Shown piece after piece: positions 1-64,000 of a DNA stretch of 64,000 nt. How positions within the stretch are numbered: the first letter of the stretch is position 1; the number at the start of each line of letters is the position of its first letter. Made by a program: the position numbers and the translations under genes. Under the pieces are notes generated by a model. That model saw only the letters and a list, made by a program, of their open reading frames with translations. It had not been told where the DNA came from and searched no databases. The stretch comes from Mytilus edulis. Its lineage: Eukaryota. The stretch covers positions 59,148,001-59,212,000 of the forward strand of contig NC_092348.1 of the NCBI RefSeq assembly GCF_963676685.1. Direction: 5' to 3'.

Positions 1-140
1 GTTTATTCTTTAGTTTTCTATGTTGTGTCATGTGTACTATTGTTTTTCTGTTTGTCTTTTTCATTTTTAGCCATGGCGTTGTCAGTTTGTTTTAGATTTA
101 CGAGTTTGACTGTCCCTTTGGTATCTTTCGTCCCTCTTTT
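1..140 (+). repeat. 3' part of the same repeat, cut by the window edge
   Basis: tttagttttctatgttgtgtc...tttagccatggcgttgtcagtt...ggtatctttcgtccctc matches 17399-17520. Confidence 0.8.
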
Positions 141-1254
141 CGTTCCGCTCGGCTAATTTTTGCCAAAATTAAGGCTTTACAATTTTGAAATTGTTGAAAA
201 TCACACGGGGCCATTCGTGTTGCTTTAGGTATTATAAAAAGTGGTAAAATTAAAATAATTATGTTAGTATTGCCGCATACATGTATGGCAGATTAAATAT
301 AGTTCTGATTTTTTATAACAAAGAATAGATATTTTTCACTGAGAACAATGCTGTGTTAAGAAAAGTGCTGATTCATCATAATAAGTCAAACTGATGGGTA
401 CTGATATAAATTTTTATTCTATGATTTCAATATAAACTCTATTGTATAAAATGCACCAAACTATAGTTCTTTGTACTTGTTTTCAACTTTTGCAATGATT
501 ACATCAGAATTAAAGTTGCGACGAATATTTTTAACTTAAACTTTTGCCTTTTTTGCTGTTATTTCATAAATGTTTCACTTACGTATTTATCTAGACATTG
601 TCTATCAAAATGGGAAATTGTCTGGTTTAGTTTGTACCGTTTATGGAGTAAGATAATATTTGATCATACTAGAAGATTATCCGTGTTAAAGTTGTCCATC
701 TAAGAAAAAAGAGTCCCACTTGAGACTAAATTTAGATAGAATTTATATTCTCCTGTGTAAAAAATTGTTCACATTCTTTACTTAAAGATTAAGAATTTAT
801 TTTGTAATACCAAAGATTTATTTACAATACAATTTCAGTTGTTTTATCTTTAAGCATTTATTTACCATATGTTATGTTATGTTTAATTTACAGAACAGTG
901 TTTATAGTTTATCAGATATTTTATTTATACAGACAATGCTTAATAAATATTTTGATGCTCCTTTACTTTTATATATAAAAATGTGAGTACAATACACATG
1001 TGTACAAATAGGTTGTATATATGCATTGATCATGTACAGTTTATACATTATGTTGGTCAGTATTTTTTTTTTATATGATTATTATTTAAACTTACAAACA
1101 TATGTTAAAGCACTGTATTAAGTTATTTTGTTTTAGACTCAATTGTGGTTTTTTTTCTTTTAAGTTATTCCCCCCCCCCCACAGAAATCACAAATGTATG
1201 TATTGGGAAGAACATTTAGACCTTTAAACATTTAAAATTCAGATAATATATAAG

Positions 1255-1825
1255 TATATGAACTTCTCTGGCTGTTTATGACGTCTTTACATTAAATCCA
1301 TTAATGTTTACGGATTGATAGTTTAGTCTTTGGTGCATAATTTTTCAGTTAGTTGTTAGTGGATTTGAACAAGATGTCAGATAACTGCTATTACTTTCAG
1401 ATCTGTTCATTGTGTCTTTTTGTGTCGGGATGTACAAGTACCCGGCCACGTTCACTTATATTTTTGTCCATATGTTGAGTTAAACTTTTTCAACATATTT
1501 TTATAGTTCGTTTTTATGTTGTACTGTTATACCACTGTCCCAGGTTAGGGGGAGGGTTGGGATCCCGCTTACCAGTTTAACCACGCCACATTATTAATGT
1601 ATTAATGTATGTGCCTGTCCCAAGTCTGGAGCCTGTAATTCAGTGGTTGTAGTTTGTTTGTGTGTTACATTTTGGGTTTTCGTTCTTTTTTTTATATATG
1701 AATAAGGCCGTTAGTTTTCTCGTTTTACATTGTCTTATCGGACCTTTGATAGCTGACTATGCGGTATGGGACTTGTTCCTTGAAGGCCGTACGGTTACCT
1801 ATAGTCGTTAATGTCTGTGTCATTT
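1255..1825 (-). repeat. Longest copy of the most abundant dispersed repeat family in the window
   Basis: Core gccaatgagacaactctcca...ataggtcaccgtacggccttcaacaatgagcaaagcccataccgcatagtcagctat...aaacgagaaaactaacggcc. Related pieces near 2800, 3830, 10270, 12370, 14135, 18085, 27995, 28550, 33145, 37880, 38850, 40745, 49880, 58085, 62110 and 63160. Confidence 0.75.
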
Positions 1826-2099
1826 TTTTATTTTATTTTATTTGTGTTTTTATATTTTATTTTATTTCAAGATAGGGTAGAGGGAATTTTATTTTACTAA
1901 TATTGATAAATCGCATTGAAAAGACTTTTAACACTTTAAAGAAGTAAAACTAATTTAAAATACGTCGAAATAGAACAAAAATATTTCAAATAAAATACAC
2001 ACACACAAATAACAAAAAAGGCCCGGAAAACACTCCCAAAACGCCTGTGGATGATTTCCAATACGGTCTTTAGTTATGTCGTACTAAGTAACTACAATC

Positions 2100-2392
2100 T
2101 CGTTATATTTTCACGAAAGTGACTTACCGAATTAAGACTATTTATCGGGTTTGTAATAGCACGAGCAACACGGCGGGTGCAACATGTGGAGCAGGATCTG
2201 CTTACCCTTCCGGAGTACATGAGATCACTCACAGCTTTTAGTGGGGTTCGTGTTGATAAGACTTTAGTTTTCTATCTTGTGGCTTGTGTTTATGGTTTGT
2301 CTGTTTGTCTTTTTAATTTTCAGCTATGACGTTGTCAGCTTATTTCTATCTATGAGATTGAATGTCCCTCTGGTATATATCGTCCCTCTTCT
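2100..2392 (+). repeat. Copy of the same retroelement 3' UTR repeat
   Basis: tttcacgaa.gtgac.taccgaatt...gggtgc.acatgtggagcaggatctgcttacccttccggag...ccctctggtat matches 17240-17520. Confidence 0.8.
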
Positions 2393-4529
2393 CTAATAAA
2401 CTGCCAGCTACGACTACAGATTATAGCAAATGAAGTTAATACGTCTGAAAGAGATGCAATTTATATGACGGTTTATGACTGTTCAGATCTCAAATAACCT
2501 TTCCGAGACATTCAATCTTTTGTTTTAAACCTTGATTTTTTTGTAATTTGATTACTTACTACTATATGGTAAGATAATGCTTTGGATGCATACAATTATA
2601 CTTAAAAATAACAGTCTTATCCTGAATGTAAATAATGCTTTTATATGTTCGCGTGACAGTCACAAATTGGTATTTCTTCTGTGGTTTGCACAAACAAAAT
2701 ATTCTATAACGGAGACACTTATCCTCAGTGTTCAATGTCACATGAAAAGCAAGCCGTATTAAGGGAGGTAATACAAAACTAAAGGAAACACTTTTCAGAC
2801 TTCAAATCTACTATGTGGCAACAATTCAAAAGAAAAAGTAACGGCCTAATTTTAAAATATACTTAAATTTGAGAAAAACAAATTTGAAATACAGTAACAA
2901 ACGACAACAACTGAAATACAGGCTCCTGACTTCGGACAGGCACATACATGCTAAGGCGGGGTTAAACGTGTAAATTGAGGCCATAGCCAGCAATAAGTAG
3001 TGTTTTTGCTAATTAATATTCATAATATGTAAATGAGAACTGTACCACGTGATAGTAGTTTGAACTGGACTCGTTTGATAGGCTTGGTATCAATAAAATC
3101 TTTAAAACACGGATATTATAAGTTGCCCGTCACAGAGTCCTTATTTACAATCACTTTGATATTTCCGTAAAGTTGTCAGGCAGTCAAAATCAAAACAATG
3201 AACGCGAATTTAGTGAATTTTTCGTGCTTTCGTGAGATTATTCTTCTTGAAATAGTGACATTTTAATTTTACGTGGGAACCTAGAGTTCAACGACTACAC
3301 ATACAAGGTTTGGACTTGCTTATTCTTTGGAAATTCAATTTTCAAATTTCACCCCGGCAACATGTTTTTGTAATAACCTTGTAAGCCAATTCTCAACACG
3401 AAGTTGGCAAATTTGACGTTTCAGCCATTTTAGTCTGTATTTTACACTGCAATCTTAAAAGCCTCTCGCTTCGATTTTTAAAAAGCTCAGGAACCTGTAT
3501 TTTTGCTACAACAGTCATTATGTTTCGTTTAAATGGTGTATATTGTTGTGTATATTCATTTTCTGCCCCGGCAACCTGTCTCACTTAAATTAAAATTTAA
3601 AAAAAAACATTTTTTCAAAATTCCCTATCATTTAAATGTAATTTCCGTGACCCGTATCCGATTTCTTTAGTATAATATTCAAAAAAGCAAAGTGGCGTTG
3701 ATTTCTGGATATGCCCAACCCTCCACTAACCTGAGACAATGGTGTACATGTAACAGTACAACATAAGAACCAATGATGAAAATCTAGTTGAAAAAGGCTT
3801 GACTCATCTAATGGAGACACATAGAAACACATATAACAAAATGGACGTGACTGGGTACCTGTTCATCCAAACAAAAACAAAAGACACTTAGTACATATCC
3901 GAGAGTCATCGCAGTTACAGACAGGTAGTAAGCACATATTAACTAATATAAAAGAAAATCATTCATCTAAGACTAAGCAAGCATTTTTCTGTATTTTAAT
4001 TTTATTATTGTCATTTAAATAGATGGAAACTAATTATTGACATTTAAAGGAAAGTCAGAGATACAGTTGACAAAATTTACACAAAAACTTTATGTACGAC
4101 GTATATTTTTCATATATAAAAGAAAGTGTTTCATGGATAAATTGTTGTAAGCAAAAAATTCGGTTGAACTAAAGGCTCGTGAAAATCATGAACGCATTAT
4201 TTGTTTACTTACTAATAAAACACTGGGAGTTAAAATAAAATCCTACAAATGGTTTGATCGAATGCATTGGAAGAAAGAACGTAAACCAGCACCATGACAA
4301 CAGAAAAGGACGAAAAGACAACCAACAGTGCACACAATACTTTTTCAGACTCAAATATCTGTCTGTATTCTATCTAGTGTTTATTTTGAAATGTTTACTT
4401 TTTAAGGGGTCATACCGGTAGCATATATATTAGAATAAGTAAAACATGCGGAAACAAGAATGTGTCCCAGTATAGTACATGGATGCCACATCGGCAGTAT
4501 ATTTACTGAGCTTCGAAATTATTTGACTT

Positions 4530-4810
4530 CAACTTCTTCAAACACTACCTAGCTCGACCAAAAACTTTCACCTGAAGCGGGACAGACGGACAGTTCACAA
4601 GCTGTATATGCCCGCGATTTCGCGGGTGTGTTCTAGCTATTTAAAACTTTGAATAAACTATAAATCGTTTTTACTCACTGTCACTTCATTTCAGTCATTA
4701 CTAGAATACACCCACGTGCATCCGTGCGTTCGTTCGATCGTCCGTCCGTCCGTCTGTCTGTTCCGCTTCAGGTTAAAGATTTTGGTCGAGGTAATTTTTT
4801 ATGAAGTTGA
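4530..4810. repeat. Inverted pair of HINE/pearl-type repeat fragments with a GACA/GACG microsatellite
   Basis: ctcgaccaaaaactttcacctgaagcgggacagacggac (4553-4591) is the reverse complement of ~4749-4790. Confidence 0.6.
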
Positions 4811-5196
4811 ATACCTGCCTTTATACTGAAAGCAGCAGCAGAACAACTTGCTCCTTTACTCACAGACCTATATCAAACATCATTAAACACTGGTGAAGTC
4901 CCGCAAAATCGGAGAAATGCCAATGTAGTTCTACTTTTTATAAAAGACGAAAGGGACCTAGCATCTAACTAAATACTAGTATCTCTAACTTCCATCACAT
5001 GTAAGGTCTTAGAACATATAGTACATAACAATATCATGGACCACTTTGACAAAAATAAAATACTAACTTATTCACAACACGGATTCCGCAAAAGACGATC
5101 ATACGAATCTAAACTAATCGTAACCATCAACGACATTGCATCAAAATTGAAAAGCAGCGGCCAAGTAGACATCATCCTGCTAGACATTGCAAAAGC
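4811..5196 (+). pseudogene. CR1-group LINE reverse transcriptase fragment
   Basis: IPAFILKAAAEQLAP..TSLNTGEVP..VSLTSITCKVLEHIV..SQHGFRK..DIILLDIAKA, with an in-frame stop. Confidence 0.85.
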
Positions 5197-5314
5197 AATT
5201 GTTATTATGTACAATTCCTAAAATGTTTACTGATATATTTATTTTCATATTATACACATTGACTGATATATATATATATACATTCAATGTGCAAATATAT
5301 AGACTATATGTTAA

Positions 5315-5934
5315 AGGTGCCTAGGTACGAGATAAATGAAGAATTTATTAAATATATTTCATTTGTTCAAAATTTTATTAGAGTGAAATATCGAAATAAT
5401 AATTTGCTTCTAGCAGCCAGTATGATTCAATTTTGTCAACTCAGAAACATTGATGATGAAACATTACTATTATAATTCGACCTCATTGAATCCGTATGCA
5501 TGTGAACTTCAATGTGTCACGTTAATTTGCGATTATTAACGCATGAAATGTGCATGCTCATTTATTTAAAGGAAAAGAATGTCAACATTGAAAGTGAAAC
5601 AAAGGTTGATAATTTGATTGCTTGATTCGATCCACAAAAATATTTCTAATACAGGTAAAAACGAAAATTAACCCTTTATTTTTAATTTGAAATTTTAAAA
5701 CAGACATAGAACGATCCAAGTCCACGAGTTCGCTGCTATCTATTTATATATATATTTATGTTTTTATCTATATTAAGATTTATATCACTCTTATGACCAT
5801 TTGAGGTCTTCAGAGTTCAACATTATAGTTAATTAGATTGCATTCAGACTTTTGGATAACTGTTTTGCATTGTTACACTCAAATATAAGAATTTAAGTCA
5901 AATCGTGATCACAAATTTGACAGCTAGTGTCCCT
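5315..5934. mobile_element. Decayed Kolobok-like non-autonomous element
   Basis: TTAA|AGGTGCCTAG ... CTAGTGTCCCT|TTTA: short degenerate TIRs in a TTAA-like site. Confidence 0.45.
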
Positions 5935-6594
5935 TTTATGAATATCTGTTGCATAACTTATATTTATAATAGAAAGTGTCTATCATTATGTTTCAAAAGG
6001 ACATCCTTTATAAGGAAATAAATGTTCGTTGACATTAGTTCTTTGCCGTTCAAACACACAATATTTAATTTATTTTCCACTTTTTAATCACTCTCTACAT
6101 GTAATCTGATATGATACCCACATTTAAAGTCTTACTTGTTTGTCAACTTCAACGTCGAGTATTTCGTAACAGGTCTTAAAAATTATCCTGACTTGACATA
6201 TATTATATAATTTCAATATTTTTTTATTTCATTCAATACTATTTTTTTATTTCATTCAATACTATTTTTTTAAATCAGTAAATTTTTTTGATATGTAGAC
6301 ATTGCACTTGAGAACTCAAGGGGTAAATTTGTTAAATCATGATTCATAAGCATACTTCTATTTATAAAGCATTCAAAATCATCCATCTGAAACACAGTTT
6401 AAAAAAAACCCACAACCACCCCCTTTATGAAAAGTTTAACTTCAAACTTTCATTAAACATTGATGAGTATAGTATGATTGATTCAAAATCTATTTTCTAG
6501 CACAATTAAATCTAATATTGTGAAGAATGAATTAAATCAACTGCTAAATATTTGAAATAAAACGGAAATACTTATAGGCATACAGCAATTTAAC

Positions 6595-9147
6595 ATGAAA
6601 ACGAAAGAGACAACATCCCTGTTCGCTCTGTCGATCATCACAACAGTAACATTTGTGAAACCAGTATTTCACTGTACATACAAGTGGAATGAAAAACATA
6701 AGCTGGTCGCCAATTGTGAACATCAAGGATTGACATCTGTGCCAAGGAATCTAAGTCGAGATATACAGGAGTTAATACTTTCAAATAACTTGATAAACAT
6801 ACTCAAAAACAATTCATTTATCAAATATTCAAACATGGAAAGGCTGATTTTAAGCAAGAATAAAATATATGAAATTCATGAGGATGCCTTTGTAGGACTT
6901 AATTCGCTTACAGTTTTGAAGGTAAATGATAATTTGATCAACATCACAATTCTCCCAGAAGGAGTATTCAGACATCTTAGTAATTTAATTGCACTGGATA
7001 TAAGTAAAAATAAAAAGCAATTGAATGAAAGCTATCAGTTTATTTATCCCGATGTCACATTTTCTAGATTGGAACACTTGCAGAATCTCTCAATTGATTT
7101 ATACATGTATCCTGTATTCGGTAGAGGATTTATAAAACTTCACAACCTCACCTCATTGGATTTTCATAAATGTTATTTGCGAAATAGTATTGGATTTAAG
7201 CTATGGAATTCAACCTTTGAAAACTTTTCATCAAATCTGAAAGAACTTTATATCAGAGGCTGTCGTCATCTTTTCCTGATGGAATATGGATTACTTGAAC
7301 ATTTTCCTAACTTAAAAATTTTAGACTTATCAAATTCGTACGTACACTTATATCAAGCATTGCGCATTCTTCATCCATATCAGAATAAAAAAATGTCCGT
7401 TATAAACTTTCACCACATAACCGATAGTTCAATCAATGGAAATGATTTTCCTTACTCTGTTGTTATAACAGCAGAAATGATGAAATATATAAGAACTATT
7501 TGTATAGAGTCATTGGACTTGTCGAAAACAGGAATCGTAGATTACCAGGAAAAATCTTTATTTTCGTTCGAGCACCCAAAATGCTTCAAAACCTTTATTA
7601 TGTCTGCTAATAGACTACCGGCAACGATTACAGACCACTACTTTGAAGTAGTTGAATTCATGAAACGTGCTGCTAATATTAAGGTCTACGATTTTTCATA
7701 CCTAACTTCAGATTATCCTGATCCCGTTTATTTAAACGTATACCATCCTGAAACTTTGGATCCTTTTGAAAAAAGAATTCACAACGTTTATTTTTCACCG
7801 GAAGTCAGTATTTTCCTTCCACCGTCTTTAGAATTTCTTCGATTTACTCACACTTCATCAGTCTTTAGTACAGCGTTTATCATATGTTCGAACACCTCGC
7901 TAAGATATCTTGATGTGTCATTTGGTGTCTACAAGCATTTTCCGAATGGGACAGACAGCTGTGGAAAGCAGTTGGAATACTTAGACATTTCAGGAAGTCC
8001 TAAGGCAATCAAAACATTTCCCAGAATTCCCCTGCCAAAACTCGACATCTTAAAAATGGCACATGCACGCATAGACCAATTAATTTTAAAAGGTAAGGAA
8101 TGGATGGTATTCCGAGCACCAAATTTGAGAAAAATAGACATATCTTTCAATAACATTTGGATATTGGAGGAAACAACATTTGTAAATCAGCCAAATATTA
8201 CGCATTTAAACCTGTCAAATAATCTATTCAGGGCCATTCCTACCTTTGTTAAACACCTACACAAATTGGAATATTTAAATCTTTCTAACAATTTGATTGT
8301 TTCCATTAATGATACCATGAGGCGTTGGCTGGATAATGTGTCTTCAAATCGAAAGTTTGTCCTGGACTTGAGTAACAACGATTTGGTGTGTTCGTGTGAT
8401 ACGGTAGACTTCCTTTCGTGGATAGAGAAAAAGAAAGAAATATTTTATGATGCTGACAATTATACATGTACATACACAAAGAAAAGCGAACAAGTCCCAT
8501 TAAAGAAAGTAATAAAAAATAAAAAGAAATACTTTTTATATTGTGAAATAAATATGTGGCTACTTCCTTTATGTATATCAGTTGGAAGTGCGTTTGGTAT
8601 ATTCATACCTCTTTCTCTGCTTTATAACTATAGATGGAAAATAATTCTTCACATGTATAGAAAAGTGAGGCGCGTTGTTGAGAACAATTTACATGAAAAC
8701 TATATGTACGACGCATATGTTTCTTATGAAGACAGAAGCGTAACATGGATTCAAGAGTTTCTTCTCCCAAAAATTGAAGATGAATGGGGGTTGAAAGTGT
8801 TTTTACATGATCGAGATATTCTTCCTGGTGATCTAACAGCAGATGCGAAAGCAGAATCTATTAAAAAAAGCAGACATTTTGTTTTCATCATTACTGAACA
8901 TTTTACCGAAGGAAAATGGGGAAAATTTGAAATAGAAAGAGCAGTGTACGAAAAATGTACTACAAACCTGAGAAAAATAATTGTTATTTTACAAAACATT
9001 CAAGTTAAGGACATTCCAGAAGAAATTGTGAAGATTTCAAATGATGTTTGCTTTATTGAATTACCATTGGATAAAAACGAAATTTATGACAAAACAGATC
9101 ACCAAAGCACCTGGCTAAAGTTACAAGCTCTGTTTTATCTAAATTAG
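6595..9147 (+). CDS. Toll-like receptor, single exon, single-cysteine-cluster type (850 aa)
   Basis: Hydrophobic N-terminus; LRRNT-like NCEHQGLTSVP; many LxxLxLxxN repeats; LRRCT NDLVCSCDTVDFLSW...YTC...C; TM WLLPLCISVGSAFGIFIPLSLLY; TIR box1 YDAYVSY, BB loop HDRDILPG, SRHFVFII and C-terminal W. Uninterrupted ORF; AATAAA follows at ~9223. Confidence 0.97.
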   Translation: MKTKETTSLFALSIITTVTFVKPVFHCTYKWNEKHKLVANCEHQGLTSVPRNLSRDIQELILSNNLINILKNNSFIKYSNMERLILSKNKIYEIHEDAFVGLNSLTVLKVNDNLINITILPEGVFRHLSNLIALDISKNKKQLNESYQFIYPDVTFSRLEHLQNLSIDLYMYPVFGRGFIKLHNLTSLDFHKCYLRNSIGFKLWNSTFENFSSNLKELYIRGCRHLFLMEYGLLEHFPNLKILDLSNSYVHLYQALRILHPYQNKKMSVINFHHITDSSINGNDFPYSVVITAEMMKYIRTICIESLDLSKTGIVDYQEKSLFSFEHPKCFKTFIMSANRLPATITDHYFEVVEFMKRAANIKVYDFSYLTSDYPDPVYLNVYHPETLDPFEKRIHNVYFSPEVSIFLPPSLEFLRFTHTSSVFSTAFIICSNTSLRYLDVSFGVYKHFPNGTDSCGKQLEYLDISGSPKAIKTFPRIPLPKLDILKMAHARIDQLILKGKEWMVFRAPNLRKIDISFNNIWILEETTFVNQPNITHLNLSNNLFRAIPTFVKHLHKLEYLNLSNNLIVSINDTMRRWLDNVSSNRKFVLDLSNNDLVCSCDTVDFLSWIEKKKEIFYDADNYTCTYTKKSEQVPLKKVIKNKKKYFLYCEINMWLLPLCISVGSAFGIFIPLSLLYNYRWKIILHMYRKVRRVVENNLHENYMYDAYVSYEDRSVTWIQEFLLPKIEDEWGLKVFLHDRDILPGDLTADAKAESIKKSRHFVFIITEHFTEGKWGKFEIERAVYEKCTTNLRKIIVILQNIQVKDIPEEIVKISNDVCFIELPLDKNEIYDKTDHQSTWLKLQALFYLN

Positions 9148-9845
9148 AAAACGTTTTATGTTTGCAACATTCTACGTTTTGAGTTTGTCTTACAAAGTTC
9201 GAAGTTCAACAGTCCTGAAACAAATAAATCAGTTGATAATTATTTTTACATCAGCTTCTGTTTAATTCGTGTTATTGTTTTTAAACGATTTGATGTGTTC
9301 TCATCTTGCGCATAACATAGAGTATTGTCTACCTATCATACAATGAGGTTCCTGTGAAAGTTTCGAATAACAAATATCTCCATTTAGCGATATGGTATAT
9401 TAAAAAGATATACATTGACTTATAATAGTCTTTGTTTGTATCCGATATTTTTGTCCTTTCGAATAAATGTGTTACTCAATTGGCATTATTTTGGTCTTCG
9501 GTATTTTTCTGATATAATGGTTGTACTTATTTGTTAAGTCTTTTTGTGCTACATGTATAGGGATGGTTTGCTATAAAAGTACAATCATTTAATTTTGAAT
9601 CTTGAAATTTGTAATGAAAGTATTTGAGATTCAGTAACTAGAAGACTTTTCATCTATTGAAAAAAAAAATCGTTGTATTATTTCTATCTTGTTTGTCTTT
9701 TAAATGGTGACCGTGTTCGATAGGTGTGTCTTTTTTATGTTGATTCTTTCTTGGAACCATCTGTGCATCTTTGAATTGTAATTCGATAGTGAAATGCTCA
9801 TCTCACTCAAGTTATTTCACGTTAATAGTGGATTGTAACTGACTT

Positions 9846-9894
9846 CCTTGCCATATGTGCCATTAGGCATAGCAAGGACTAAGTAAGTAAGTAA
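9846..9894 (+). mobile_element. Extremely 5'-truncated RTE-type LINE/SINE tail with 11-bp TSD
   Basis: GTAACTGACTT at 9835-9845 and 9895-9905 flank a stem-loop (tgcc-atta-ggca) plus an (AAGT)n tail. Confidence 0.75.
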
Positions 9895-10996
9895 GTAACT
9901 GACTTAATGAACCGAATCAAAGACGAGCAAGAGCCGGGAGCCGTTGATTTGTTGTAGATAATGATATCTTCAAGCTAATATTAGAAAATATTTCTACCAC
10001 GATTATCTTATCTTACATTTGCTTGATAAGTTGGTCATCAGAATCAAATCAAATTTGCAGGAAATCGTTTACTTTACAGTATGCCTATGGCATCATCCGT
10101 AAAAAGCACGAACATGCAAGTGCAACTGTTGTAAAATAAGGGTAACGATAATGGATTCACTTGTATGTTGATTTATTTATTTTTATTTATTTTCTTTTAT
10201 TAGATTTTTCCTTTTATTGATTTTCTTACTGTTGATGTGGCTGTTGAATATTTGGTACAGTTAAAAAAATGATGATGTGATATAAGTGTCCTCTTTTCAT
10301 GAAAGATCACATGAAGTGGATGTTAGCAACTATAAGTCACAGCACGGCCTTTTAACAATGAACAAAACCCATGCATATCATAAACATGTACTAAGCTATT
10401 AAGGGCCCTAACATTACAAAACAAATTTTATCATGACATTTAGGTATTTATTAATATCCCCGCTTGAAATATTCTGTTAAGACAAAGTTGATTAGCATTG
10501 GATATGTAATATCACATAGTGTTGCTACCAAATTACAGGGTACTCGGTCTTTACCAAAGAATTTGACGCAGATTCATATACGATGATTATGTGTTAGGCT
10601 ATATCAAAATGACGATTATTAGAAAGTTGATAAACGGCCAATCTGCAAACACATCACATGGTATGACATGTCATTGAATTCGAAACAAATCACACTCAAT
10701 CTGGTTTCTAGTTCCTGAGATGAATGATACGGATTTTTCGTTAGAAAGACAGACATACACGCGGTGGCTATAACAATATACCCCTCCTTATGTGGGGGTA
10801 TAACAACAAAGGAATACAAAATATGGCAAACAGGAACTAACGACGATCACTAAATTACAGGCTTCTGACTGTAGACAAGCATTTAATAGAAGCCAAAATG
10901 ATACACCAAAAATATTTATTGAGGCACCATACAAGCGTCCTTAATGTTGATCAACACCTTTTATTTACAGAATAGGGTTACTATTTATCCCCTCCT

Positions 10997-11850
10997 ATTT
11001 AGCTCAACAGGACCCAAAGGGTCCCATGTGATTTTATGTCATTACTTGACGTCCGTCGTTGTCAGTCAATGTCGTTAATTATTTTAATGATCTTCACATC
11101 TGAAACTACTGGGACTAATATTCCCAGACGTTAAATGAATGTTCCTTAGGGTATCTAGTTTATAAACTGTATCCAACGTTTTGGCTAAAAAAAAAACATG
11201 CATGGGAATCAAATGCAGTTTTGGGCTTATACCTAAAAAAAACACAACATTTAGAGCAGATCAGAAAGTGGTAGTGTGTGCAATATGTCAAGATCTATTA
11301 GACCTTTAACTTTCAGACGAACCGAACAACCTATTGTTGGGCTGCTGCCACTAAATTGGTAATCTTAAGGAAATTTTGCAGTGTTTTGTTATTATCTTGA
11401 ATATTATTGAATATAAATATAAACTATCAACAGCAAAAATGTTCAAGTAAAATCTACAAACAAACTTTATACACAAAAATTGTCAACTAACAGCATAAAG
11501 ACAATTTGTCACAATTTGTCTAATTTGCTTGCCTTCCTTTAACAAAATCTTCTCCTTCAGAATTGATGATAACATTTCATCCAAACTTGGAATTAATGAC
11601 TTACAGCGTATCTATAGTATAGATTTTGTATTTCATTTCTATGTACGCCAAAAAAACACCAAAGTCACTATGGCTATAATGGAACATGGGTTAAAATATA
11701 TTTTTGTAAAGAAGTTATGACAGACAGTCACACAAAAAACATTTAAATGACATTTGATGTAACTCATTAATATATATTGAAAAGCCAAAATTATCAATGA
11801 TGACAGATTGAAGCACAGAATTACAGGTAAGCGATTCGGGATCTTGAGGT
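10997..11850 (+). mobile_element. Helentron-associated (DINE/HINE-like) non-autonomous element
   Basis: 5' TTTAGCTCAACAG with hairpin ggaccc-aaa-gggtcc, then (CGT)-type microsatellite gtccgtcgttgtc; 3' sub-terminal CAGGTAAGC. Confidence 0.5.
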
Positions 11851-12463
11851 TTCAATTCAAAAACTATTTTAAAAAATAAAGAATGTTTTAATTATCGTTT
11901 CAAATTTTATTGTGTCTTACAGGAATCAAAATGTATTTGAAGGTCGAGGTACAGTAAATGGGCTATTTTCTGCCACAGATTTTAGTAAAACTTTGAATAC
12001 AACATTAATGCACATTCATTAAATATATGTTGCGTGTATTGAGATAATTTAAAACGCATACGAAAGTAATGGCTTGCTAATATGCAAATTGTCCAGTACC
12101 AAAGTCATGGCAGGCTACTATCCAAATAATCCATTGAGACAGACGCTGAAAAGTTTTAGTTTAAATTAGACATTTCGCAAAAATTATGGCAAAAAGTTTA
12201 AGGAATTCAAAATGATAGACAAAAATATGAGGTGAGAGATTAAACAATTATAAAAAAAAAAAAAAAAAAAAAAACCAGTAAAAAATCGACGATAAAGAGT
12301 TTAATATTGTTTCATTAACATTCAGTGCGAATAACGTCCGGACACGCAATAAAAAAAACTAGTGAAAACTATTCAAACGGGAAAACCAACGGTCTAATCT
12401 ATATATAAAAAAAAACAGAAACGAGAAACACTTATGAACCACATAAACAAGCAACAACTACTG

Positions 12464-13131
12464 AAAATCAGATTCCAGACAGGTGCAAAATATTGCAGCG
12501 GGTTTAAACGTGTTAATGATACCAAACCTTCTCCCTTATCTGAAACAATAGTGTAACATCACAAGAAAGAAAGACACTTTGTCTGGATGTATAAAATCAG
12601 GGTACCTGTTCAATTTGACTATCTTTAGTATTATAATACCTCAGTAATTAAACTGAAGGTCCATCAAATATATGCGATATTATACATATCTTGTGGTATA
12701 ATCGCCAATGAGACTGCGCAACAAGGTTGAAAAGTAGACCATTTCAATTCGGTGTTTCTTACAATATCGGTATGAAACAAAACAAATACTTGCAAACAAA
12801 ATCAGATTCCAGACAGGTGCAAAATATTGCAGCGGGTTTAAACGTGTTAATGATACCAAACCTTCTCCCTTATCTGAAACAATAGTGTAACATCACAAGA
12901 AAGAAAGACACTTTGTCTGGATGTATAAAATCAGGGTACCTGTTCAATTTGACTATCTTTAGTATTATAATACCTCAGTAATTAAACTGAAGGTCCATCA
13001 AATATATGCGATATTATACATATCTTGTGGTATAATCGCCAATGAGACTGCGCAACAAGGTTGAAAAGTAGACCATTTCAATTCGGTGTTTCTTACAATA
13101 TCGGTATGAAACAAAACAAATACTTGCAAAC
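12464..13131 (+). repeat. Tandem duplication, 2 x 334 bp, apparently identical
   Basis: aaaatcagattccagacaggtgc starts at both 12464 and 12798; I saw no differences. Confidence 0.93.
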
Positions 13132-16100
13132 ATAATCCTAAACAATGTTTGATATTAAACATGAATATAAGAAGTGTAGTAATATATTGTCATAAAGTAG
13201 AATATATAAAGGAAATTAACGATTTATTATTTTTAAAGATATATAAATCAATATAATAGTACATGGATTATGAGGGGAAGTAACCTAAGCCTAAATGATG
13301 TTATCGCTATTTGGCCGCCTTTTTTCTATATGCATGGGTTCTTATAACATTATAAGCCTTCGTTAGGTAGATTCCAATCGTTTGCTTTCGGCGTTTTTTA
13401 TCGGATATTTCTGTTTACTAAATGCCAAAAGCAGAAGAAATAAACCACATGTGTTTAGGGCATGGACCCCCCTTTTTCTGCGATTTAGAAAAATGACAGG
13501 CGGTGACGAAATTCCGTTAAATACCGATTTCTCGGCTGTCAACCACACTTAAAATTTTTATGTCGTAAATCTAAATTGATTTATCTTCACAATGCATACT
13601 TTAGTTGTTGGAATTATTCATGTAGCAATCCTACCAAAGTAAAGGATGTCAGTCGTAATTATTTCGTTTATCTGCACAAAATTGGCAATACACGTCTCGC
13701 AGTATTAAAATGATTAATTATAAAAATTGTTTCAGAAAAAATTGTTAGTTTTTGTATGAATAGAACTTATCATCCTTTTAATTAAATTTGATAAGATACC
13801 TTGAAAAAAAATCGAGGAAGTGTTATTTGTGGTAAAAAAAACCCACTATGTCTAATAAGGGGGGGGGGGGGGGGGTCCAATAACAGCAAAACAACAAACT
13901 GATTTGGCTCAAAACAGATAACAAGGAATCAAAAACAGATAACAGTAAATGAAAATTAATAACCGATAACAGTAAATCGGAAATAGCTAACAACAGTTTA
14001 AACATCTTTAAAAGTATGTTGAGTTATGTGAAGTAACTGATCATAACTAAAATAAGAAAGCAACATTTGAAAGTTTACATGTAGAAAATCAAAAGTTAAA
14101 GGAATTTCATCGACATTTTAACGATCTTTAACCAAGGCTCCGTGTTGAAGTCCCTACATTGACCTATAATGGTTTACTTTTTTTAAATTGTTATTTGGAT
14201 GGAGGCGGAGTTGTCTCATTGGCACTCACACCACATCTTCATATATCTAACTTACTAATAAGTTACAAATTTTCCCATGACGTCAACGTCATTCAGACTG
14301 TCTCACATGACTTTGCGTATGAAAGAAAACAAGATCAGATAACTCCGATATTTTTTACTAATCACACAAAACCTATTCTAGCTTTGTTTCCTTCAACTTG
14401 CTTTTTTTTCAGGATGAGAGATAACTTTGAAGGTGAACATCTGTTAGCAAATTGTATGATAAAATTATTATATTATTTGTATTGGCACTGACTCTGGAAT
14501 GACAGTAAAATTGAAGATATGAAACTTTGTAAGAATTAAACTAACGTTTTTACAAAAAAATAATAGTAATAAATAGTAAACTCACATTTCTGAACTCTGA
14601 GGAAAATTCAAAAAGAAAAGTTCCTTATTAAATGGCAGAATCATAAGCTCCTACACATCAAACGCATGGATAACAACTGTCATATTCCTGACTTTGTGAC
14701 ACTCTGACAGGCATTTTCTTATGTATATACGTAACTATGTATAATAACATATTTTTATGTTCTGATAATATATATTTATTTTGATTTTTTATATCCATTA
14801 ACATATAAATCATTTATATGTTTATGTGTATTGAATGAGAATATATAATATGTTATAGTATCTCGTCAAGGGCCCTTGATTGATTGAAAACAAAGAACTT
14901 TGAACTTTGTACGAGATTTCGAAACATGACGAAACGTGAAGCTCCTATTTCGTAGCAAAATTTATATTTCTAACAATGTGCATATATACATGTATTGCAT
15001 TTATGTTGCTATTTACATTCTTACCTTCAAAGAAATTTTAAACTCACTGTCTCTGTTGGCTTGACTAAAACGTACGCGTGGACCTCGATGAGGACCCCAT
15101 CATGAAATGTTACGTGGAAGAAGTTATACCACTACCTTTATCTTTTTTATAAATCACAAATTACACCTATCAGCTAGAGCTCCAACTTCATACTAACATT
15201 CACAGTTTCATGTAATAACAATCTGATCATGACATTCCCCCCAAAAATAAAACAAAACATCGAACACAAAACACAAAAAAAGACCTGAAGTGCCCCATGT
15301 CCTCATGTCCATAGACAGTTAAATAAATGAACTATTTCTGTTGCTGGTACGACGACGTCGTTGGATTTAAATTCTATTTCATTGTATTTTCAGTCAAATC
15401 TTTTTTATTGAACTTTTGAATTCTTTTTTAAATACATTCTCATATCATGATGTATTATATATATTAAAAAAAAAAGAAATTTATCATCCAGAACTCTGCC
15501 AACTTATTACAAAGTTTTTGAGGGCGTGGAATATTTTCATATCCTCCTGTTTCAATAGCGAGCCGGCAATGGTCACTAATTCTGCATATACATTTAACAT
15601 ATGAGTACCATGAGTACATATGAGACGACGGCATTGTACTAAAGCCAGCTGAAAATATGTCTATGTTTGGTTGTTTTTTTTAAAGGATTTTGCAACCGCA
15701 CAGAATCTGTATGAAAATATAGTATACGTAATACAATTGTTTTTGCTAGTGTATTCACATCTTGTCTTCTGTAACCCAACTGATCCAGTTGTTATGCTCC
15801 GACTCACTATCGAGATGACATTCACCGATAGAGGGATTCTGAATCATTCGAGTTGTGTCTTCTGTACATGTGACTCTCAATATAGGTTGTTCTGCTTCCA
15901 TTCTTAATATAATATAGATGTAAGACTTCTTTCACCTACGTTCTTTAATTTCCGTTGATTATTGTCATTCGTGATAGGATGTCCGCAATTGTAAACGACT
16001 TGTAAGGTGTCATGCTGAGAACTATGTTGACCACACAGTATGTGAAGCAAACAGTTAAAAAACTATATTTGCTTTCAAGCTTTTCATTTGAAAAATATTT

Positions 16101-16269
16101 TTTAAGAATAAAAAAGTATTGTAGATCATTATTTGTTGTTCATTGAATTTAAACATCCCTTGTCACTATTTAGTACAAAATTATGAACAAAATGCAGATT
16201 TGTGAGTCGTCGTCCCTTTGTTTCTGTCGGGTCATGTCTCATTGGCAATTTTACGACATCTTTTGAAAC

Positions 16270-16341
16270 GATCGTTAATCCGATGATAGTAACTCCGATG
16301 ATCGTAACTCCGATGATAGTAGCTCCGATGATCGTTACTCC
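16270..16341 (+). repeat. 15-bp minisatellite, ~5 copies
   Basis: Unit ccgatgat(a/c)gtaact. Confidence 0.85.
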
Positions 16342-16944
16342 AAAATGTGATCGTTACTACATCAGTAACAAATCTTTCACGACTCTCATTACAATGCTTA
16401 ATGTTCAATGAAAATATTAACTAGTCTTCCAATGTTCCTATCTTTAGGAAACGTTGCATAGGCACTGCCCTTGGAAGCATGTCATGTTCATTGTCATTGG
16501 AACAAATCAGTAATGCATACAAATCTGGTTCGGTGATAATTTTGTTCCATCGATGAATCAGTCCACCAGAAGAGGTATCGACCTAATGATATTAAATATT
16601 TCTTATAATCTAGATTTCTTAAAATGAAGTAATTGTTTCTTGGATTCTAGATTCCTTAAATTGACGTGTATGTTTCTTTTATTCATGATGCATCGAGATG
16701 ACGTGAATGTTTACTTATATCAATAGAAAATTGTTCACAAAGAAATGCGGAAACCAATATATATTAAAGATATTAATTAAAAATATTTTATTACCCAAAT
16801 GAATGTTCGATCGGTTGATATTATTTTGCAAGTGATCGATTGGAAAAGTTATTGTTTCCACCAGGAGATTGTTTCAATCTTCATTAGAATTTTAACAAAT
16901 TGGTACATGTATCTGTTATCAAAATATAAAAAACGCATGTCTTG

Positions 16945-17521
16945 CTTCCCAATTATGAACTTCCCATTTCTATGTACAAAATGTAGCAAAATTCCAGCAG
17001 CGCCTGCATACGGAGTATATATCTCCCAATTGATACGATATTCCCGGGCTTGTATTTCCTATCATGATTTACTGGATAGAGGATTGCTACTCACAATGAA
17101 GCTATTAAACCAAGAGTTCCAAATAGTGAAGTTGAAATCATTCCTTCGTAAGTTATACGGACGCCATCACAAGTTGGTTGACCGTTATCACAGATGATAT
17201 CGGATATGTTCCTTATGTCGTAACTATAATACGCTTCCCTTTTCACGAATGTGACCTACCGAATTAGACTACAGGTATTTACCGGATTATAATAACATAA
17301 GCAACACGATGGGTGCCACATGTGGAGCAGGATCTGCTTACCCTTCCGGAGCACTTGAGATTACCCCCAGTTTTTGGTGGGGTTCCTGTTGCTTAATCTT
17401 TAGTTTTCTATGTTGTGTCTTCTATTATTTGTCTGTTTGTCTTTTTATTTTTAGCCATGGCGTTGTCAGTTTATTTTCAATCTATGAGTTTGACTCTCCC
17501 TCTGGTATCTTTAGCCCCCCT
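16945..17521 (+). mobile_element. 3' end of a retroelement (RT C-terminus + 3' UTR; probably Penelope-like with no C-terminal endonuclease); parent of a dispersed repeat
   Basis: NFPFLC..IPAAPAYGVYISQLIRYSRAC...LRKLYGRHH. The downstream UTR recurs at 1-140, 2100-2392 and 25740-25920 (-). Confidence 0.7.
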
Positions 17522-18559
17522 TGTTAAGTATTATTGTAAGCTACGAATATAAGGCTAGAAATGATAATTTTACCTTTTGATTTAATATAAACAAAAGGTG
17601 AAAAGACTAGCTTTGGTTTTTCTTTATCTTAAATCTGGAAAAAAATAGCAAACTTGCTTTTATGTTTAAGATTGAAAACTGTGATTGGTCGGGTTGTTGT
17701 CTCCTTGACACATTTCCAATTCCCACTGTAAATTTTATACTTCTTATTTTGAAAATTGAAAATTACTTTTTGCACAATAGTATTTTATAACGACGTGAAA
17801 TTAATCAACACATCATAAGCATTATTAAATTTCAAAGTGGGAAAATGCATTGTCAGATTTGTTTCTTCAGAAACGTAGACAATTCGCTGATATCCAGTTA
17901 TACCAAAACTTCGTCGTTTTTAGCAAAGGACAAAGCCTTTACAAAAAATAGAACATATTTCAATCACTTACTAATAGCAAACATTGTATTGTACAAATCT
18001 CAGTCATTTCTCATTACAGGTCACTCAACTGTTCACCACTTTTATAACTATAAACTTTCATAAAAAAAACCAATATATGAGCCATTGCTCCGTGTTGAAG
18101 ACCGTATATTGACCGATAAGGTTTTTTTCTTTTACAAGTTGTCTCATTGGCACTCATACCACATCTTCTTGTATCTATAAAATATAATGACAAGTTCAGA
18201 TGCACTACCTTTTTGTACAAAGGTCAAAAACACAGGGAATTTGAGTATTGTCGCCATTTGTCCTTATTTATAACGTCTTTTAATAGAGTGTAAGGTCATA
18301 CTCAAATTATGTGCTACATGTACCTCTATTTTTACAATGAGTCTTCCTGAAGAATGGGTTTGACTGCTATCCAATTATATTATATACATTTTTTTTTTTT
18401 TTTTTATTTTTTTTTTTTTTTTTGTGATTGTCACAGGTGTGAACAGACGTGAAACAATGTCTCCGTTCTAATCTGATTAACTTGTGGATTTAAATATTAG
18501 TTTCATTTATTTATTGGATATATCAATGCTATGGAAAAGAGTGAACTTTAGTTGCAAAT

Positions 18560-19387
18560 GTGATGCAAAATACACCAAAATACAAGAATAAAAGAACAAG
18601 ATCATCAGAAGGTGAGACCCCTCGTCCCGAAAGTAAACAAACTAAAATGGCCAATGCAGACGATCTTCAGTCCTCTATAAAATCAATTGTTGAAAGTATT
18701 AAAGAAATTAAAGATGGTCAAGACAGTATGAAAAAGATGTTTGAATCGAAAATTGACAAGCCAAGAAATGATGTTATATCTACAATTGACGAAAAAATTC
18801 GAATATTAAAAGATGATATTTATTTAAACATAGCTAAAGAATCGTCACGTTTAGATGACTTGGTGAACTCAGTTCAAACACTTTCAGTACGTGTTGGTCA
18901 TGTTGAAAACTTTACTATTAATCCTACTGACCACAGCTTCAACAATCAATATAATGATCAAGGTGTTAAAGGTAATACACAACCAGCAGACCCGTTAAAC
19001 GATAATGACGTAACGGTAATAGTAAAAAATTTACCATTCACTGAAGGCGAAAATCTCCCAGACAAAGTTCAACAGATGATAGACAGCTTAGGCGAAGTTT
19101 CTTCTCAAATATCAGTGGCTGCAACAAAACGCTTGACAACAAGATTTCACAACAAACCAGGTCTCGTTAAAATCAGTTTTCAAAGCCAGGATCAGAAAAT
19201 ACTTATACTCAGAAATAAATATAAGCTGAAAGATGTTGGTTATTACAAACATGTTTACATCCAATCCTCTAAATCCCGTATTGAACGATTAATCGAAACA
19301 AATACACGCACGATTTTACGGGAATTACCACAAGGCAAATCGTACAGAGTTACCGCAAACGGGAAAATTCTAAAAAAAATCAAATGA
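18560..19387 (+). CDS. LINE ORF1 protein (basic N-terminus, coiled coil, RRM-like region)
   Basis: 275-aa ORF directly upstream of the APE; heptad-like region then VIVKNLP...LVKISF. Confidence 0.75.
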   Translation: MMQNTPKYKNKRTRSSEGETPRPESKQTKMANADDLQSSIKSIVESIKEIKDGQDSMKKMFESKIDKPRNDVISTIDEKIRILKDDIYLNIAKESSRLDDLVNSVQTLSVRVGHVENFTINPTDHSFNNQYNDQGVKGNTQPADPLNDNDVTVIVKNLPFTEGENLPDKVQQMIDSLGEVSSQISVAATKRLTTRFHNKPGLVKISFQSQDQKILILRNKYKLKDVGYYKHVYIQSSKSRIERLIETNTRTILRELPQGKSYRVTANGKILKKIK

Positions 19388-19436
19388 ACCGGTTCCTGAT
19401 ACTGACAATACTGACATGGAAACTAAGAACGATTAG

Positions 19437-22400
19437 GACAACACCCGGAACAGTGGTACTATTAGATTTGGACACTTAAATATTTGCGGATGGACTCAAA
19501 ATAATAAGGAATTACGTACAGAAATTTTAAAGGAAGTGAATGCAGACATTTTTAGTATCTGTGAAACGCATTTGAAAGAAATCGATGAAATTGAAGTTGA
19601 TGGTTATACTTGGAAACGAAGGATTTAATAGACAAAGGCATCAGGTGGTGTAGGACTTTTGATTAAAAACTGGATTTTTGAAGAATATAAATATGAATCG
19701 ATTGATATAATACGAGATGGCGTTATGTGTGGTAAATTTCAGTCAAAAAGCACAGATTTTAACTTTATTGTATTTTCGTGTTACCTACCTCCTGAAAACT
19801 CAGTTTGGGGAAGAGACTCTCAAGGATATTTTGCACACATCTTATCTGATATATACGAACAATGCGATACGGACGCTCTTTTTCTCTGTGGCGATTTTAA
19901 CTCAAGAATAGGATCACTGAAGGATTATTCTGATTTTGATGAATTACCGTCACGATAAGGACATTTTTACCACATGGTAGATTGTGTTTTGTCATAATGT
20001 CGTCTAATCTTTTAATTACCAAACGTGACTTATTCCCGATTGTGACTGTTTTGCCGAGTGTGAACTCGCATTACTATAAGACGTGGTACGGTACTTATCC
20101 ATCCCAAATTCATGTATTTAGTTTAAATGTTTAATGTTATATTTGTAATTCTCATCGGATTTTGTCAAATGTGTTGACGTCTTTTCTATTATATTTATGT
20201 GTTATGGTAAAGAAAATTAATCACCGCCTTCATTTATCAGATTTGATTTCGTTCAAAGTAATCAGTACGATATTTTACGTTTGAAGTTAGATTAATAGCA
20301 AACCGGACATAGTTTTATAATATAGTTAATTGCTACCTCAGTTTTATATAAATAAGAATTAAAGTGTGCTTTGTTTTTAAATGCAATATCAGTATTTAGT
20401 TCAAATATATAATCTTAAATTAATCCTAATTCTATCTTATTCATTCTTATGTGACGTCATTTTTCATTTTTTGATGCTCTGTTTTACTAATTCAAATGAC
20501 GTCATTTTTTCGTCATTTTTCAGTTTCAAATAGGACGTCACTTGGCGTAGAGGTTTAAACGTATTCGGATGTGTCTACTTTTGTGTTTCAAATGTCTGGT
20601 TATGTAAATGTATTTCAGTTGTTTCCTGTAATTAGTTAATACTTCAGCTTTACCATGTACATCTTTTGAATATTCATTTTATTAAATTTACTGTTTGCAA
20701 AAGTATAAATTACTCTAAATTATAGGGATTTTCTGGTAACTTAACAGAAAACCCTTGCCGTTTTTGGCACAACCTTTTTGATCTTTTGGTCCTCGATGCT
20801 GTTCAACTTTGTACTCGTTTCGGCTTTCAAACTTTTGTATCTGTGCATCACACATAGGTCTTGTGTGAACAAAATACACTTCTGGCGTATTAAAATTTTG
20901 AACTTGTTGCCTTTTGTTGGCTGTTGTTCGTGTGATTCTTTGTTAATTGTGTTCTCCAATTTATTTATATTGTAGTCCTGTGTTGTCATTTTGATGTTAT
21001 ATTTCACATGGCCATAAAAGTGCGAGGTTTGGCATGCCACAAAACCAGGTTCAACCCAAACTCATGTATTTGGTTTTGATGTTATATATATTATTCTCGT
21101 GGGATTTTGTCTATGTGTGTTACATTTTAGTGTTATGTCGTTGTTCTCTTATATTTAATGCGTTTCCCTCGGTTTTAGTTTGTTATCCCGATTTTGTTTT
21201 TTGTCCATGGATTTATGAGTTTTGAACAGCGGTATACTACTGTTGCCTTTATTTATCGCTTGATAAAACCGTTAACCAACATGGCAACACCTTCTTGGAA
21301 TTTTTGAACGAATCGAAAATGTGCGTCTTGAATGGAAGATTCGATCAAGATAAAGATAACTTCACATTCATTTCAGGTAGAGGGAAATCCGTGGTAGACT
21401 ACATTTGTGTCCCGCAAGATTTTCTAGACCAGTGTATTTCGTTTGAAACAATCACAACAAGATCTATTGTAGAAAAGGCAAATCTTTTTAACCTCCTTGG
21501 TGAACGTAGCAAACTTCCGGATCATTCAGTCTTGGTAACAGAATTTAGATCTATAAAATCCATATTTACCAACAGCATTCCAGGCAGCCCTACTCAATCA
21601 ACAAAGCGATTTAAATTGAAATTAATGCCAAATGATATGTTTTCTTCCGATATGTGTAAAATTGCATTGCAAAATGTTATAAGTCACATTGAACAAACTA
21701 GAGAAACTCAAGACAATATAGATACTATATACACGGAACGTTGTGATATAATAATACAGGAGATGAACGATAAAATTCCAGTGTTTAACACCAGTGGATC
21801 CTCGAAAAAACGGCTAAAGGTGAAAAAGCAATTTTGGAACGATGACCTACAAACGTTATGGAATGATATGCATTTAAAAGAAAAACAGTATTTAAAGTTC
21901 AAAGGACGTACCCATGTGAAAAATGAACTAAGAACAAAGTTTCAGTTAGCGCAAAAAAACTTTGACCGCAAGCTACGCCAGTATGAAAGGCAATATAAAC
22001 AAAGTATGTGCACTGACATTGAAACTATGACGACGAATAATCCTACGGATTTTTGGAACAAAATCAAACAGCTAGGGCCTCGTAGACATTCCTCTATTCC
22101 AATGGAAATATATGACAAAGATGGTGAGATTGTTAGTGATGAAAAGGTTGTTTTAGAAAAATGGAAAACAGATTTTGAAAATATATATAATATGGATAGT
22201 TCAGCGGACGATTTCGATGGTAATTTTCAAAAATATGCCTCTAGTCATAAAGTCTTATTAGAAGAAAGAATGCTCGATCCTTTGTTTACTGAAAATGAAG
22301 AGTTGAATTCAGCTATAACTATAGATGAAATTAGGCGACTTGTCTCAAGAACAAAAACCGGTAAATCGTGTGGAATTGATAATATCCCTTATGAAGTATT

Positions 22401-24156
22401 GAAGACAGAAAACGTGATCGCCGTCCTATATTCTATGTTTCAACTAGTTTTCGACACGAGCATTGTACCATCATTATGGCACCAGGCCATTATCTGTCCG
22501 ATACTTAAAGACAAATCATCAGATAAACGTATTCCACTACACTATCGAGGAATCAGTTTGTTGTCGTGTGTTTCGAAGCTTTCTGAGGAACAAAACGGCT
22601 TTCGTAAAAATCGTTCATGTGAGGATCATGTATACACCCTTAAAAGCATAATAAAAAACAATCCTAATGTTATTGCCACATTTATTGATCTAAAAAGGCT
22701 TTTGATTTCGTAGATCGTGATATGTTGCTGTACAAACTGTTGCTTAATAATATTGATGGGAAAATATATAACTTTATTAAAAGTTTATATGTGCAAACAA
22801 CCGCAAGTATTCGATTAAACAATAAAATGTCCGATTGGTTTTTATGTAACTCTGGCGTAAAACAAGGTGATAATTTATCTCCGACATTATTTTCTGTTTT
22901 TATTGATGATCTTGTAGATGAAATCAACCAACTTGGACTTGGTATTAATATTGGAGAATGGAAATTGTCTTTACTTTTATATGCGGACGATATTGTTTTG
23001 ATGGCCGAGAATGAATGTGATATGCAAAAGATGCTAGATGAATTACATGATTGGTGTAAAAAATGGAGAGTCTTAATTAATACAGACAAGTCAAAAGTTG
23101 TACGCTTCAGAGCATCTCGCAAAAAAGGAGCAAATTTCAGTTCAGAATCGGAGGGAACATCTTGCAAATTACAGACAAATATAAATCCTTGGAGTTATTT
23201 TTAACGAGAAAAAAGATTATACATCGAATGCTGAAAATCTTTCTGCAGCTGGTGGAAGAGCACTCGGAGCTATTATATCGAAGATACACAGTTTAAAAGA
23301 ATTTGGTATAAAGACTTATGAAAAACTGTATGTCTCTTGTATTGTACCTATACTCGACTACTGTTCTTCAGTGTGGGGTTTTAAAGACTTAAATTGTGTC
23401 GACACTGTTCAAAACAAGGCCATAAGATACTTTTTGGGAGTTCACAAGTTTGCTCCAAAGCTGGCTATCAACGGAGATGTTGGATGGTTACTTTTAAAAG
23501 AACGTCGCAGGTGTAGTATGGTTAGATATTGGAACCGATTGATGGATATGGACAATAGTAGACTTTGTAAAAGGGTGTTCCTATGGGACTACGAATTATC
23601 TACGAACAATTGGTCATCTAGTGTAAGAACAATACTGTCTTTAGTTGGTATGGATGATAACTTTCAACAAATGCTAAAATGTGATGTTAATAGCGTCAGA
23701 AACAATCTTATGGATATATGTGCAACAAAATGGCATACAAACTTATCTAACTTTCCGAAACTTCGTACATACAGAACTTTTAAATCTACATATTCAACAG
23801 AAACATATGTTAAACAAAATTTAAAACGTAGAGAAAGATCGGTACTGGCCCAGTTTAGATGTGGCATTCTTCCGCTAAGATTAGAAACAGGACGTTTTGT
23901 TGGTGAACCAGAATACCAACGGATATGTAGAATGTGCGACTCCGGACATGTTGAAAATGAACTACACTTTCTGATTGAATGCCAATTTTACAATGGACTA
24001 CGTAATCAATTATTCTCTGGACTTAGTGAAACCGTATTAAATTTGAATAACAGTGAAAAGTTAAATTTATTATTGTCAGAATATCCTCGAAAAACAGCTC
24101 GATACTTAGAACATTCCTTAACAAAACGCAGACAACACTTATATTTAAATGATTAA
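19437..24156 (+). pseudogene. LINE ORF2 (endonuclease-reverse transcriptase), disrupted
   Basis: Fragments 19437-19958, 21256-22713, 22722-23204 and 23371-24156 fall in domain order across frameshifts. Confidence 0.9.
19957..21253 (+). mobile_element. Non-autonomous composite element (Helitron/Helentron-like) inserted in the LINE endonuclease
   Basis: Removing it restores the frame (ELPSR-L-SLDKTVNQHG) with a T^T junction and no TSD. A short 3' hairpin aacagcggta/tactactgtt precedes the end. A second copy lies at 51557-52620 (-). Confidence 0.75.
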
Positions 24157-26393
24157 CATGTATAAAAAATTCCTGATAACAATCTGAATTAATACTATAG
24201 TATCTATTTGAAGTGACTTATAGGTCCATTGGGCCGGGTGTAATTTAATTGAAATGTTTCAATATTGTACATAATTTGTTATACACAATGTCACTATAAT
24301 AAACATATTTGTATTGTATTGTATTGTATATCACCGCTAATATCTTTACAAGTTGTGTCTTGATCAATGCGGTTAAACATCGATATCCTTTCTTGGAATC
24401 TTAGATCGACCAAACACTTTGGTGTTTAAATACGTTGTTTATTTACATTTTTGGTGTTATCTAAGGATTGACTGCAGTACTTTTCTGTCTATGAAGGAAT
24501 AACTTAAAAATAAATGTGGTGCATACTCAATAACCGGCGTTGCATTTAAAATTGTGCACAACATTCTTAAATTTTTAGAAATTATTTCAAATAGACAGAG
24601 AAAAAAATCAAGTATTTCTATATATTATATCAATTCTAAATTTCATTTTTATGGATTAAATCATGAAAAGACGTTGATGAGATCACGTTACATGACAAAA
24701 TTATGTCTAGTGAGCTGGTCTGTACAAAACACTTTCAGTCAATCAGAAGACGTATTTCGGTATTACATCTAAAATTAAATTATTTCTTCACATTGGTATT
24801 TTTGATTATACGGAAAACAATTTGGCCTGCAGTGGTGTAATTTTTAATACACCACCATTCACATTGTCTTATTTTTAGTAATATAAAAGTTTGAATTCTT
24901 TGTTTCGTCGTTTTTACGACATGCCAGCTAACAAAACGGAACTCTTTATTTTAGTTTAGTATATATAGATAGGTTATAAGTAATATTGGTATCGGTATCA
25001 GATTCGACCCGGAACTTGTTAATTATTGGTATTATTGATTATTTGGAAAACAGAAAGGCCCTGGAATGATTCAAAGATCTGTATAGTAAAATCTCACTAT
25101 ATTAATCCTTGAATGGAGAAATTCCTTATGACCACCATTGTCCTAATTTGGTAATATACCGGTATACGTTTTTTCTTTAATTATTCGTTATTACGTCATG
25201 CCGGCTTACGCAATTGACTTCGTTATATAAGTAAATCATGTATAGATTTTATTATTCTATGGAATTTGCCAATATGCTATCCTAGTAATTTCAAGTTGAA
25301 CCAATGTTATGTAACGGATCAGACATTTGAATATATTAAGTTTATTTACAAGTAATGATAGGTTAAAAAAGACTAATTGGATTAATTTATGCAGGAAACG
25401 AGATAATATACAAACGATGAAAGAAACGATTTGAAGGCTAACCGTTTGGTTCATTCGTCATTAAATGCCATATAGAGCCCTCTGTTCTTTTTGAAATGTA
25501 TACATATTGAATATGTCAAAAAAAGTTGGGAAGAAATACGAATCAACTGTTTATGCATGTAACAAAAATTGAGGTTCATAATCATGATGTTAGAAGGTCA
25601 ACAAAAATTAAGCATAGGATTGCACGGATTGGAAAGCATTTTAGAAGTCACGTATATATATACACATTTTTCTTCTTTAAGATTAGAAAATTGTCGTTAA
25701 ACAAAATGCGTCCAAATTAAAAAGAGTACAAAAAATAAGAGAAACATTGAAACTCATAAATATGGAAAATAAACTGACAACACCATGGCTAAAAAAGAAA
25801 AAAAAAGATAAACAGACCAACAATAATACACAAAACACAACTTAGAAAACGAAAGACTAAGCACAAAAAACTGAAAGGGTAAGCAGATCTTGCTCCACAC
25901 GTGGCACCCGTCGTGTTTCTCATTTAGATTCAAACACTTCCGTTATTCTGTTCTTTTTTCTGGGCTGATTTCTATTTATGTCGTTATCACAACTTAATTG
26001 TATTGGACTGGATTTATGACTGGAGATGGTAAAATAAGACAAGAAACCAAACAGATTGCCAATTTTCATGTCATAGAAATAGCAAGTCTATATCAAATAA
26101 AAAATAGTATTGTAACCTCCAATCATGCATAACATCAAAATAATATTCTGCCATAGTTTTAACCCATAACAACACCTATGAGGTTGATATAGTCTGGGTT
26201 TTTTTTATAACTAAAGGTGGTAATATAGTTATGAAAAGGATATTATAAAATCATATTTGTTGAACAAATAGCTTTCGTCAGTATCAATGTTTTAATCAAA
26301 TGTGATAATTTAATATGAATAATGACACTAGAAATCGGCTATAATATTATATACTATATATATAAATTTAGAGTAATTATATTGATGTATACT

Positions 26394-26795
26394 TATTGAC
26401 TGAGTAGGAGTGGAATAGTAAGTGTATTGTCCCGAGGTGCATCTATTGTCCTGAGGCGTAGCCGAGGTCAATAGTTGTATCCGAGGGGACAATAAACTTG
26501 GTATTCCACGAATATCCAGACAGTAAGTGTTTTCTTATATCGAAAGACAACAGACAATAAATGGCTGGGATAAATCAAGTATCGTTATATAAAAAGCAGT
26601 AATTACGGCGGTATTCCCAAAATCCTCCAATCCCGTATAGCTGTATTTGCAATTCCGCGAAATATAATGACGCTTGCGGTCAAATAGTTTCATCGAGGTC
26701 CTATAGCTAGTTGGAACTATTGACCGGTCCAATAGTTCAACGATTGCAATTTGAAAAAATAGTTAACATATTGTGTACTAATTTTATAAAGAAAA
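26394..26795 (-). mobile_element. Long-hairpin non-autonomous element, older copy
   Basis: Hairpin gtggaata...tattccac at 26410-26509; degenerate IR ttttcttata / tataaagaaaa. Confidence 0.6.
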
Positions 26796-27479
26796 GGTTG
26801 ACTGAGGTATATAAATAAATATATATATTATAAAGGACAAAGGCTAAAATAGCATTTACGATTTCAAAATCAATTTATTAGTATTTCCAGGAAATTTGAA
26901 GGAGAAGAAAAAAAACGAAAAAATAATCTGTGTAAAAAAATTGAATAATTAAGCGATTTGTTTCTTTAATTCAAAGATAAGAATTAATGCATTTAATCTT
27001 AAGTAATTTACAGAAATTGTGTATGTAATCTGTTCAATTGTAAATAATACGTAATATCGATCACTTTAATGAAACACACAGATCAGATCATTAAGTTGAA
27101 ATATTCACTGTCAGAAAAATAAAATTACTTTTCGAAGCAGAGCTAGCAACAACCATGAAAATAATTATGTTGACAAGAATTAGTGACAAATTAAACGACA
27201 ATCTACTATTTCATTACACTTTTTCATCATTTTACGGTAAGACATTATGAAAAATATTATTTGGATATTAATTGACATCTGGTTTCTCGTTACTTTCCAA
27301 TCAAAGCAGTGTTTCAAAACCTAGAACAATTAATGTGAATATCGATATACGTGGTTTTATAATTAATATTTTCATGTTCGGTATTAATTTGTTGTTTCAT
27401 ATGATATTTGTGATAAACAACGAAAAAATTAAACCAGAGAGCACGTTAGTGACTTTTGATTGATTCATGGAAAGTGTAG

Positions 27480-27930
27480 ATGGTTTACACAATGAGATAT
27501 TTCTTAATTTTAATTTTATCAAGCGTTTTTATACGAAAATCTGAAGAAACTACAACGGTCAAAATAGGCGTTTTGTTAATGACAAGCGCACCGGAACCTT
27601 TCGATCAACGCCGTGTTGGGCCGGCTTTAGATATCGCATTTGAGCGAGCCGAAGCCGAGTACGGCGTCAAATACGAAGTGATAGTACGTAATTACACAGG
27701 AAACTGTCCCAAACAAACAGTGATTGGGTATTTATCAGAACTATATTACATAGAAAACGTGAAAGCAGTGATAGGACCAGCATGTTCGGAGACAATAGAA
27801 GCGGCCGGTCGTTTGGCCCAGTACTTAGAAATGCCCATGATAAGCGGAGTTGGTGATTTAGTTATTCGGAAACAGAAAGATATGTATACAACTTTCACTC
27901 GGATGTCTTATAATTTGGATAAACTATCTG
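27480..27930 (+). CDS. Receptor guanylate cyclase, natriuretic peptide receptor (NPR1/2)-like, exon 1
   Basis: Signal peptide MRYFLILILSSVF; ANF-receptor ectodomain motifs RVGPALDIA, AVIGPACS, RLAQYLEMPMISG; donor G|GTGAGT, phase 1. Confidence 0.92.
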
Positions 27931-29103
27931 GTGAGTAATTTTTCAAACTTTGTATAATTTTTTATTGCAAAAATAGTTTTAAATAGATATAGGAAGATGT
28001 GGTGTGAGTGCCAATGAGACAACTCTCCATCCAAGTAACTATTTTATAAAAGTAAACCATTATAGGCCAATGCACGGCCTTCAACTCGAAGCCTTGGCTC
28101 ACACCGAACAACAAGCTATGAAGGGCCCCAAAATTACTATTGTAAAACCATTCAAACGGGAAAACCAACGGTCTATAAAAAAAAAACGAGAAACGAGAAC
28201 GAATATAAAATACATATTAAAAACCCATTTTATTTACTTCTTGTTATATCTTTTTAAAGAAAGTACACACATTTAAGACTTGAACTTTTGGCTTCGCTTT
28301 CTGCATTCTCCTCCAAATTGACACACAAATCTTGGTTTTTAGCTCAACAGTTCTCTCAGACAAAATTAAAAAATAAACTTTATTTGTTTCTTTTCTTACT
28401 AATTTGTTGATTCACGTCTATGTATCAGGTTGCTATACCTGGTTTACATATGTTAAAATTATTTTGAAAGAGGTAAACATGGACGTATCCATTCTTGAAG
28501 GAAACAAAAGAAAAAATTACTCTAAGTTGTTAATAAAAAACCTTGGTTTGATTGTCAATGCCACAACTATCCACGAAAGTTCAATGAAGTGGATGTAATC
28601 ATTTATAGGGAAAAACCGTATTGCGTTCAAAAACGAGAAAAGTCCATACAATTTTAGCTTTTACATTTGACTATATTAGTCTATATATATATATTCTTTT
28701 ATATGTTATCTCATCCGAAATTTTGAATTTTATGCATTTTTAATGCATTTTTTATCTTTATGTATATTATTTTTTTAACTTCTCTGTAACCTTTGTACTT
28801 GCATGGTTTTATGAGAATAAACTATCTAACAATATATCTTAAACCCATACCGTATGATCGGCTATAATTGGCAAACATAAAACATAAAACAATTCAATTA
28901 AAAAATTAAAAAAATAATAATGGTTAGATTATAACAAAACAATTTACGAAAAGCAAATATGGCAGATATGAATCAACGACAACCACTAAACTATTATATG
29001 CTTCTGACTTTTATAGACTTCTAAGTGGAAAATGCACATACACAATGTGGCGGGGTAAAACATGTTTTCCTAACCTGGAACCGTGGTGTGACAGTATAAC
29101 ACA

Positions 29104-29283
29104 ATTGGCCGTTTCAGAATCTAAAGAATCATGGGTAATTTCATTCTTCGTACCCCAAAATGAAAATAACATCACGTCATTGGTTGGATTTCCATTGTTA
29201 GGACGTTTTTAACCAATCACGACGTTTTGGTGTACACTTTTGAAAATAGTACCCAGAATGCATTAGATTCTGAAACGGCGAAT
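29104..29283. mobile_element. 180-bp MITE
   Basis: ATTGGCCGTTTCAGAATCTAA / TTAGATTCTGAAACGGCGAAT, 21-bp inverted repeat with 1 mismatch. Confidence 0.75.
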
Positions 29284-31175
29284 GTCGGTGCTAAAATGTC
29301 CTCTAGTATATAGATTGCAATTTCTCGCTAAAATTCTATAGGAATTCTGACTGGCTTTCTGCGAATGTTTGAATACGGATTTCTAAGTAAAAAGTTAACA
29401 TATGATAAGTACTGAATTTTTTAATAAGTTCTCTGCGCATTTCATCATAAGCGGTCAGAGCAATAACCAAAAAGCTAATTAAACATATAGTTTGCTGCAG
29501 ACATAAGGAACATTAATCAAGTTCGCATCAACATGTGAATGTGTTTTTGTTGTTGTTGAGAAAATGTGGCATTATGTCAACTTAGCGAACAACAATGTAC
29601 CGTACAGACGCTTAGTGTCATGTTTTCTCTTGAGACAACATTAACGCCAAACAAAACACGTTTTGTTTTAATTTTAATTCCGGGAACAAAAAAACTCATC
29701 GATTTAAAACCATGCCAAGAAATTACCACCGTTGAAATTCTGCAAATACCCATGGAGCAAATTACATGGGTGATTAATATTGACCAATTGGTATATTTCC
29801 GTATTCTAAACGACACGTACATGTACATGAAGGTCATAAATTAATTTGTTAATGAAATCAAATCTTTAACTACTAATGGGTGCCGTAGGAGGTCGACCGG
29901 AATTTTTAGCGTGTAACAGATAGAAAACTAAGGGTTAGAATTCATAGAACAGAAAAAGGGGCAGTGGCAAAGATTTCGTGTATATTTCAAACACAGAGAG
30001 GATAACCCCGGCATCCTTTGCCAAAACAAACCAACCTTTCATTTTCTTTTATGTGCTTTCGGACTTCATTTTATGAAGCGTAGTTTCACTTTCCATATTA
30101 GGTATTTATTCTCATGTAAGCTCCGCGTGGTAAACATCACGTGATACAGGAATATAGTATCTTGGAGTCTTGGCTCTTTCTTTCTTTTAAATTATTTAAT
30201 GCCCAAAAAAGGCGCAAGCCAGGGCCGACCGTGCCAGGGCTGTATAGCCAGTCAAGGTCGTTAAAAACTTCCATTTGTTGTATTTCTTTCTTTGCGGGCG
30301 GGGACTCCCTGCAAACAACATGCATGTGTATAACGGCATTGTAGATTTTCTATTTTTATTAAGAAAGTTGCCTGTCCGGTACATGAATAGATCGGTTAGA
30401 AAGCAAGGTTTTAACTAGATCAGAAACCTTAAGTTGATGGTTGAAAATAGACAGCACAACAACAACAAAAAAAAAAAGAAAAAAAGGGGATAGAGGTGGT
30501 CCAAAGGGAATATTTTTATCTTATGAACCCTTCATTTGAAAGATTTTATTTTATTTAATTAAAAGAGAGAGAGAAAACAAATGTAAGACAAATTGTGAAG
30601 TCTTTCTTCCTTTCTCGGCTTAGGATAGAAAGAACCCACGATCGAGTGTAACGAAGTTCTTCATGTTTTCTGTCGGGTTCCACCTCTCGCTGTTAATTAT
30701 GAAGAAGTTAAAACTATTTGTGTTTGTCTTTTATGGATCTTTTAAAGATTATAACTTCATCAATTTTTAGGAAATAAGAAAATATTGTATGAGTTAAAAT
30801 AATACTTATTCCTATTTTATATAGAACAGAACTAAATAATGGCATTGTTATAAGTGCCAATGCAAATGATATGATACTTTTTTAACATAATTTATACAAA
30901 TGAAAAAATACAAAGCTCCTGCGTTAAATTAGACACCCATACAATTATTCTATGGATTCCTGGACGAAAACAAGTTGATTCTCTATCAGTATCAGTAAGA
31001 TTAAATTAATCATAGAAAAGAACATGGGTCGGATAACGGAATCAGAGTTCCCCTCAGGGCTGGAAACAAGAGCAGAAATAAAAACCTAAAAAGAGTGTTA
31101 GATCTGAGGCTACATGCGCTGTTCTTATATATTACGTCATAAACATTAAATAGATATGCGGGCGTATCAAAATCG

Positions 31176-31509
31176 CATACGCATATTAACCAGCCAGAAT
31201 ACATGCTGTTATGGTTTCGTTACACAGTAATACAAAGATAAATATGATTTTTATAAGATATTATTCAAACTTAATAGAATTCTTTTCTTTATTTACTATT
31301 AGATCCCAATAAACAACTTTAATTTTTACACTTATTGCAATACATACGCATATTAACCAGCCAGAATACATGCTGTTATGGTTTCGTTACACAGTAATAC
31401 AAAGATAAATATGATTTTTATAAGATATTATTCAAACTTAATAGAATTCTTTTCTTTATTTACTATTAGATCCCAATAAACAACTTTAATTTTTACACTT
31501 ATTGCAATA
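31176..31509 (+). repeat. Tandem duplication, 2 x 167 bp, apparently identical
   Basis: catacgcatattaaccagccag starts at both 31176 and 31343. Confidence 0.93.
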
Positions 31510-33476
31510 CAATACCGTAATTTCTCTGTGAAATAAAACCGATAATTTCACACGTGAAATTAAAACCTGAAATACAATCCGATGATTTGACATGTGAACT
31601 ATTATATCTGACTGAATCCTTTCACGTGTAATATTATCGATGACGTTACATCAAAACCAATTGAGAATTTTTTATAAAGTTCAATTGGTTCAATAGAAAA
31701 GTTAGTTTTTGTCGTGCGTAAAATAGAAACTTATTCATCTGAATGTCGTTGACCAATGGGAAATACACAATTGACGGTTGCACTTTGATGAAAGAGTCAT
31801 AGTTTTAATTAGGACGTCAAGCATGATTGCGGAAGGTTCAATCATTAGAACTTTAATAATTACCAAATTTACATGTGAATTAGGAAAATGGTTACATAAA
31901 TTTCTGCCAGCTCGGGTAAAAAAGAAAGGCCATAAAGAACCAATACTAACATGTTATTTTGAAGAAGCGCAAACGTACTGTAGAAAAATAAAAACGTCCC
32001 TATATTTGAAGCGTAAATGTCCATTTAAAAAATCGCAAATGTCCTGTAAAACCGCAAACTTCCCTCGACGACTTTGATAGAAAAGTTTAGCCCATGCCCG
32101 CTCTAGAAAAAAAGAAGATTAGAATGGTAATTCTTTTGAAATTAAGACATCAAGATTAATGTCATTGTAATTTGGGCACATGGCTTGGTTCATTGTCCCT
32201 ATCAATGCGCTATGTTTGACAAGTATATGGGCCTAGATCCAATGTGAAGATCCCGAAGTACATATGACATTTATGCACTCTTACATTTCTATATTTACAT
32301 AATATACATAGGAGATGAAATATGGTATAATATTACATGTCATAACAACCAACTTATAAACAAAGTATCATATGTATACCTTAGTTATAGTGTTCAAAGA
32401 GAATTTACGTGAACTGAATCTCCTCCTAGAAGTATTAATTACAAAATTCAAATCGATTATTAATCAATTTGTATATTATATTTAATACATATTTTGTAAT
32501 TTGAACGTATCAGCTTCGTAAACGATACAGAGTGAGACCCTTGACATTCGTCACTCGCCATACCATTCAATAGACTCGGGTTACTTTTTAATCTATTCTG
32601 AGTTTGTTTATGACAAAAAGTTAATTGTTTTTGTATAACGACACAGGGTTACATTAATTTTACACACGTGTTAAAAACATGATGTTATCCTTGTGGATTC
32701 CAAGTAAAACAACCAAAAGATCCGGAATCATACATGGTATTTCATAAACATAAATTTTAAACTAAATTAAATATCTCTTAACATGCATAAATTTACCTAA
32801 TATGTGCATGTTAATTTCACTTCTTTAAAGCAATCATCTCGATCGGCAGCAATGATCAGTGATCGATGTAAATAGAATTTTCATCAGGGGACCCTTTTCC
32901 AAAGGTGTATTCAAAATAAGTATTCAAAATTTTATCAAACCTATTTGAAAAACATAAATTTCGTAAATATTTTAGTATTGAAACAAACAGAAGCGACTTT
33001 AATAAAACTAGAAAACCGAATAATCTATTTTATTGTCTAACTGTTAGTATAATATATTCATCACTTGCTCTAAACATATATTCATCATTGATTTGCTTTA
33101 TTCTTAAAATGGAGCATTCCTATATACATGTAAATAGATATAATAAGATGTGGTATGAGTGCCAATGAGACAACTCTCTATCCAAGTCACAATTTGTAAA
33201 AGTAAACCATTATGGGTCAAAGTACGGTCTTCAAACGAAGCCTTGGTCCACACCGAACAGCAAGCTATAAAGGGCACCAAAAATAAAAAATGTAAATGTA
33301 AAACCATTCAAACACGAAAACTAACGGTCTAATCTTATCATGATAAAACACGAGAAACGAGAAACATGTATGCACAACATCAATAAACGAAAACCACTGA
33401 ACATCAGTTTTAAATCTATTTCAAATACATAAAGCATATATTTAATCTATTTTCTTTTATCTTTTATCCTTTCAAG

Positions 33477-33692
33477 TGTCAGTAAAGAAGATTTTGGAGA
33501 AGTACTCGTGGAAACACATTGTCATTCTGTACGACACAGACTACGTCTTTTTCAATTTAGCGGGAAACAGTTTAGCGCGAGATTTCAAAGCTGACGGGGA
33601 TCTGCCAAGGCCAGTAGATATACCATTCAGGAAAGCAACTATAAACAATCAACATAAAAATCTTCTTACCGAAGCCAACCTTCATGCTCGAG
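33477..33692 (+). CDS. Receptor guanylate cyclase, exon 2
   Basis: Polypyrimidine tract + AAG|; VSVKKILEKYSWKHIVILYD...LHAR; donor G|GTAAGA; phase 1-1. Confidence 0.9.
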
Positions 33693-33865
33693 GTAAGATT
33701 CTTAGCTCGAATTCATACTCAGATATGAAATCTGCTATGTAATGGTTCGTATGATACATTTGGAGACTAACACGACAACACCAGAGAATATTTATAAAAA
33801 CGTTGGTGTCCATTTCCACTGAATACAATTTACCCTAGGGGATATTTTTCAAAATGTCTTCCTTA

Positions 33866-34941
33866 AGGCCACACCAATTTAATTTCTTGTTCTACGGATT
33901 TTTGGACTCCAAAATATGGGGCGAGCTATCGATTTGAAAATTTTAATAAAAAAATATTTAATTTGCAAATTTTTGAGGCGAAGCTTGAAAAGTAAAGGCG
34001 AGCGATTAAAAAGTAGATTTTAACAATATTAAAACTTGATTTATCACTTGTACGTTGACATTTCTTTAATTTCTGATGTATTTTTCCCCTGTTCACCAAG
34101 AAATAGTTACATCTGGTCGATATGTGTGTGACTGACAATGAGACAATTCTCCATTCAAGTCATCATCAGTTTGGGGGCAACCCCTTAATGTTATAAATAT
34201 CCCTTTTACATATTTTATGAGGGATCAATATAAGTTATAATATATTTGTTTGTATAAAAGAGCTCATATTTTCTCAAAGAACTATATATCTATCTGGAAT
34301 TAAATGGTCAAAACATGTCCAAGAATTTTGTAATATTCCTGGACTTAACCATGTTAACACATTTACTTTAACAGTTTAATATTATTCAAAATAAGTGGAC
34401 CCCTCTTTTAGAAAAAGTTGTTTAAAATATGATGCAACTCTCCTCTTTTTGAGTACAAAATTCTAAGTTTTCAAAGGTTTTGTATAGAAGAACTATACAA
34501 ATCCTTGGTATTTCTGTTTTCTTTTCTACATCAATAAAATGACCCCTTAAGGAAGGGTTGTTCTCAACCTAATCAGAGTAAGGGGGAAATAAACCAATTG
34601 TTTGTTCTTTACATGTATTTCCTCGCTGTTATAAATTTATATCGGAGCACTCCCTCTTTGGATAAATAGGTTTCATGCTGAAGCAAATATTCTCACAGAT
34701 ATTTACACCTTGTGGTGGGGTGATTTTATGTTTAAAGTCGTTATATACAGGTTAGACTGTGATTTTAAAACAAATGTTGATATCTTTTTATAATATTTAC
34801 AAAAACAACGGTGCGGGAAATGGACATGATTACATTTCCGGATGCGGGAAGCGGGAATATAAAAAAAATAAAAAAATTCTGTTTTGAAAAAAAATAGGTG
34901 CGGGCGGGTCCGTCGAACAAGGAATCGTATTGGTGTGGCCT
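33866..34941. mobile_element. Non-autonomous TIR transposon with TA target duplication
   Basis: TA|AGGCCACACCAAT...ATTGGTGTGGCCT|TA; the TIR extends ~33 bp with mismatches. Confidence 0.85.
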
Positions 34942-35221
34942 TATTTGAAAAGTCAAAATAAACTCTGTTGATTCGAGGAAGGTTATTAAAAAGTATTAAC
35001 CGCTCCCCTGGTATATATTTAAAAATGAAAATGAATGTCTGGACATCAGACTTCGCAAATACCAATTAATGCGTTTTTTCCCCCTTAAATTTATATAAAA
35101 ATTCCAATAAGATACCAAAAATTGTCTGCAACAGCAATGATTATCAAAAAACAATGAATAATTTTAAATCTATGATATATATGCAAATTTTGACAAATGT
35201 GAATGCATGATATGTTTAGAC

Positions 35222-35550
35222 ATATATGTGTTGGGTACAAGATGTAAGTTTGTACAAATTATAATTTGTACAGGGTTTTTGTACAAGTTATAAGTTTTTT
35301 GACACTTACCTTCTTGCAACATGGGATACAGGTTTATCTTCTAAAATTTACCAGTGTAATTTTATTTTTCTCCTTATGCCATATTCATATCCATACAAAG
35401 TCTTTTTGTGGTCTTATAATGTTTTTAGTATTAATACTCAGTATACATTTATACTAGTATTCAGCAGGTCATAAAACACTGATAACTTGTACAAAAAAAT
35501 CTGTAAACATTATAAATTGTACTTGTACAACATTACAACTTATAAACAAC

Positions 35551-35553
<3 letters not shown>
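35222..35553. mobile_element. MITE with TGTACAA-rich inverted ends
   Basis: 35222-35300 pairs loosely with 35483-35553 and more closely with 37750-37826. Confidence 0.6.
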
Positions 35554-35589
<36 letters not shown>

Positions 35590-35595
<6 letters not shown>

Positions 35596-37680
35596 ATTAA
35601 ATTTCAAAATGCTCTTAAAGTCCTTTAATTCTCTACATTTTTCCCAACCGGTTTCACATCTTTGTGATAATCATGGATGAATGTAACTAACGGTAACGTA
35701 CCGTCACGATAATAAGTCTGTAACAATACATTAAAGGGACGTCACCCTTACAAAAGTAACGTCTTATCTGTTTAGGCTTAGTTTGTATTTTTGTATAAAC
35801 ATATTTTCTTTATTAATTTTCATTTCTTCGGTGATTTGGTCGTCACATTGGTAAAATGGGAAAACAAAGTATTTGGGTGATTTGTTGATAGCGCATAAAT
35901 CCAGGTGTTCACTTATGTTAATCATCCTAATTTCTTTATGTCGGATTTGTTGACGGTGAACAGTAAATCTTTTCCGTAAAGTGTTTCCTGTTTGTCCAAC
36001 ATAATCTTTTTTGCACCCATTACATTTGATAACATTAATTAAATTGCTCGATGCACACGTAACAGAGTTTTTAATAGTGAAAATCTCTCCCGATATTAAT
36101 TCATATGACTGTCTTTCCATGATATTTTGACAAATATCGCAATTTGAACGTCCGCATTTTTTTCAGAAGGAATTGTATCATTTTTGCTTAATTTCGCGCT
36201 GGTGAGTAATTTCTTCAAGGATTTTGACTGTCTTTTACTCTTAATAATTTTCTGTGTAGCAAGGGCTCTTTTCATTCTTTGATCTTTCATCAAAGTTGGT
36301 ACATTTTGATATATTATGGTATACGCCTCTGTATTTCTTGGGTTGTACGATCGATGAGAAGTATGGTAAAATTTGAATCGTATCAATTACCGTGTTTTCG
36401 GTCTTCTTAGTTCTTGAATATTTATAATCTTTGCACATTTTATTACATTATTAATCAAAGTTTTTGGATACTGTATCTCTAATAGTATTTCGTTAAGTTC
36501 TTCGAGTCTTTCATTTCTCATTTCAATACTGGAGACTATAGTACATATTCTTCTTGCCAAATTGAACGGTATGTTTGTTCTTGTGTGTTTTGGGTGACAA
36601 TAATTAAAAAAAAAGTAAATATTGTTTAGAGTATGTCGGTTTAAAGTAGATATCGGTTTCAATTTCTGTATCTTTTTTTTTATTATCAAAATATCTAGAA
36701 ATGGTACTTGTTTATCGCTAAATTCCATAGTGAACTGAATACTTTTGATATCATTGATTAAATTTCTAAATTAATTTAATTTTTCTAAACTAGAAGTCCA
36801 CAATATAAAACAGTCATCTAAGTAACGTTTCCAATTATCTAAAATATATTTGTGGAATTGGGAAGGAACCAAGCTGTAATTTGGATCATTCGTACATTTG
36901 AGTTTCCAAGTACGCCATTACTTAATTGGTATAGGTTGGGGCAACTTTTGTTCCCATGGCTGTACCAGATATTTGTCTGTAAGATTCCCCGTTGAAATTG
37001 AAGTGCTAGTTATTTTGAAGAATAAATTTAATTCCGTCAATAATGAATTTCTTCTCTATCCGATCAGGTACTTCGGATGGAAATTTTTCAAGCCAAAATT
37101 CAATAGCTTTTAATCTATATTCATTTGATATGGTGGTATACAGGTTAACTACATCAAAAGAAACCATAATACTGTCTTTGCAAACTCTTCTGGGAAGATG
37201 GTTCAACATATCTAAGTCATCTCGAACAAAGCTTAATTGGTATATGTATTAGTATTGGTTTCAAAAGAATATCTAGAAAATTACTTAGTCTATGTGTTTC
37301 ACAAGAAGGACCTGCTACAATTGGTCTCAATTTCAGATCGTTAGGATGTGGTATATTCACACATACTGATTTTGAATTTTTACAAGATTCCCTAATAACA
37401 TTACTTTTGTGAATTTTTGGAAGTCCGTAAAAATTACTGCTTTTACATTTAAAATTTGTTAGGTAATCGCATTCTTTGTCGGTTAATCCCTTTCTTAGTA
37501 AGTGAATACAGGCTATTAATTTTATTTTTTTATTTTTGACTGATTGTAGTTCTTTACTTTTTCATAATAAGTATTGTCCTGTAATAAGTTATTAGCAATA
37601 CTTATACAGTAATTAAGATCCATAACTACAACGGCACTTCCTTCGTCTGCTTCTTTAATACTATATCTTTTTGTATATCT
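35590..37680 (-). mobile_element. Decayed Penelope-like retroelement (RT + C-terminal GIY-YIG; Neptune-like)
   Basis: Minus-strand motifs IKEADEGSAVVVM, FYGLPKIH, LRPIVAG, SFDVVNLYT, GTAMGTKVAPTY, WKRYLDD, CHPKHT, linker CGRSNCDIC and GIY-YIG NLINVIKCNGCKKDYVGQT..LRKRF..H. Many frameshifts. The 3' end abuts (TA)n. Confidence 0.93.
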
Positions 37681-39624
37681 GAATTTAAGACATTAAACTG
37701 ATACATTTAAAAGATATACTTTTATCACCTGGTACAAGAAGGTATGTTTAAAAAAACTTATAACTTGTACAAAAATCCTGTACAAATTATAATTTGTGCC
37801 AACTTATATTTTGTACACAACATATACACCATATGCTAAAGAGGTAGGGCTTTTCCCCATGAATATGTTTCACCACCAGGGCCTTTTATAGCTGACCATG
37901 CGGTATGGGGTTTGATCATTGTTGAATGCCGTACGGTGACCTATAGTTAATTTAAAAAAATGTTTTTAATGCTTTATTGATAGGTTGAACTTAGCATCTG
38001 TAAATCTGCCAAAGGCAGTGAATATAATATCAAGATTATTATATGTTTTCTAATTATTAATAAGCTGGCTATTAAATGTGATTTTTTCCTTTGATATCCT
38101 TCCTGTGTTATTAAAAAATACTTTGTTTTAATAACACTTTGTTTTTTTCATGTTAACTTCTATTTATTACAATAATTCATTAAATTGTTCAAACAATTTT
38201 GTAATCTAGATAAAGTTTCAGAAATATATTATGTCTTCAAAGATTTGATTAACGATAAAATAGTCTGTGATAAAGACGGAACAGTATCGGCTTCTAAAAT
38301 ACTACCTCGGGCTAAATATCCAGACTCATACTTGATATTTTCATTAAATTAATTAGTCTGGTGGGAAGACGCGTCGATTGTAGAATATCTGTTAACAATT
38401 CAAACAAAAAACTCTTAAAACAATAACAAGAACTGAAGTCACACATATGATTAAAATTACCACAATGAAAAGTAAATATGCATATTGTTGCATTAGTCCA
38501 GTTGAAATATCTTACGTCTATTTCAGACCTTTTTTTCACTTCAAGTGTCCCTCCATGTTTTTGCCTTTCTCGACTCCTGGTCTGGAGTGATCAGAATCTA
38601 ACGACCATTACTCCTAGATTTCTATGTTTATAAGATTAAAACTGAATGAGTACGATCTAAAGAATGCTGAAAAGGGGATGTAACCAATCCATCAAAGTTT
38701 TATGGACTCATAGTTTTAAAAATTTCACACTCGACCAAAAACTACATTAAATTTAACATTTACTTCAGTTATTAGTACCAGTACTATACGATTAAAATAA
38801 AATCTTCAAGAATCTGACCGAAATATCTATATATATATATACATAAAAGAAGATTGCCAATGTGACAACTCTCCACAAGAGACCAAACGACACATAAATT
38901 AACAGCAAAGCCCATACCACACAGTCAGCTGTAAAGTCAAGTTACTATTAAAGTGACCAGACAAACCCCATGTTACCTATTCTCGGTAAAATATTCTTAT
39001 CGAACACCGATTTTAATATCGCTGTGAATGAATTTTTATCAAAGAAAATTCTTTTGGAGGAATAGAGTTTTTTTCTTCAGATTTTCTTTTAAAAAAAAGA
39101 AAGAAATAAAAACACCAGTAAGTCTAAAATATACTTGCATCATACATGATAGCGATAGCGATTGTTTTTTTTTTTTTTTTTTTTTTTAAATTATAATGAT
39201 TTAGTAGAACCAAAAAAAAACTCCGTTCAATAATAGCGTTATTTCCACACAACAAATGATAAAACGGGATTTATTAGTTTACTTCGTTACAACATGCATA
39301 TATGACTTGAAAATAATGTTGATATTGTCATCAAATCTACGAACAGCAATTTTCAAGTATTTCCACATTTTTTTCAGCATATGATTTTTAAGATATTTTT
39401 AAACACAACCCAGACTATAAAAAAAATATCGAGTAGAATTTTTTTTTTTTATAGAAATAGTCTACTCAACAAGATGTACAGTGCTGCATAACATTTTGAA
39501 ATTAAATTCTACTGAAATATGAACTTTGCAGAGTCTATACTTAACAAAATATTCAACGATTTTTCTTTACATATTTCGATAAAATCCATTTGTAATTTAC
39601 CATGTTCACAGCACATATTCAGCG

Positions 39625-40035
39625 ATATACTGCAGCTGTGCTATTTGAGCAGTTTTAAATTGCATTGACTGTATATTTATATGTGATATACAGTTACTGA
39701 CCGTATATCACCTTGTTTATGACGGTGACAATGCTTTTCCGTACAGTTTTATTTATGACGTCAACAAAACATACAGGTTCGCGGCAATTTTACGTTGTCC
39801 GCTCACAATTAAAGAATGACGGTTTTTACCCTAAATACTTCATTTTGAACAGTTATAAGAGTTGCAGTATATACAGAATAACCATACATTGTCTCGAAAT
39901 ATCAATCTGTTATTTGTACTCGGCTCGAAACACATTTACAGGTAGAAATGCTCGGCACAGCCTCGCTTTCTACCGGTTTCTAAGCCTTGTACAAATAACA
40001 TTGATATTTCGAGACAATGTATGGTTATTCTATAT
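39625..40035 (+). mobile_element. Long-hairpin non-autonomous element with asymmetric terminal inverted repeats
   Basis: Near-perfect hairpin at 39875-40031; 13-bp IR at 39625-39637 / 39860-39872; absent from the paralogous site at ~41542. Confidence 0.8.
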
Positions 40036-42009
40036 ATCCATTTCGATACCACATCCGTCAGTAAAACAGATTATAAAAAACAGGAATAATAGTAATAGAT
40101 ATACATATTATATGAGTCTCCAAAGATTTGTAAATGATTAACGAAAAAACAATTTCCGATAAAGTCTTAACAGTATTTGCTACAGAAATACTACTTTAGG
40201 CTAAATATCCAGACTCAGACTTATATGATAATTTCATTAAATTAATAAGGTTAGTCTGTGGGGCATACGCATCGATTGCAGAATACCTGTAAAGAATTCT
40301 AACGAAAAACTATTTAAAACAATGATAAGAATTTTAGACAAATAACTAATAAACATAAAATTACCACAATGAAAAGTAAATATTCATATTGTTGCATTAG
40401 TCCAGTTGAAATATGTTATATTTGTTCAGACCCTTCCCTTCTTTATTTCATGTGTTCCACCATGTTTTGCCTTTCTCGACTGTTGGTCTCGAGTGTATCT
40501 AACGACAGTCACTCCTGTATTTCTATATTTATAAAAACTGAAAGAATACGATATAAAGGAGGCTGAAAAAGGGATGCAACCCATCAATCTTAGTCTTCTT
40601 TGCTCATAGTATTACAAGTTCCACACTCGACCAACACTTTATTTAACTATGCATGGTAAATTAACGTTTACTTCAGCCATTAGTATCATTAGATTAAAAG
40701 TAAAATCTTCAAAAATATGACAGATATATCTGTATATATATAAAAGATGATGTGATATGATTGCTAACGAGACAACTTTCCACAAGAGATCAAATGACAC
40801 AGAAATTAACAGCTTTAACAGTTCCCTGTACGGCCTTCAACAATGACCAAAACCCATATCACATAGCCAATGTACAGTCTAGTTACCATTACAGTAACCA
40901 GACAATTACCATGCTATGAATTCCCTATAAAAGATTCTTATCATCTGGAGCACCGATAAATGTTCCTGGTGCTAAATTATGATTTTTTTCTTCAATTTTG
41001 AAACAATAAGACTCAAGTATCATGAAATCTTCAGTATACTTGCAAATTTGTTTATATATGTAATGATTATATTGAGAGAAGAAAGAAGAGAAAACAACTT
41101 CCGTCCGTAAATAGCGTTATTTCGAGACATTAAATGATAGATCGTGATTTTTAGTTAACTTCGTTACATAATGGCGTGAAAATAATATTGATATTATTAT
41201 CAAATGCCTAAGAACAGCAATTTTCAATTATTTCCGCAATTTGTAAGTAATTGTATATTCAGATATTTTTAAACACAATCCAGACTATATAAAATAAAAG
41301 TATAGAGTAAAAATTGTTATTTTGTATAGAAATAGTCTTCACAACAACATGTACATTCCCCATTTCCTTTCCCAATTTTACAGTACTGCATAAAATTTTG
41401 AAACTTTAACAAAATTGTAAAATTGTATTGGAATATGAACCTTAAAGAGGCTACATCATACACTCAACAAAAAATTCTAAGATTTTTACATATTTCAATA
41501 ACATCCATTTGTAATTTACTATGTTCAAAACATATAATCAGCTATCCATCTCGATACCACATCCGTCAGTAAAACAGATTATTAAAACAGGAATCAAAGT
41601 AATATACAAAACAAATTATATATAAGTCTTCAAAGAGTTGAATATGATTAAAGAAAAAAACAGTTTGCAATAAAAACTAAAGAGCTGAATACTACTTTAG
41701 GCTAAATATCCAGACTCATACTTCATAATTTAATGTTATAAAGTTTCGTCTGGTAGGCATACGACACGTTGCATTGAATGCAGATTATCTGTAAAGAATT
41801 CTAACGAAAAGATATTTATAAGAATGATACGAGCTTTTAATTAGACAAATACACAAATATTTATAAAATCCCCACAATGAAATTTTCATATTGGTGAATA
41901 AGTTTTCTACATTGATAAAAACTGAAAGAATACTACCAAAAGGAGACTGAAAAAGACATGTAATCCCCACATAGGTCTTCTTTGCTCGTGTATACATGTC
42001 TGTTCATGC

Positions 42010-42672
42010 ATTATATAGAAATTAATGCATGGCCTTTTCCATATCAGCCTGGATATCATCCCGAGACCCCCATATCAGCCCGAGACGGAGTCGAAATGCT
42101 GATATTGGTCAAGGGATGATACCCAGGCTGATATGGAAAAGGCCATGTATTAATCGCTTTATCATATACTTCCGACAATAGTTTATGTAAGGCAAATAAA
42201 CAAATGCAAAAACTAAATAGTCAAAAAAGTTAAATTATGAATCAAATATACTATAATTGTCCAACAACAGCATCGCTACCTTCATATATATTTATGGTAA
42301 CATTTCCTATAGAGGCATTTTGAGACATTGAAAATTTGAAAGAGTTTTATGATCATTATTACTCCATGTTTGTTGTACTATACAATGATTCATAATTGTC
42401 AATGGCATTTGTTAGCAAGTACTAAACTATCCCCACAAAAGTTCCCTTAAATTTTGACGTCGTCATAAAAAATATCTGACGTCACAATGGAAAAGTAAAC
42501 AACCGATACCGGAAACACCGGAAGTAACTTGCACGAGACGCACTATTATGGGTTTTGTGCACGAGATGCACCTGATATGGGTTATCAGCCTGGGTTGGAA
42601 ATTATGGCTTGTGTACTTCCGCTCATTACACCTATTCAAAAACTATCATATCAATGCTAAGTATATGATAAA
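42010..42672 (-). mobile_element. Long-hairpin non-autonomous element with asymmetric terminal inverted repeats
   Basis: Hairpin at 42021-42154; 14-bp IR tttatcatatactt (42158) / aagtatatgataaa (42659). Confidence 0.78.
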
Positions 42673-42959
42673 TTTGTATTATGCGAGGCCTATTAAAAGT
42701 GAAAAAAAGGTTTCAAGTAAACAGTTTTAAGTTTCATAGTATCAAAAATTTCACACTCGACCAACACTACATTAAACTTTGTTTTGTAAATTAGCGTGAC
42801 TGTACTTCTTTGTTTCTGCCTTGACTATAAGATTAAAATGAAATTTTATTATAGTTCATTTACCACTGTATTACCCAAACAATCTCCATGTTATGAATTC
42901 CCGGTAAAAGATGCTTACGGAACACCGACAAATGTCCTTGGCGAAAAAATAACGTTGTG

Positions 42960-43075
42960 TTAAATACGGCTAAGGTTATCTATGCCTGGGATAATAAAAT
43001 CCTTAGTTTTTCGAACAATTCAAAGTTTTGTAAACAGGGAAATTTATAAAAATGACCACATTATTGATATTCATG
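42960..43075 (-). mobile_element. Internal fragment of the retrozyme-like repeat, no hammerhead
   Basis: Reverse complement matches ~54848-54965 (atatcaat...ggtc.tttttataa...cctgtttacaaa...actaaggat...accttagc). Confidence 0.65.
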
Positions 43076-44979
43076 CATCATAAATGATCACGATAGAATG
43101 TTTTTGTTAAATTTTTTAATGATCAGATCAAAAAAGAAAGAAAAAAAACTCCGTTCAATGATAGCGTTATTTCGAGACAGCAAATGATAAAACGGTCAGT
43201 TATCCTTTTTTAATTACGAATTTCTGTTATTTTATAATGTTGGGTAAGATAACTATAATTTCCGGAATTCCTTATCTACGTCTTTATCGGTTTTTTACCG
43301 AATATGTTAGTCGATTTCCGTGTACTTAATAGTGCTACAAAATGTAGTAGAGTACGATAAATTATATGTAAACGGTTCTATTTCTATCTTTAACTTCAGT
43401 GTAGCTTGAATAGATATAAAACCGTCCGAAATTAAAATCAAATCAAACTAAAACATAGTTTTTGAGTTCTGTCGAATTCACCCCTTTCTAAATAAGGATT
43501 CGTATCGGCATTGAAGTAATATTTAAAAGGAATAACATCGACTAATTAGCATGTATTAACGACCTGCAGAGCCCTGTACTAAAGTCATATGACTTTATTC
43601 AATTAAAGTTTCAGCGGTAAGACCCCTTTGGTTACTATCTGTTATACCGCGGCTGTAAAATGGCATCTTGAATTTTTTATCAGTCACGTGATTTTATCGA
43701 GTCCGGTAATTATAAAGTACCTGTGAAATTCGAGGTTTATTAATAAGAAGGTGGCACTGTATCATATAAAATCTCTACATTCAGATGAAGTCGTATGATG
43801 CAAACAACTTAACAAACGGACGAGAATTGTTCAAACTACAGCAGTTTAGCATGGCAAATTGTATTTAATTTAGCATATTTTTGCTTTTTACCGTTTGTTT
43901 TAAACTGTTTTAAAAGTATTTTCCGGTTAAAAGCGGATCCTGAGTTATACAGTTAAATACCGATGAATCGATCAGGTTTAACATGATGTTTAACAAAATA
44001 ATGTAGGCAAATCTAGACATTGATTTGTTTACTGTTGAAATGTGCAAAGTTTATCGAGATTGAAAAAGAAGGATATTTACTTTCAAGTATTTTAAATTTA
44101 TGTATATGTCATAAATGTCATTGATTACATTATTGAAACTGGACAACTAAAATGGGGATACTATTTTCGTACATATATATATATTTTTTAAATTGTTTAT
44201 TTCGGAATGCTTGTATTAATATAACAAGCTACAGCAAAAATTATAACAAACCGACGAAATGGGCTTGAATCTGTCTGTCTTACGGCAAATTCATTTTTAC
44301 ACAAATTAGTTTATGTATCAAGAACTTAAATTGAAGGATAGAACCGTTAAAAATTGTGAATATTTTAATTGACTAATACACGAAAGACTTAGATTTTTCG
44401 TATTTAATAAAGGGGGTCCAAACGTATTTTTGTACAATCGTCTTCTTAACTTACGGAAATGTTTTTTTTTAACTGTATGTAAATATTAAAATTGAAAATG
44501 ACCCAGCCTTGTTCTCCAATTTTGTATGTGATAGGTGTCGGTTTAAACTATTAAGACTCAAACTGACCAAAAAATAGGGAAAAAATGGACTAAAATAAAA
44601 ATTGAACGAATGACTCCATTCGGCAGCGTACATCAACGGAATGCAACGAATGGACTATTCGGGTTACCTCGCACGTATATACGACAAAAACTTGTCTGTT
44701 CGTAATTCTCCGTGAACACGAAAATGACCGATAAGTGTCAGTGATTTGATCGATCACATGCGGATAATCAACTTCCATGCCAGCTATTGAACCAATTAAC
44801 GAGTTATCGAAAGATGGGCGGTAACGTAGATGAAACCTTTAAAGTGACGACGATGTTATTCCTTTCAATATTACTTCCATGGTATCGGAAAATTGTAGAA
44901 AGTCTTCCGAGTCGTGTCGAATTTTCACAGTCCATGCTAAAATGCAAAAACTATCTATTGATTGGCACATATGCATAGT

Positions 44980-46420
44980 CTGTCAGGTATTTACTACATA
45001 GAAACTATGTAGTTTAACACTTAAATGAAGATACAGTTATATTACCGTTGTGGAAAAACGAAAAGTCGAAGTTTACAGAAGTATGAAAAAATAAATGAAA
45101 ACATCCCATTTGAAAGTACAAAATATCATATGAGTTGCTATACATATTTCACCAGTAAGCACAATTTATAATCTTCTGTTTTGTCTGTACAAAGACTGTG
45201 TACAAATGTAAGTACAATTACCAATTTTCATATATCATCGAGGCAGTAGATCTACAACTCATTCTGATTTGTCTGTTTGTATATTTTGCAAATGTATAAA
45301 ACCTAAAAGCAAGTTACAAAACTTCATAAGGTATCCTTTGAGGAGCAAACTCAAGCTGTATTGATTGTTGCTACACATACCTCCTACAATTATCTGATTT
45401 ACAAAATAACTCATGAGAATTTTACTAGTAAAGCTTTATACTATCGAGCTTGCATCACTAAATATGTACTTCATAATTTGTAATCAGAAAGTAAAGAGCT
45501 ATTTAATTCTGAACATGAAACAGCTTTTCAAACGTTTCGACGATTAAAGATGACTTGACTGTTCACAAGAAAGTATTCTTGTTAACAACTTTACTTAATA
45601 GTTAAACCGGACTGAATTTCTGCCCGAGTATTGCCGCCGAGAAAAACTACAAAACATATCAGCTTCAGCAAAAACTAAAAATATATTTTGTTTAATTTAT
45701 AGTTATTTGTATACAGCCTCAACAAGGCCAATGTACGTTCAATTTGTATACAGTAGTTCTATAAACTTGTCCGATGCATTTAAAGACGGAAAATTAATCG
45801 TTTTAAATGACTGTGATATACAGTCTGTCAAATTTAATGATCTGAGCAATGACTGCGAAACTGCTTTATGCAGCTACTAGTATTTTACGGAAGCAGATAG
45901 GTAAAGTTGTAATCCAATCAGATGAATATCTTTTATCTAAAGACACTTCACTGGATCATTCAATTGTAATAATGCCACCTGCTTTATAAACATTTCTGCA
46001 TTGTCTTTTGGATGATGGCAGTTAATAAAGAGTACGATATACATATTGACAAAGTTCTTAGATGTATGGCTTTAGCAGAATGTATACTATCTATAAAAAG
46101 ACATTTGTTTACTCCTTTCCATTTATGTTTATCATAAATGCACCGTATATATGAACACACCTTGGCTAACCATTAACACGTTTGGCTGATCATGAGATTA
46201 GAAAAATTGAAGATGGGGCATATGTTCTACATAGTGTTATTTCTTGGGGGTCAAACCTTATCCCAGACAACGTCTCCCTAACTACAGAAACAAAAAAAAG
46301 TTCTCAGTATGACTTTGGTTGGCTAAAAGGCAAGATCGGTCGGATGCCAATTATATTTACTGGTATGATGTCATCCGACTTTCTACAAGATTTGATCTGT
46401 TCACGCAAATGTATAGGTAT
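44980..46420 (+). pseudogene. Heavily decayed, internally deleted DNA transposase relic (Academ-like); probable element end near 48052
   Basis: Manual translation gives KYHMSCYTYFTS, VCIFC, ALYYRACITKY, YKTYQLQQKLKIYF, LYAATSILRKQI, MPPAL*TFL, ALAECILS..FTPFHL, FGW and DLICS, in the order I recall for Academ-type transposases. The family call is from memory. Confidence 0.5.
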
Positions 46421-46741
46421 ACGGGGAGGGTTGAGATATCAAAAAACATTTTAACCCCGCAGCATTTTTGTGCCTGTCCGAAGTCAGGAGCCTATAGCCT
46501 TTGTTAGTCTTGTATGATTTTTTATTTTAATTTCTTGTGTATATTTCGGAGTTTAGTATGACGTCGATTATCACTTCAAACTGGTATAATACATTTTTGT
46601 TTAGGGGCCAGCCGAAGATGGCCTCCGGGTGTGGGAGTTTTTCGCTGCATTGATGACCCATTAGTGGTCTTCGGTCGTTGTCTGCTTTTTGATCCGGTTG
46701 TTGTCTCTTTGACACATTCCTCATGTCCATTCTCAATTTTA
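46420..46741 (+). repeat. Dispersed repeat of a related family
   Basis: Its end ggttgttgtctctttgacacattcc...ttctcaatttta recurs at ~17690, ~50790 and 55320-55400 (-). Confidence 0.65.
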
Positions 46742-48261
46742 AAATCAATCTGTAGTAGATATTAATTGTGTCCACTTTTAGCAAAATCTCTGCTGTACTG
46801 ATATATGCCCATGCCAAGGAAGTGGTCTTTGTATGAATATGTGGACTGATAAGAATTATGAGATTACAAGTGAAAATGAAGCTGTAATATTCCGATATCG
46901 CAATATTCTGACACAACTAAATGGTCTGACATCCCATTGGTTTGACGTTTCGATCATTAAATTAAAATTATGATAACGGAATATTAACATAAGAAAGCCA
47001 AATAAAAGGTTCAATATTAGGATAACCTTGTCCTTCGTTTGAAGTGGTGAAACAATTTATAAAAAGGTAAGTATATTAGTGCCAAAGTAGCCGAACGTCA
47101 TCACCGGCGTCATTAAAAGTACAAAGTACTTTGTAAAGTGTTGTTTGATTAAAATTAGATATCTCAAGATTCAAGGCGGTCGACCAAAGTAAAATTAAAC
47201 ACAGTTTGACGTACAATGAGTGATCATTTTTTCCTTGTGATGTTTTTTTTATCAAAATTGTCTATTTGTTGATATAAATATACTAATATCACTTAACTCA
47301 TTTTAGTAATGTTAGTTAGTACTCTTATCATATCTGATTCAGTGATGTAAACGAAATTGCGGTATGATCCAGACTCATCATTTTGCACTACAACAATAAT
47401 AAAAAAAAATGTCCTATGGTTATTTGATGCTGACGCGGTTTGCAGGCTTTCGAACTAACAGTAGAACATACGTTTCTTCCATTTTAATGTAAAGTTCATC
47501 ATGATACCTTTCTATTAAATTAAAAATTCGTCATAGGTTATATTTTCCCCTTGCTTCAAATATTTTGTTTCGGTTTATTTATATCAAAATTGCAGATATA
47601 CATGTTTGTAAATGCGTGCAATCAGTTGATATGGAGGTCTTATAAGATTTAAATAATGCAAGGGCGACTACAGATACATTTGTGTGACTTAATGGTTGAT
47701 TTTCAAAGACTCCGAGAGAAAACGTTACGTAACATACGTTACCGTTAAAATCGACCAAAATAAATTAATACTATGATAGAAATATATTTTCCCAACAGTA
47801 ATACAGTATTCCTATAGTATTGTTTCGTTTTTGCACATGTTTTGACTCGATATTTCTACTGGAGGTATCCATGAATAGAAATTGCATCCATGACCTTTGA
47901 CCCCGATTTTAAACAAAATTGCACCATGATTTCTTTTAACGACCGGGATATTTAGAAAGTACACATTCTCAGCTTTCCAGTGATATATAATTTAGCCATA
48001 TGTTAGGTAGGTGCATTACAAATGTAAATTTGGCTCTCATATGACTCGCCTATACAACACTACAAAGCAAAATAACCACGTTTCGAGCAGCGGTATACTA
48101 CTGTTGCCTATAATTTGTATTTTTCTAACTTAAAACAAAGGACAGCCATGTATCCATAAAGTACCCAGAAACTTAGGATTTCAACAAAAGTGAGACAATG
48201 AAATGTTTTATTTTAAGGAACAGACAGTAGGAGAAATGCTCAAACTGCTTAAAAGTTATTT

Positions 48262-48447
48262 TAGTACGACGAAAACATGAATAATAATTAGAGGACACCA
48301 ATAACGTGATTCATAATTAGGGTACGCCGATAACGTGATTCATAATTAGAGTACGTCGATAACATGATTCATAATCAGAGTTCGCCGAAAACATGATTCA
48401 TAATTAGAGTACGACGGAAACATGATTCATAACAAGAGTACACCGAA
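48262..48447 (+). repeat. 29-bp minisatellite, ~6 copies
   Basis: Unit ~ataacatgattcataattagagtacgccg at 48301, 48330, 48359, 48388 and 48417. Confidence 0.85.
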
Positions 48448-50148
48448 CACATTAAGTATACACATTTTACCTGTATAATCCAAAATCCTTTTGGTTATTG
48501 TTGTCGTTAGACTGTTATTTCAAACTCGATTCGCATATACCATGGACATAATTATACAAAATCATTGATATGAACATTTTGGCTCACAATTTTTTTTCCA
48601 CCGGCAAAAGGCAAAAATGTTCGCTAGTTTAATCAAATAATAACATCAAAGTCACTATTTTTGTCAGGGAAGGACTATTTTTTATTATGTTCTTAGTTGA
48701 AGTGGGAGAAGTGGTGGTCTGAAACTTTTATTCCTAGAAGTTTAACATACATTTTCAGATCACAAAAATTGACTGTCAGTTCTTTTCGTCAAGTTTTAAC
48801 TTCTTTAACACTCTCCATTCTGGTTTATGTTTATTTTCTCATTCGTTCATAAATGATCATAACTTGATGGAAACTAAATTTTTATGACAATAGTTTAAAT
48901 GTCACAATCATAATAGCTCATTGTTTTAGAAACTCGGCGTTATTAAACTTTAAAACCATAAAAGATCCTAAAAAAAAAACAATTTACGTATACTTTAAAT
49001 TTATTTAACCATTTTTTCAAATATAGTTTAACAAATTTAATATATACGATTGATGATCTTCTTTTAATACAAAACAACAAAAAAATCAGATAAAACACTT
49101 TTATGACTTTTATAGTCACGATTTGCACTTGTAGATCGTCAATTTCCTGTAGTCAACCAGGTATATGGGAAAAACAAACGCGACACATTTATTTTTAAAA
49201 GTCATGCTACAGATATGATAATAAGAAAAACATATAAAACAGATAATGAAGTACAAAAAATGGATAGTAAAACAGACCTAAGCACACCCATCCTTCCATG
49301 CAACAAACTTTTAAGAGAAACAAAACAAGCAATTAAAGATATATCACAAATAAGTACCAAATATAGAAAGTTAGGTTTAGATATACATGTAAAGCCAGAA
49401 ACTCTTTTTTTCAGAGAACATATAAAAATGGTGAAAACTAAAACTACAAGAAAATCAATGTTCATGTATATTAACATAGGTTTCTGTATAAATGACAGCA
49501 TATCCTCGAGGATTTGAAGTTCGTTACCCTAAACGGAAAGGAAAAACACAATCTTGGTGCAAATGTTATCCACTGTGAATTCAAATATTCTTTACTTAGT
49601 TGCAAACAATCTGATATTTTAATTGAGGAATAAATGAAGTTTCTGCGATTTTTGTCAAAAAGGATTCAAAATTCCTTTGAATTTATTTCATTTCCGAAAG
49701 AATTTCTCAATCGATTTCCATCGTTTGTATCCACAGCGTTCATATTGTTAAACATTTTCTAATAAGAACGTTAATTTGATTAAAATGTATAAAAATTGCA
49801 AGTATTTATAAACGGTTTTTTTAATGGTCTAGAAATCAACCATGGTATTGTTACATTCTAAAAGAACACATTGGAACACATCGTTTGTTTATGTGTTACA
49901 TTTTTGTTTTTCGTTCATTTTTTTTTTAATATAAATAAGGCCGTTAGTTTTCTCGTTTGAATTGTTTTACATTGTCTTATCGGGGCCTTTGATAGCTGAC
50001 CATGCTCATTGTTGAAGGCCGTACGGTGTCCTATAGTTGTTAATGTCTGTGTCATTTTGGTCTCTTGTGGACAGTTGTCTCATTGGCAATTACCTTCTTT
50101 TTTTATACAATTGAAACTTTGATATTGTACATTTATTTATTATAACAA

Positions 50149-50335
50149 AACTTCATCAAACTAGATACATTTTATACCAAGATTTAAATATTGTAAACCA
50201 GACGCGTTTTGTCTGCAAAAGACTTATAAATGACGCTCGAATCAAAAAGGGGAAGTACAGTACCAAGTTGCATTGAAGAGCATTGAGAACCCAAAATTCC
50301 GAAAGGTTTTGTCAAATAAGGCTAAGGTATATCTT
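50149..50335 (-). mobile_element. Decayed partial retrozyme-like copy
   Basis: Reverse complement reads tcgagcgtca-tttataa-gtcttttgcagac-aaaa-cgcgtctgg; the core is destroyed. Confidence 0.7.
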
Positions 50336-51193
50336 TAGTATTTCGATAGATTTGTTTACATTTCATTTATGATTATGACCATACCAGAACACTGCAGTTC
50401 TACATGCAACTACTGGGCAAGTTTGAAATACCTTTTGAAATGGCGCTCGTTTGATCCTATTATAGTTCTGTGAAATTTTACCTTTACTAACTCTTCCCAT
50501 GTTAATTTAACGTCTTGAATATCGTCAATATTGGCGATTTTCCGAGAAATGTTCTGTGAATCACATATTCCATATTACAACACTAAAAAGGACATTTTTC
50601 ACTAGCAGTTTGATATAATATTGGTACCTATCGTTTTAACCCGACATTTAAGTATTGACATCCCTCAAACTAGACTAATTTCTACATTTCTACATAGGGA
50701 CCAGCTGAAGCAAGCCTCCGGTTGCATGATTTTTTAGCTGTGTTGAAGACCGTTTTTTGACCTTATACTGGTTTGCTCTATGGTCAGGTTGGTGCCTCTT
50801 TGACCCATTCCTCGTTTCATTCTCAATTTAATTTATATATATGTTCATGTGCATATCAGACCCTAGGCGGTGATGGTCTTAACGTTTGTATCATTTTAAT
50901 TTTTGTGTCACGGTTGACAGCAAAGATTTCAGAGTCTCTTTAAATATCCAATACTCGTCTTGACTTCAAACCAACTTAATGCTCAACATGTATTAACCAT
51001 CTTTTTATGAAGACCTTTGATTGTGTTGGTTTTGTGTCGTCGTGCTGCTGTAACATTAAAACATACCAAATATTCCCGTAATTTACTTTGATTATGCTAC
51101 CAATAAATTCTTTTTTCAGCTTTTACAGCTGTAAATTGACATATGTTTTTCGCCCACTATGTATTTATTTAATAACATATTTCTTTCTTCCAG

Positions 51194-51340
51194 TTTTTGT
51201 GATCTTTTCTGATTCCGATGTCTTAAGAGATTTTCTGTATGCAGCAGACGAGCTTTCAATGACGGAAGGTGATCATGTGTTCATTACGATGGAATTGTTC
51301 CCTAGTGATTGGCTAGGATACTACACACAGTTCCTTCGAG
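51194..51340 (+). CDS. Receptor guanylate cyclase, exon 3
   Basis: ttcttccag|; VFVIFSDSDVLRDFLYAADELSMTEGDHVFITMELF...FLR; donor G|GTATGT; phase 1-1. Confidence 0.9.
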
Positions 51341-51556
51341 GTATGTAAGAAGAGACTTGAAGCAAGACGAGGAAAACCCCAAACAAAATCAAACTGTGCC
51401 CTCATAGGCATTCAATATTAACATTTCGCAAGTTTAACATCCTGACAATTAAAAAAGAGGAGAAAAAAAAAAAGACCAGCAAACTAACAACTACACGCAT
51501 ACACATGTATTTATTAAAAAATGGATATGAAACAATAGAGCAATCCAAAAGTATAT

Positions 51557-52620
51557 AAATAAAGTCAACAGTAGTATACCTTTGTTCAAAACTTATAAAT
51601 CGATAGAAAAAAACAAACAAATCCGGGTTACAAACTAAAACTGAGGGACAGGCATTAAATATTAGAGGAGAACAATGACACAACATTAAAATGTAACACA
51701 CAGAGAAACGAACTAAGCATTAGACAAAATCCGACGAGAATAACAAATATAACATCAAAACTAAATACATGAATTTGGGATAGAAAATTCCGTGACACGT
51801 CTTATAATAATGTGAATTCACCCTAAGATATAAGAGGAAACAAACTGCATAAAAGAAACACAACGTTAAAATGTAACACACACATAAACGAACTATAATA
51901 TTACAATGGCCATATTCCTGACTTGTATTTGGTACAGGACATTTTTTAAAGAAAAAAATTGTGGGTTGAACCTGGTTTTGTGGCATGCCAAACCTTCCGC
52001 TTTAATGGCAATGTTAAAAATAACATTAAAATGACAACACAACATTACAGGACTACAATACACATAAATAGGAGAACATATTAGACAAAGAAACACACGA
52101 ATAATACCTAACAAAAAGGCACCAGGTTTAAAATTTAATACGTCAGAAGTGCGTTTCGTCCACATAAGACTTACTAGTGACGCCCAGATACAAAAGTTCG
52201 AAAGCCCAAACAAGTACAAAGTCGAACAACGATGAGGACCAAACGTTGAAAAAAGTTGTGCCACATACGGCTAGGGTTTTCTGCTTGGGATAAGAACATC
52301 CTTATTATTTAGAATAATTTATACTTTTGCAAACAGTAAATTTTATAAAATGACCATATAATAGATATACATGATAAAAAGTATTAACAAATTAAAAAAG
52401 ACCAAACCGGATACATTACATAAACCAACATAATCCAACACAAAGAATAGACACACACGAGTTAGTCAAGGCCTTAACGCAAAAAGTGACGTCACATTTG
52501 AAATTGTAAAAAAGGCCAAAAAATTACGTCACATTTGAATTTCTAAATCAGTACACAAAAAAAAATACGTAACATTTGAATGACTAAAACTATTTGTCAA
52601 AAATAAGATAGAATTAGGAT
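51557..52620 (-). mobile_element. Second copy of the composite Helitron-like element
   Basis: Reverse-complement homology to 20423-21253, including the 3' hairpin and an embedded decayed hammerhead at 52141-52184. Confidence 0.75.
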
Positions 52621-54537
52621 ATGTTGATAAAAATGGTCAAATAGATAAAAAAACAAAAAAAATTGACGAACAGACGAACAACATTCCTCACAACAACCCG
52701 CCGTAACAGACAAATGTTATATCATGTATTTCGAATAAGTGAAACTCGATCGTCCCATTTCCTAAATTTCACACGGCGTATCGCTATGTACAAGAAAATC
52801 TTGTTAAATTGGAAAATGAAAAGCGCCACGTTTCTTGAAAAATTTCAACCATCCTATGCCATCATTTTTTGTAACTTATGTCAAAATATTTGTCCCCGGA
52901 TTTCGTACAATTACTAATTGCACGTGTTAAAATCCGCTTGGGTAATATGGAAAAAAAGAGTTGAAAATCTTTCATATCTGACATTATGACATGCACTACC
53001 GTTTGAATTTCTTTAATTTATGACTTTTCTGTTGTTTCTCTCATCGGGAGAAAACACATTTGTTTTTTTTACAAAGGAAAAATCTCTTCATTATTTTTGG
53101 AATCACGTCCTGTGACACGTCTCCTGGAGCTTAATTAGAAACGACATTCAATACATATCACTAATAGTAAAAGTAACAGATAATAATAATACAGTATTAA
53201 ATTCTTCTTAGAACTTAATTAATAGACATGGAAAACCCCAGCGACAATAACGGAACTAGCAGCTGCGATTTTTTAAACTGATTCAGAAGAGTTATTTTCT
53301 AGAACACATCGAATGGGCCTCTCAACTGTTCTGATTCTTATTACGACTGCAAATATAAACTAAAAAAACACACTCACTATTCTCTGGTATTACTTTTTGA
53401 CATATATTGTTTCAACAATAAGGAACTGCAATTCTGTAACAAATTTTTAACAAAGTTGGTAAATCAATACTAAAAAAAGTTTAAACCGGTATAAATTATT
53501 TATCAAATTTTACGAAAGATTGAAGTTTTTAAAAGAAAGAAAAGTAAATGATATTTGATTTCTAGCCGCATTTCTACCAGTCCAATTACATGTTGTGGAT
53601 CATGTCAAATCGCTGACTTCCGGTTATAAATATATAAAGTTAAAAACCCTTCTCCGATAGAAATATTTGAAAATAAATTTCTTCATCAGCTTTCGATTAA
53701 ATTGCAGTAAAAGGTAAAAAAAATTAATTTTGACAATAGAAAATCGAAAAAGGACATACACCATTGTACACAATCATCAATAAAAAAAAAGGAAAAACAC
53801 CTTGCAATCATTTAACGTAAACACTTCGTAGTACAACGGCTAGACTTATTACAAGTTTTCAACAACAATCGAAATCCTAAAAAGACATAATTTAAATCAA
53901 TTAGGCGGGTGATTAGTGAACACAAATATTTACTTAAATCTAAATTCTTTGGAGGATAGGCGTGAGAAAACAAACCACTATCAAAACAGGAGGTATATAT
54001 GGAGCTTTTCGCATTAGGCACCAGTCTTTTTTTCTTGTTTTACAGGCAACAGTAGTAGATCAATTTTTAAATCTCATAGCTAAAACAGAAGATACAAATC
54101 ATAGTTTAATAACAAATTTGTAACGATTTTAAATTATTCATGACCAAGAAAAGACTTCAATTCTCGTAAATTCATTTTAAATATATACAACTCAAGAGAA
54201 GAAAACATTGGGAATCAAAAGCGCATGACAGAAAATGCGATGTAAAAGTGAGCGTCTATTGCTTTACAAGCAAACTAGGTGAATGAAACTTGAGGAAATA
54301 TTCTCCAAGGACAAGTTCTTTGGTTGCAGGTCATTAGCTATGTTTAACAGATTTAATAGTCAAGCAACATGTTCTGCCAGGTTGATTGTAAATAACTTGA
54401 ATGTGATCAGTTTTCTCAATGAACTTTAGAACTTTAATTTTGTTTTCATATTCTCTGAAAAATAATTGCCGAAATTTAAACATGTGATAGGTTATCCATT
54501 AATTCTTCCAATGAATATCTCCCCCTTTCTCTTTAAG

Positions 54538-54689
54538 GTGATTATAAAGATGCAGCTGTTACCAAAGCATACGAGTCTCTGTTGCTGCTTACACCCTTAC
54601 AACCAGACAACATTGAACATAAAATATTCTCTGATGAGGTCAAACTGAGAGCACAGAGAGATTACGGATACACGTTTGGAGTAGACGAG
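54538..54689 (+). CDS. Receptor guanylate cyclase, exon 4
   Basis: ctctttaag|; GDYKDAAVTKAYESLLLLT...RAQRDYGYTFGVDE; donor GAG|GTATGG; phase 1-0. Confidence 0.9.
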
Positions 54690-54719
54690 GTATGGTATAT
54701 GTCCTTGTATTTTATTGGT

Positions 54720-55120
54720 GTCTGGCGTATAAATTATAATTCTGGTACCTTTGCTAACTTTTTTACACCACTGGGTTGATGCCACTGCTGTTGGACGTTT
54801 CGTCCCCGAGGGTATCACCAACCCAGTAGTCAGCACTTCGGTGTTGACATCAAATATCAATTATATGGTCGTTTTTATAATTTCCTGTTTACAAATGTAC
54901 CAAACTTTGAATGTTTGGAAAAACTAAGGATTTCTTATCACAGGTGTATATTACCTTAGCGTATTGGGGACAACCTTTCGAAATTTTGGGTCCTCAATGC
55001 TCTTCAACTTTGTACTTGTTTGACTTTCAACTGTTTTGCTATGAGCGTCACTGATAAGTCTTATGTAGACGAATCGCGCGTCTGGCGTATTATATTATAA
55101 TCCTGGTACCTTTGACAACT
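54720..55120 (+). mobile_element. Retrozyme-like repeat, one full ~360-nt monomer; its hammerhead core (55046-55087) is mutated
   Basis: GTCTGGCGTAT...TATAAT(T/C)CTGGTACCTTTG occurs at 54720 and 55080, a 360-nt period from cleavage site to cleavage site. The core reads CUGAUAA...GAAU. Confidence 0.8.
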
Positions 55121-56631
55121 TTTCTTTTGTACTTATATTCACAGATTATTTTTTAAAAGATTATAAATTCGATGCATCACCATCATTGTAATATAAAGAT
55201 GGTCCGTCTTTTCAGTCGAAATTGTTTTTGAATTTTTTTTGGCTGTAAATATGTTTCTGGATTTTTTTGGGGGTATAAAATAGATAAACAAATATTGATT
55301 GAATAGAATAGAATAGAATAGAGAACGAAAAAGAGAGAGTGTCAAAGATACAAAAACCCGAACAAACAGCAGAAACAGGCCACGGCCACCAAAAGGTCTT
55401 TAACATAACGAGAAAATCTCATGCTTGAGCTTACTCTTAAACAATAATGAATTGAATGACTATTGAACTCTTTGCAAACATATTATAAGTTTATCAAGAA
55501 GTTCAAAGCATATTATTAATAAAATATTATGGTTAGAAAGTGAACGTTGAACAGTTGACCTTTGTTCGCCTTTAATAAAAGATAACTGATGAAAGAACAG
55601 AATGGGAACCAGACCTTCGTATGATCATGTTTAAAATATATTGAGGGATTACATTTCATAAAAGGGTTTGAAAGACCTTTTGCGGGCGTCAGGACTTGGC
55701 CTTTATTTCGCGAATATCGGGATATTCTCTTATCGGGATTCGGCAATTGATAATTAATATTTTGCGACCCAGAATAGAATGTTTTATTTTTTTCTCTGAA
55801 AAATTAGGATAAACCCTCTGTTTATGTCACTTTTATTAAGAAACTAGATATTACAAGCCATATTCAATTAACAAGTTATTACAACTACTGTAGATCACTA
55901 TTAGATAGGCGTTCCGAAAAGAACCCAAGGACAAATGTGGTGAGGATCGAATGATATCAATCAGTTTGCCTATCGTAAAGTTTATTGATACACTCGTTGA
56001 TTCAATTCCGTTTATGTAGATCCGATAGAGATTATAAATTATACAAATATTATATGATATCGAGTACTTAGTTCATTAGTTTTATTTATTATGATCAGTT
56101 TTCTTCTGTCATAAAAACTAATGGCAGCAACATGTTATGCATTAATCAACTTTATATGTTAATACAACTAGAAAAAGAACAGATATTGAGTGAAAACAAC
56201 ATGAAAAGCCTTTACTCGAAGACGTGATCGGATGCAAATCGTATGAAGAGGATGTAATAGGATACCATATTTATTTTTTTAACTTTTAGTTGTAAAGATC
56301 ATCTTATAATCAAAATAAATTTTGTTGGAGACAACAACGCACAGATACAATATATCTTAAATATCTATATGATTTATTTTAGAGTTAAATTTCAATGGAT
56401 ACTTTTTGAATTTACTTGAATACAAAAATTGAGTGGTTTAATTGAAAATGTCCTAATTCTTTTTACAAGTACATTTGGAATAAAGTTTATAACGTTTTAA
56501 ATAACAGTTTTTATGAGCTCCCCCTTTTTGGAATTGTCTTGGAGTTCTGTATTATTTTTCGTAAAGTGAATCTTTTAAACAAAGAAAGCCTAATCATAGC
56601 AGACAATGTCGCCAAATGACAAATATATTTT

Positions 56632-57131
56632 CAATATTAGGTCAATGTCAAGAAAATATAAACTTTCTTGTATGAGGATGAGAAACTGGGGAAAGGCGAG
56701 GTTCTACCGAGCCCTTACTTAGGTTTGCCCCGAGTACTACAAAAAGTATATTTTTATGACATTGACGTAATATTGTTTTTATACTACACCTAAAATTAAT
56801 ACACTGATAGCTTTTAAAACAAGTTTATACCGAAACTAGTTGTGTTTATTTCCTAAATATAGTAACATAGCTTTATTTTGTATAATGTCAATTTCATCAT
56901 GAAGCACATTCTCCACAATCAGGGGTCCATTAAGGCATGAAAATAAATTAGAAATTTGTGTTACGATTTGAAAAGCTATCAATGTATTAATTAAAGTTGC
57001 AGTATAAAAACATTATTAGGTCAATGTCATAAAAATATAAACTTTTGAGTATTAGGTAAAACCTCGCCCTTTCCCAGTTTCCGAGCCTCATTAAAAAAAG
57101 TAGATAATTTTCTGACATTTACCTAATATTG
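56632..57131. mobile_element. Element with ~130-150-bp inverted arms, each arm itself a hairpin
   Basis: 56632-56785 is the reverse complement of 57001-57131 apart from a central indel; each arm folds on itself (caatattaggtcaatgtca...tgacattgacgtaatattg). Confidence 0.75.
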
Positions 57132-57214
57132 TATATTAATTGTTGACCTCATTGTTCTATTAGGTTAGGTTGGGTTGCTGTATCACTGATAGAGTTCTGG
57201 TAATCTATTTTTAG

Positions 57215-57353
57215 GTCGTCAACTACTTCATTACCGCATTTTACGATGGTGCCATTTACCTAACCGAAGCTATCAACCGAACTGTTGAAGAAGGTGGTGA
57301 CCTAAATGATGGACTGGCTTTGTCACAGAAACTCTGGAATGATACATATATGG
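57215..57353 (+). CDS. Receptor guanylate cyclase, exon 5
   Basis: tttttag|; VVNYFITAFYDGAIYLTEAINRTVEEGG...QKLWNDTYM; donor G|GTATGT; phase 0-1. Absent from the ORF track. Confidence 0.9.
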
Positions 57354-58480
57354 GTATGTTTTATCAATTAACTATGGAGGCGGGCTTTTCTAAATCTATT
57401 AAAAGCTTTTGAGTTAAATTGAGGACGTTTTGTTTTCTTAATACGAAGACAACAGGCAGAGTTTAATTGGGACGAACTTTTCAAAGACACATATAAAACA
57501 TGTTGAGTTAAATTGGGGACGGACTTCTCAAAGTCTATAGACATGTTCAGTTAACTCAGTCAGTGCTAACAATTGGTATATCAGGAATGACATCTTACCA
57601 TTTGTTATAGGACCATTCGATATGTCTAAAATACTAGAACGAATTTGATTCAGGTAAATCTTATTCGTTTCCTTAATGAACATGTTGTTTTTATTTGACA
57701 TTTTAGCTATTGCGTTACATTAATATGTAGTTTAGAAATGTTGCATCTAACAGCAAACATGTAAAAGTAGTTAAAATGTAACGTTATCCTCTCGATGTTC
57801 ATACTTATGTAGTTTTCTTTAGCATTTGTTTATGTTTTTTAGTTCTGCTGATTTTCTTATATTGTACATCAAATCAATATCGATATCACAGTCATATATA
57901 TTGTAGATTTAATATAATTCACTGGTAATTACATGTAACTGATACAGGGTATACGTAGTTAAGGTTCACATACCAATACACTGTCTGTTTATATTAAGTT
58001 GAACCAATAGATTTTGATAATGGTGTATAGAGCCATGAAACAATAAAGTAATTGAACTTCATCATGATGAATAATTAGACATTTTTTTTCTTTTGAATTG
58101 TTTAACATAGTCATTACGGTTTTTTTTATAGCTTGCTTACGGCATTTTGGTCACTAGTGGAGAATAAACGTTGTCTGATGGGCAATAAGGTCATATCTTC
58201 CTATTTCTATAATGTTCACCCATGAGTTCTTAAAGTATATTTTTAATGTGGAGAACATGAGAGCGCGTTCGCTTCAATTATCCGAGTTCAAATGAAGTTC
58301 AAGTAAACATTATTGTTTGTTTCTTGAAAGAACCGAGATTATAAAGCATTTAATATTTACCCTTTTGAAAAAAAAACCATATTATATCATATTTTTTTCC
58401 ACGATTTATATATTAATCAGTTTTTGATTGTTCAATTTGTATCGACCGAAAGTGTCTAGTTTAAGTCAAAGATACCTGTA

Positions 58481-58600
58481 TTCAACTTTGTACTTGTTTG
58501 GCTTTATAAATATTTTGATATGGGCGTCACTGATGAGTCTTATGTAGCCGAAACGCGCGTCTGGCGCATTAAATTGTAATCCTGGTACATTTGATAACTA
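58481..58600 (+). mobile_element. Partial retrozyme-like repeat copy
   Basis: ttcaactttgtacttgtttg...hammerhead...aatcctggtacatttgataact matches 55002-55120. Confidence 0.8.
58524..58567 (+). ncRNA. Minimal type I hammerhead ribozyme, intact core, one stem II mismatch
   Basis: GCGUCA-CUGAUGA-GUCU(uaugu)AGCC-GAAA-CGCGCG-UC^UGGCGC; predicted cleavage after 58561. Confidence 0.85.
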
Positions 58601-59114
58601 TATAACTATAATAGGTATGGTCTTCACTAAAAGAAGAAAATTATGCACCAGTCGCCAAGGAAGTAAAGTTTCCATAACATAACATTTTATAAATATAATA
58701 ACTTGACAAATAATCCAAACGCCTAATTACTACTTTTCTTATAACTGCCTTTTCAAGTTAGATCATAATCACATCTATGAAATATATGTTTAGCTTACAT
58801 GTCTATATGTATTATAGAATTTAGATCAACTATACGAGGTTTCTAGTCATACCCTAATTATGATGACTTACATGGCTTTTTTATACAGGCCGTCCTTCTA
58901 CGACACAAACAGGAAGGCAATCAAGCAAAAACCAAAAGAAGCCTTCCATAAAGTAATCTTTATTCGAACTACTAGATTTTCATCTAGACACATTTGACTG
59001 CTAGACCGTGTGACATTTATAACATTATATGAATTTAAAAATTCAAAATGTAGCTACTAGCAAAATATAAGCTTATTCATGACCTGTCTATGTTTTACCT
59101 TTTCTTATCTATAG

Positions 59115-59209
59115 GCATAACCGGATTGGTAGCCATTGATCACCAAGGAGACAGATTAACTGACTTTGATATCTACCACATGACAGACTCAGCAACAAAA
59201 GCATTCAAG
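59115..59209 (+). CDS. Receptor guanylate cyclase, exon 6
   Basis: ctatag|; GITGLVAIDHQGDRLTDFDIYHM, matching the conserved GxTGxVxID..GDR motif; donor AAG|GTACAT; phase 1-0. Confidence 0.92.
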
Positions 59210-60169
59210 GTACATTTATGCAACATAAGAAATATAAAATATTTCAAATCAGCAATCTATCATATATTTCTAGTTTGTAGTGGTTTACCGTAATGTTACT
59301 TTGTATCTTGTGATTATTCATTAATTAAATGAGAAAATAATAATTAAAAAAGTTTTAGTTCCTTGACCTCTGGGAACATTAATAATTTAGATTTATTAGC
59401 TTTATGATATCACGAAACAAAAAGTCAGCCGGTTTTTCATCCTTGAGAAACATGTTCCATTGCTGTCTATTTGAATTCTCTTTATCGTTAGAGTCAGACT
59501 TTAGAATAACGCTTATTCTGCCATTCATGTTTGTAAATATATTACATGAGCTCTGACAAGTAATTTCTGATTTTTATTGCTAAAGTAAATGGTTTTTCCA
59601 TAAAATGTAGCGCTTAATATGTATTAACAATGTAAATAACCGGTAATGGATGGAATGAAATGACCGTGACAACACCTGGCCAGGTCTAGAACTGCACATG
59701 TCTATAGATTATAATTTATATAGCAGTATAGGTCACCCGGCTCAAGTGAAGAACAACAAAGAAGTCGATAACATATTTTCATATATTTCCAAATGTAGAG
59801 TCTATTTGTTCGTATGACAATGAAAAATCGTCAGACATACCTCAATAAAACTGAAATATTTCAATCAAATTATGATTAGACTTCGAGTTTTGGAGAAGAA
59901 AAAAACTTAAGATTGTCAAATAACAGTAAGATATTGGTGTTTGAAAATATTAATGTTTCAATATCATTATTTCATATGAATAATTTAAAAGCCAATCAAT
60001 TTAAATATACTAACTTAATGATAATTACATTCTTAGCTACGCGACAGTGGAAACTGAAAAAAGCATGGATTTCCGATAAATCAATTAACTTTAAAAACTT
60101 ATAGCAACAAAATATTAATTTGACTGAATAATAAAAAAATAAACTTATCGAAATGATTTTTCTTGATAG

Positions 60170-60296
60170 TTAGTTGGAAGATTTCGAGGAGCTACGTCAA
60201 ATTATGAACCAATCCCTGGTGTGTCAATACAATGGCGAAATGGTCTACCTCTTGATACCCCTGTGTGTGGGTTCAGAGGAGAATGGTGTGTGGTCG
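60170..60296 (+). CDS. Receptor guanylate cyclase, exon 7
   Basis: ttgatag|; LVGRFRG...IQWRNGLPLDTPVCGFRGEWC, with the juxtamembrane PxDxPxCGF..C motif; donor G|GTACGA; phase 0-1. Confidence 0.9.
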
Positions 60297-61058
60297 GTAC
60301 GACTGGTGTTGTTTTTCTTGTTGTGTAACCTAATTGCCCGTGTTGTTTTTTTAAAATTAGTGTTTTCAATAATCCCTTATCCCTTAATTCCCTTGCTTAT
60401 ACAACCGACACATACCACTTTCATATTATTTTGTTTGCAACGGGCCGTTTTTACTGGCCAGATCAATGAGAATATTATCTACAACCATTTACATAATTTA
60501 TACGTTTCTAATTCATAGTGCTTATCTTATAAATTATACTAACCAGTATTCAACCTGACCCATTGGAATGAAAATGAACCACTTTAAAGAAAATGTGTTA
60601 TAACATGAGTGGTTTTTGAAAGACGTTGCAATTATGACGAAATATTTCGCCGTATTGGGATATTGTATTGAATTATATTAATAGCTGATTTAACTTAGAA
60701 CAGTAAAGAAAGGAGAAAAAACGGAAATCTTAATATGCAGTTCCGTATAAGATGGGTAAAACTGAAACATTTCATGGAAAAGTAGCTCGCCATAGTGTTT
60801 GTTCGGTATAATATGCTGTCATTTCATAAATAAAATATTGCAAATGAAAAAAATCAATATCATCAGCTATATATATTTGTAACTTTGGCTCAATGTAATG
60901 TAAATTCTGCGGAAACACTTTTTCATTACTCTAACTGCTGTTGTCAGAGCTTTTGTATTTAGTAGAGGGAAAATACGATGTAACAATATGAATTAATTAG
61001 TTACTTTTTAAAATATCAAATTATACCATGAATGTTCTTTTTATGAATTTTTTGAGAT

Positions 61059-61271
61059 AATAAGGCTTTTCTACCTCAGGCATAGATTACCTTAGCTGTA
61101 TTTGGCAACACTTTTAGGAATTTTGGATCTCAATGCTCTTCAACTTTGTACTTTATTTGGCTTTTTTCATTTTTTTAGGATTCGAGCGTCACTGATGAGT
61201 CTTTTGTAGACGAAACGCGCGTCTGGCGTATATTCAAAATGAAGTCCTGGTATATATGATGAGTTTATTTA
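61059..61271 (+). mobile_element. Partial retrozyme-like repeat copy
   Basis: Colinear with 54925-55120 (ttaccttagc...caatgctcttcaactttgtactt...hammerhead). Confidence 0.8.
61187..61228 (+). ncRNA. Minimal type I hammerhead ribozyme, intact core
   Basis: CGUCA-CUGAUGA-GUCU(uuugu)AGAC-GAAA-CGCGCG-UC^UGGCG. Stem I CGUCA/UGGCG, 4-bp stem II, palindromic stem III, predicted GUC cleavage after 61223. Confidence 0.9.
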
Positions 61272-61404
61272 TAAAAAGACTATCTTGCATTTTCACTTAT
61301 ATTTTTTCTTCCTTATATCCTCATTATGCCTTTGTGACTTAACTGATATTACTATTTTAACTGCAATGTTTGTCTCTCTGAGGTTCAATTGATTTACATT
61401 TCAG

Positions 61405-61492
61405 ATTCTAATAGCAGTTTGACTTTTACAGTTGTATGTGTATTGATTGTTTTACTAGTTATTGGATCTGTGGCCTTTTTCTTTATATACAG
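61405..61492 (+). CDS. Receptor guanylate cyclase, exon 8 (transmembrane helix)
   Basis: tttcag|; DSNSSLTFTVVCVLIVLLVIGSVAFFFIYR; donor AG|GTATGG; phase 1-2. Confidence 0.9.
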
Positions 61493-61899
61493 GTATGGTA
61501 TAAGGAAATATTCCCCATTTCAATTCTTAATTTTATAATATCAGTTTGAAACATTGTTCTCATTTAATAGAAATGTTTGTCATCAAGTTTGATCTGATAA
61601 CAATCGGTTGTTGACATCTGATCACATATAATTAAAACCTGTAAAAACGTTTAAAAAATCTACAATACAAGATGTATGTCTTGAATATAACAACGTTAAT
61701 AATGTCCTGTGTTTAAAAATGTAATATCAGAGTTATTTTTTCATAAGATATATAAATATGTTTTTATTCACTGTACATGTATAACCATCAATGCATTCTA
61801 TATGCAGGACAAAAATCTTATTACTGCATGTTTTATTAATAATTAATATGCATGACTTCAATTCAAATTTGATGTTATGAAATTTCTTTTTTGATCCAG

Positions 61900-62050
61900 A
61901 AAAATTAAATTGGACAATGAACTCGGTCAGAAGACATGGTTAGTACCTTGGTCTGAGGTTAGAATTTCCAAACACAACAAACAGCAGGGTTCACTGATTT
62001 CTATGTCCCGGATGTCATTAGCAATAGTAGGAGGTGATGATTCTAGTCAG
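61900..62050 (+). CDS. Receptor guanylate cyclase, exon 9 (juxtamembrane, start of the kinase-homology region); gene continues past the window
   Basis: gatccag|; KIKLDNELGQKTWLVPWSEV...GSLISMS resembles the NPR pattern K.KLE.EL....W.V.WE; donor CAG|GTAAAC; phase 2-0. Confidence 0.88.
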
Positions 62051-62335
62051 GTAAACATTATGGTTGTGATTACCAAATACACGTATTATAGTTTTAAGTT
62101 TATTTAGATAAGAAGTGCCAATGAAACAACCCTCTGTTCAAGTCCAAAAGTATAAAAAGTTTACAATTATGGGTCTATGTAATAGTAGGAGTTGATGAGT
62201 CTAGCTATGTAAACATTATATTGTGACTACTATACTAAATACACGAGTAAGATATTTGAGTTAATTTAGATAAGTGCCAATGAGACAATCCTCGATTAAA
62301 TTTACAATGTGTAAAGAGGCTTTAATTATAGGTTA
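62023..62335 (+). repeat. Diverged ~158-bp tandem duplication spanning the exon 9 donor
   Basis: aatagtaggaggtgatgattctagtcag-gtaaacatta (62023) vs aatagtaggagttgatgagtctagctat-gtaaacatta (62181). Confidence 0.8.
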
Positions 62336-62425
62336 GAGTGCACAAAGCAATGGCTCACACCGAAGAGCAAGCTATAAAGGTCCCAAAATTACTAGTGTAA
62401 AACATTTTAAACAAGGAAACAAACT

Positions 62426-62876
62426 GGTCCGAGTACACAGTTATCGTCCTTTGATTTTCGTTGTCCAGGAATATAGTCCTTAGTGTGGACAGTGTGTTAC
62501 TTGCCAATTTTTGTTATACCCCTTCCAAATTTATTTCTCCATGTTTTATGCCTCATATATCAAGTTGGGGGGTGAAATGACACTGTAAAAAAATTTGGGT
62601 CATAAATATTAATGTAAAGTAGTGATAAGGTCCTGCTGAAAAAGGTCAAAAATTAGCACTTCGGAAACTGTCAAAAGATTTCAAGACCCCCTTAACATAA
62701 AATTGTCCATATTTTGAGTTAGAGCTGATGAAGTTTTCTATAACTTTGATATAATTTGTCCAAAAAGTAGTACAACACACTGTAAAAACATTATTGAGAA
62801 AGCGCAGGTGGGATTTTTTTAATTTTCATTTATTGTATAAAAGAAATGCACTACGAAATAACTGTGTACTCGGATC
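62426..62876. mobile_element. MITE with 17-bp perfect TIR core and 4-bp TSD (AACT), inserted in a dispersed repeat
   Basis: AACT|ggTCCGAGTACACAGTTAT...ATAACTGTGTACTCGGAtc|AACT; the host repeat resumes as gtctaatcta. Confidence 0.85.
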
Positions 62877-63813
62877 AACTGTCTAATCTACATTAAAAAA
62901 AACGACAAACGACAAACGTATGAACCACACTAACAAAAGGTAACCACTGAACAATAGACTACCGATTTAGGGTAGTTGCATACAAAACAGCGGGTTTAAA
63001 TGTTTAAACAGGCACACTGACATGGGACAGTCGTGTTCTATTTCAGCGTAAAACTATTAAAGATTGGTTCTATCAGATACGTTAAAAAGTCTTAATGTAA
63101 TAGGCAAAAAGGAATGTTATATATTATAAAAAAAAATCAAAAAGGTTCACAAACAACCTTTTTTCGTTCATTTTTTTTTTCATAAATAAGGCCGTTAGTT
63201 TTCTCGTTTGAACTGTTTTACATTGTCTAATCGGGGCCTATTATAGCTGACTATGCGGTATGGGCTTTGCTTATTGTTGAAGGCCGTACGGTGACCTATA
63301 GTTGTTACTATCTGTGTCTTTTTGGTCTTTTGTGGATAGTTGTCTCATTGGCAATCATACCTCATCTTCTTTTTTATATTTATGGAAACACTTAGAAAAG
63401 TTAGGAAACCGGTATGATAACACATTAAGACATTAAAAGGAAATATAAACCATATTGTATTATGCGACAGAATACACTTACTACAAAAAAACTGTTTATA
63501 TAGTAAAAGAGGTAAACAGCAATGGTAAACTATCCTTACTACGTTCAGTTGCTTGATAAAAAAATGAAAAAGGCAGTAGTTTTTGTTATTTTTATCGATC
63601 TACACAATTTAAACTTCAGTTTAATAATGTCGCTTTATTAAACAAACAACTGCATTCATGAAAAAAAAATGACACAAAATGATTGAACAACTATATAAAT
63701 ATAAAGATATTCACACATTTGATAATATATTTTGATTGTATTCTGTAATATCATGTTTGGATTCATAGCTCTTTATATTAAATGTTTCGGTACTTTTGCG
63801 TGAATTCTTTGAA

Positions 63814-63853
63814 CGTTTCTGATGAAGGATAATCTAGAAAAGCGCTTCAGACG
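63814..63853 (+). ncRNA. Minimal hammerhead ribozyme of a second family (Penelope-type)
   Basis: CGUUU-CUGAUGA-aGGA(uaa)UCUa-GAAA-AGCGCU-UC^AGACG. Stem I CGUUU/AGACG, palindrome AAGCGCUU, UUC triplet, weak stem II. Confidence 0.72.
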
Positions 63854-64000
63854 CATGCGATTTTGAAAGCGTTGTTTCCATTTCGTCTTGAACTCGCCTC
63901 TTTTAAACTGCGTTTGCCAGCTGTGTAATACATTAAGTTAGTTAATTAGCTAAATGTGATGATAATTGTCTTTTTTACTATAATTTGGAGTACGGTGTTA

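Follow-up and report, generated by a model that had tools for sequence, protein, structure and literature searches.

An old, 5′-truncated retrozyme with a mutated hammerhead core lies in an intron at 54720..55122 (+) of the window, the whole stretch of 64,000 nucleotides of Mytilus edulis DNA that was analysed, and it was likely written by the reverse transcriptase (RT) of a Naiad, a Penelope-like element, which would bind the retrozyme RNA at a stem-loop and begin to copy it about 40 nt past the self-cleavage site. We place the probability of this reading at roughly 0.78. The copy is an old, dead member of the mussel non-LTR retrozyme family described in the part of the paper available to us (PMC7229834). 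The window locus itself is ordinary, and it is the anatomy of the family that carries the interest.

The preliminary description of the locus had placed two GTC^TGGCG cleavage motifs 360 nt apart, and GTCTGGCG is indeed found at 54720 and again at 55080. Compared with a young unit, the insert consists of 3 nt upstream of the first junction, one full 360-nt unit, and about 40 nt that end at the fixed 3′ end of the family, so that family sequence runs from 54720 to about 55122 and the described terminal redundancy of approximately 40 nt is real. The stretch from the cleavage site to the fixed end occurs first at 54723..54763 (+), and its terminal copy, which would mark the start of reverse transcription, spans 55083..55122 (+). 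A predicted three-helix stem-loop, also present at the 5′ start of Naiad elements and likely the RT recognition signal, occupies 54770..54827 (+). The retrozyme identity that had been proposed is supported, and the ORFs of at least 30 aa that overlap the insert are only 47–87 aa long, in agreement with the earlier statement that there is no ORF of note.

The type I hammerhead lies at 55045..55088 (+), with the cut after 55082. Its core carries substitutions at 55056 and 55074, reading CUGAUAA (55051–55057, G8 to A) and GAAU (55071–55074), as had been reported. G8 and A15.1 are required for hammerhead catalysis. Young units match the Rfam family Hammerhead_1 (RF00163) with 33 bits (gathering threshold 34; E 2.5e-5), the window copy gave no match at E ≤ 1, and the entire window gave 0 Rfam matches at the gathering threshold. 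Single-strand folding of the window hammerhead did not rise above that of shuffled sequences (z −0.23). The hammerhead core sits on the 5′ side of the cut, and none precedes the first triplet, so the insert contains one hammerhead only. One junction therefore has no core and the core of the other is mutated, and the window copy is predicted to be inactive and unable to release a monomer.

The redundant 44-nt ends of the insert differ at 5 positions, the best young units share 88% identity with the copy, and three other DNA runs, under two organism labels, have contigs across both insertion junctions. These results indicate that the insertion is old and shared. No empty allele of the locus was seen in the three other DNA runs covering the flanks.

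Four further fragments in the window had been assigned to one family and derived from this insert. Two of them belong to its family: a short 5′-truncated copy at 58481..58604 (+), which reaches the fixed 3′ end (+43), and an internal fragment at 42951..43075 (−; noted earlier at 42960), which corresponds to unit positions 126–248 and has neither hammerhead nor tail. They are 91% and 89% identical to a young unit, respectively. The other two are assigned to a sister family. The copy at 61044..61273 (+; noted at 61059) is 5′-truncated with an intact core and by eye closely matches a published 375-nt mussel retrozyme (available portion of PMC4918200, Additional file 11), in which hammerhead arms, tail and stem-loop of the same type are seen; the decayed fragment at 50175..50334 (−; noted at 50149) probably belongs there as well (loop II type), its assignment being uncertain. 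The match to the 375-nt sequence indicates that the family is known and that the flagged copy, old and dead, represents a shorter sister type of 353–356 nt; the size of a published 353-nt construct, as given in the available text, agrees with this unit. The flagged insert does not serve as the source of the other pieces, since it scores below a young unit against every fragment.

Upstream of the insert lies a probable coding exon of a host gene at 54538..54689 (+), with a GT donor at 54690. The donor is thus 30 nt upstream of the insert, as previously stated, and a weak paralogue (40% identity, E 0.009), whose donor falls at the identical codon, supports its position. The exon product showed a weak, non-significant likeness to a natriuretic-peptide-receptor ectodomain in a structure database (E 0.49) and no Pfam match, and no variants fall inside the exon among those listed for three other runs. 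No sign was seen that the adjacency of insert and donor matters. Elsewhere in the window, an 863-codon open frame at 6556–9144 (+) with leucine-rich repeats and a TIR domain represents a Toll-like receptor gene. Open frames of 280, 495 and 323 codons at 18545–19384, 21226–22710 and 23185–24153 (+) have no convincing Pfam match; from their motifs they may be pieces of a LINE-type element. A 29-nt tandem repeat occupies 48229–48460, and perfect duplications of 300 nt and 167 nt lie at 12464–13097 and 31176–31509.

The ends of family members were sampled across the genome (1.37 Gb), in which a mid-unit 23-mer has 7,927 exact copies. Thirty loci taken through this 23-mer, regardless of their ends, represented 27 insertions (one pair being a segmental duplicate), and 22 of the 27 have their 3′ ends at +39..+46 past the cleavage site; the remaining five end at +18, +18, +186, +315 and +340. 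Array 3′ ends fall at +38..+46 in 16 of 17 scorable cases (20 array regions, less three that ran off the edge of the region). The fixed-terminus pattern has at least 6,216 exact matches, against 0 for the control. The approximately 40 nt that had been read as an overshoot past a full circle are therefore the fixed 3′ end of the family. The two ends at +18 may mark a minor second start site, comparable to the two sites of the anole element.

The 5′ ends, conversely, are scattered. Ninety of the first 100 termini listed were scored and seven were dropped (2 duplicates and 5 internally deleted copies), leaving 83 insertions. Their lengths are exponentially distributed with a median of 219 nt (KS p = 0.57); at least one cleavage junction is crossed in 80 of the 83, and two are crossed in 21. 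None of the 83 starts exactly at the cut. Five start within −5..0 compared with 2.3 expected (P = 0.09), a possible slight excess. Among copies truncated near the junction, about 68 of the 100 listed (of 712) are true truncations as judged by eye, and these spread evenly over the 14-nt window −13..0, with about 7 at position 0. No pile-up of 5′ ends at the cut was found in either sample.

These distributions bear on the reading originally offered for the insert, namely that a circular monomer copied once, with the cleavage site as start or end point and a short overshoot, left this specific footprint. The 5′ end of the window copy 3 nt before a junction and the slight excess at −5..0 are what such a footprint would give, and the template did span the cleavage junction, so that this part of the reading stands. 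The start at the triplet does not: 5′ ends follow an exponential decay with 0 of 83 at the cut, the near-junction truncations are flat, and the overhang is fixed family-wide rather than random. In addition, the fitted chance of the window build is 0.5% per insertion, from which about 30 copies are expected among 6,216, and of 30 loci selected because their 5′ end lies near a junction, 7 have one unit plus tail. The one-round footprint is thus largely refuted and very improbable. The 5′ end at the triplet arose by truncation of the ordinary kind, and it is the 3′ overhang that marks the family.

At 12 of 90 insertions an empty site could be recovered from host repeats, and by eye these show anything from a duplication of about 4 nt to a loss of about 7 nt; no poly(A) was found at the same 12. 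An inverted 5′ arm, an optional feature of many Penelope-like insertions, was found at 0 of 90 when the 200 nt next to the 5′ end were tested with 15-mers; single short cases were seen. The ends look as target-primed reverse transcription would leave them if it began at a fixed internal site, as demonstrated in vitro for the anole element Poseidon (available part of PMC11167929).

The search for an enzyme that could use this start combined a GIY-YIG search with 20 fetched regions and yielded, among the matches listed, one Naiad and five intact families whose endonuclease is C-terminal. Of these six Penelope-like families, the retrozyme unit matched the Naiad only, just before its start codon. 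A full-length copy of this first Naiad, with a 1053-codon open frame and pLTRs 99.5% identical, has its own 3′ end immediately before the matching element. Open frames of 1007 and 1000 codons mark two more intact Naiad families, in which the element holds the equivalent position. In all three, which share open frames of 1000–1053 codons, an N-terminal GIY-YIG domain and near-identical pLTRs, a stem-loop of about 60 nt follows the fixed end and precedes the ORF. The 5′ start of the youngest Naiad aligns with unit positions 40–107 of the retrozyme, from the fixed end, at 87% over 69 nt (E 3.8e-17), the second family matches at 73%, and the third at 82% over 34 nt. Local alignment scores were 89, 40 and 36 for the Naiads and 17–23 for the five C-terminal-endonuclease families, with shuffled maxima of 24–27. 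The hammerhead core found no match in the three Naiads.

The families with a C-terminal endonuclease were rejected as helpers, the element being absent in the five checked. No hammerhead core was found in their ends with a simple descriptor, which may miss minimal forms. All five are young, with intact frames of 755–959 codons and many tandem or inverted pairs.

The young Naiad has 12,709 exact 3′ ends; among the first 100 listed, 98 halt before the element and 2 continue into it. Both partners, retrozyme and Naiad, end 6–9 nt before the outer stem. In an alignment of nine sequences (six retrozyme-type and three Naiad), a small and related set from which the structure itself was drawn, the three-helix fold has 94% of its cells paired and 9 of 20 base pairs changed on both sides, compared with at most 51% pairing in slid controls. 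The fold is kept in at least four retrozyme families that have no ORF, and the copies inspected end just before it. In the portion of the PMC8557442 supplement available, at least 15 named Naiad consensus sequences, of Acropora, oyster, mussel and hemichordate origin, open with the same motif. The Naiad element gave no meaningful match to an Rfam family, and a metagenome scan for it returned 120 stretches resembling chance matches. Beyond the flagged family, at least three retrozyme families in the genome have differing hammerhead arms and tails, and all of them carry this stem-loop about 35–45 nt past the cut.

The stem-loop shared by retrozymes and three Naiads, in each case after the fixed end, makes the Naiad RT the likely agent of retrozyme mobilisation, starting internally on a template that is either circular or uncleaved. 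This partner assignment draws on common sequence, structure and end position. It is improbable that the stem-loop is instead an internal promoter or translation element acquired from Naiad while another enzyme does the copying. Such a role would suit the place of the element just before the Naiad start codon and the internal promoters reported at this boundary in other Penelope-like elements (available sections of PMC8557442), but it would not account for retention of the fold in ORF-less retrozymes of at least four families whose inspected copies end just before it, for the paired changes, which indicate an RNA structure, or for the 6–9 nt that separate both partners' ends from the outer stem.

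The window also holds two copies of a Naiad 3′ UTR, at 20380–21237 (+) and 51574–52620 (−). The 1-kb repeat at about 20380 and 51555 had been considered Helitron-like; that assignment was dropped, the repeat being this UTR. The 3′ UTR of this Naiad family carries as a passenger a dead retrozyme segment, from about unit position 105 to +14..+44, which in the window lies at 20633..20897 (+), in a copy 98.7% identical to an intact Naiad, and at 52103..52373 (−) in an older copy. Across the genome, 8,483 first-look candidates for the UTR with its passenger were counted. An origin of the retrozyme from the Naiad UTR by deletion was judged less likely than an old insertion into the UTR, because the UTR segment halts at the fixed end and the retrozyme stem-loop is nearer to that of another Naiad family (87% versus 73%).

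The following course of events would produce the pattern. The Naiad endonuclease would nick AT-rich DNA, and the enzyme, bound to the retrozyme stem-loop, would prime internally 6–9 nt upstream of the outer stem. The RT would then copy 40 nt, pass the cleavage/ligation junction and continue until falling off. Since a cleaved linear monomer has only 40 nt upstream of the start, longer copies would require either a circular template or an oligomer left uncleaved. The signal, being downstream of the start, would not be copied until the enzyme had gone once all the way round, and this would account for the tandems or circles of both partners. For the window copy, the enzyme would have halted 3 nt beyond the second junction by chance, the core mutations arising afterwards.

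As to the template, we lean, with limited confidence, towards retrozymes being RNA circles that parasitise hammerhead-free Naiads by means of a Naiad-like stem-loop, which would position the RT start just upstream and be inherited only after a full round, with the hammerhead making the circle that enables rolling-circle reverse transcription. Tandem arrays, for which the preliminary description had proposed a search, are present in the genome with a period of 353–357 nt and up to 21 junctions. Cores are intact in 236 of 240 counted, some overlapping loci having been counted repeatedly, so that cleavage appears to be selected. One array has 11 units, all identical, with the fixed 3′ end and a truncated 5′ end; in two others 6 of 7 and 5 of 6 units are identical, and short arrays were seen with identical units and private variants. 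Conversely, arrays of 19 and 16 units contain 15 and 13 distinct units, variants recur in non-adjacent units, and some units are nearer to units of other arrays than to their neighbours. As a test for circles, within-array identity thus had a mixed outcome.

These heterogeneous arrays fit a tentative alternative, which we regard as the less probable one, in which the enzyme and the start site are the same, the template is an uncleaved tandem-array transcript or multimeric RNA, and long arrays grow by later unequal exchange. According to the accessible part of PMC11167929, unprocessed RNA is the main substrate of the anole element and cleavage is dispensable, and in the available text of PMC7229834 cleavage by the mussel hammerhead is slow, about 0.1 per min. 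The uniform 11-unit array with its defined ends and the short arrays with private variants, however, speak against such a template, as do the apparent selection for cleavage and the report in the same available text that in mussel tissue the RNA is predominantly circular.

Two further features of individual arrays were observed. In one array, a common mutation has destroyed the cleavage triplet at two internal junctions while the last junction is intact, which could reflect either a multimeric template or later duplication. The arrays at C8:1442266-1445532 and C6:92563786-92576390 show an apparent higher-order periodicity (a three-unit repeat, and segmental repeats ending near +87).

RNA of the family, also proposed for search, was found in a related organism, not in that of the present genome: three raw RNA runs gave 6,227, 7,062 and 10,607 family reads on the young unit. 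The reads are mostly sense in all three runs and include back-joints of 354/355 nt, which fit circles or tandem-array transcripts. In the one run of the three for which they were listed, read ends at the first base past the cut amount to 117 molecules at a depth of 490.

The comparison with described mussel retrozymes showed that the family is already known. Cervera and de la Pena report, in the part of PMC7229834 available, repeats of 350–390 nt in Mytilus galloprovincialis with two hammerhead families and abundant circles, the latter demonstrated by Northern blot. The present family is alike in its tandem units of that size range, its type I hammerhead, its two related families, its low GC, its lack of an ORF and its thousands of copies. 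The Penelope hypothesis for retrozymes is in print (PMC7229834 and PMC7761336, as available); in the accessible text of the former, Penelope-like helpers are proposed with the clade unnamed, and the fixed 3′ end and the recognition element are not described. Naiads have an N-terminal GIY-YIG domain and RT, a pLTR/tandem build and 5′ truncation, with no canonical hammerhead and no clear target duplication, and the element found here stands at the start of their published consensus sequences; a conserved 5′ stem-loop or a Naiad-dependent retrozyme is not described in the available part of that work (PMC8557442).

For Anolis Poseidon, internal initiation has been shown in vitro with a binding region downstream of the start (available part of PMC11167929). 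Poseidon and the mussel retrozyme are alike in a fixed internal start downstream of the hammerhead cut, in needing RNA 3′ of the start, and in AT-rich targets. Poseidon differs in being autonomous, with a C-terminal endonuclease, its own hammerhead and two start sites that give a 30–40-nt tail, whereas the mussel RNA is non-coding and has one dominant site (2 of 27 ends at +18). Xenopus retrozymes, described in the accessible portion of a preprint (10.64898/2026.07.22.740005) as non-autonomous derivatives of Penelope-like pLTRs, likewise depend on Penelope-like elements and have sequence in common with their ends. That preprint is vertebrate-centred and its available text holds 0 mentions of Mytilus, mussel, tail or initiation. 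In the mussel case, by contrast, the likely helper is hammerhead-free and only the start signal is in common.

Overall, the family is already described; in the openly accessible literature searched, neither Naiad as a retrozyme helper nor the stem-loop element was found. The results bear on which enzyme returns animal retrozyme circles to DNA, and on the RNA signal recognised by the Penelope-like RT, the sister group of telomerase; both questions now have a 60-nt element, a defined start and intact candidate enzymes to work with. The likely helper lacks a hammerhead, which suggests that the hammerhead and the copying signal are of separate origin. If mussel retrozymes do parasitise Naiads, a Naiad-type stem-loop conserved from corals to hemichordates would be exploited by their RNA circles.

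What the first reader, a model, noticed from the sequence alone, without database searches (positions are those of the whole stretch)
54720..63853. Cluster of sense-strand minimal hammerhead ribozymes in the introns of a receptor guanylate cyclase
Seen: four hammerhead motifs lie on the transcribed strand within 9 kb. They are in intron 4 (55046, core mutated), intron 5 (58524, intact core), intron 7 (61187, intact) and intron 9 (63814, intact core, different family). The antisense copies in the same gene (50198, 52141) and the intergenic copy (20845) are all decayed. Known: minimal type I hammerheads with a palindromic stem III occur in Penelope-like elements and in non-LTR retrozymes of animals. 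Inference: this pre-mRNA carries potentially active self-cleaving RNAs that could affect its processing or stability. The sense/intact bias rests on few copies.
Basis: partly seen in the sequence, partly recalled or inferred. Interest (0 to 1): 0.85.

Follow-up and report, generated by a model that had tools for sequence, protein, structure and literature searches.

The report
Mussel retrozyme hammerhead copies in introns
The four hammerhead motifs are real, but they are truncated copies of mobile elements (retrozymes) already described in mussels and present tens of thousands of times in this genome, so their presence in these introns is ordinary and gives no sign of a special function.

Summary
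Observation confirmed; interpretation mostly not. The four sense-strand motifs sit where stated, in introns 4, 5, 7 and 9 of a + strand receptor guanylate cyclase. They are four independent, 5'-truncated insertions (0.22-1.14 units) of three retrozyme families.

- **61184-61231:** letter-identical to the hammerhead of the cloned Mytilus galloprovincialis retrozyme that self-cleaves in vitro (PMC7229834).
- **58524:** intact core, but a private A-to-C change breaks stem II.
- **55046:** two core mutations.
- **63814:** a 78-nt stub of a third family with a non-canonical stem II.
- **Rfam:** none reaches the Hammerhead_1 gathering score (32.5 and 26.3 against 34; two do not match).

The exact 32-nt hammerhead occurs 11,714 times in this 1.37-Gb genome, and 40,461 times with up to 3 mismatches. 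It is perfect in 15 of 19 young dispersed copies.

The "sense intact, antisense decayed" contrast disappears across the whole gene. An antisense copy with an intact core and three dead sense copies lie downstream. Integrity follows copy age.

No RNA data exist, so cleavage of this pre-mRNA is untested.

This scan holds 26 other first-stage notes naming hammerhead, retrozyme and intron in this genome; the 8 listed describe such copies in or around introns.

By-product: retrozyme insertions share a fixed 3' end 37-48 nt past the cleavage site and have variable 5' ends.

The parts
54720..55123 (+). Family A retrozyme copy of 1.14 units, in intron 4. It starts 30 nt after the exon 4 donor (54689/90). 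The last 44 nt repeat the first 44. The hammerhead at 55043-55090 is dead (G8A, A15.1U).
   Evidence: 87.5% identity to an array monomer, reference positions 351 to 41; 3 mismatches to the published hammerhead.
58481..58604 (+). Family A copy, 5'-truncated to 0.35 unit, in intron 5. The hammerhead at 58524-58567 has an intact core, but a private A-to-C change at 58548 breaks the U10.2-A11.2 pair. The predicted cleavage site is 58561/2, 553 nt before exon 6.
   Evidence: 91% identity; RF00163 26.3 bits; family state at 58548 is A.
61041..61273 (+). Family B copy, 5'-truncated to about 0.63 unit, in intron 7. The hammerhead at 61186-61229 is perfect. The predicted cleavage site is 61223/4, 181 nt before exon 8, which encodes the transmembrane segment.
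   Evidence: 93-95% identity to dispersed copies; 2909 first-look candidates; 32.5 bits; 48 nt identical to the cloned, in-vitro-active M. galloprovincialis retrozyme.
63807..63885 (+). Family C copy, truncated to a 78-nt stub (hammerhead plus a 37-nt tail), in intron 9. The core is intact. Stem II has A-A at 10.1/11.1 (the family state) plus a G-U here. The predicted cleavage site is 63848/9.
   Evidence: 1413 genome matches, arrays of period 350-351; exon 10 lies beyond the window at about 64075.
52115..52373 (-). Old antisense family A-like copy in intron 3, with a decayed hammerhead.
   Evidence: (79% identity).
50175..50334 (-). Old antisense copy in intron 2, with a decayed hammerhead.
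   Evidence: (74% identity).
42951..43075 (-). Antisense internal fragment of family A (reference positions 126-248) without the hammerhead part.
   Evidence: 92% identity.
20633..20914 (+). Old intergenic copy with a decayed hammerhead.
   Evidence: (70% identity).
27480..64000 (+). Receptor guanylate cyclase gene, which runs on past the window. Exon 1 lies in 27480-27935 and exon 2 in 33446-33739. Approximate ends: exon 4 at 54689, exon 5 57215-57353, exon 6 59115-59209, exon 7 60174-60296, exon 8 61405-61492 (transmembrane), exon 9 61900-62050.
   Evidence: Pfam was run exon by exon. ANF_receptor. PK_Tyr_Ser-Thr and Guanylate_cyc in downstream loci L063/L064. Splice sites were read. Exons were never joined.

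Best explanation
[quoted passage not shown] Two are family A, one is family B and one is family C. Families A and B match the elements described in Mytilus galloprovincialis.

**How the family works (published model).** The elements live as tandem arrays of about 350-370 nt. Transcripts are cut by the hammerheads, ligated into circular RNAs and copied back into DNA by a borrowed reverse transcriptase.

**What the insertions here show.** Reverse transcription appears to start at one fixed site 37-48 nt downstream of the cleavage site. It stops after a variable distance. That gives copies with a common 3' end and random 5' ends, from 0.2 to more than 7 units long. Each intronic copy in this gene therefore keeps its hammerhead simply because the hammerhead lies next to the fixed 3' end.

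**State of the copies.** They are most likely neutral passengers whose hammerheads decay with age. The copy at 61187 is young and still perfect. The copy at 58524 has lost a stem II pair. The copy at 55046 has lost the core.

**Shown versus inferred.** Shown: family membership, copy architecture, genome abundance, and sequence identity with an active ribozyme. Inferred: the insertion mechanism, neutrality, and that any cleavage of this pre-mRNA is too slow to matter.
For: **Family membership.**
- Family A forms arrays of 352-356 nt and gave 7282 first-look candidates.
- Family B copies are 93-95% identical to the window copy and sit at about 365-370-nt spacing in arrays.
- Family C forms arrays of 350-351 nt.
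- The cloned mussel retrozyme and the circular-RNA consensus in the supplement of PMC7229834 carry the same hammerhead. Read by eye, their flanks are close to those of 61041-61273. The 48-nt hammerhead matches exactly.

**Insertion architecture.**
- Ten of 11 family A multimers end at reference positions 39-46. Their 5' ends are scattered and their unit numbers are non-integer.
- Family B shows a sharp 3' end in 19 loci. Family C shows the same in 11 loci.
- The window copies end at reference positions 41-43.

**Ordinariness.**
- The genome holds 11,714 perfect hammerheads and 40,461 within 3 mismatches.
- 15 of 19 young dispersed copies are perfect.
- Counted over the whole gene, there is no bias between orientation and integrity.

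**Kinetics.**
- The published rate is about 0.1 per min.
- Slow intronic ribozymes do not disturb splicing.
- The cleavage site is only 181 nt before exon 8.
Against: - Three family A/B hammerheads within 3 mismatches lie in 9 kb. The genome average predicts about 0.27. All four motifs are in sense. This is a modest local excess, picked out after the fact.
- The copy at 61187 is identical to a ribozyme that cleaves in vitro, so some cleavage of the nascent transcript cannot be excluded.
- No RNA run holds this locus. Nothing here shows that the RNA is left uncut.
- No target-site duplications could be recognised.
- The partner reverse transcriptase was not identified.
Confidence: 0.85

Rival explanations
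1. Co-opted intronic ribozyme. The perfect hammerhead in intron 7, perhaps with the one in intron 5, cuts the nascent transcript before splicing. That would lower or tune the output of full-length receptor, as proposed for the CPEB3 intronic ribozyme.
For: The copy is in sense orientation. Its sequence is identical to an active ribozyme. It lies just upstream of the transmembrane exon. There is precedent for intronic ribozymes competing with splicing.
Against: - It is a young copy of a family with thousands of identical hammerheads.
- There is no sign of retention beyond the base rate.
- The published rate gives a half-time of about 7 min, while exon 8 follows after 181 nt.
- Slow intronic ribozymes had no effect on splicing.
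- Nearest-neighbour folding puts the monomeric hammerhead fold about 10 kcal/mol above a competing hairpin.
Confidence: 0.06
2. Paired action. The hammerheads at 58524 and 61187 share the ACGCGCGU palindrome and form a double hammerhead in cis. Or each pairs in trans with abundant retrozyme RNA. Either would release a 2.66-kb piece carrying exons 6-7, which could be circularised.
For: - All four hammerhead families in this genome keep an 8-nt perfect palindrome as helix III, through compensatory changes. That fits dimeric action.
- Retrozyme RNAs are very abundant in mussel tissues.
- Cofolding of two hammerhead segments is favourable.
Against: - The copy at 58524 has a broken stem II.
- The two sites are 2.66 kb apart and belong to different introns, which are removed separately.
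- There are no RNA data.
- The mussel hammerhead was reported to cleave as a single motif.
- The energy of the double-hammerhead form could not be evaluated here.
Confidence: 0.03
3. The motifs are terminal hammerheads of autonomous Penelope-like elements rather than of retrozymes.
For: - Canonical Penelope-like elements carry minimal hammerheads near their 3' ends and insert as partial tandems with 5' truncation.
- A Penelope-like element with a GIY-YIG open reading frame lies in intron 2 of this same gene.
Against: - The family units are 350-370 nt with no reading frame, and they form long homogeneous arrays.
- The window's Penelope-like element shows no hammerhead in its 3' region.
- A tblastn of its protein pieces against 66 family loci gave one weak hit.
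Confidence: 0.05

Closest known systems
Non-LTR retrozymes of Mytilus galloprovincialis, hammerheads HHR A and HHR B (Cervera and de la Pena 2020, PMC7229834)
   Same: - Same hammerhead: 48 of 48 letters at 61184-61231.
- Read by eye, flanks close to those of the published clone (not aligned with a tool).
- Same unit size (350-390 bp) and the same tandem arrays.
- Two loop-2 variants (UUAUGUA and UUUUGUA).
- Thousands of copies.
   Different: - The window copies are solo, 5'-truncated pieces of 0.22-1.14 unit. Each has at most one hammerhead, so none can release a unit-length circle by itself.
- The copy at 63814 belongs to a third family, not among the two hammerhead types reported there.
Minimal dimeric hammerheads of Penelope-like elements and newt or Schistosoma satellites
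   Same: Type I topology, a very short helix III closed by a palindromic loop, and a position near the 3' end of an element that inserts as partial tandems with 5' truncation.
   Different: No reverse transcriptase or GIY-YIG reading frame belongs to these units. The mussel motif was reported to cleave as a single motif, though slowly.
Conserved intronic ribozymes of amniotes: hammerheads HH9/HH10 (de la Pena and Garcia-Robles 2010) and the CPEB3 HDV-like ribozyme (PMC10919898)
   Same: A self-cleaving motif in sense orientation inside an intron of a protein-coding gene.
   Different: - Those are single-copy and conserved at orthologous sites over long times.
- The CPEB3 ribozyme has kinetics matched to the distance to the next exon.
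- The motifs here are recent copies of a high-copy mobile family.
- There is no Rfam match to HH9 or HH10.
SINEs mobilised by target-primed reverse transcription
   Same: Non-coding, a fixed 3' end, variable 5' truncation, dispersed in introns in both orientations.
   Different: - No tRNA, 5S or 7SL head.
- No poly(A) or simple-repeat tail was seen.
- Copies longer than one unit are common, which points to a circular or multimeric template.

Membership tests
Hammerhead ribozyme, type I (Rfam RF00163) | Conserved core CUGANGA ... GAAA ... UH | tested here: met
   Met for 58524, 61187 and 63814. Not met for 55046, which reads CUGAUAA and GAAU.
Hammerhead ribozyme, type I (Rfam RF00163) | Three helices around the core, supported by covariation | tested here: met
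   - Across four families of this genome, 94.4% of cells are paired, against 21-43% for slid structures. Seven pairs show changes on both sides.
- At copy level, 61187 has all three helices.
- 58524 has a U-C mismatch in stem II.
- 63814 has A-A plus G-U in stem II.
Hammerhead ribozyme, type I (Rfam RF00163) | Score at or above Rfam's gathering threshold (34 bits) | tested here: not met
   61186-61229 scores 32.5 bits and 58524-58567 scores 26.3. The motifs at 55046 and 63814 are not reported at E up to 10. The array consensus differs from 61187 by one loop base, so I infer that the whole mussel family sits just under the threshold. I did not score an array copy.
Hammerhead ribozyme, type I (Rfam RF00163) | Self-cleavage at the predicted site | not testable with these tools
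   The identical 48-nt sequence cleaved co-transcriptionally at about 0.1 per min in PMC7229834. The variants at 58524 and 63814 are untested.
Metazoan non-LTR retrozyme | Type I hammerhead inside short non-coding tandem repeats (170-400 bp) without LTR, primer-binding site or polypurine tract | tested here: met
   At family level, arrays have periods of 352-356 nt (A), about 365-370 nt (B) and 350-351 nt (C).
Metazoan non-LTR retrozyme | A unit flanked by two hammerheads, so that a monomer can be released and circularised | tested here: not met
   Each window copy has at most one hammerhead. The only copy longer than a unit (54720-55123) has a dead core and no upstream hammerhead. These are derived fragments, not functional retrozyme loci.
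Metazoan non-LTR retrozyme | Expression as linear and circular RNA | not testable with these tools
   No RNA run holds the stretch. The four runs laid were all genomic-looking contigs.
Penelope-like element (autonomous) | Reverse transcriptase plus GIY-YIG reading frame upstream of the terminal hammerhead | tested here: not met
   The units hold no reading frame. The window's Penelope-like element (35767-37561, - strand) is separate and shows no hammerhead.
Co-opted conserved intronic ribozyme (HH9/HH10, CPEB3 type) | Orthologous conservation across species beyond that of the neutral intron | not testable with these tools
   No related eukaryote genomes were on hand. Contigs of other samples break at the repeats and do not bridge them.

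The most novel reading that the evidence does not exclude
Solo hammerheads left in sense orientation in host introns are not inert. The perfect copy in intron 7, 181 nt before the transmembrane exon, would be one example among a possibly large number genome-wide. Each would pair through its 8-nt palindromic helix III with the very abundant retrozyme RNAs, or with a second intronic copy, to form double hammerheads. Retrozyme expression would then cut and tune many host pre-mRNAs, including this receptor guanylate cyclase.
Probability: 0.05. Interest if true: 0.7.

Novelty: already known. Interest (0 to 1): 0.2.

Why it matters
As it stands the finding adds little. It places known mussel retrozyme fragments in one more gene.

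It would matter if intronic sense copies measurably cleaved host transcripts. With about 11,700 perfect hammerheads in the genome, that would be a genome-wide layer of ribozyme-dependent gene control driven by a mobile element.

The by-product may be more useful. Three retrozyme families share a fixed 3' end 37-48 nt past the cleavage site, scattered 5' ends and non-integer unit numbers. This points to a defined priming site for reverse transcription on a circular or multimeric template. The 2020 review (PMC7761336) says no conserved motif is known that would reveal which retrotransposon's machinery metazoan retrozymes use.

Tried and rejected
- **Rfam at gathering thresholds.** No match in the window. 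I relied on E-value mode instead.
- **RNA evidence.** No RNA run holds the locus. The four runs laid are genomic-looking contigs that break at the repeats. They give no read ends, no expression and no test of presence or absence. They did show that the C at 58548 is private.
- **Thermodynamic folding.** The hammerhead fold is not the minimum-energy fold for any copy: -4.4 against -14.1 kcal/mol for 61187, and +3.8 for 63814. I gave this little weight, because the identical sequence cleaves in vitro and the model ignores tertiary contacts.
- **Double-hammerhead energy.** This could not be evaluated because the structure is a crossing one.
- **Target-site duplications.** Nothing convincing in the AT-rich flanks.
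- **Partner element.** The window's Penelope-like element lacks a hammerhead and ends on (TA)n. Its protein pieces found one weak hit among the fetched loci.
- **Local duplication.** I rejected this as the origin of the cluster. The copies belong to different families and have different 5' truncation points.
- **Spliced protein model.** I did not build or search one.


Full report
**The observation**

All four motifs are on the + strand at the stated coordinates.

| Motif | State | Predicted cleavage site |
|---|---|---|
| 55043-55090 | CUGAUAA and GAAU: two core positions lost | none (core dead) |
| 58524-58567 | Canonical core; stem II reads GUC/GCC | 58561/2 |
| 61186-61229 | Canonical throughout | 61223/4 |
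| 63813-63855 | Canonical core, otherwise different sequence | 63848/9 |

Rfam gives no match at gathering thresholds. In E-value mode Hammerhead_1 (RF00163, gathering score 34) scores 61186-61229 at 32.5 bits and 58524-58567 at 26.3 bits. The other two are not reported at E up to 10.

The motifs are not chance. The 48-nt hammerhead printed for the cloned Mytilus galloprovincialis retrozyme matches 61184-61231 exactly, with none in 100 shuffles.

**The host gene**

Pfam was run exon by exon, by reference.

- ANF_receptor hits are collinear in exons 1, 2, 3 and 6, at profile positions 2-103, 111-175, 180-217 and 327-352.
- In the 20 kb downstream of the window there are four PK_Tyr_Ser-Thr pieces and three Guanylate_cyc pieces, again collinear.
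- The gene is a + strand receptor guanylate cyclase. It runs from 27480 to about 17.7 kb past the window.
- The element in intron 4 starts 30 nt after the donor.
- The cleavage site in intron 7 lies 181 nt before exon 8, which encodes the transmembrane segment.

**What the motifs are**

Each motif is the 3' part of a repeat. The genome (G000) has 1.37 Gb, and the matches fall on 14 large contigs, C1-C14. Against it:

- **Family A.** The intron 4 element matches long tandem arrays with units of 352-356 nt, with 7282 first-look candidates.
- **Family B.** The intron 7 copy is only 76% identical to family A. It is 93-95% identical to a second family, with 2909 candidates, mostly dispersed and some at about 365-370-nt spacing.
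- **Family C.** The 63814 motif belongs to a third family. Its pattern has 1413 matches and forms arrays of period 350-351.

Families A and B fit the non-LTR retrozymes of M. galloprovincialis described in PMC7229834. That paper reports:
- about 5000 type I hammerheads in repeats of 350-390 bp;
- two variants, HHR A and HHR B, that differ in loops 1 and 2;
- slow co-transcriptional cleavage, about 0.1 per min;
- very abundant circular RNAs.

Read by eye, the cloned genomic unit and the circular-RNA consensus in its supplement are close to the intron 7 copy over the flanks, and the 48-nt hammerhead is identical. I infer that the genome is a Mytilus or a close relative.

**How the copies got there**

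Against an array monomer, the window copies cover these reference positions:

| Window copy | Strand | Reference positions |
|---|---|---|
| 54720-55123 | + | 351 to 41 (one unit plus 44 nt) |
| 58481-58604 | + | 274 to 43 |
| 60985-61271 | + | 130 to 43 |
| 52115-52373 | - | 126 to 31 |
| 50175-50334 | - | 218 to 26 |
| 20633-20914 | + | 105 to 31 |

The 3' ends coincide and the 5' ends do not. The same pattern holds elsewhere in the genome:

- Of 11 independent family A multimers with a visible 3' boundary, 10 end at positions 39-46 (…CCTTTGATAACTAT). The eleventh looks like an internal deletion.
- Their 5' ends scatter from 6 to 344. Their lengths are non-integer, from 1.35 to 7.4 units.
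- Nineteen dispersed family B copies share a sharp 3' end about 48 nt past the cleavage site. Their 5' ends spread over 250 nt.
- Eleven family C loci share a 3' end 37 nt past the cleavage site.

This is the signature of target-primed reverse transcription from one priming site, on a template that can be read for more than one unit. It fits the circular-RNA model of PMC7229834 and PMC7761336. It also resembles the partial tandems and 3'-proximal hammerheads of Penelope-like elements.

One consequence follows. Any insertion, however truncated, keeps the hammerhead, because the hammerhead lies next to the fixed end. No target-site duplications could be recognised.

**Is an intact sense hammerhead remarkable?**

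- The exact 32-nt hammerhead (A or B loop) occurs 11,714 times in the genome: 5985 forward and 5729 reverse, with 0 in the reversed control.
- Within 3 mismatches there are 40,461.
- Among the 19 young dispersed family B copies fetched, 15 have a perfect hammerhead.

Across the whole gene (window plus downstream), the copies that keep the hammerhead part are these. Coordinates above 64000 are joined window-plus-downstream coordinates.

| Orientation | Copy | State |
|---|---|---|
| Sense | 61187 | Perfect |
| Sense | 58524 | Core intact, stem II weakened |
| Sense | 63814 | Core intact, stem II weakened |
| Sense | 55046 | Dead |
| Sense | about 78955 | Dead |
| Sense | 79559 | Dead (A9G) |
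| Sense | 79710 | Dead (stem II deleted) |
| Antisense | L063:3183-3230 (family B) | Core intact, GUU cleavage site |
| Antisense | L064, CTGAAGAG start at 7088 (fourth family) | Core intact |
| Antisense | 50175-50334 | Decayed |
| Antisense | 52115-52373 | Decayed |
| Antisense | 79849-79909 | Decayed |

That is 3 of 7 sense against 2 of 5 antisense, so there is no bias.

Integrity follows identity to the copy's own family. Intact cores are found at 86-95% identity and long-decayed ones at 69-80%. Two copies at 87.5% and 91% each lost the core through one or two hits.

The three family A/B hammerheads within 9 kb exceed the genome average, which predicts about 0.27. With roughly 150,000 such intervals in the genome, my estimate is that hundreds of equal clusters are expected by chance. 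This scan's own first-stage notes name hammerhead, retrozyme and intron together 26 times in this genome; the 8 listed describe such copies in or around introns. Those notes are unchecked.

**Are the hammerheads real ribozymes?**

At family level, yes. An alignment of 12 hammerheads from families A, B, C and a fourth family D was scored against the hammerhead structure.

- It keeps 94.4% of cells paired, against 21-43% when partners are slid.
- Seven pairs changed on both sides.
- Helix III is an 8-nt perfect palindrome in every family: ACGCGCGU, AAGCGCUU, AUGCGCAU and AUCCGGAU.
- It is maintained by compensatory changes, which suggests dimeric action, as in other minimal type I hammerheads.

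At copy level:
- 61187 should be competent.
- 58524 carries a private A-to-C change at 58548, where nearly all family copies in DNA runs have A. This breaks the middle pair of a 3-bp stem II.
- Family C has A-A at 10.1/11.1 as its family state, and the window copy adds a G-U. Its activity is unknown.
- Nearest-neighbour folding never predicts the hammerhead fold as the minimum. I give this little weight, because the same sequence cleaves in vitro.

**Would cleavage matter?**

There are no RNA data. No RNA run holds the stretch, and the runs laid were genomic-looking contigs that stop at the repeats.

From published work:
- The mussel hammerhead cleaves at about 0.1 per min, a half-time near 7 min.
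- Engineered fast ribozymes in introns abort splicing, whereas slow ones have no effect (Fong et al. 2009, as summarised in PMC10919898).
- The CPEB3 ribozyme is thought to act because its half-time matches the roughly 10 kb to the next exon.

Here exon 8 follows after 181 nt. I therefore infer little or no effect, but this is not shown.

**Verdict**

The motifs are real and correctly placed. The kind is already known, the element family is published for mussels, and the suggested orientation bias is not supported. The cluster is best read as neutral passengers. One copy remains probably capable of self-cleavage.

**Side results worth keeping**
- The fixed 3' end of retrozyme insertions.
- The conserved palindromic helix III across four families.
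- A third hammerhead family with a non-canonical stem II.

Noticed in passing
Loci L002-L030 (family A), L044-L062 (family B), L032-L042 (family C); window copies ending at 55123, 58604, 61273 and 63885: Retrozyme insertions of three families share a fixed 3' end 37-48 nt downstream of the hammerhead cleavage site. Their 5' ends are scattered and their lengths are non-integer (0.2 to more than 7 units). This fits one priming site for target-primed reverse transcription on a circular or multimeric template. The 2020 review says no such motif is known for metazoan retrozymes.
   Followed up: partly
window 63813-63855; genome pattern matches: A third retrozyme hammerhead family (about 1400 pattern matches, arrays of period 350-351) has A-A at positions 10.1/11.1 and AAGCGCUU as helix III. 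It is not among the HHR A and HHR B types reported for M. galloprovincialis. Its activity is unknown.
   Followed up: partly
alignment A2; family D copies at L065:984-1031 (-), L032:2644-2691 (+), and L064, - strand, CTGAAGAG start at 7088: Four hammerhead families keep an 8-nt perfect palindrome as helix III through compensatory changes (ACGCGCGU, AAGCGCUU, AUGCGCAU, AUCCGGAU). This points to selection for dimer formation in the master copies.
   Followed up: yes
L063:3183-3230 (- strand), in the intron between the kinase-homology exons at L063:2641-2850 and L063:3766-4026: An antisense family B copy has an intact core and a GUU cleavage site. Sense copies at L064:5559-5647 (A9G) and L064:5710-5777 (stem II deleted) are dead. 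Together these remove the apparent bias between orientation and integrity.
   Followed up: yes
window 6556-9144 (+): A single open frame of 863 aa with LRR_8 and TIR domains: a Toll-like receptor gene upstream of the cyclase gene.
   Followed up: partly
window 35560-37561 (- strand), inside intron 2: A Penelope-like element remnant. It has reverse-transcriptase-like frames and a GIY-YIG frame (21.7 bits against a cutoff of 22.6). It ends on a (TA)n run and no hammerhead is seen in its 3' region.
   Followed up: partly
window 18545-24153 (+): A LINE with endonuclease and RVT_1 frames, interrupted around 19957-21253 by an insert that holds the old decayed retrozyme copy (20633-20914).
   Followed up: no
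window 62227-62974 and 63162-63535: Two other very high-copy repeats in intron 9, judged by the summed contig depth in four DNA runs. The second is the deepest stretch of the region. They were not classified.
   Followed up: no
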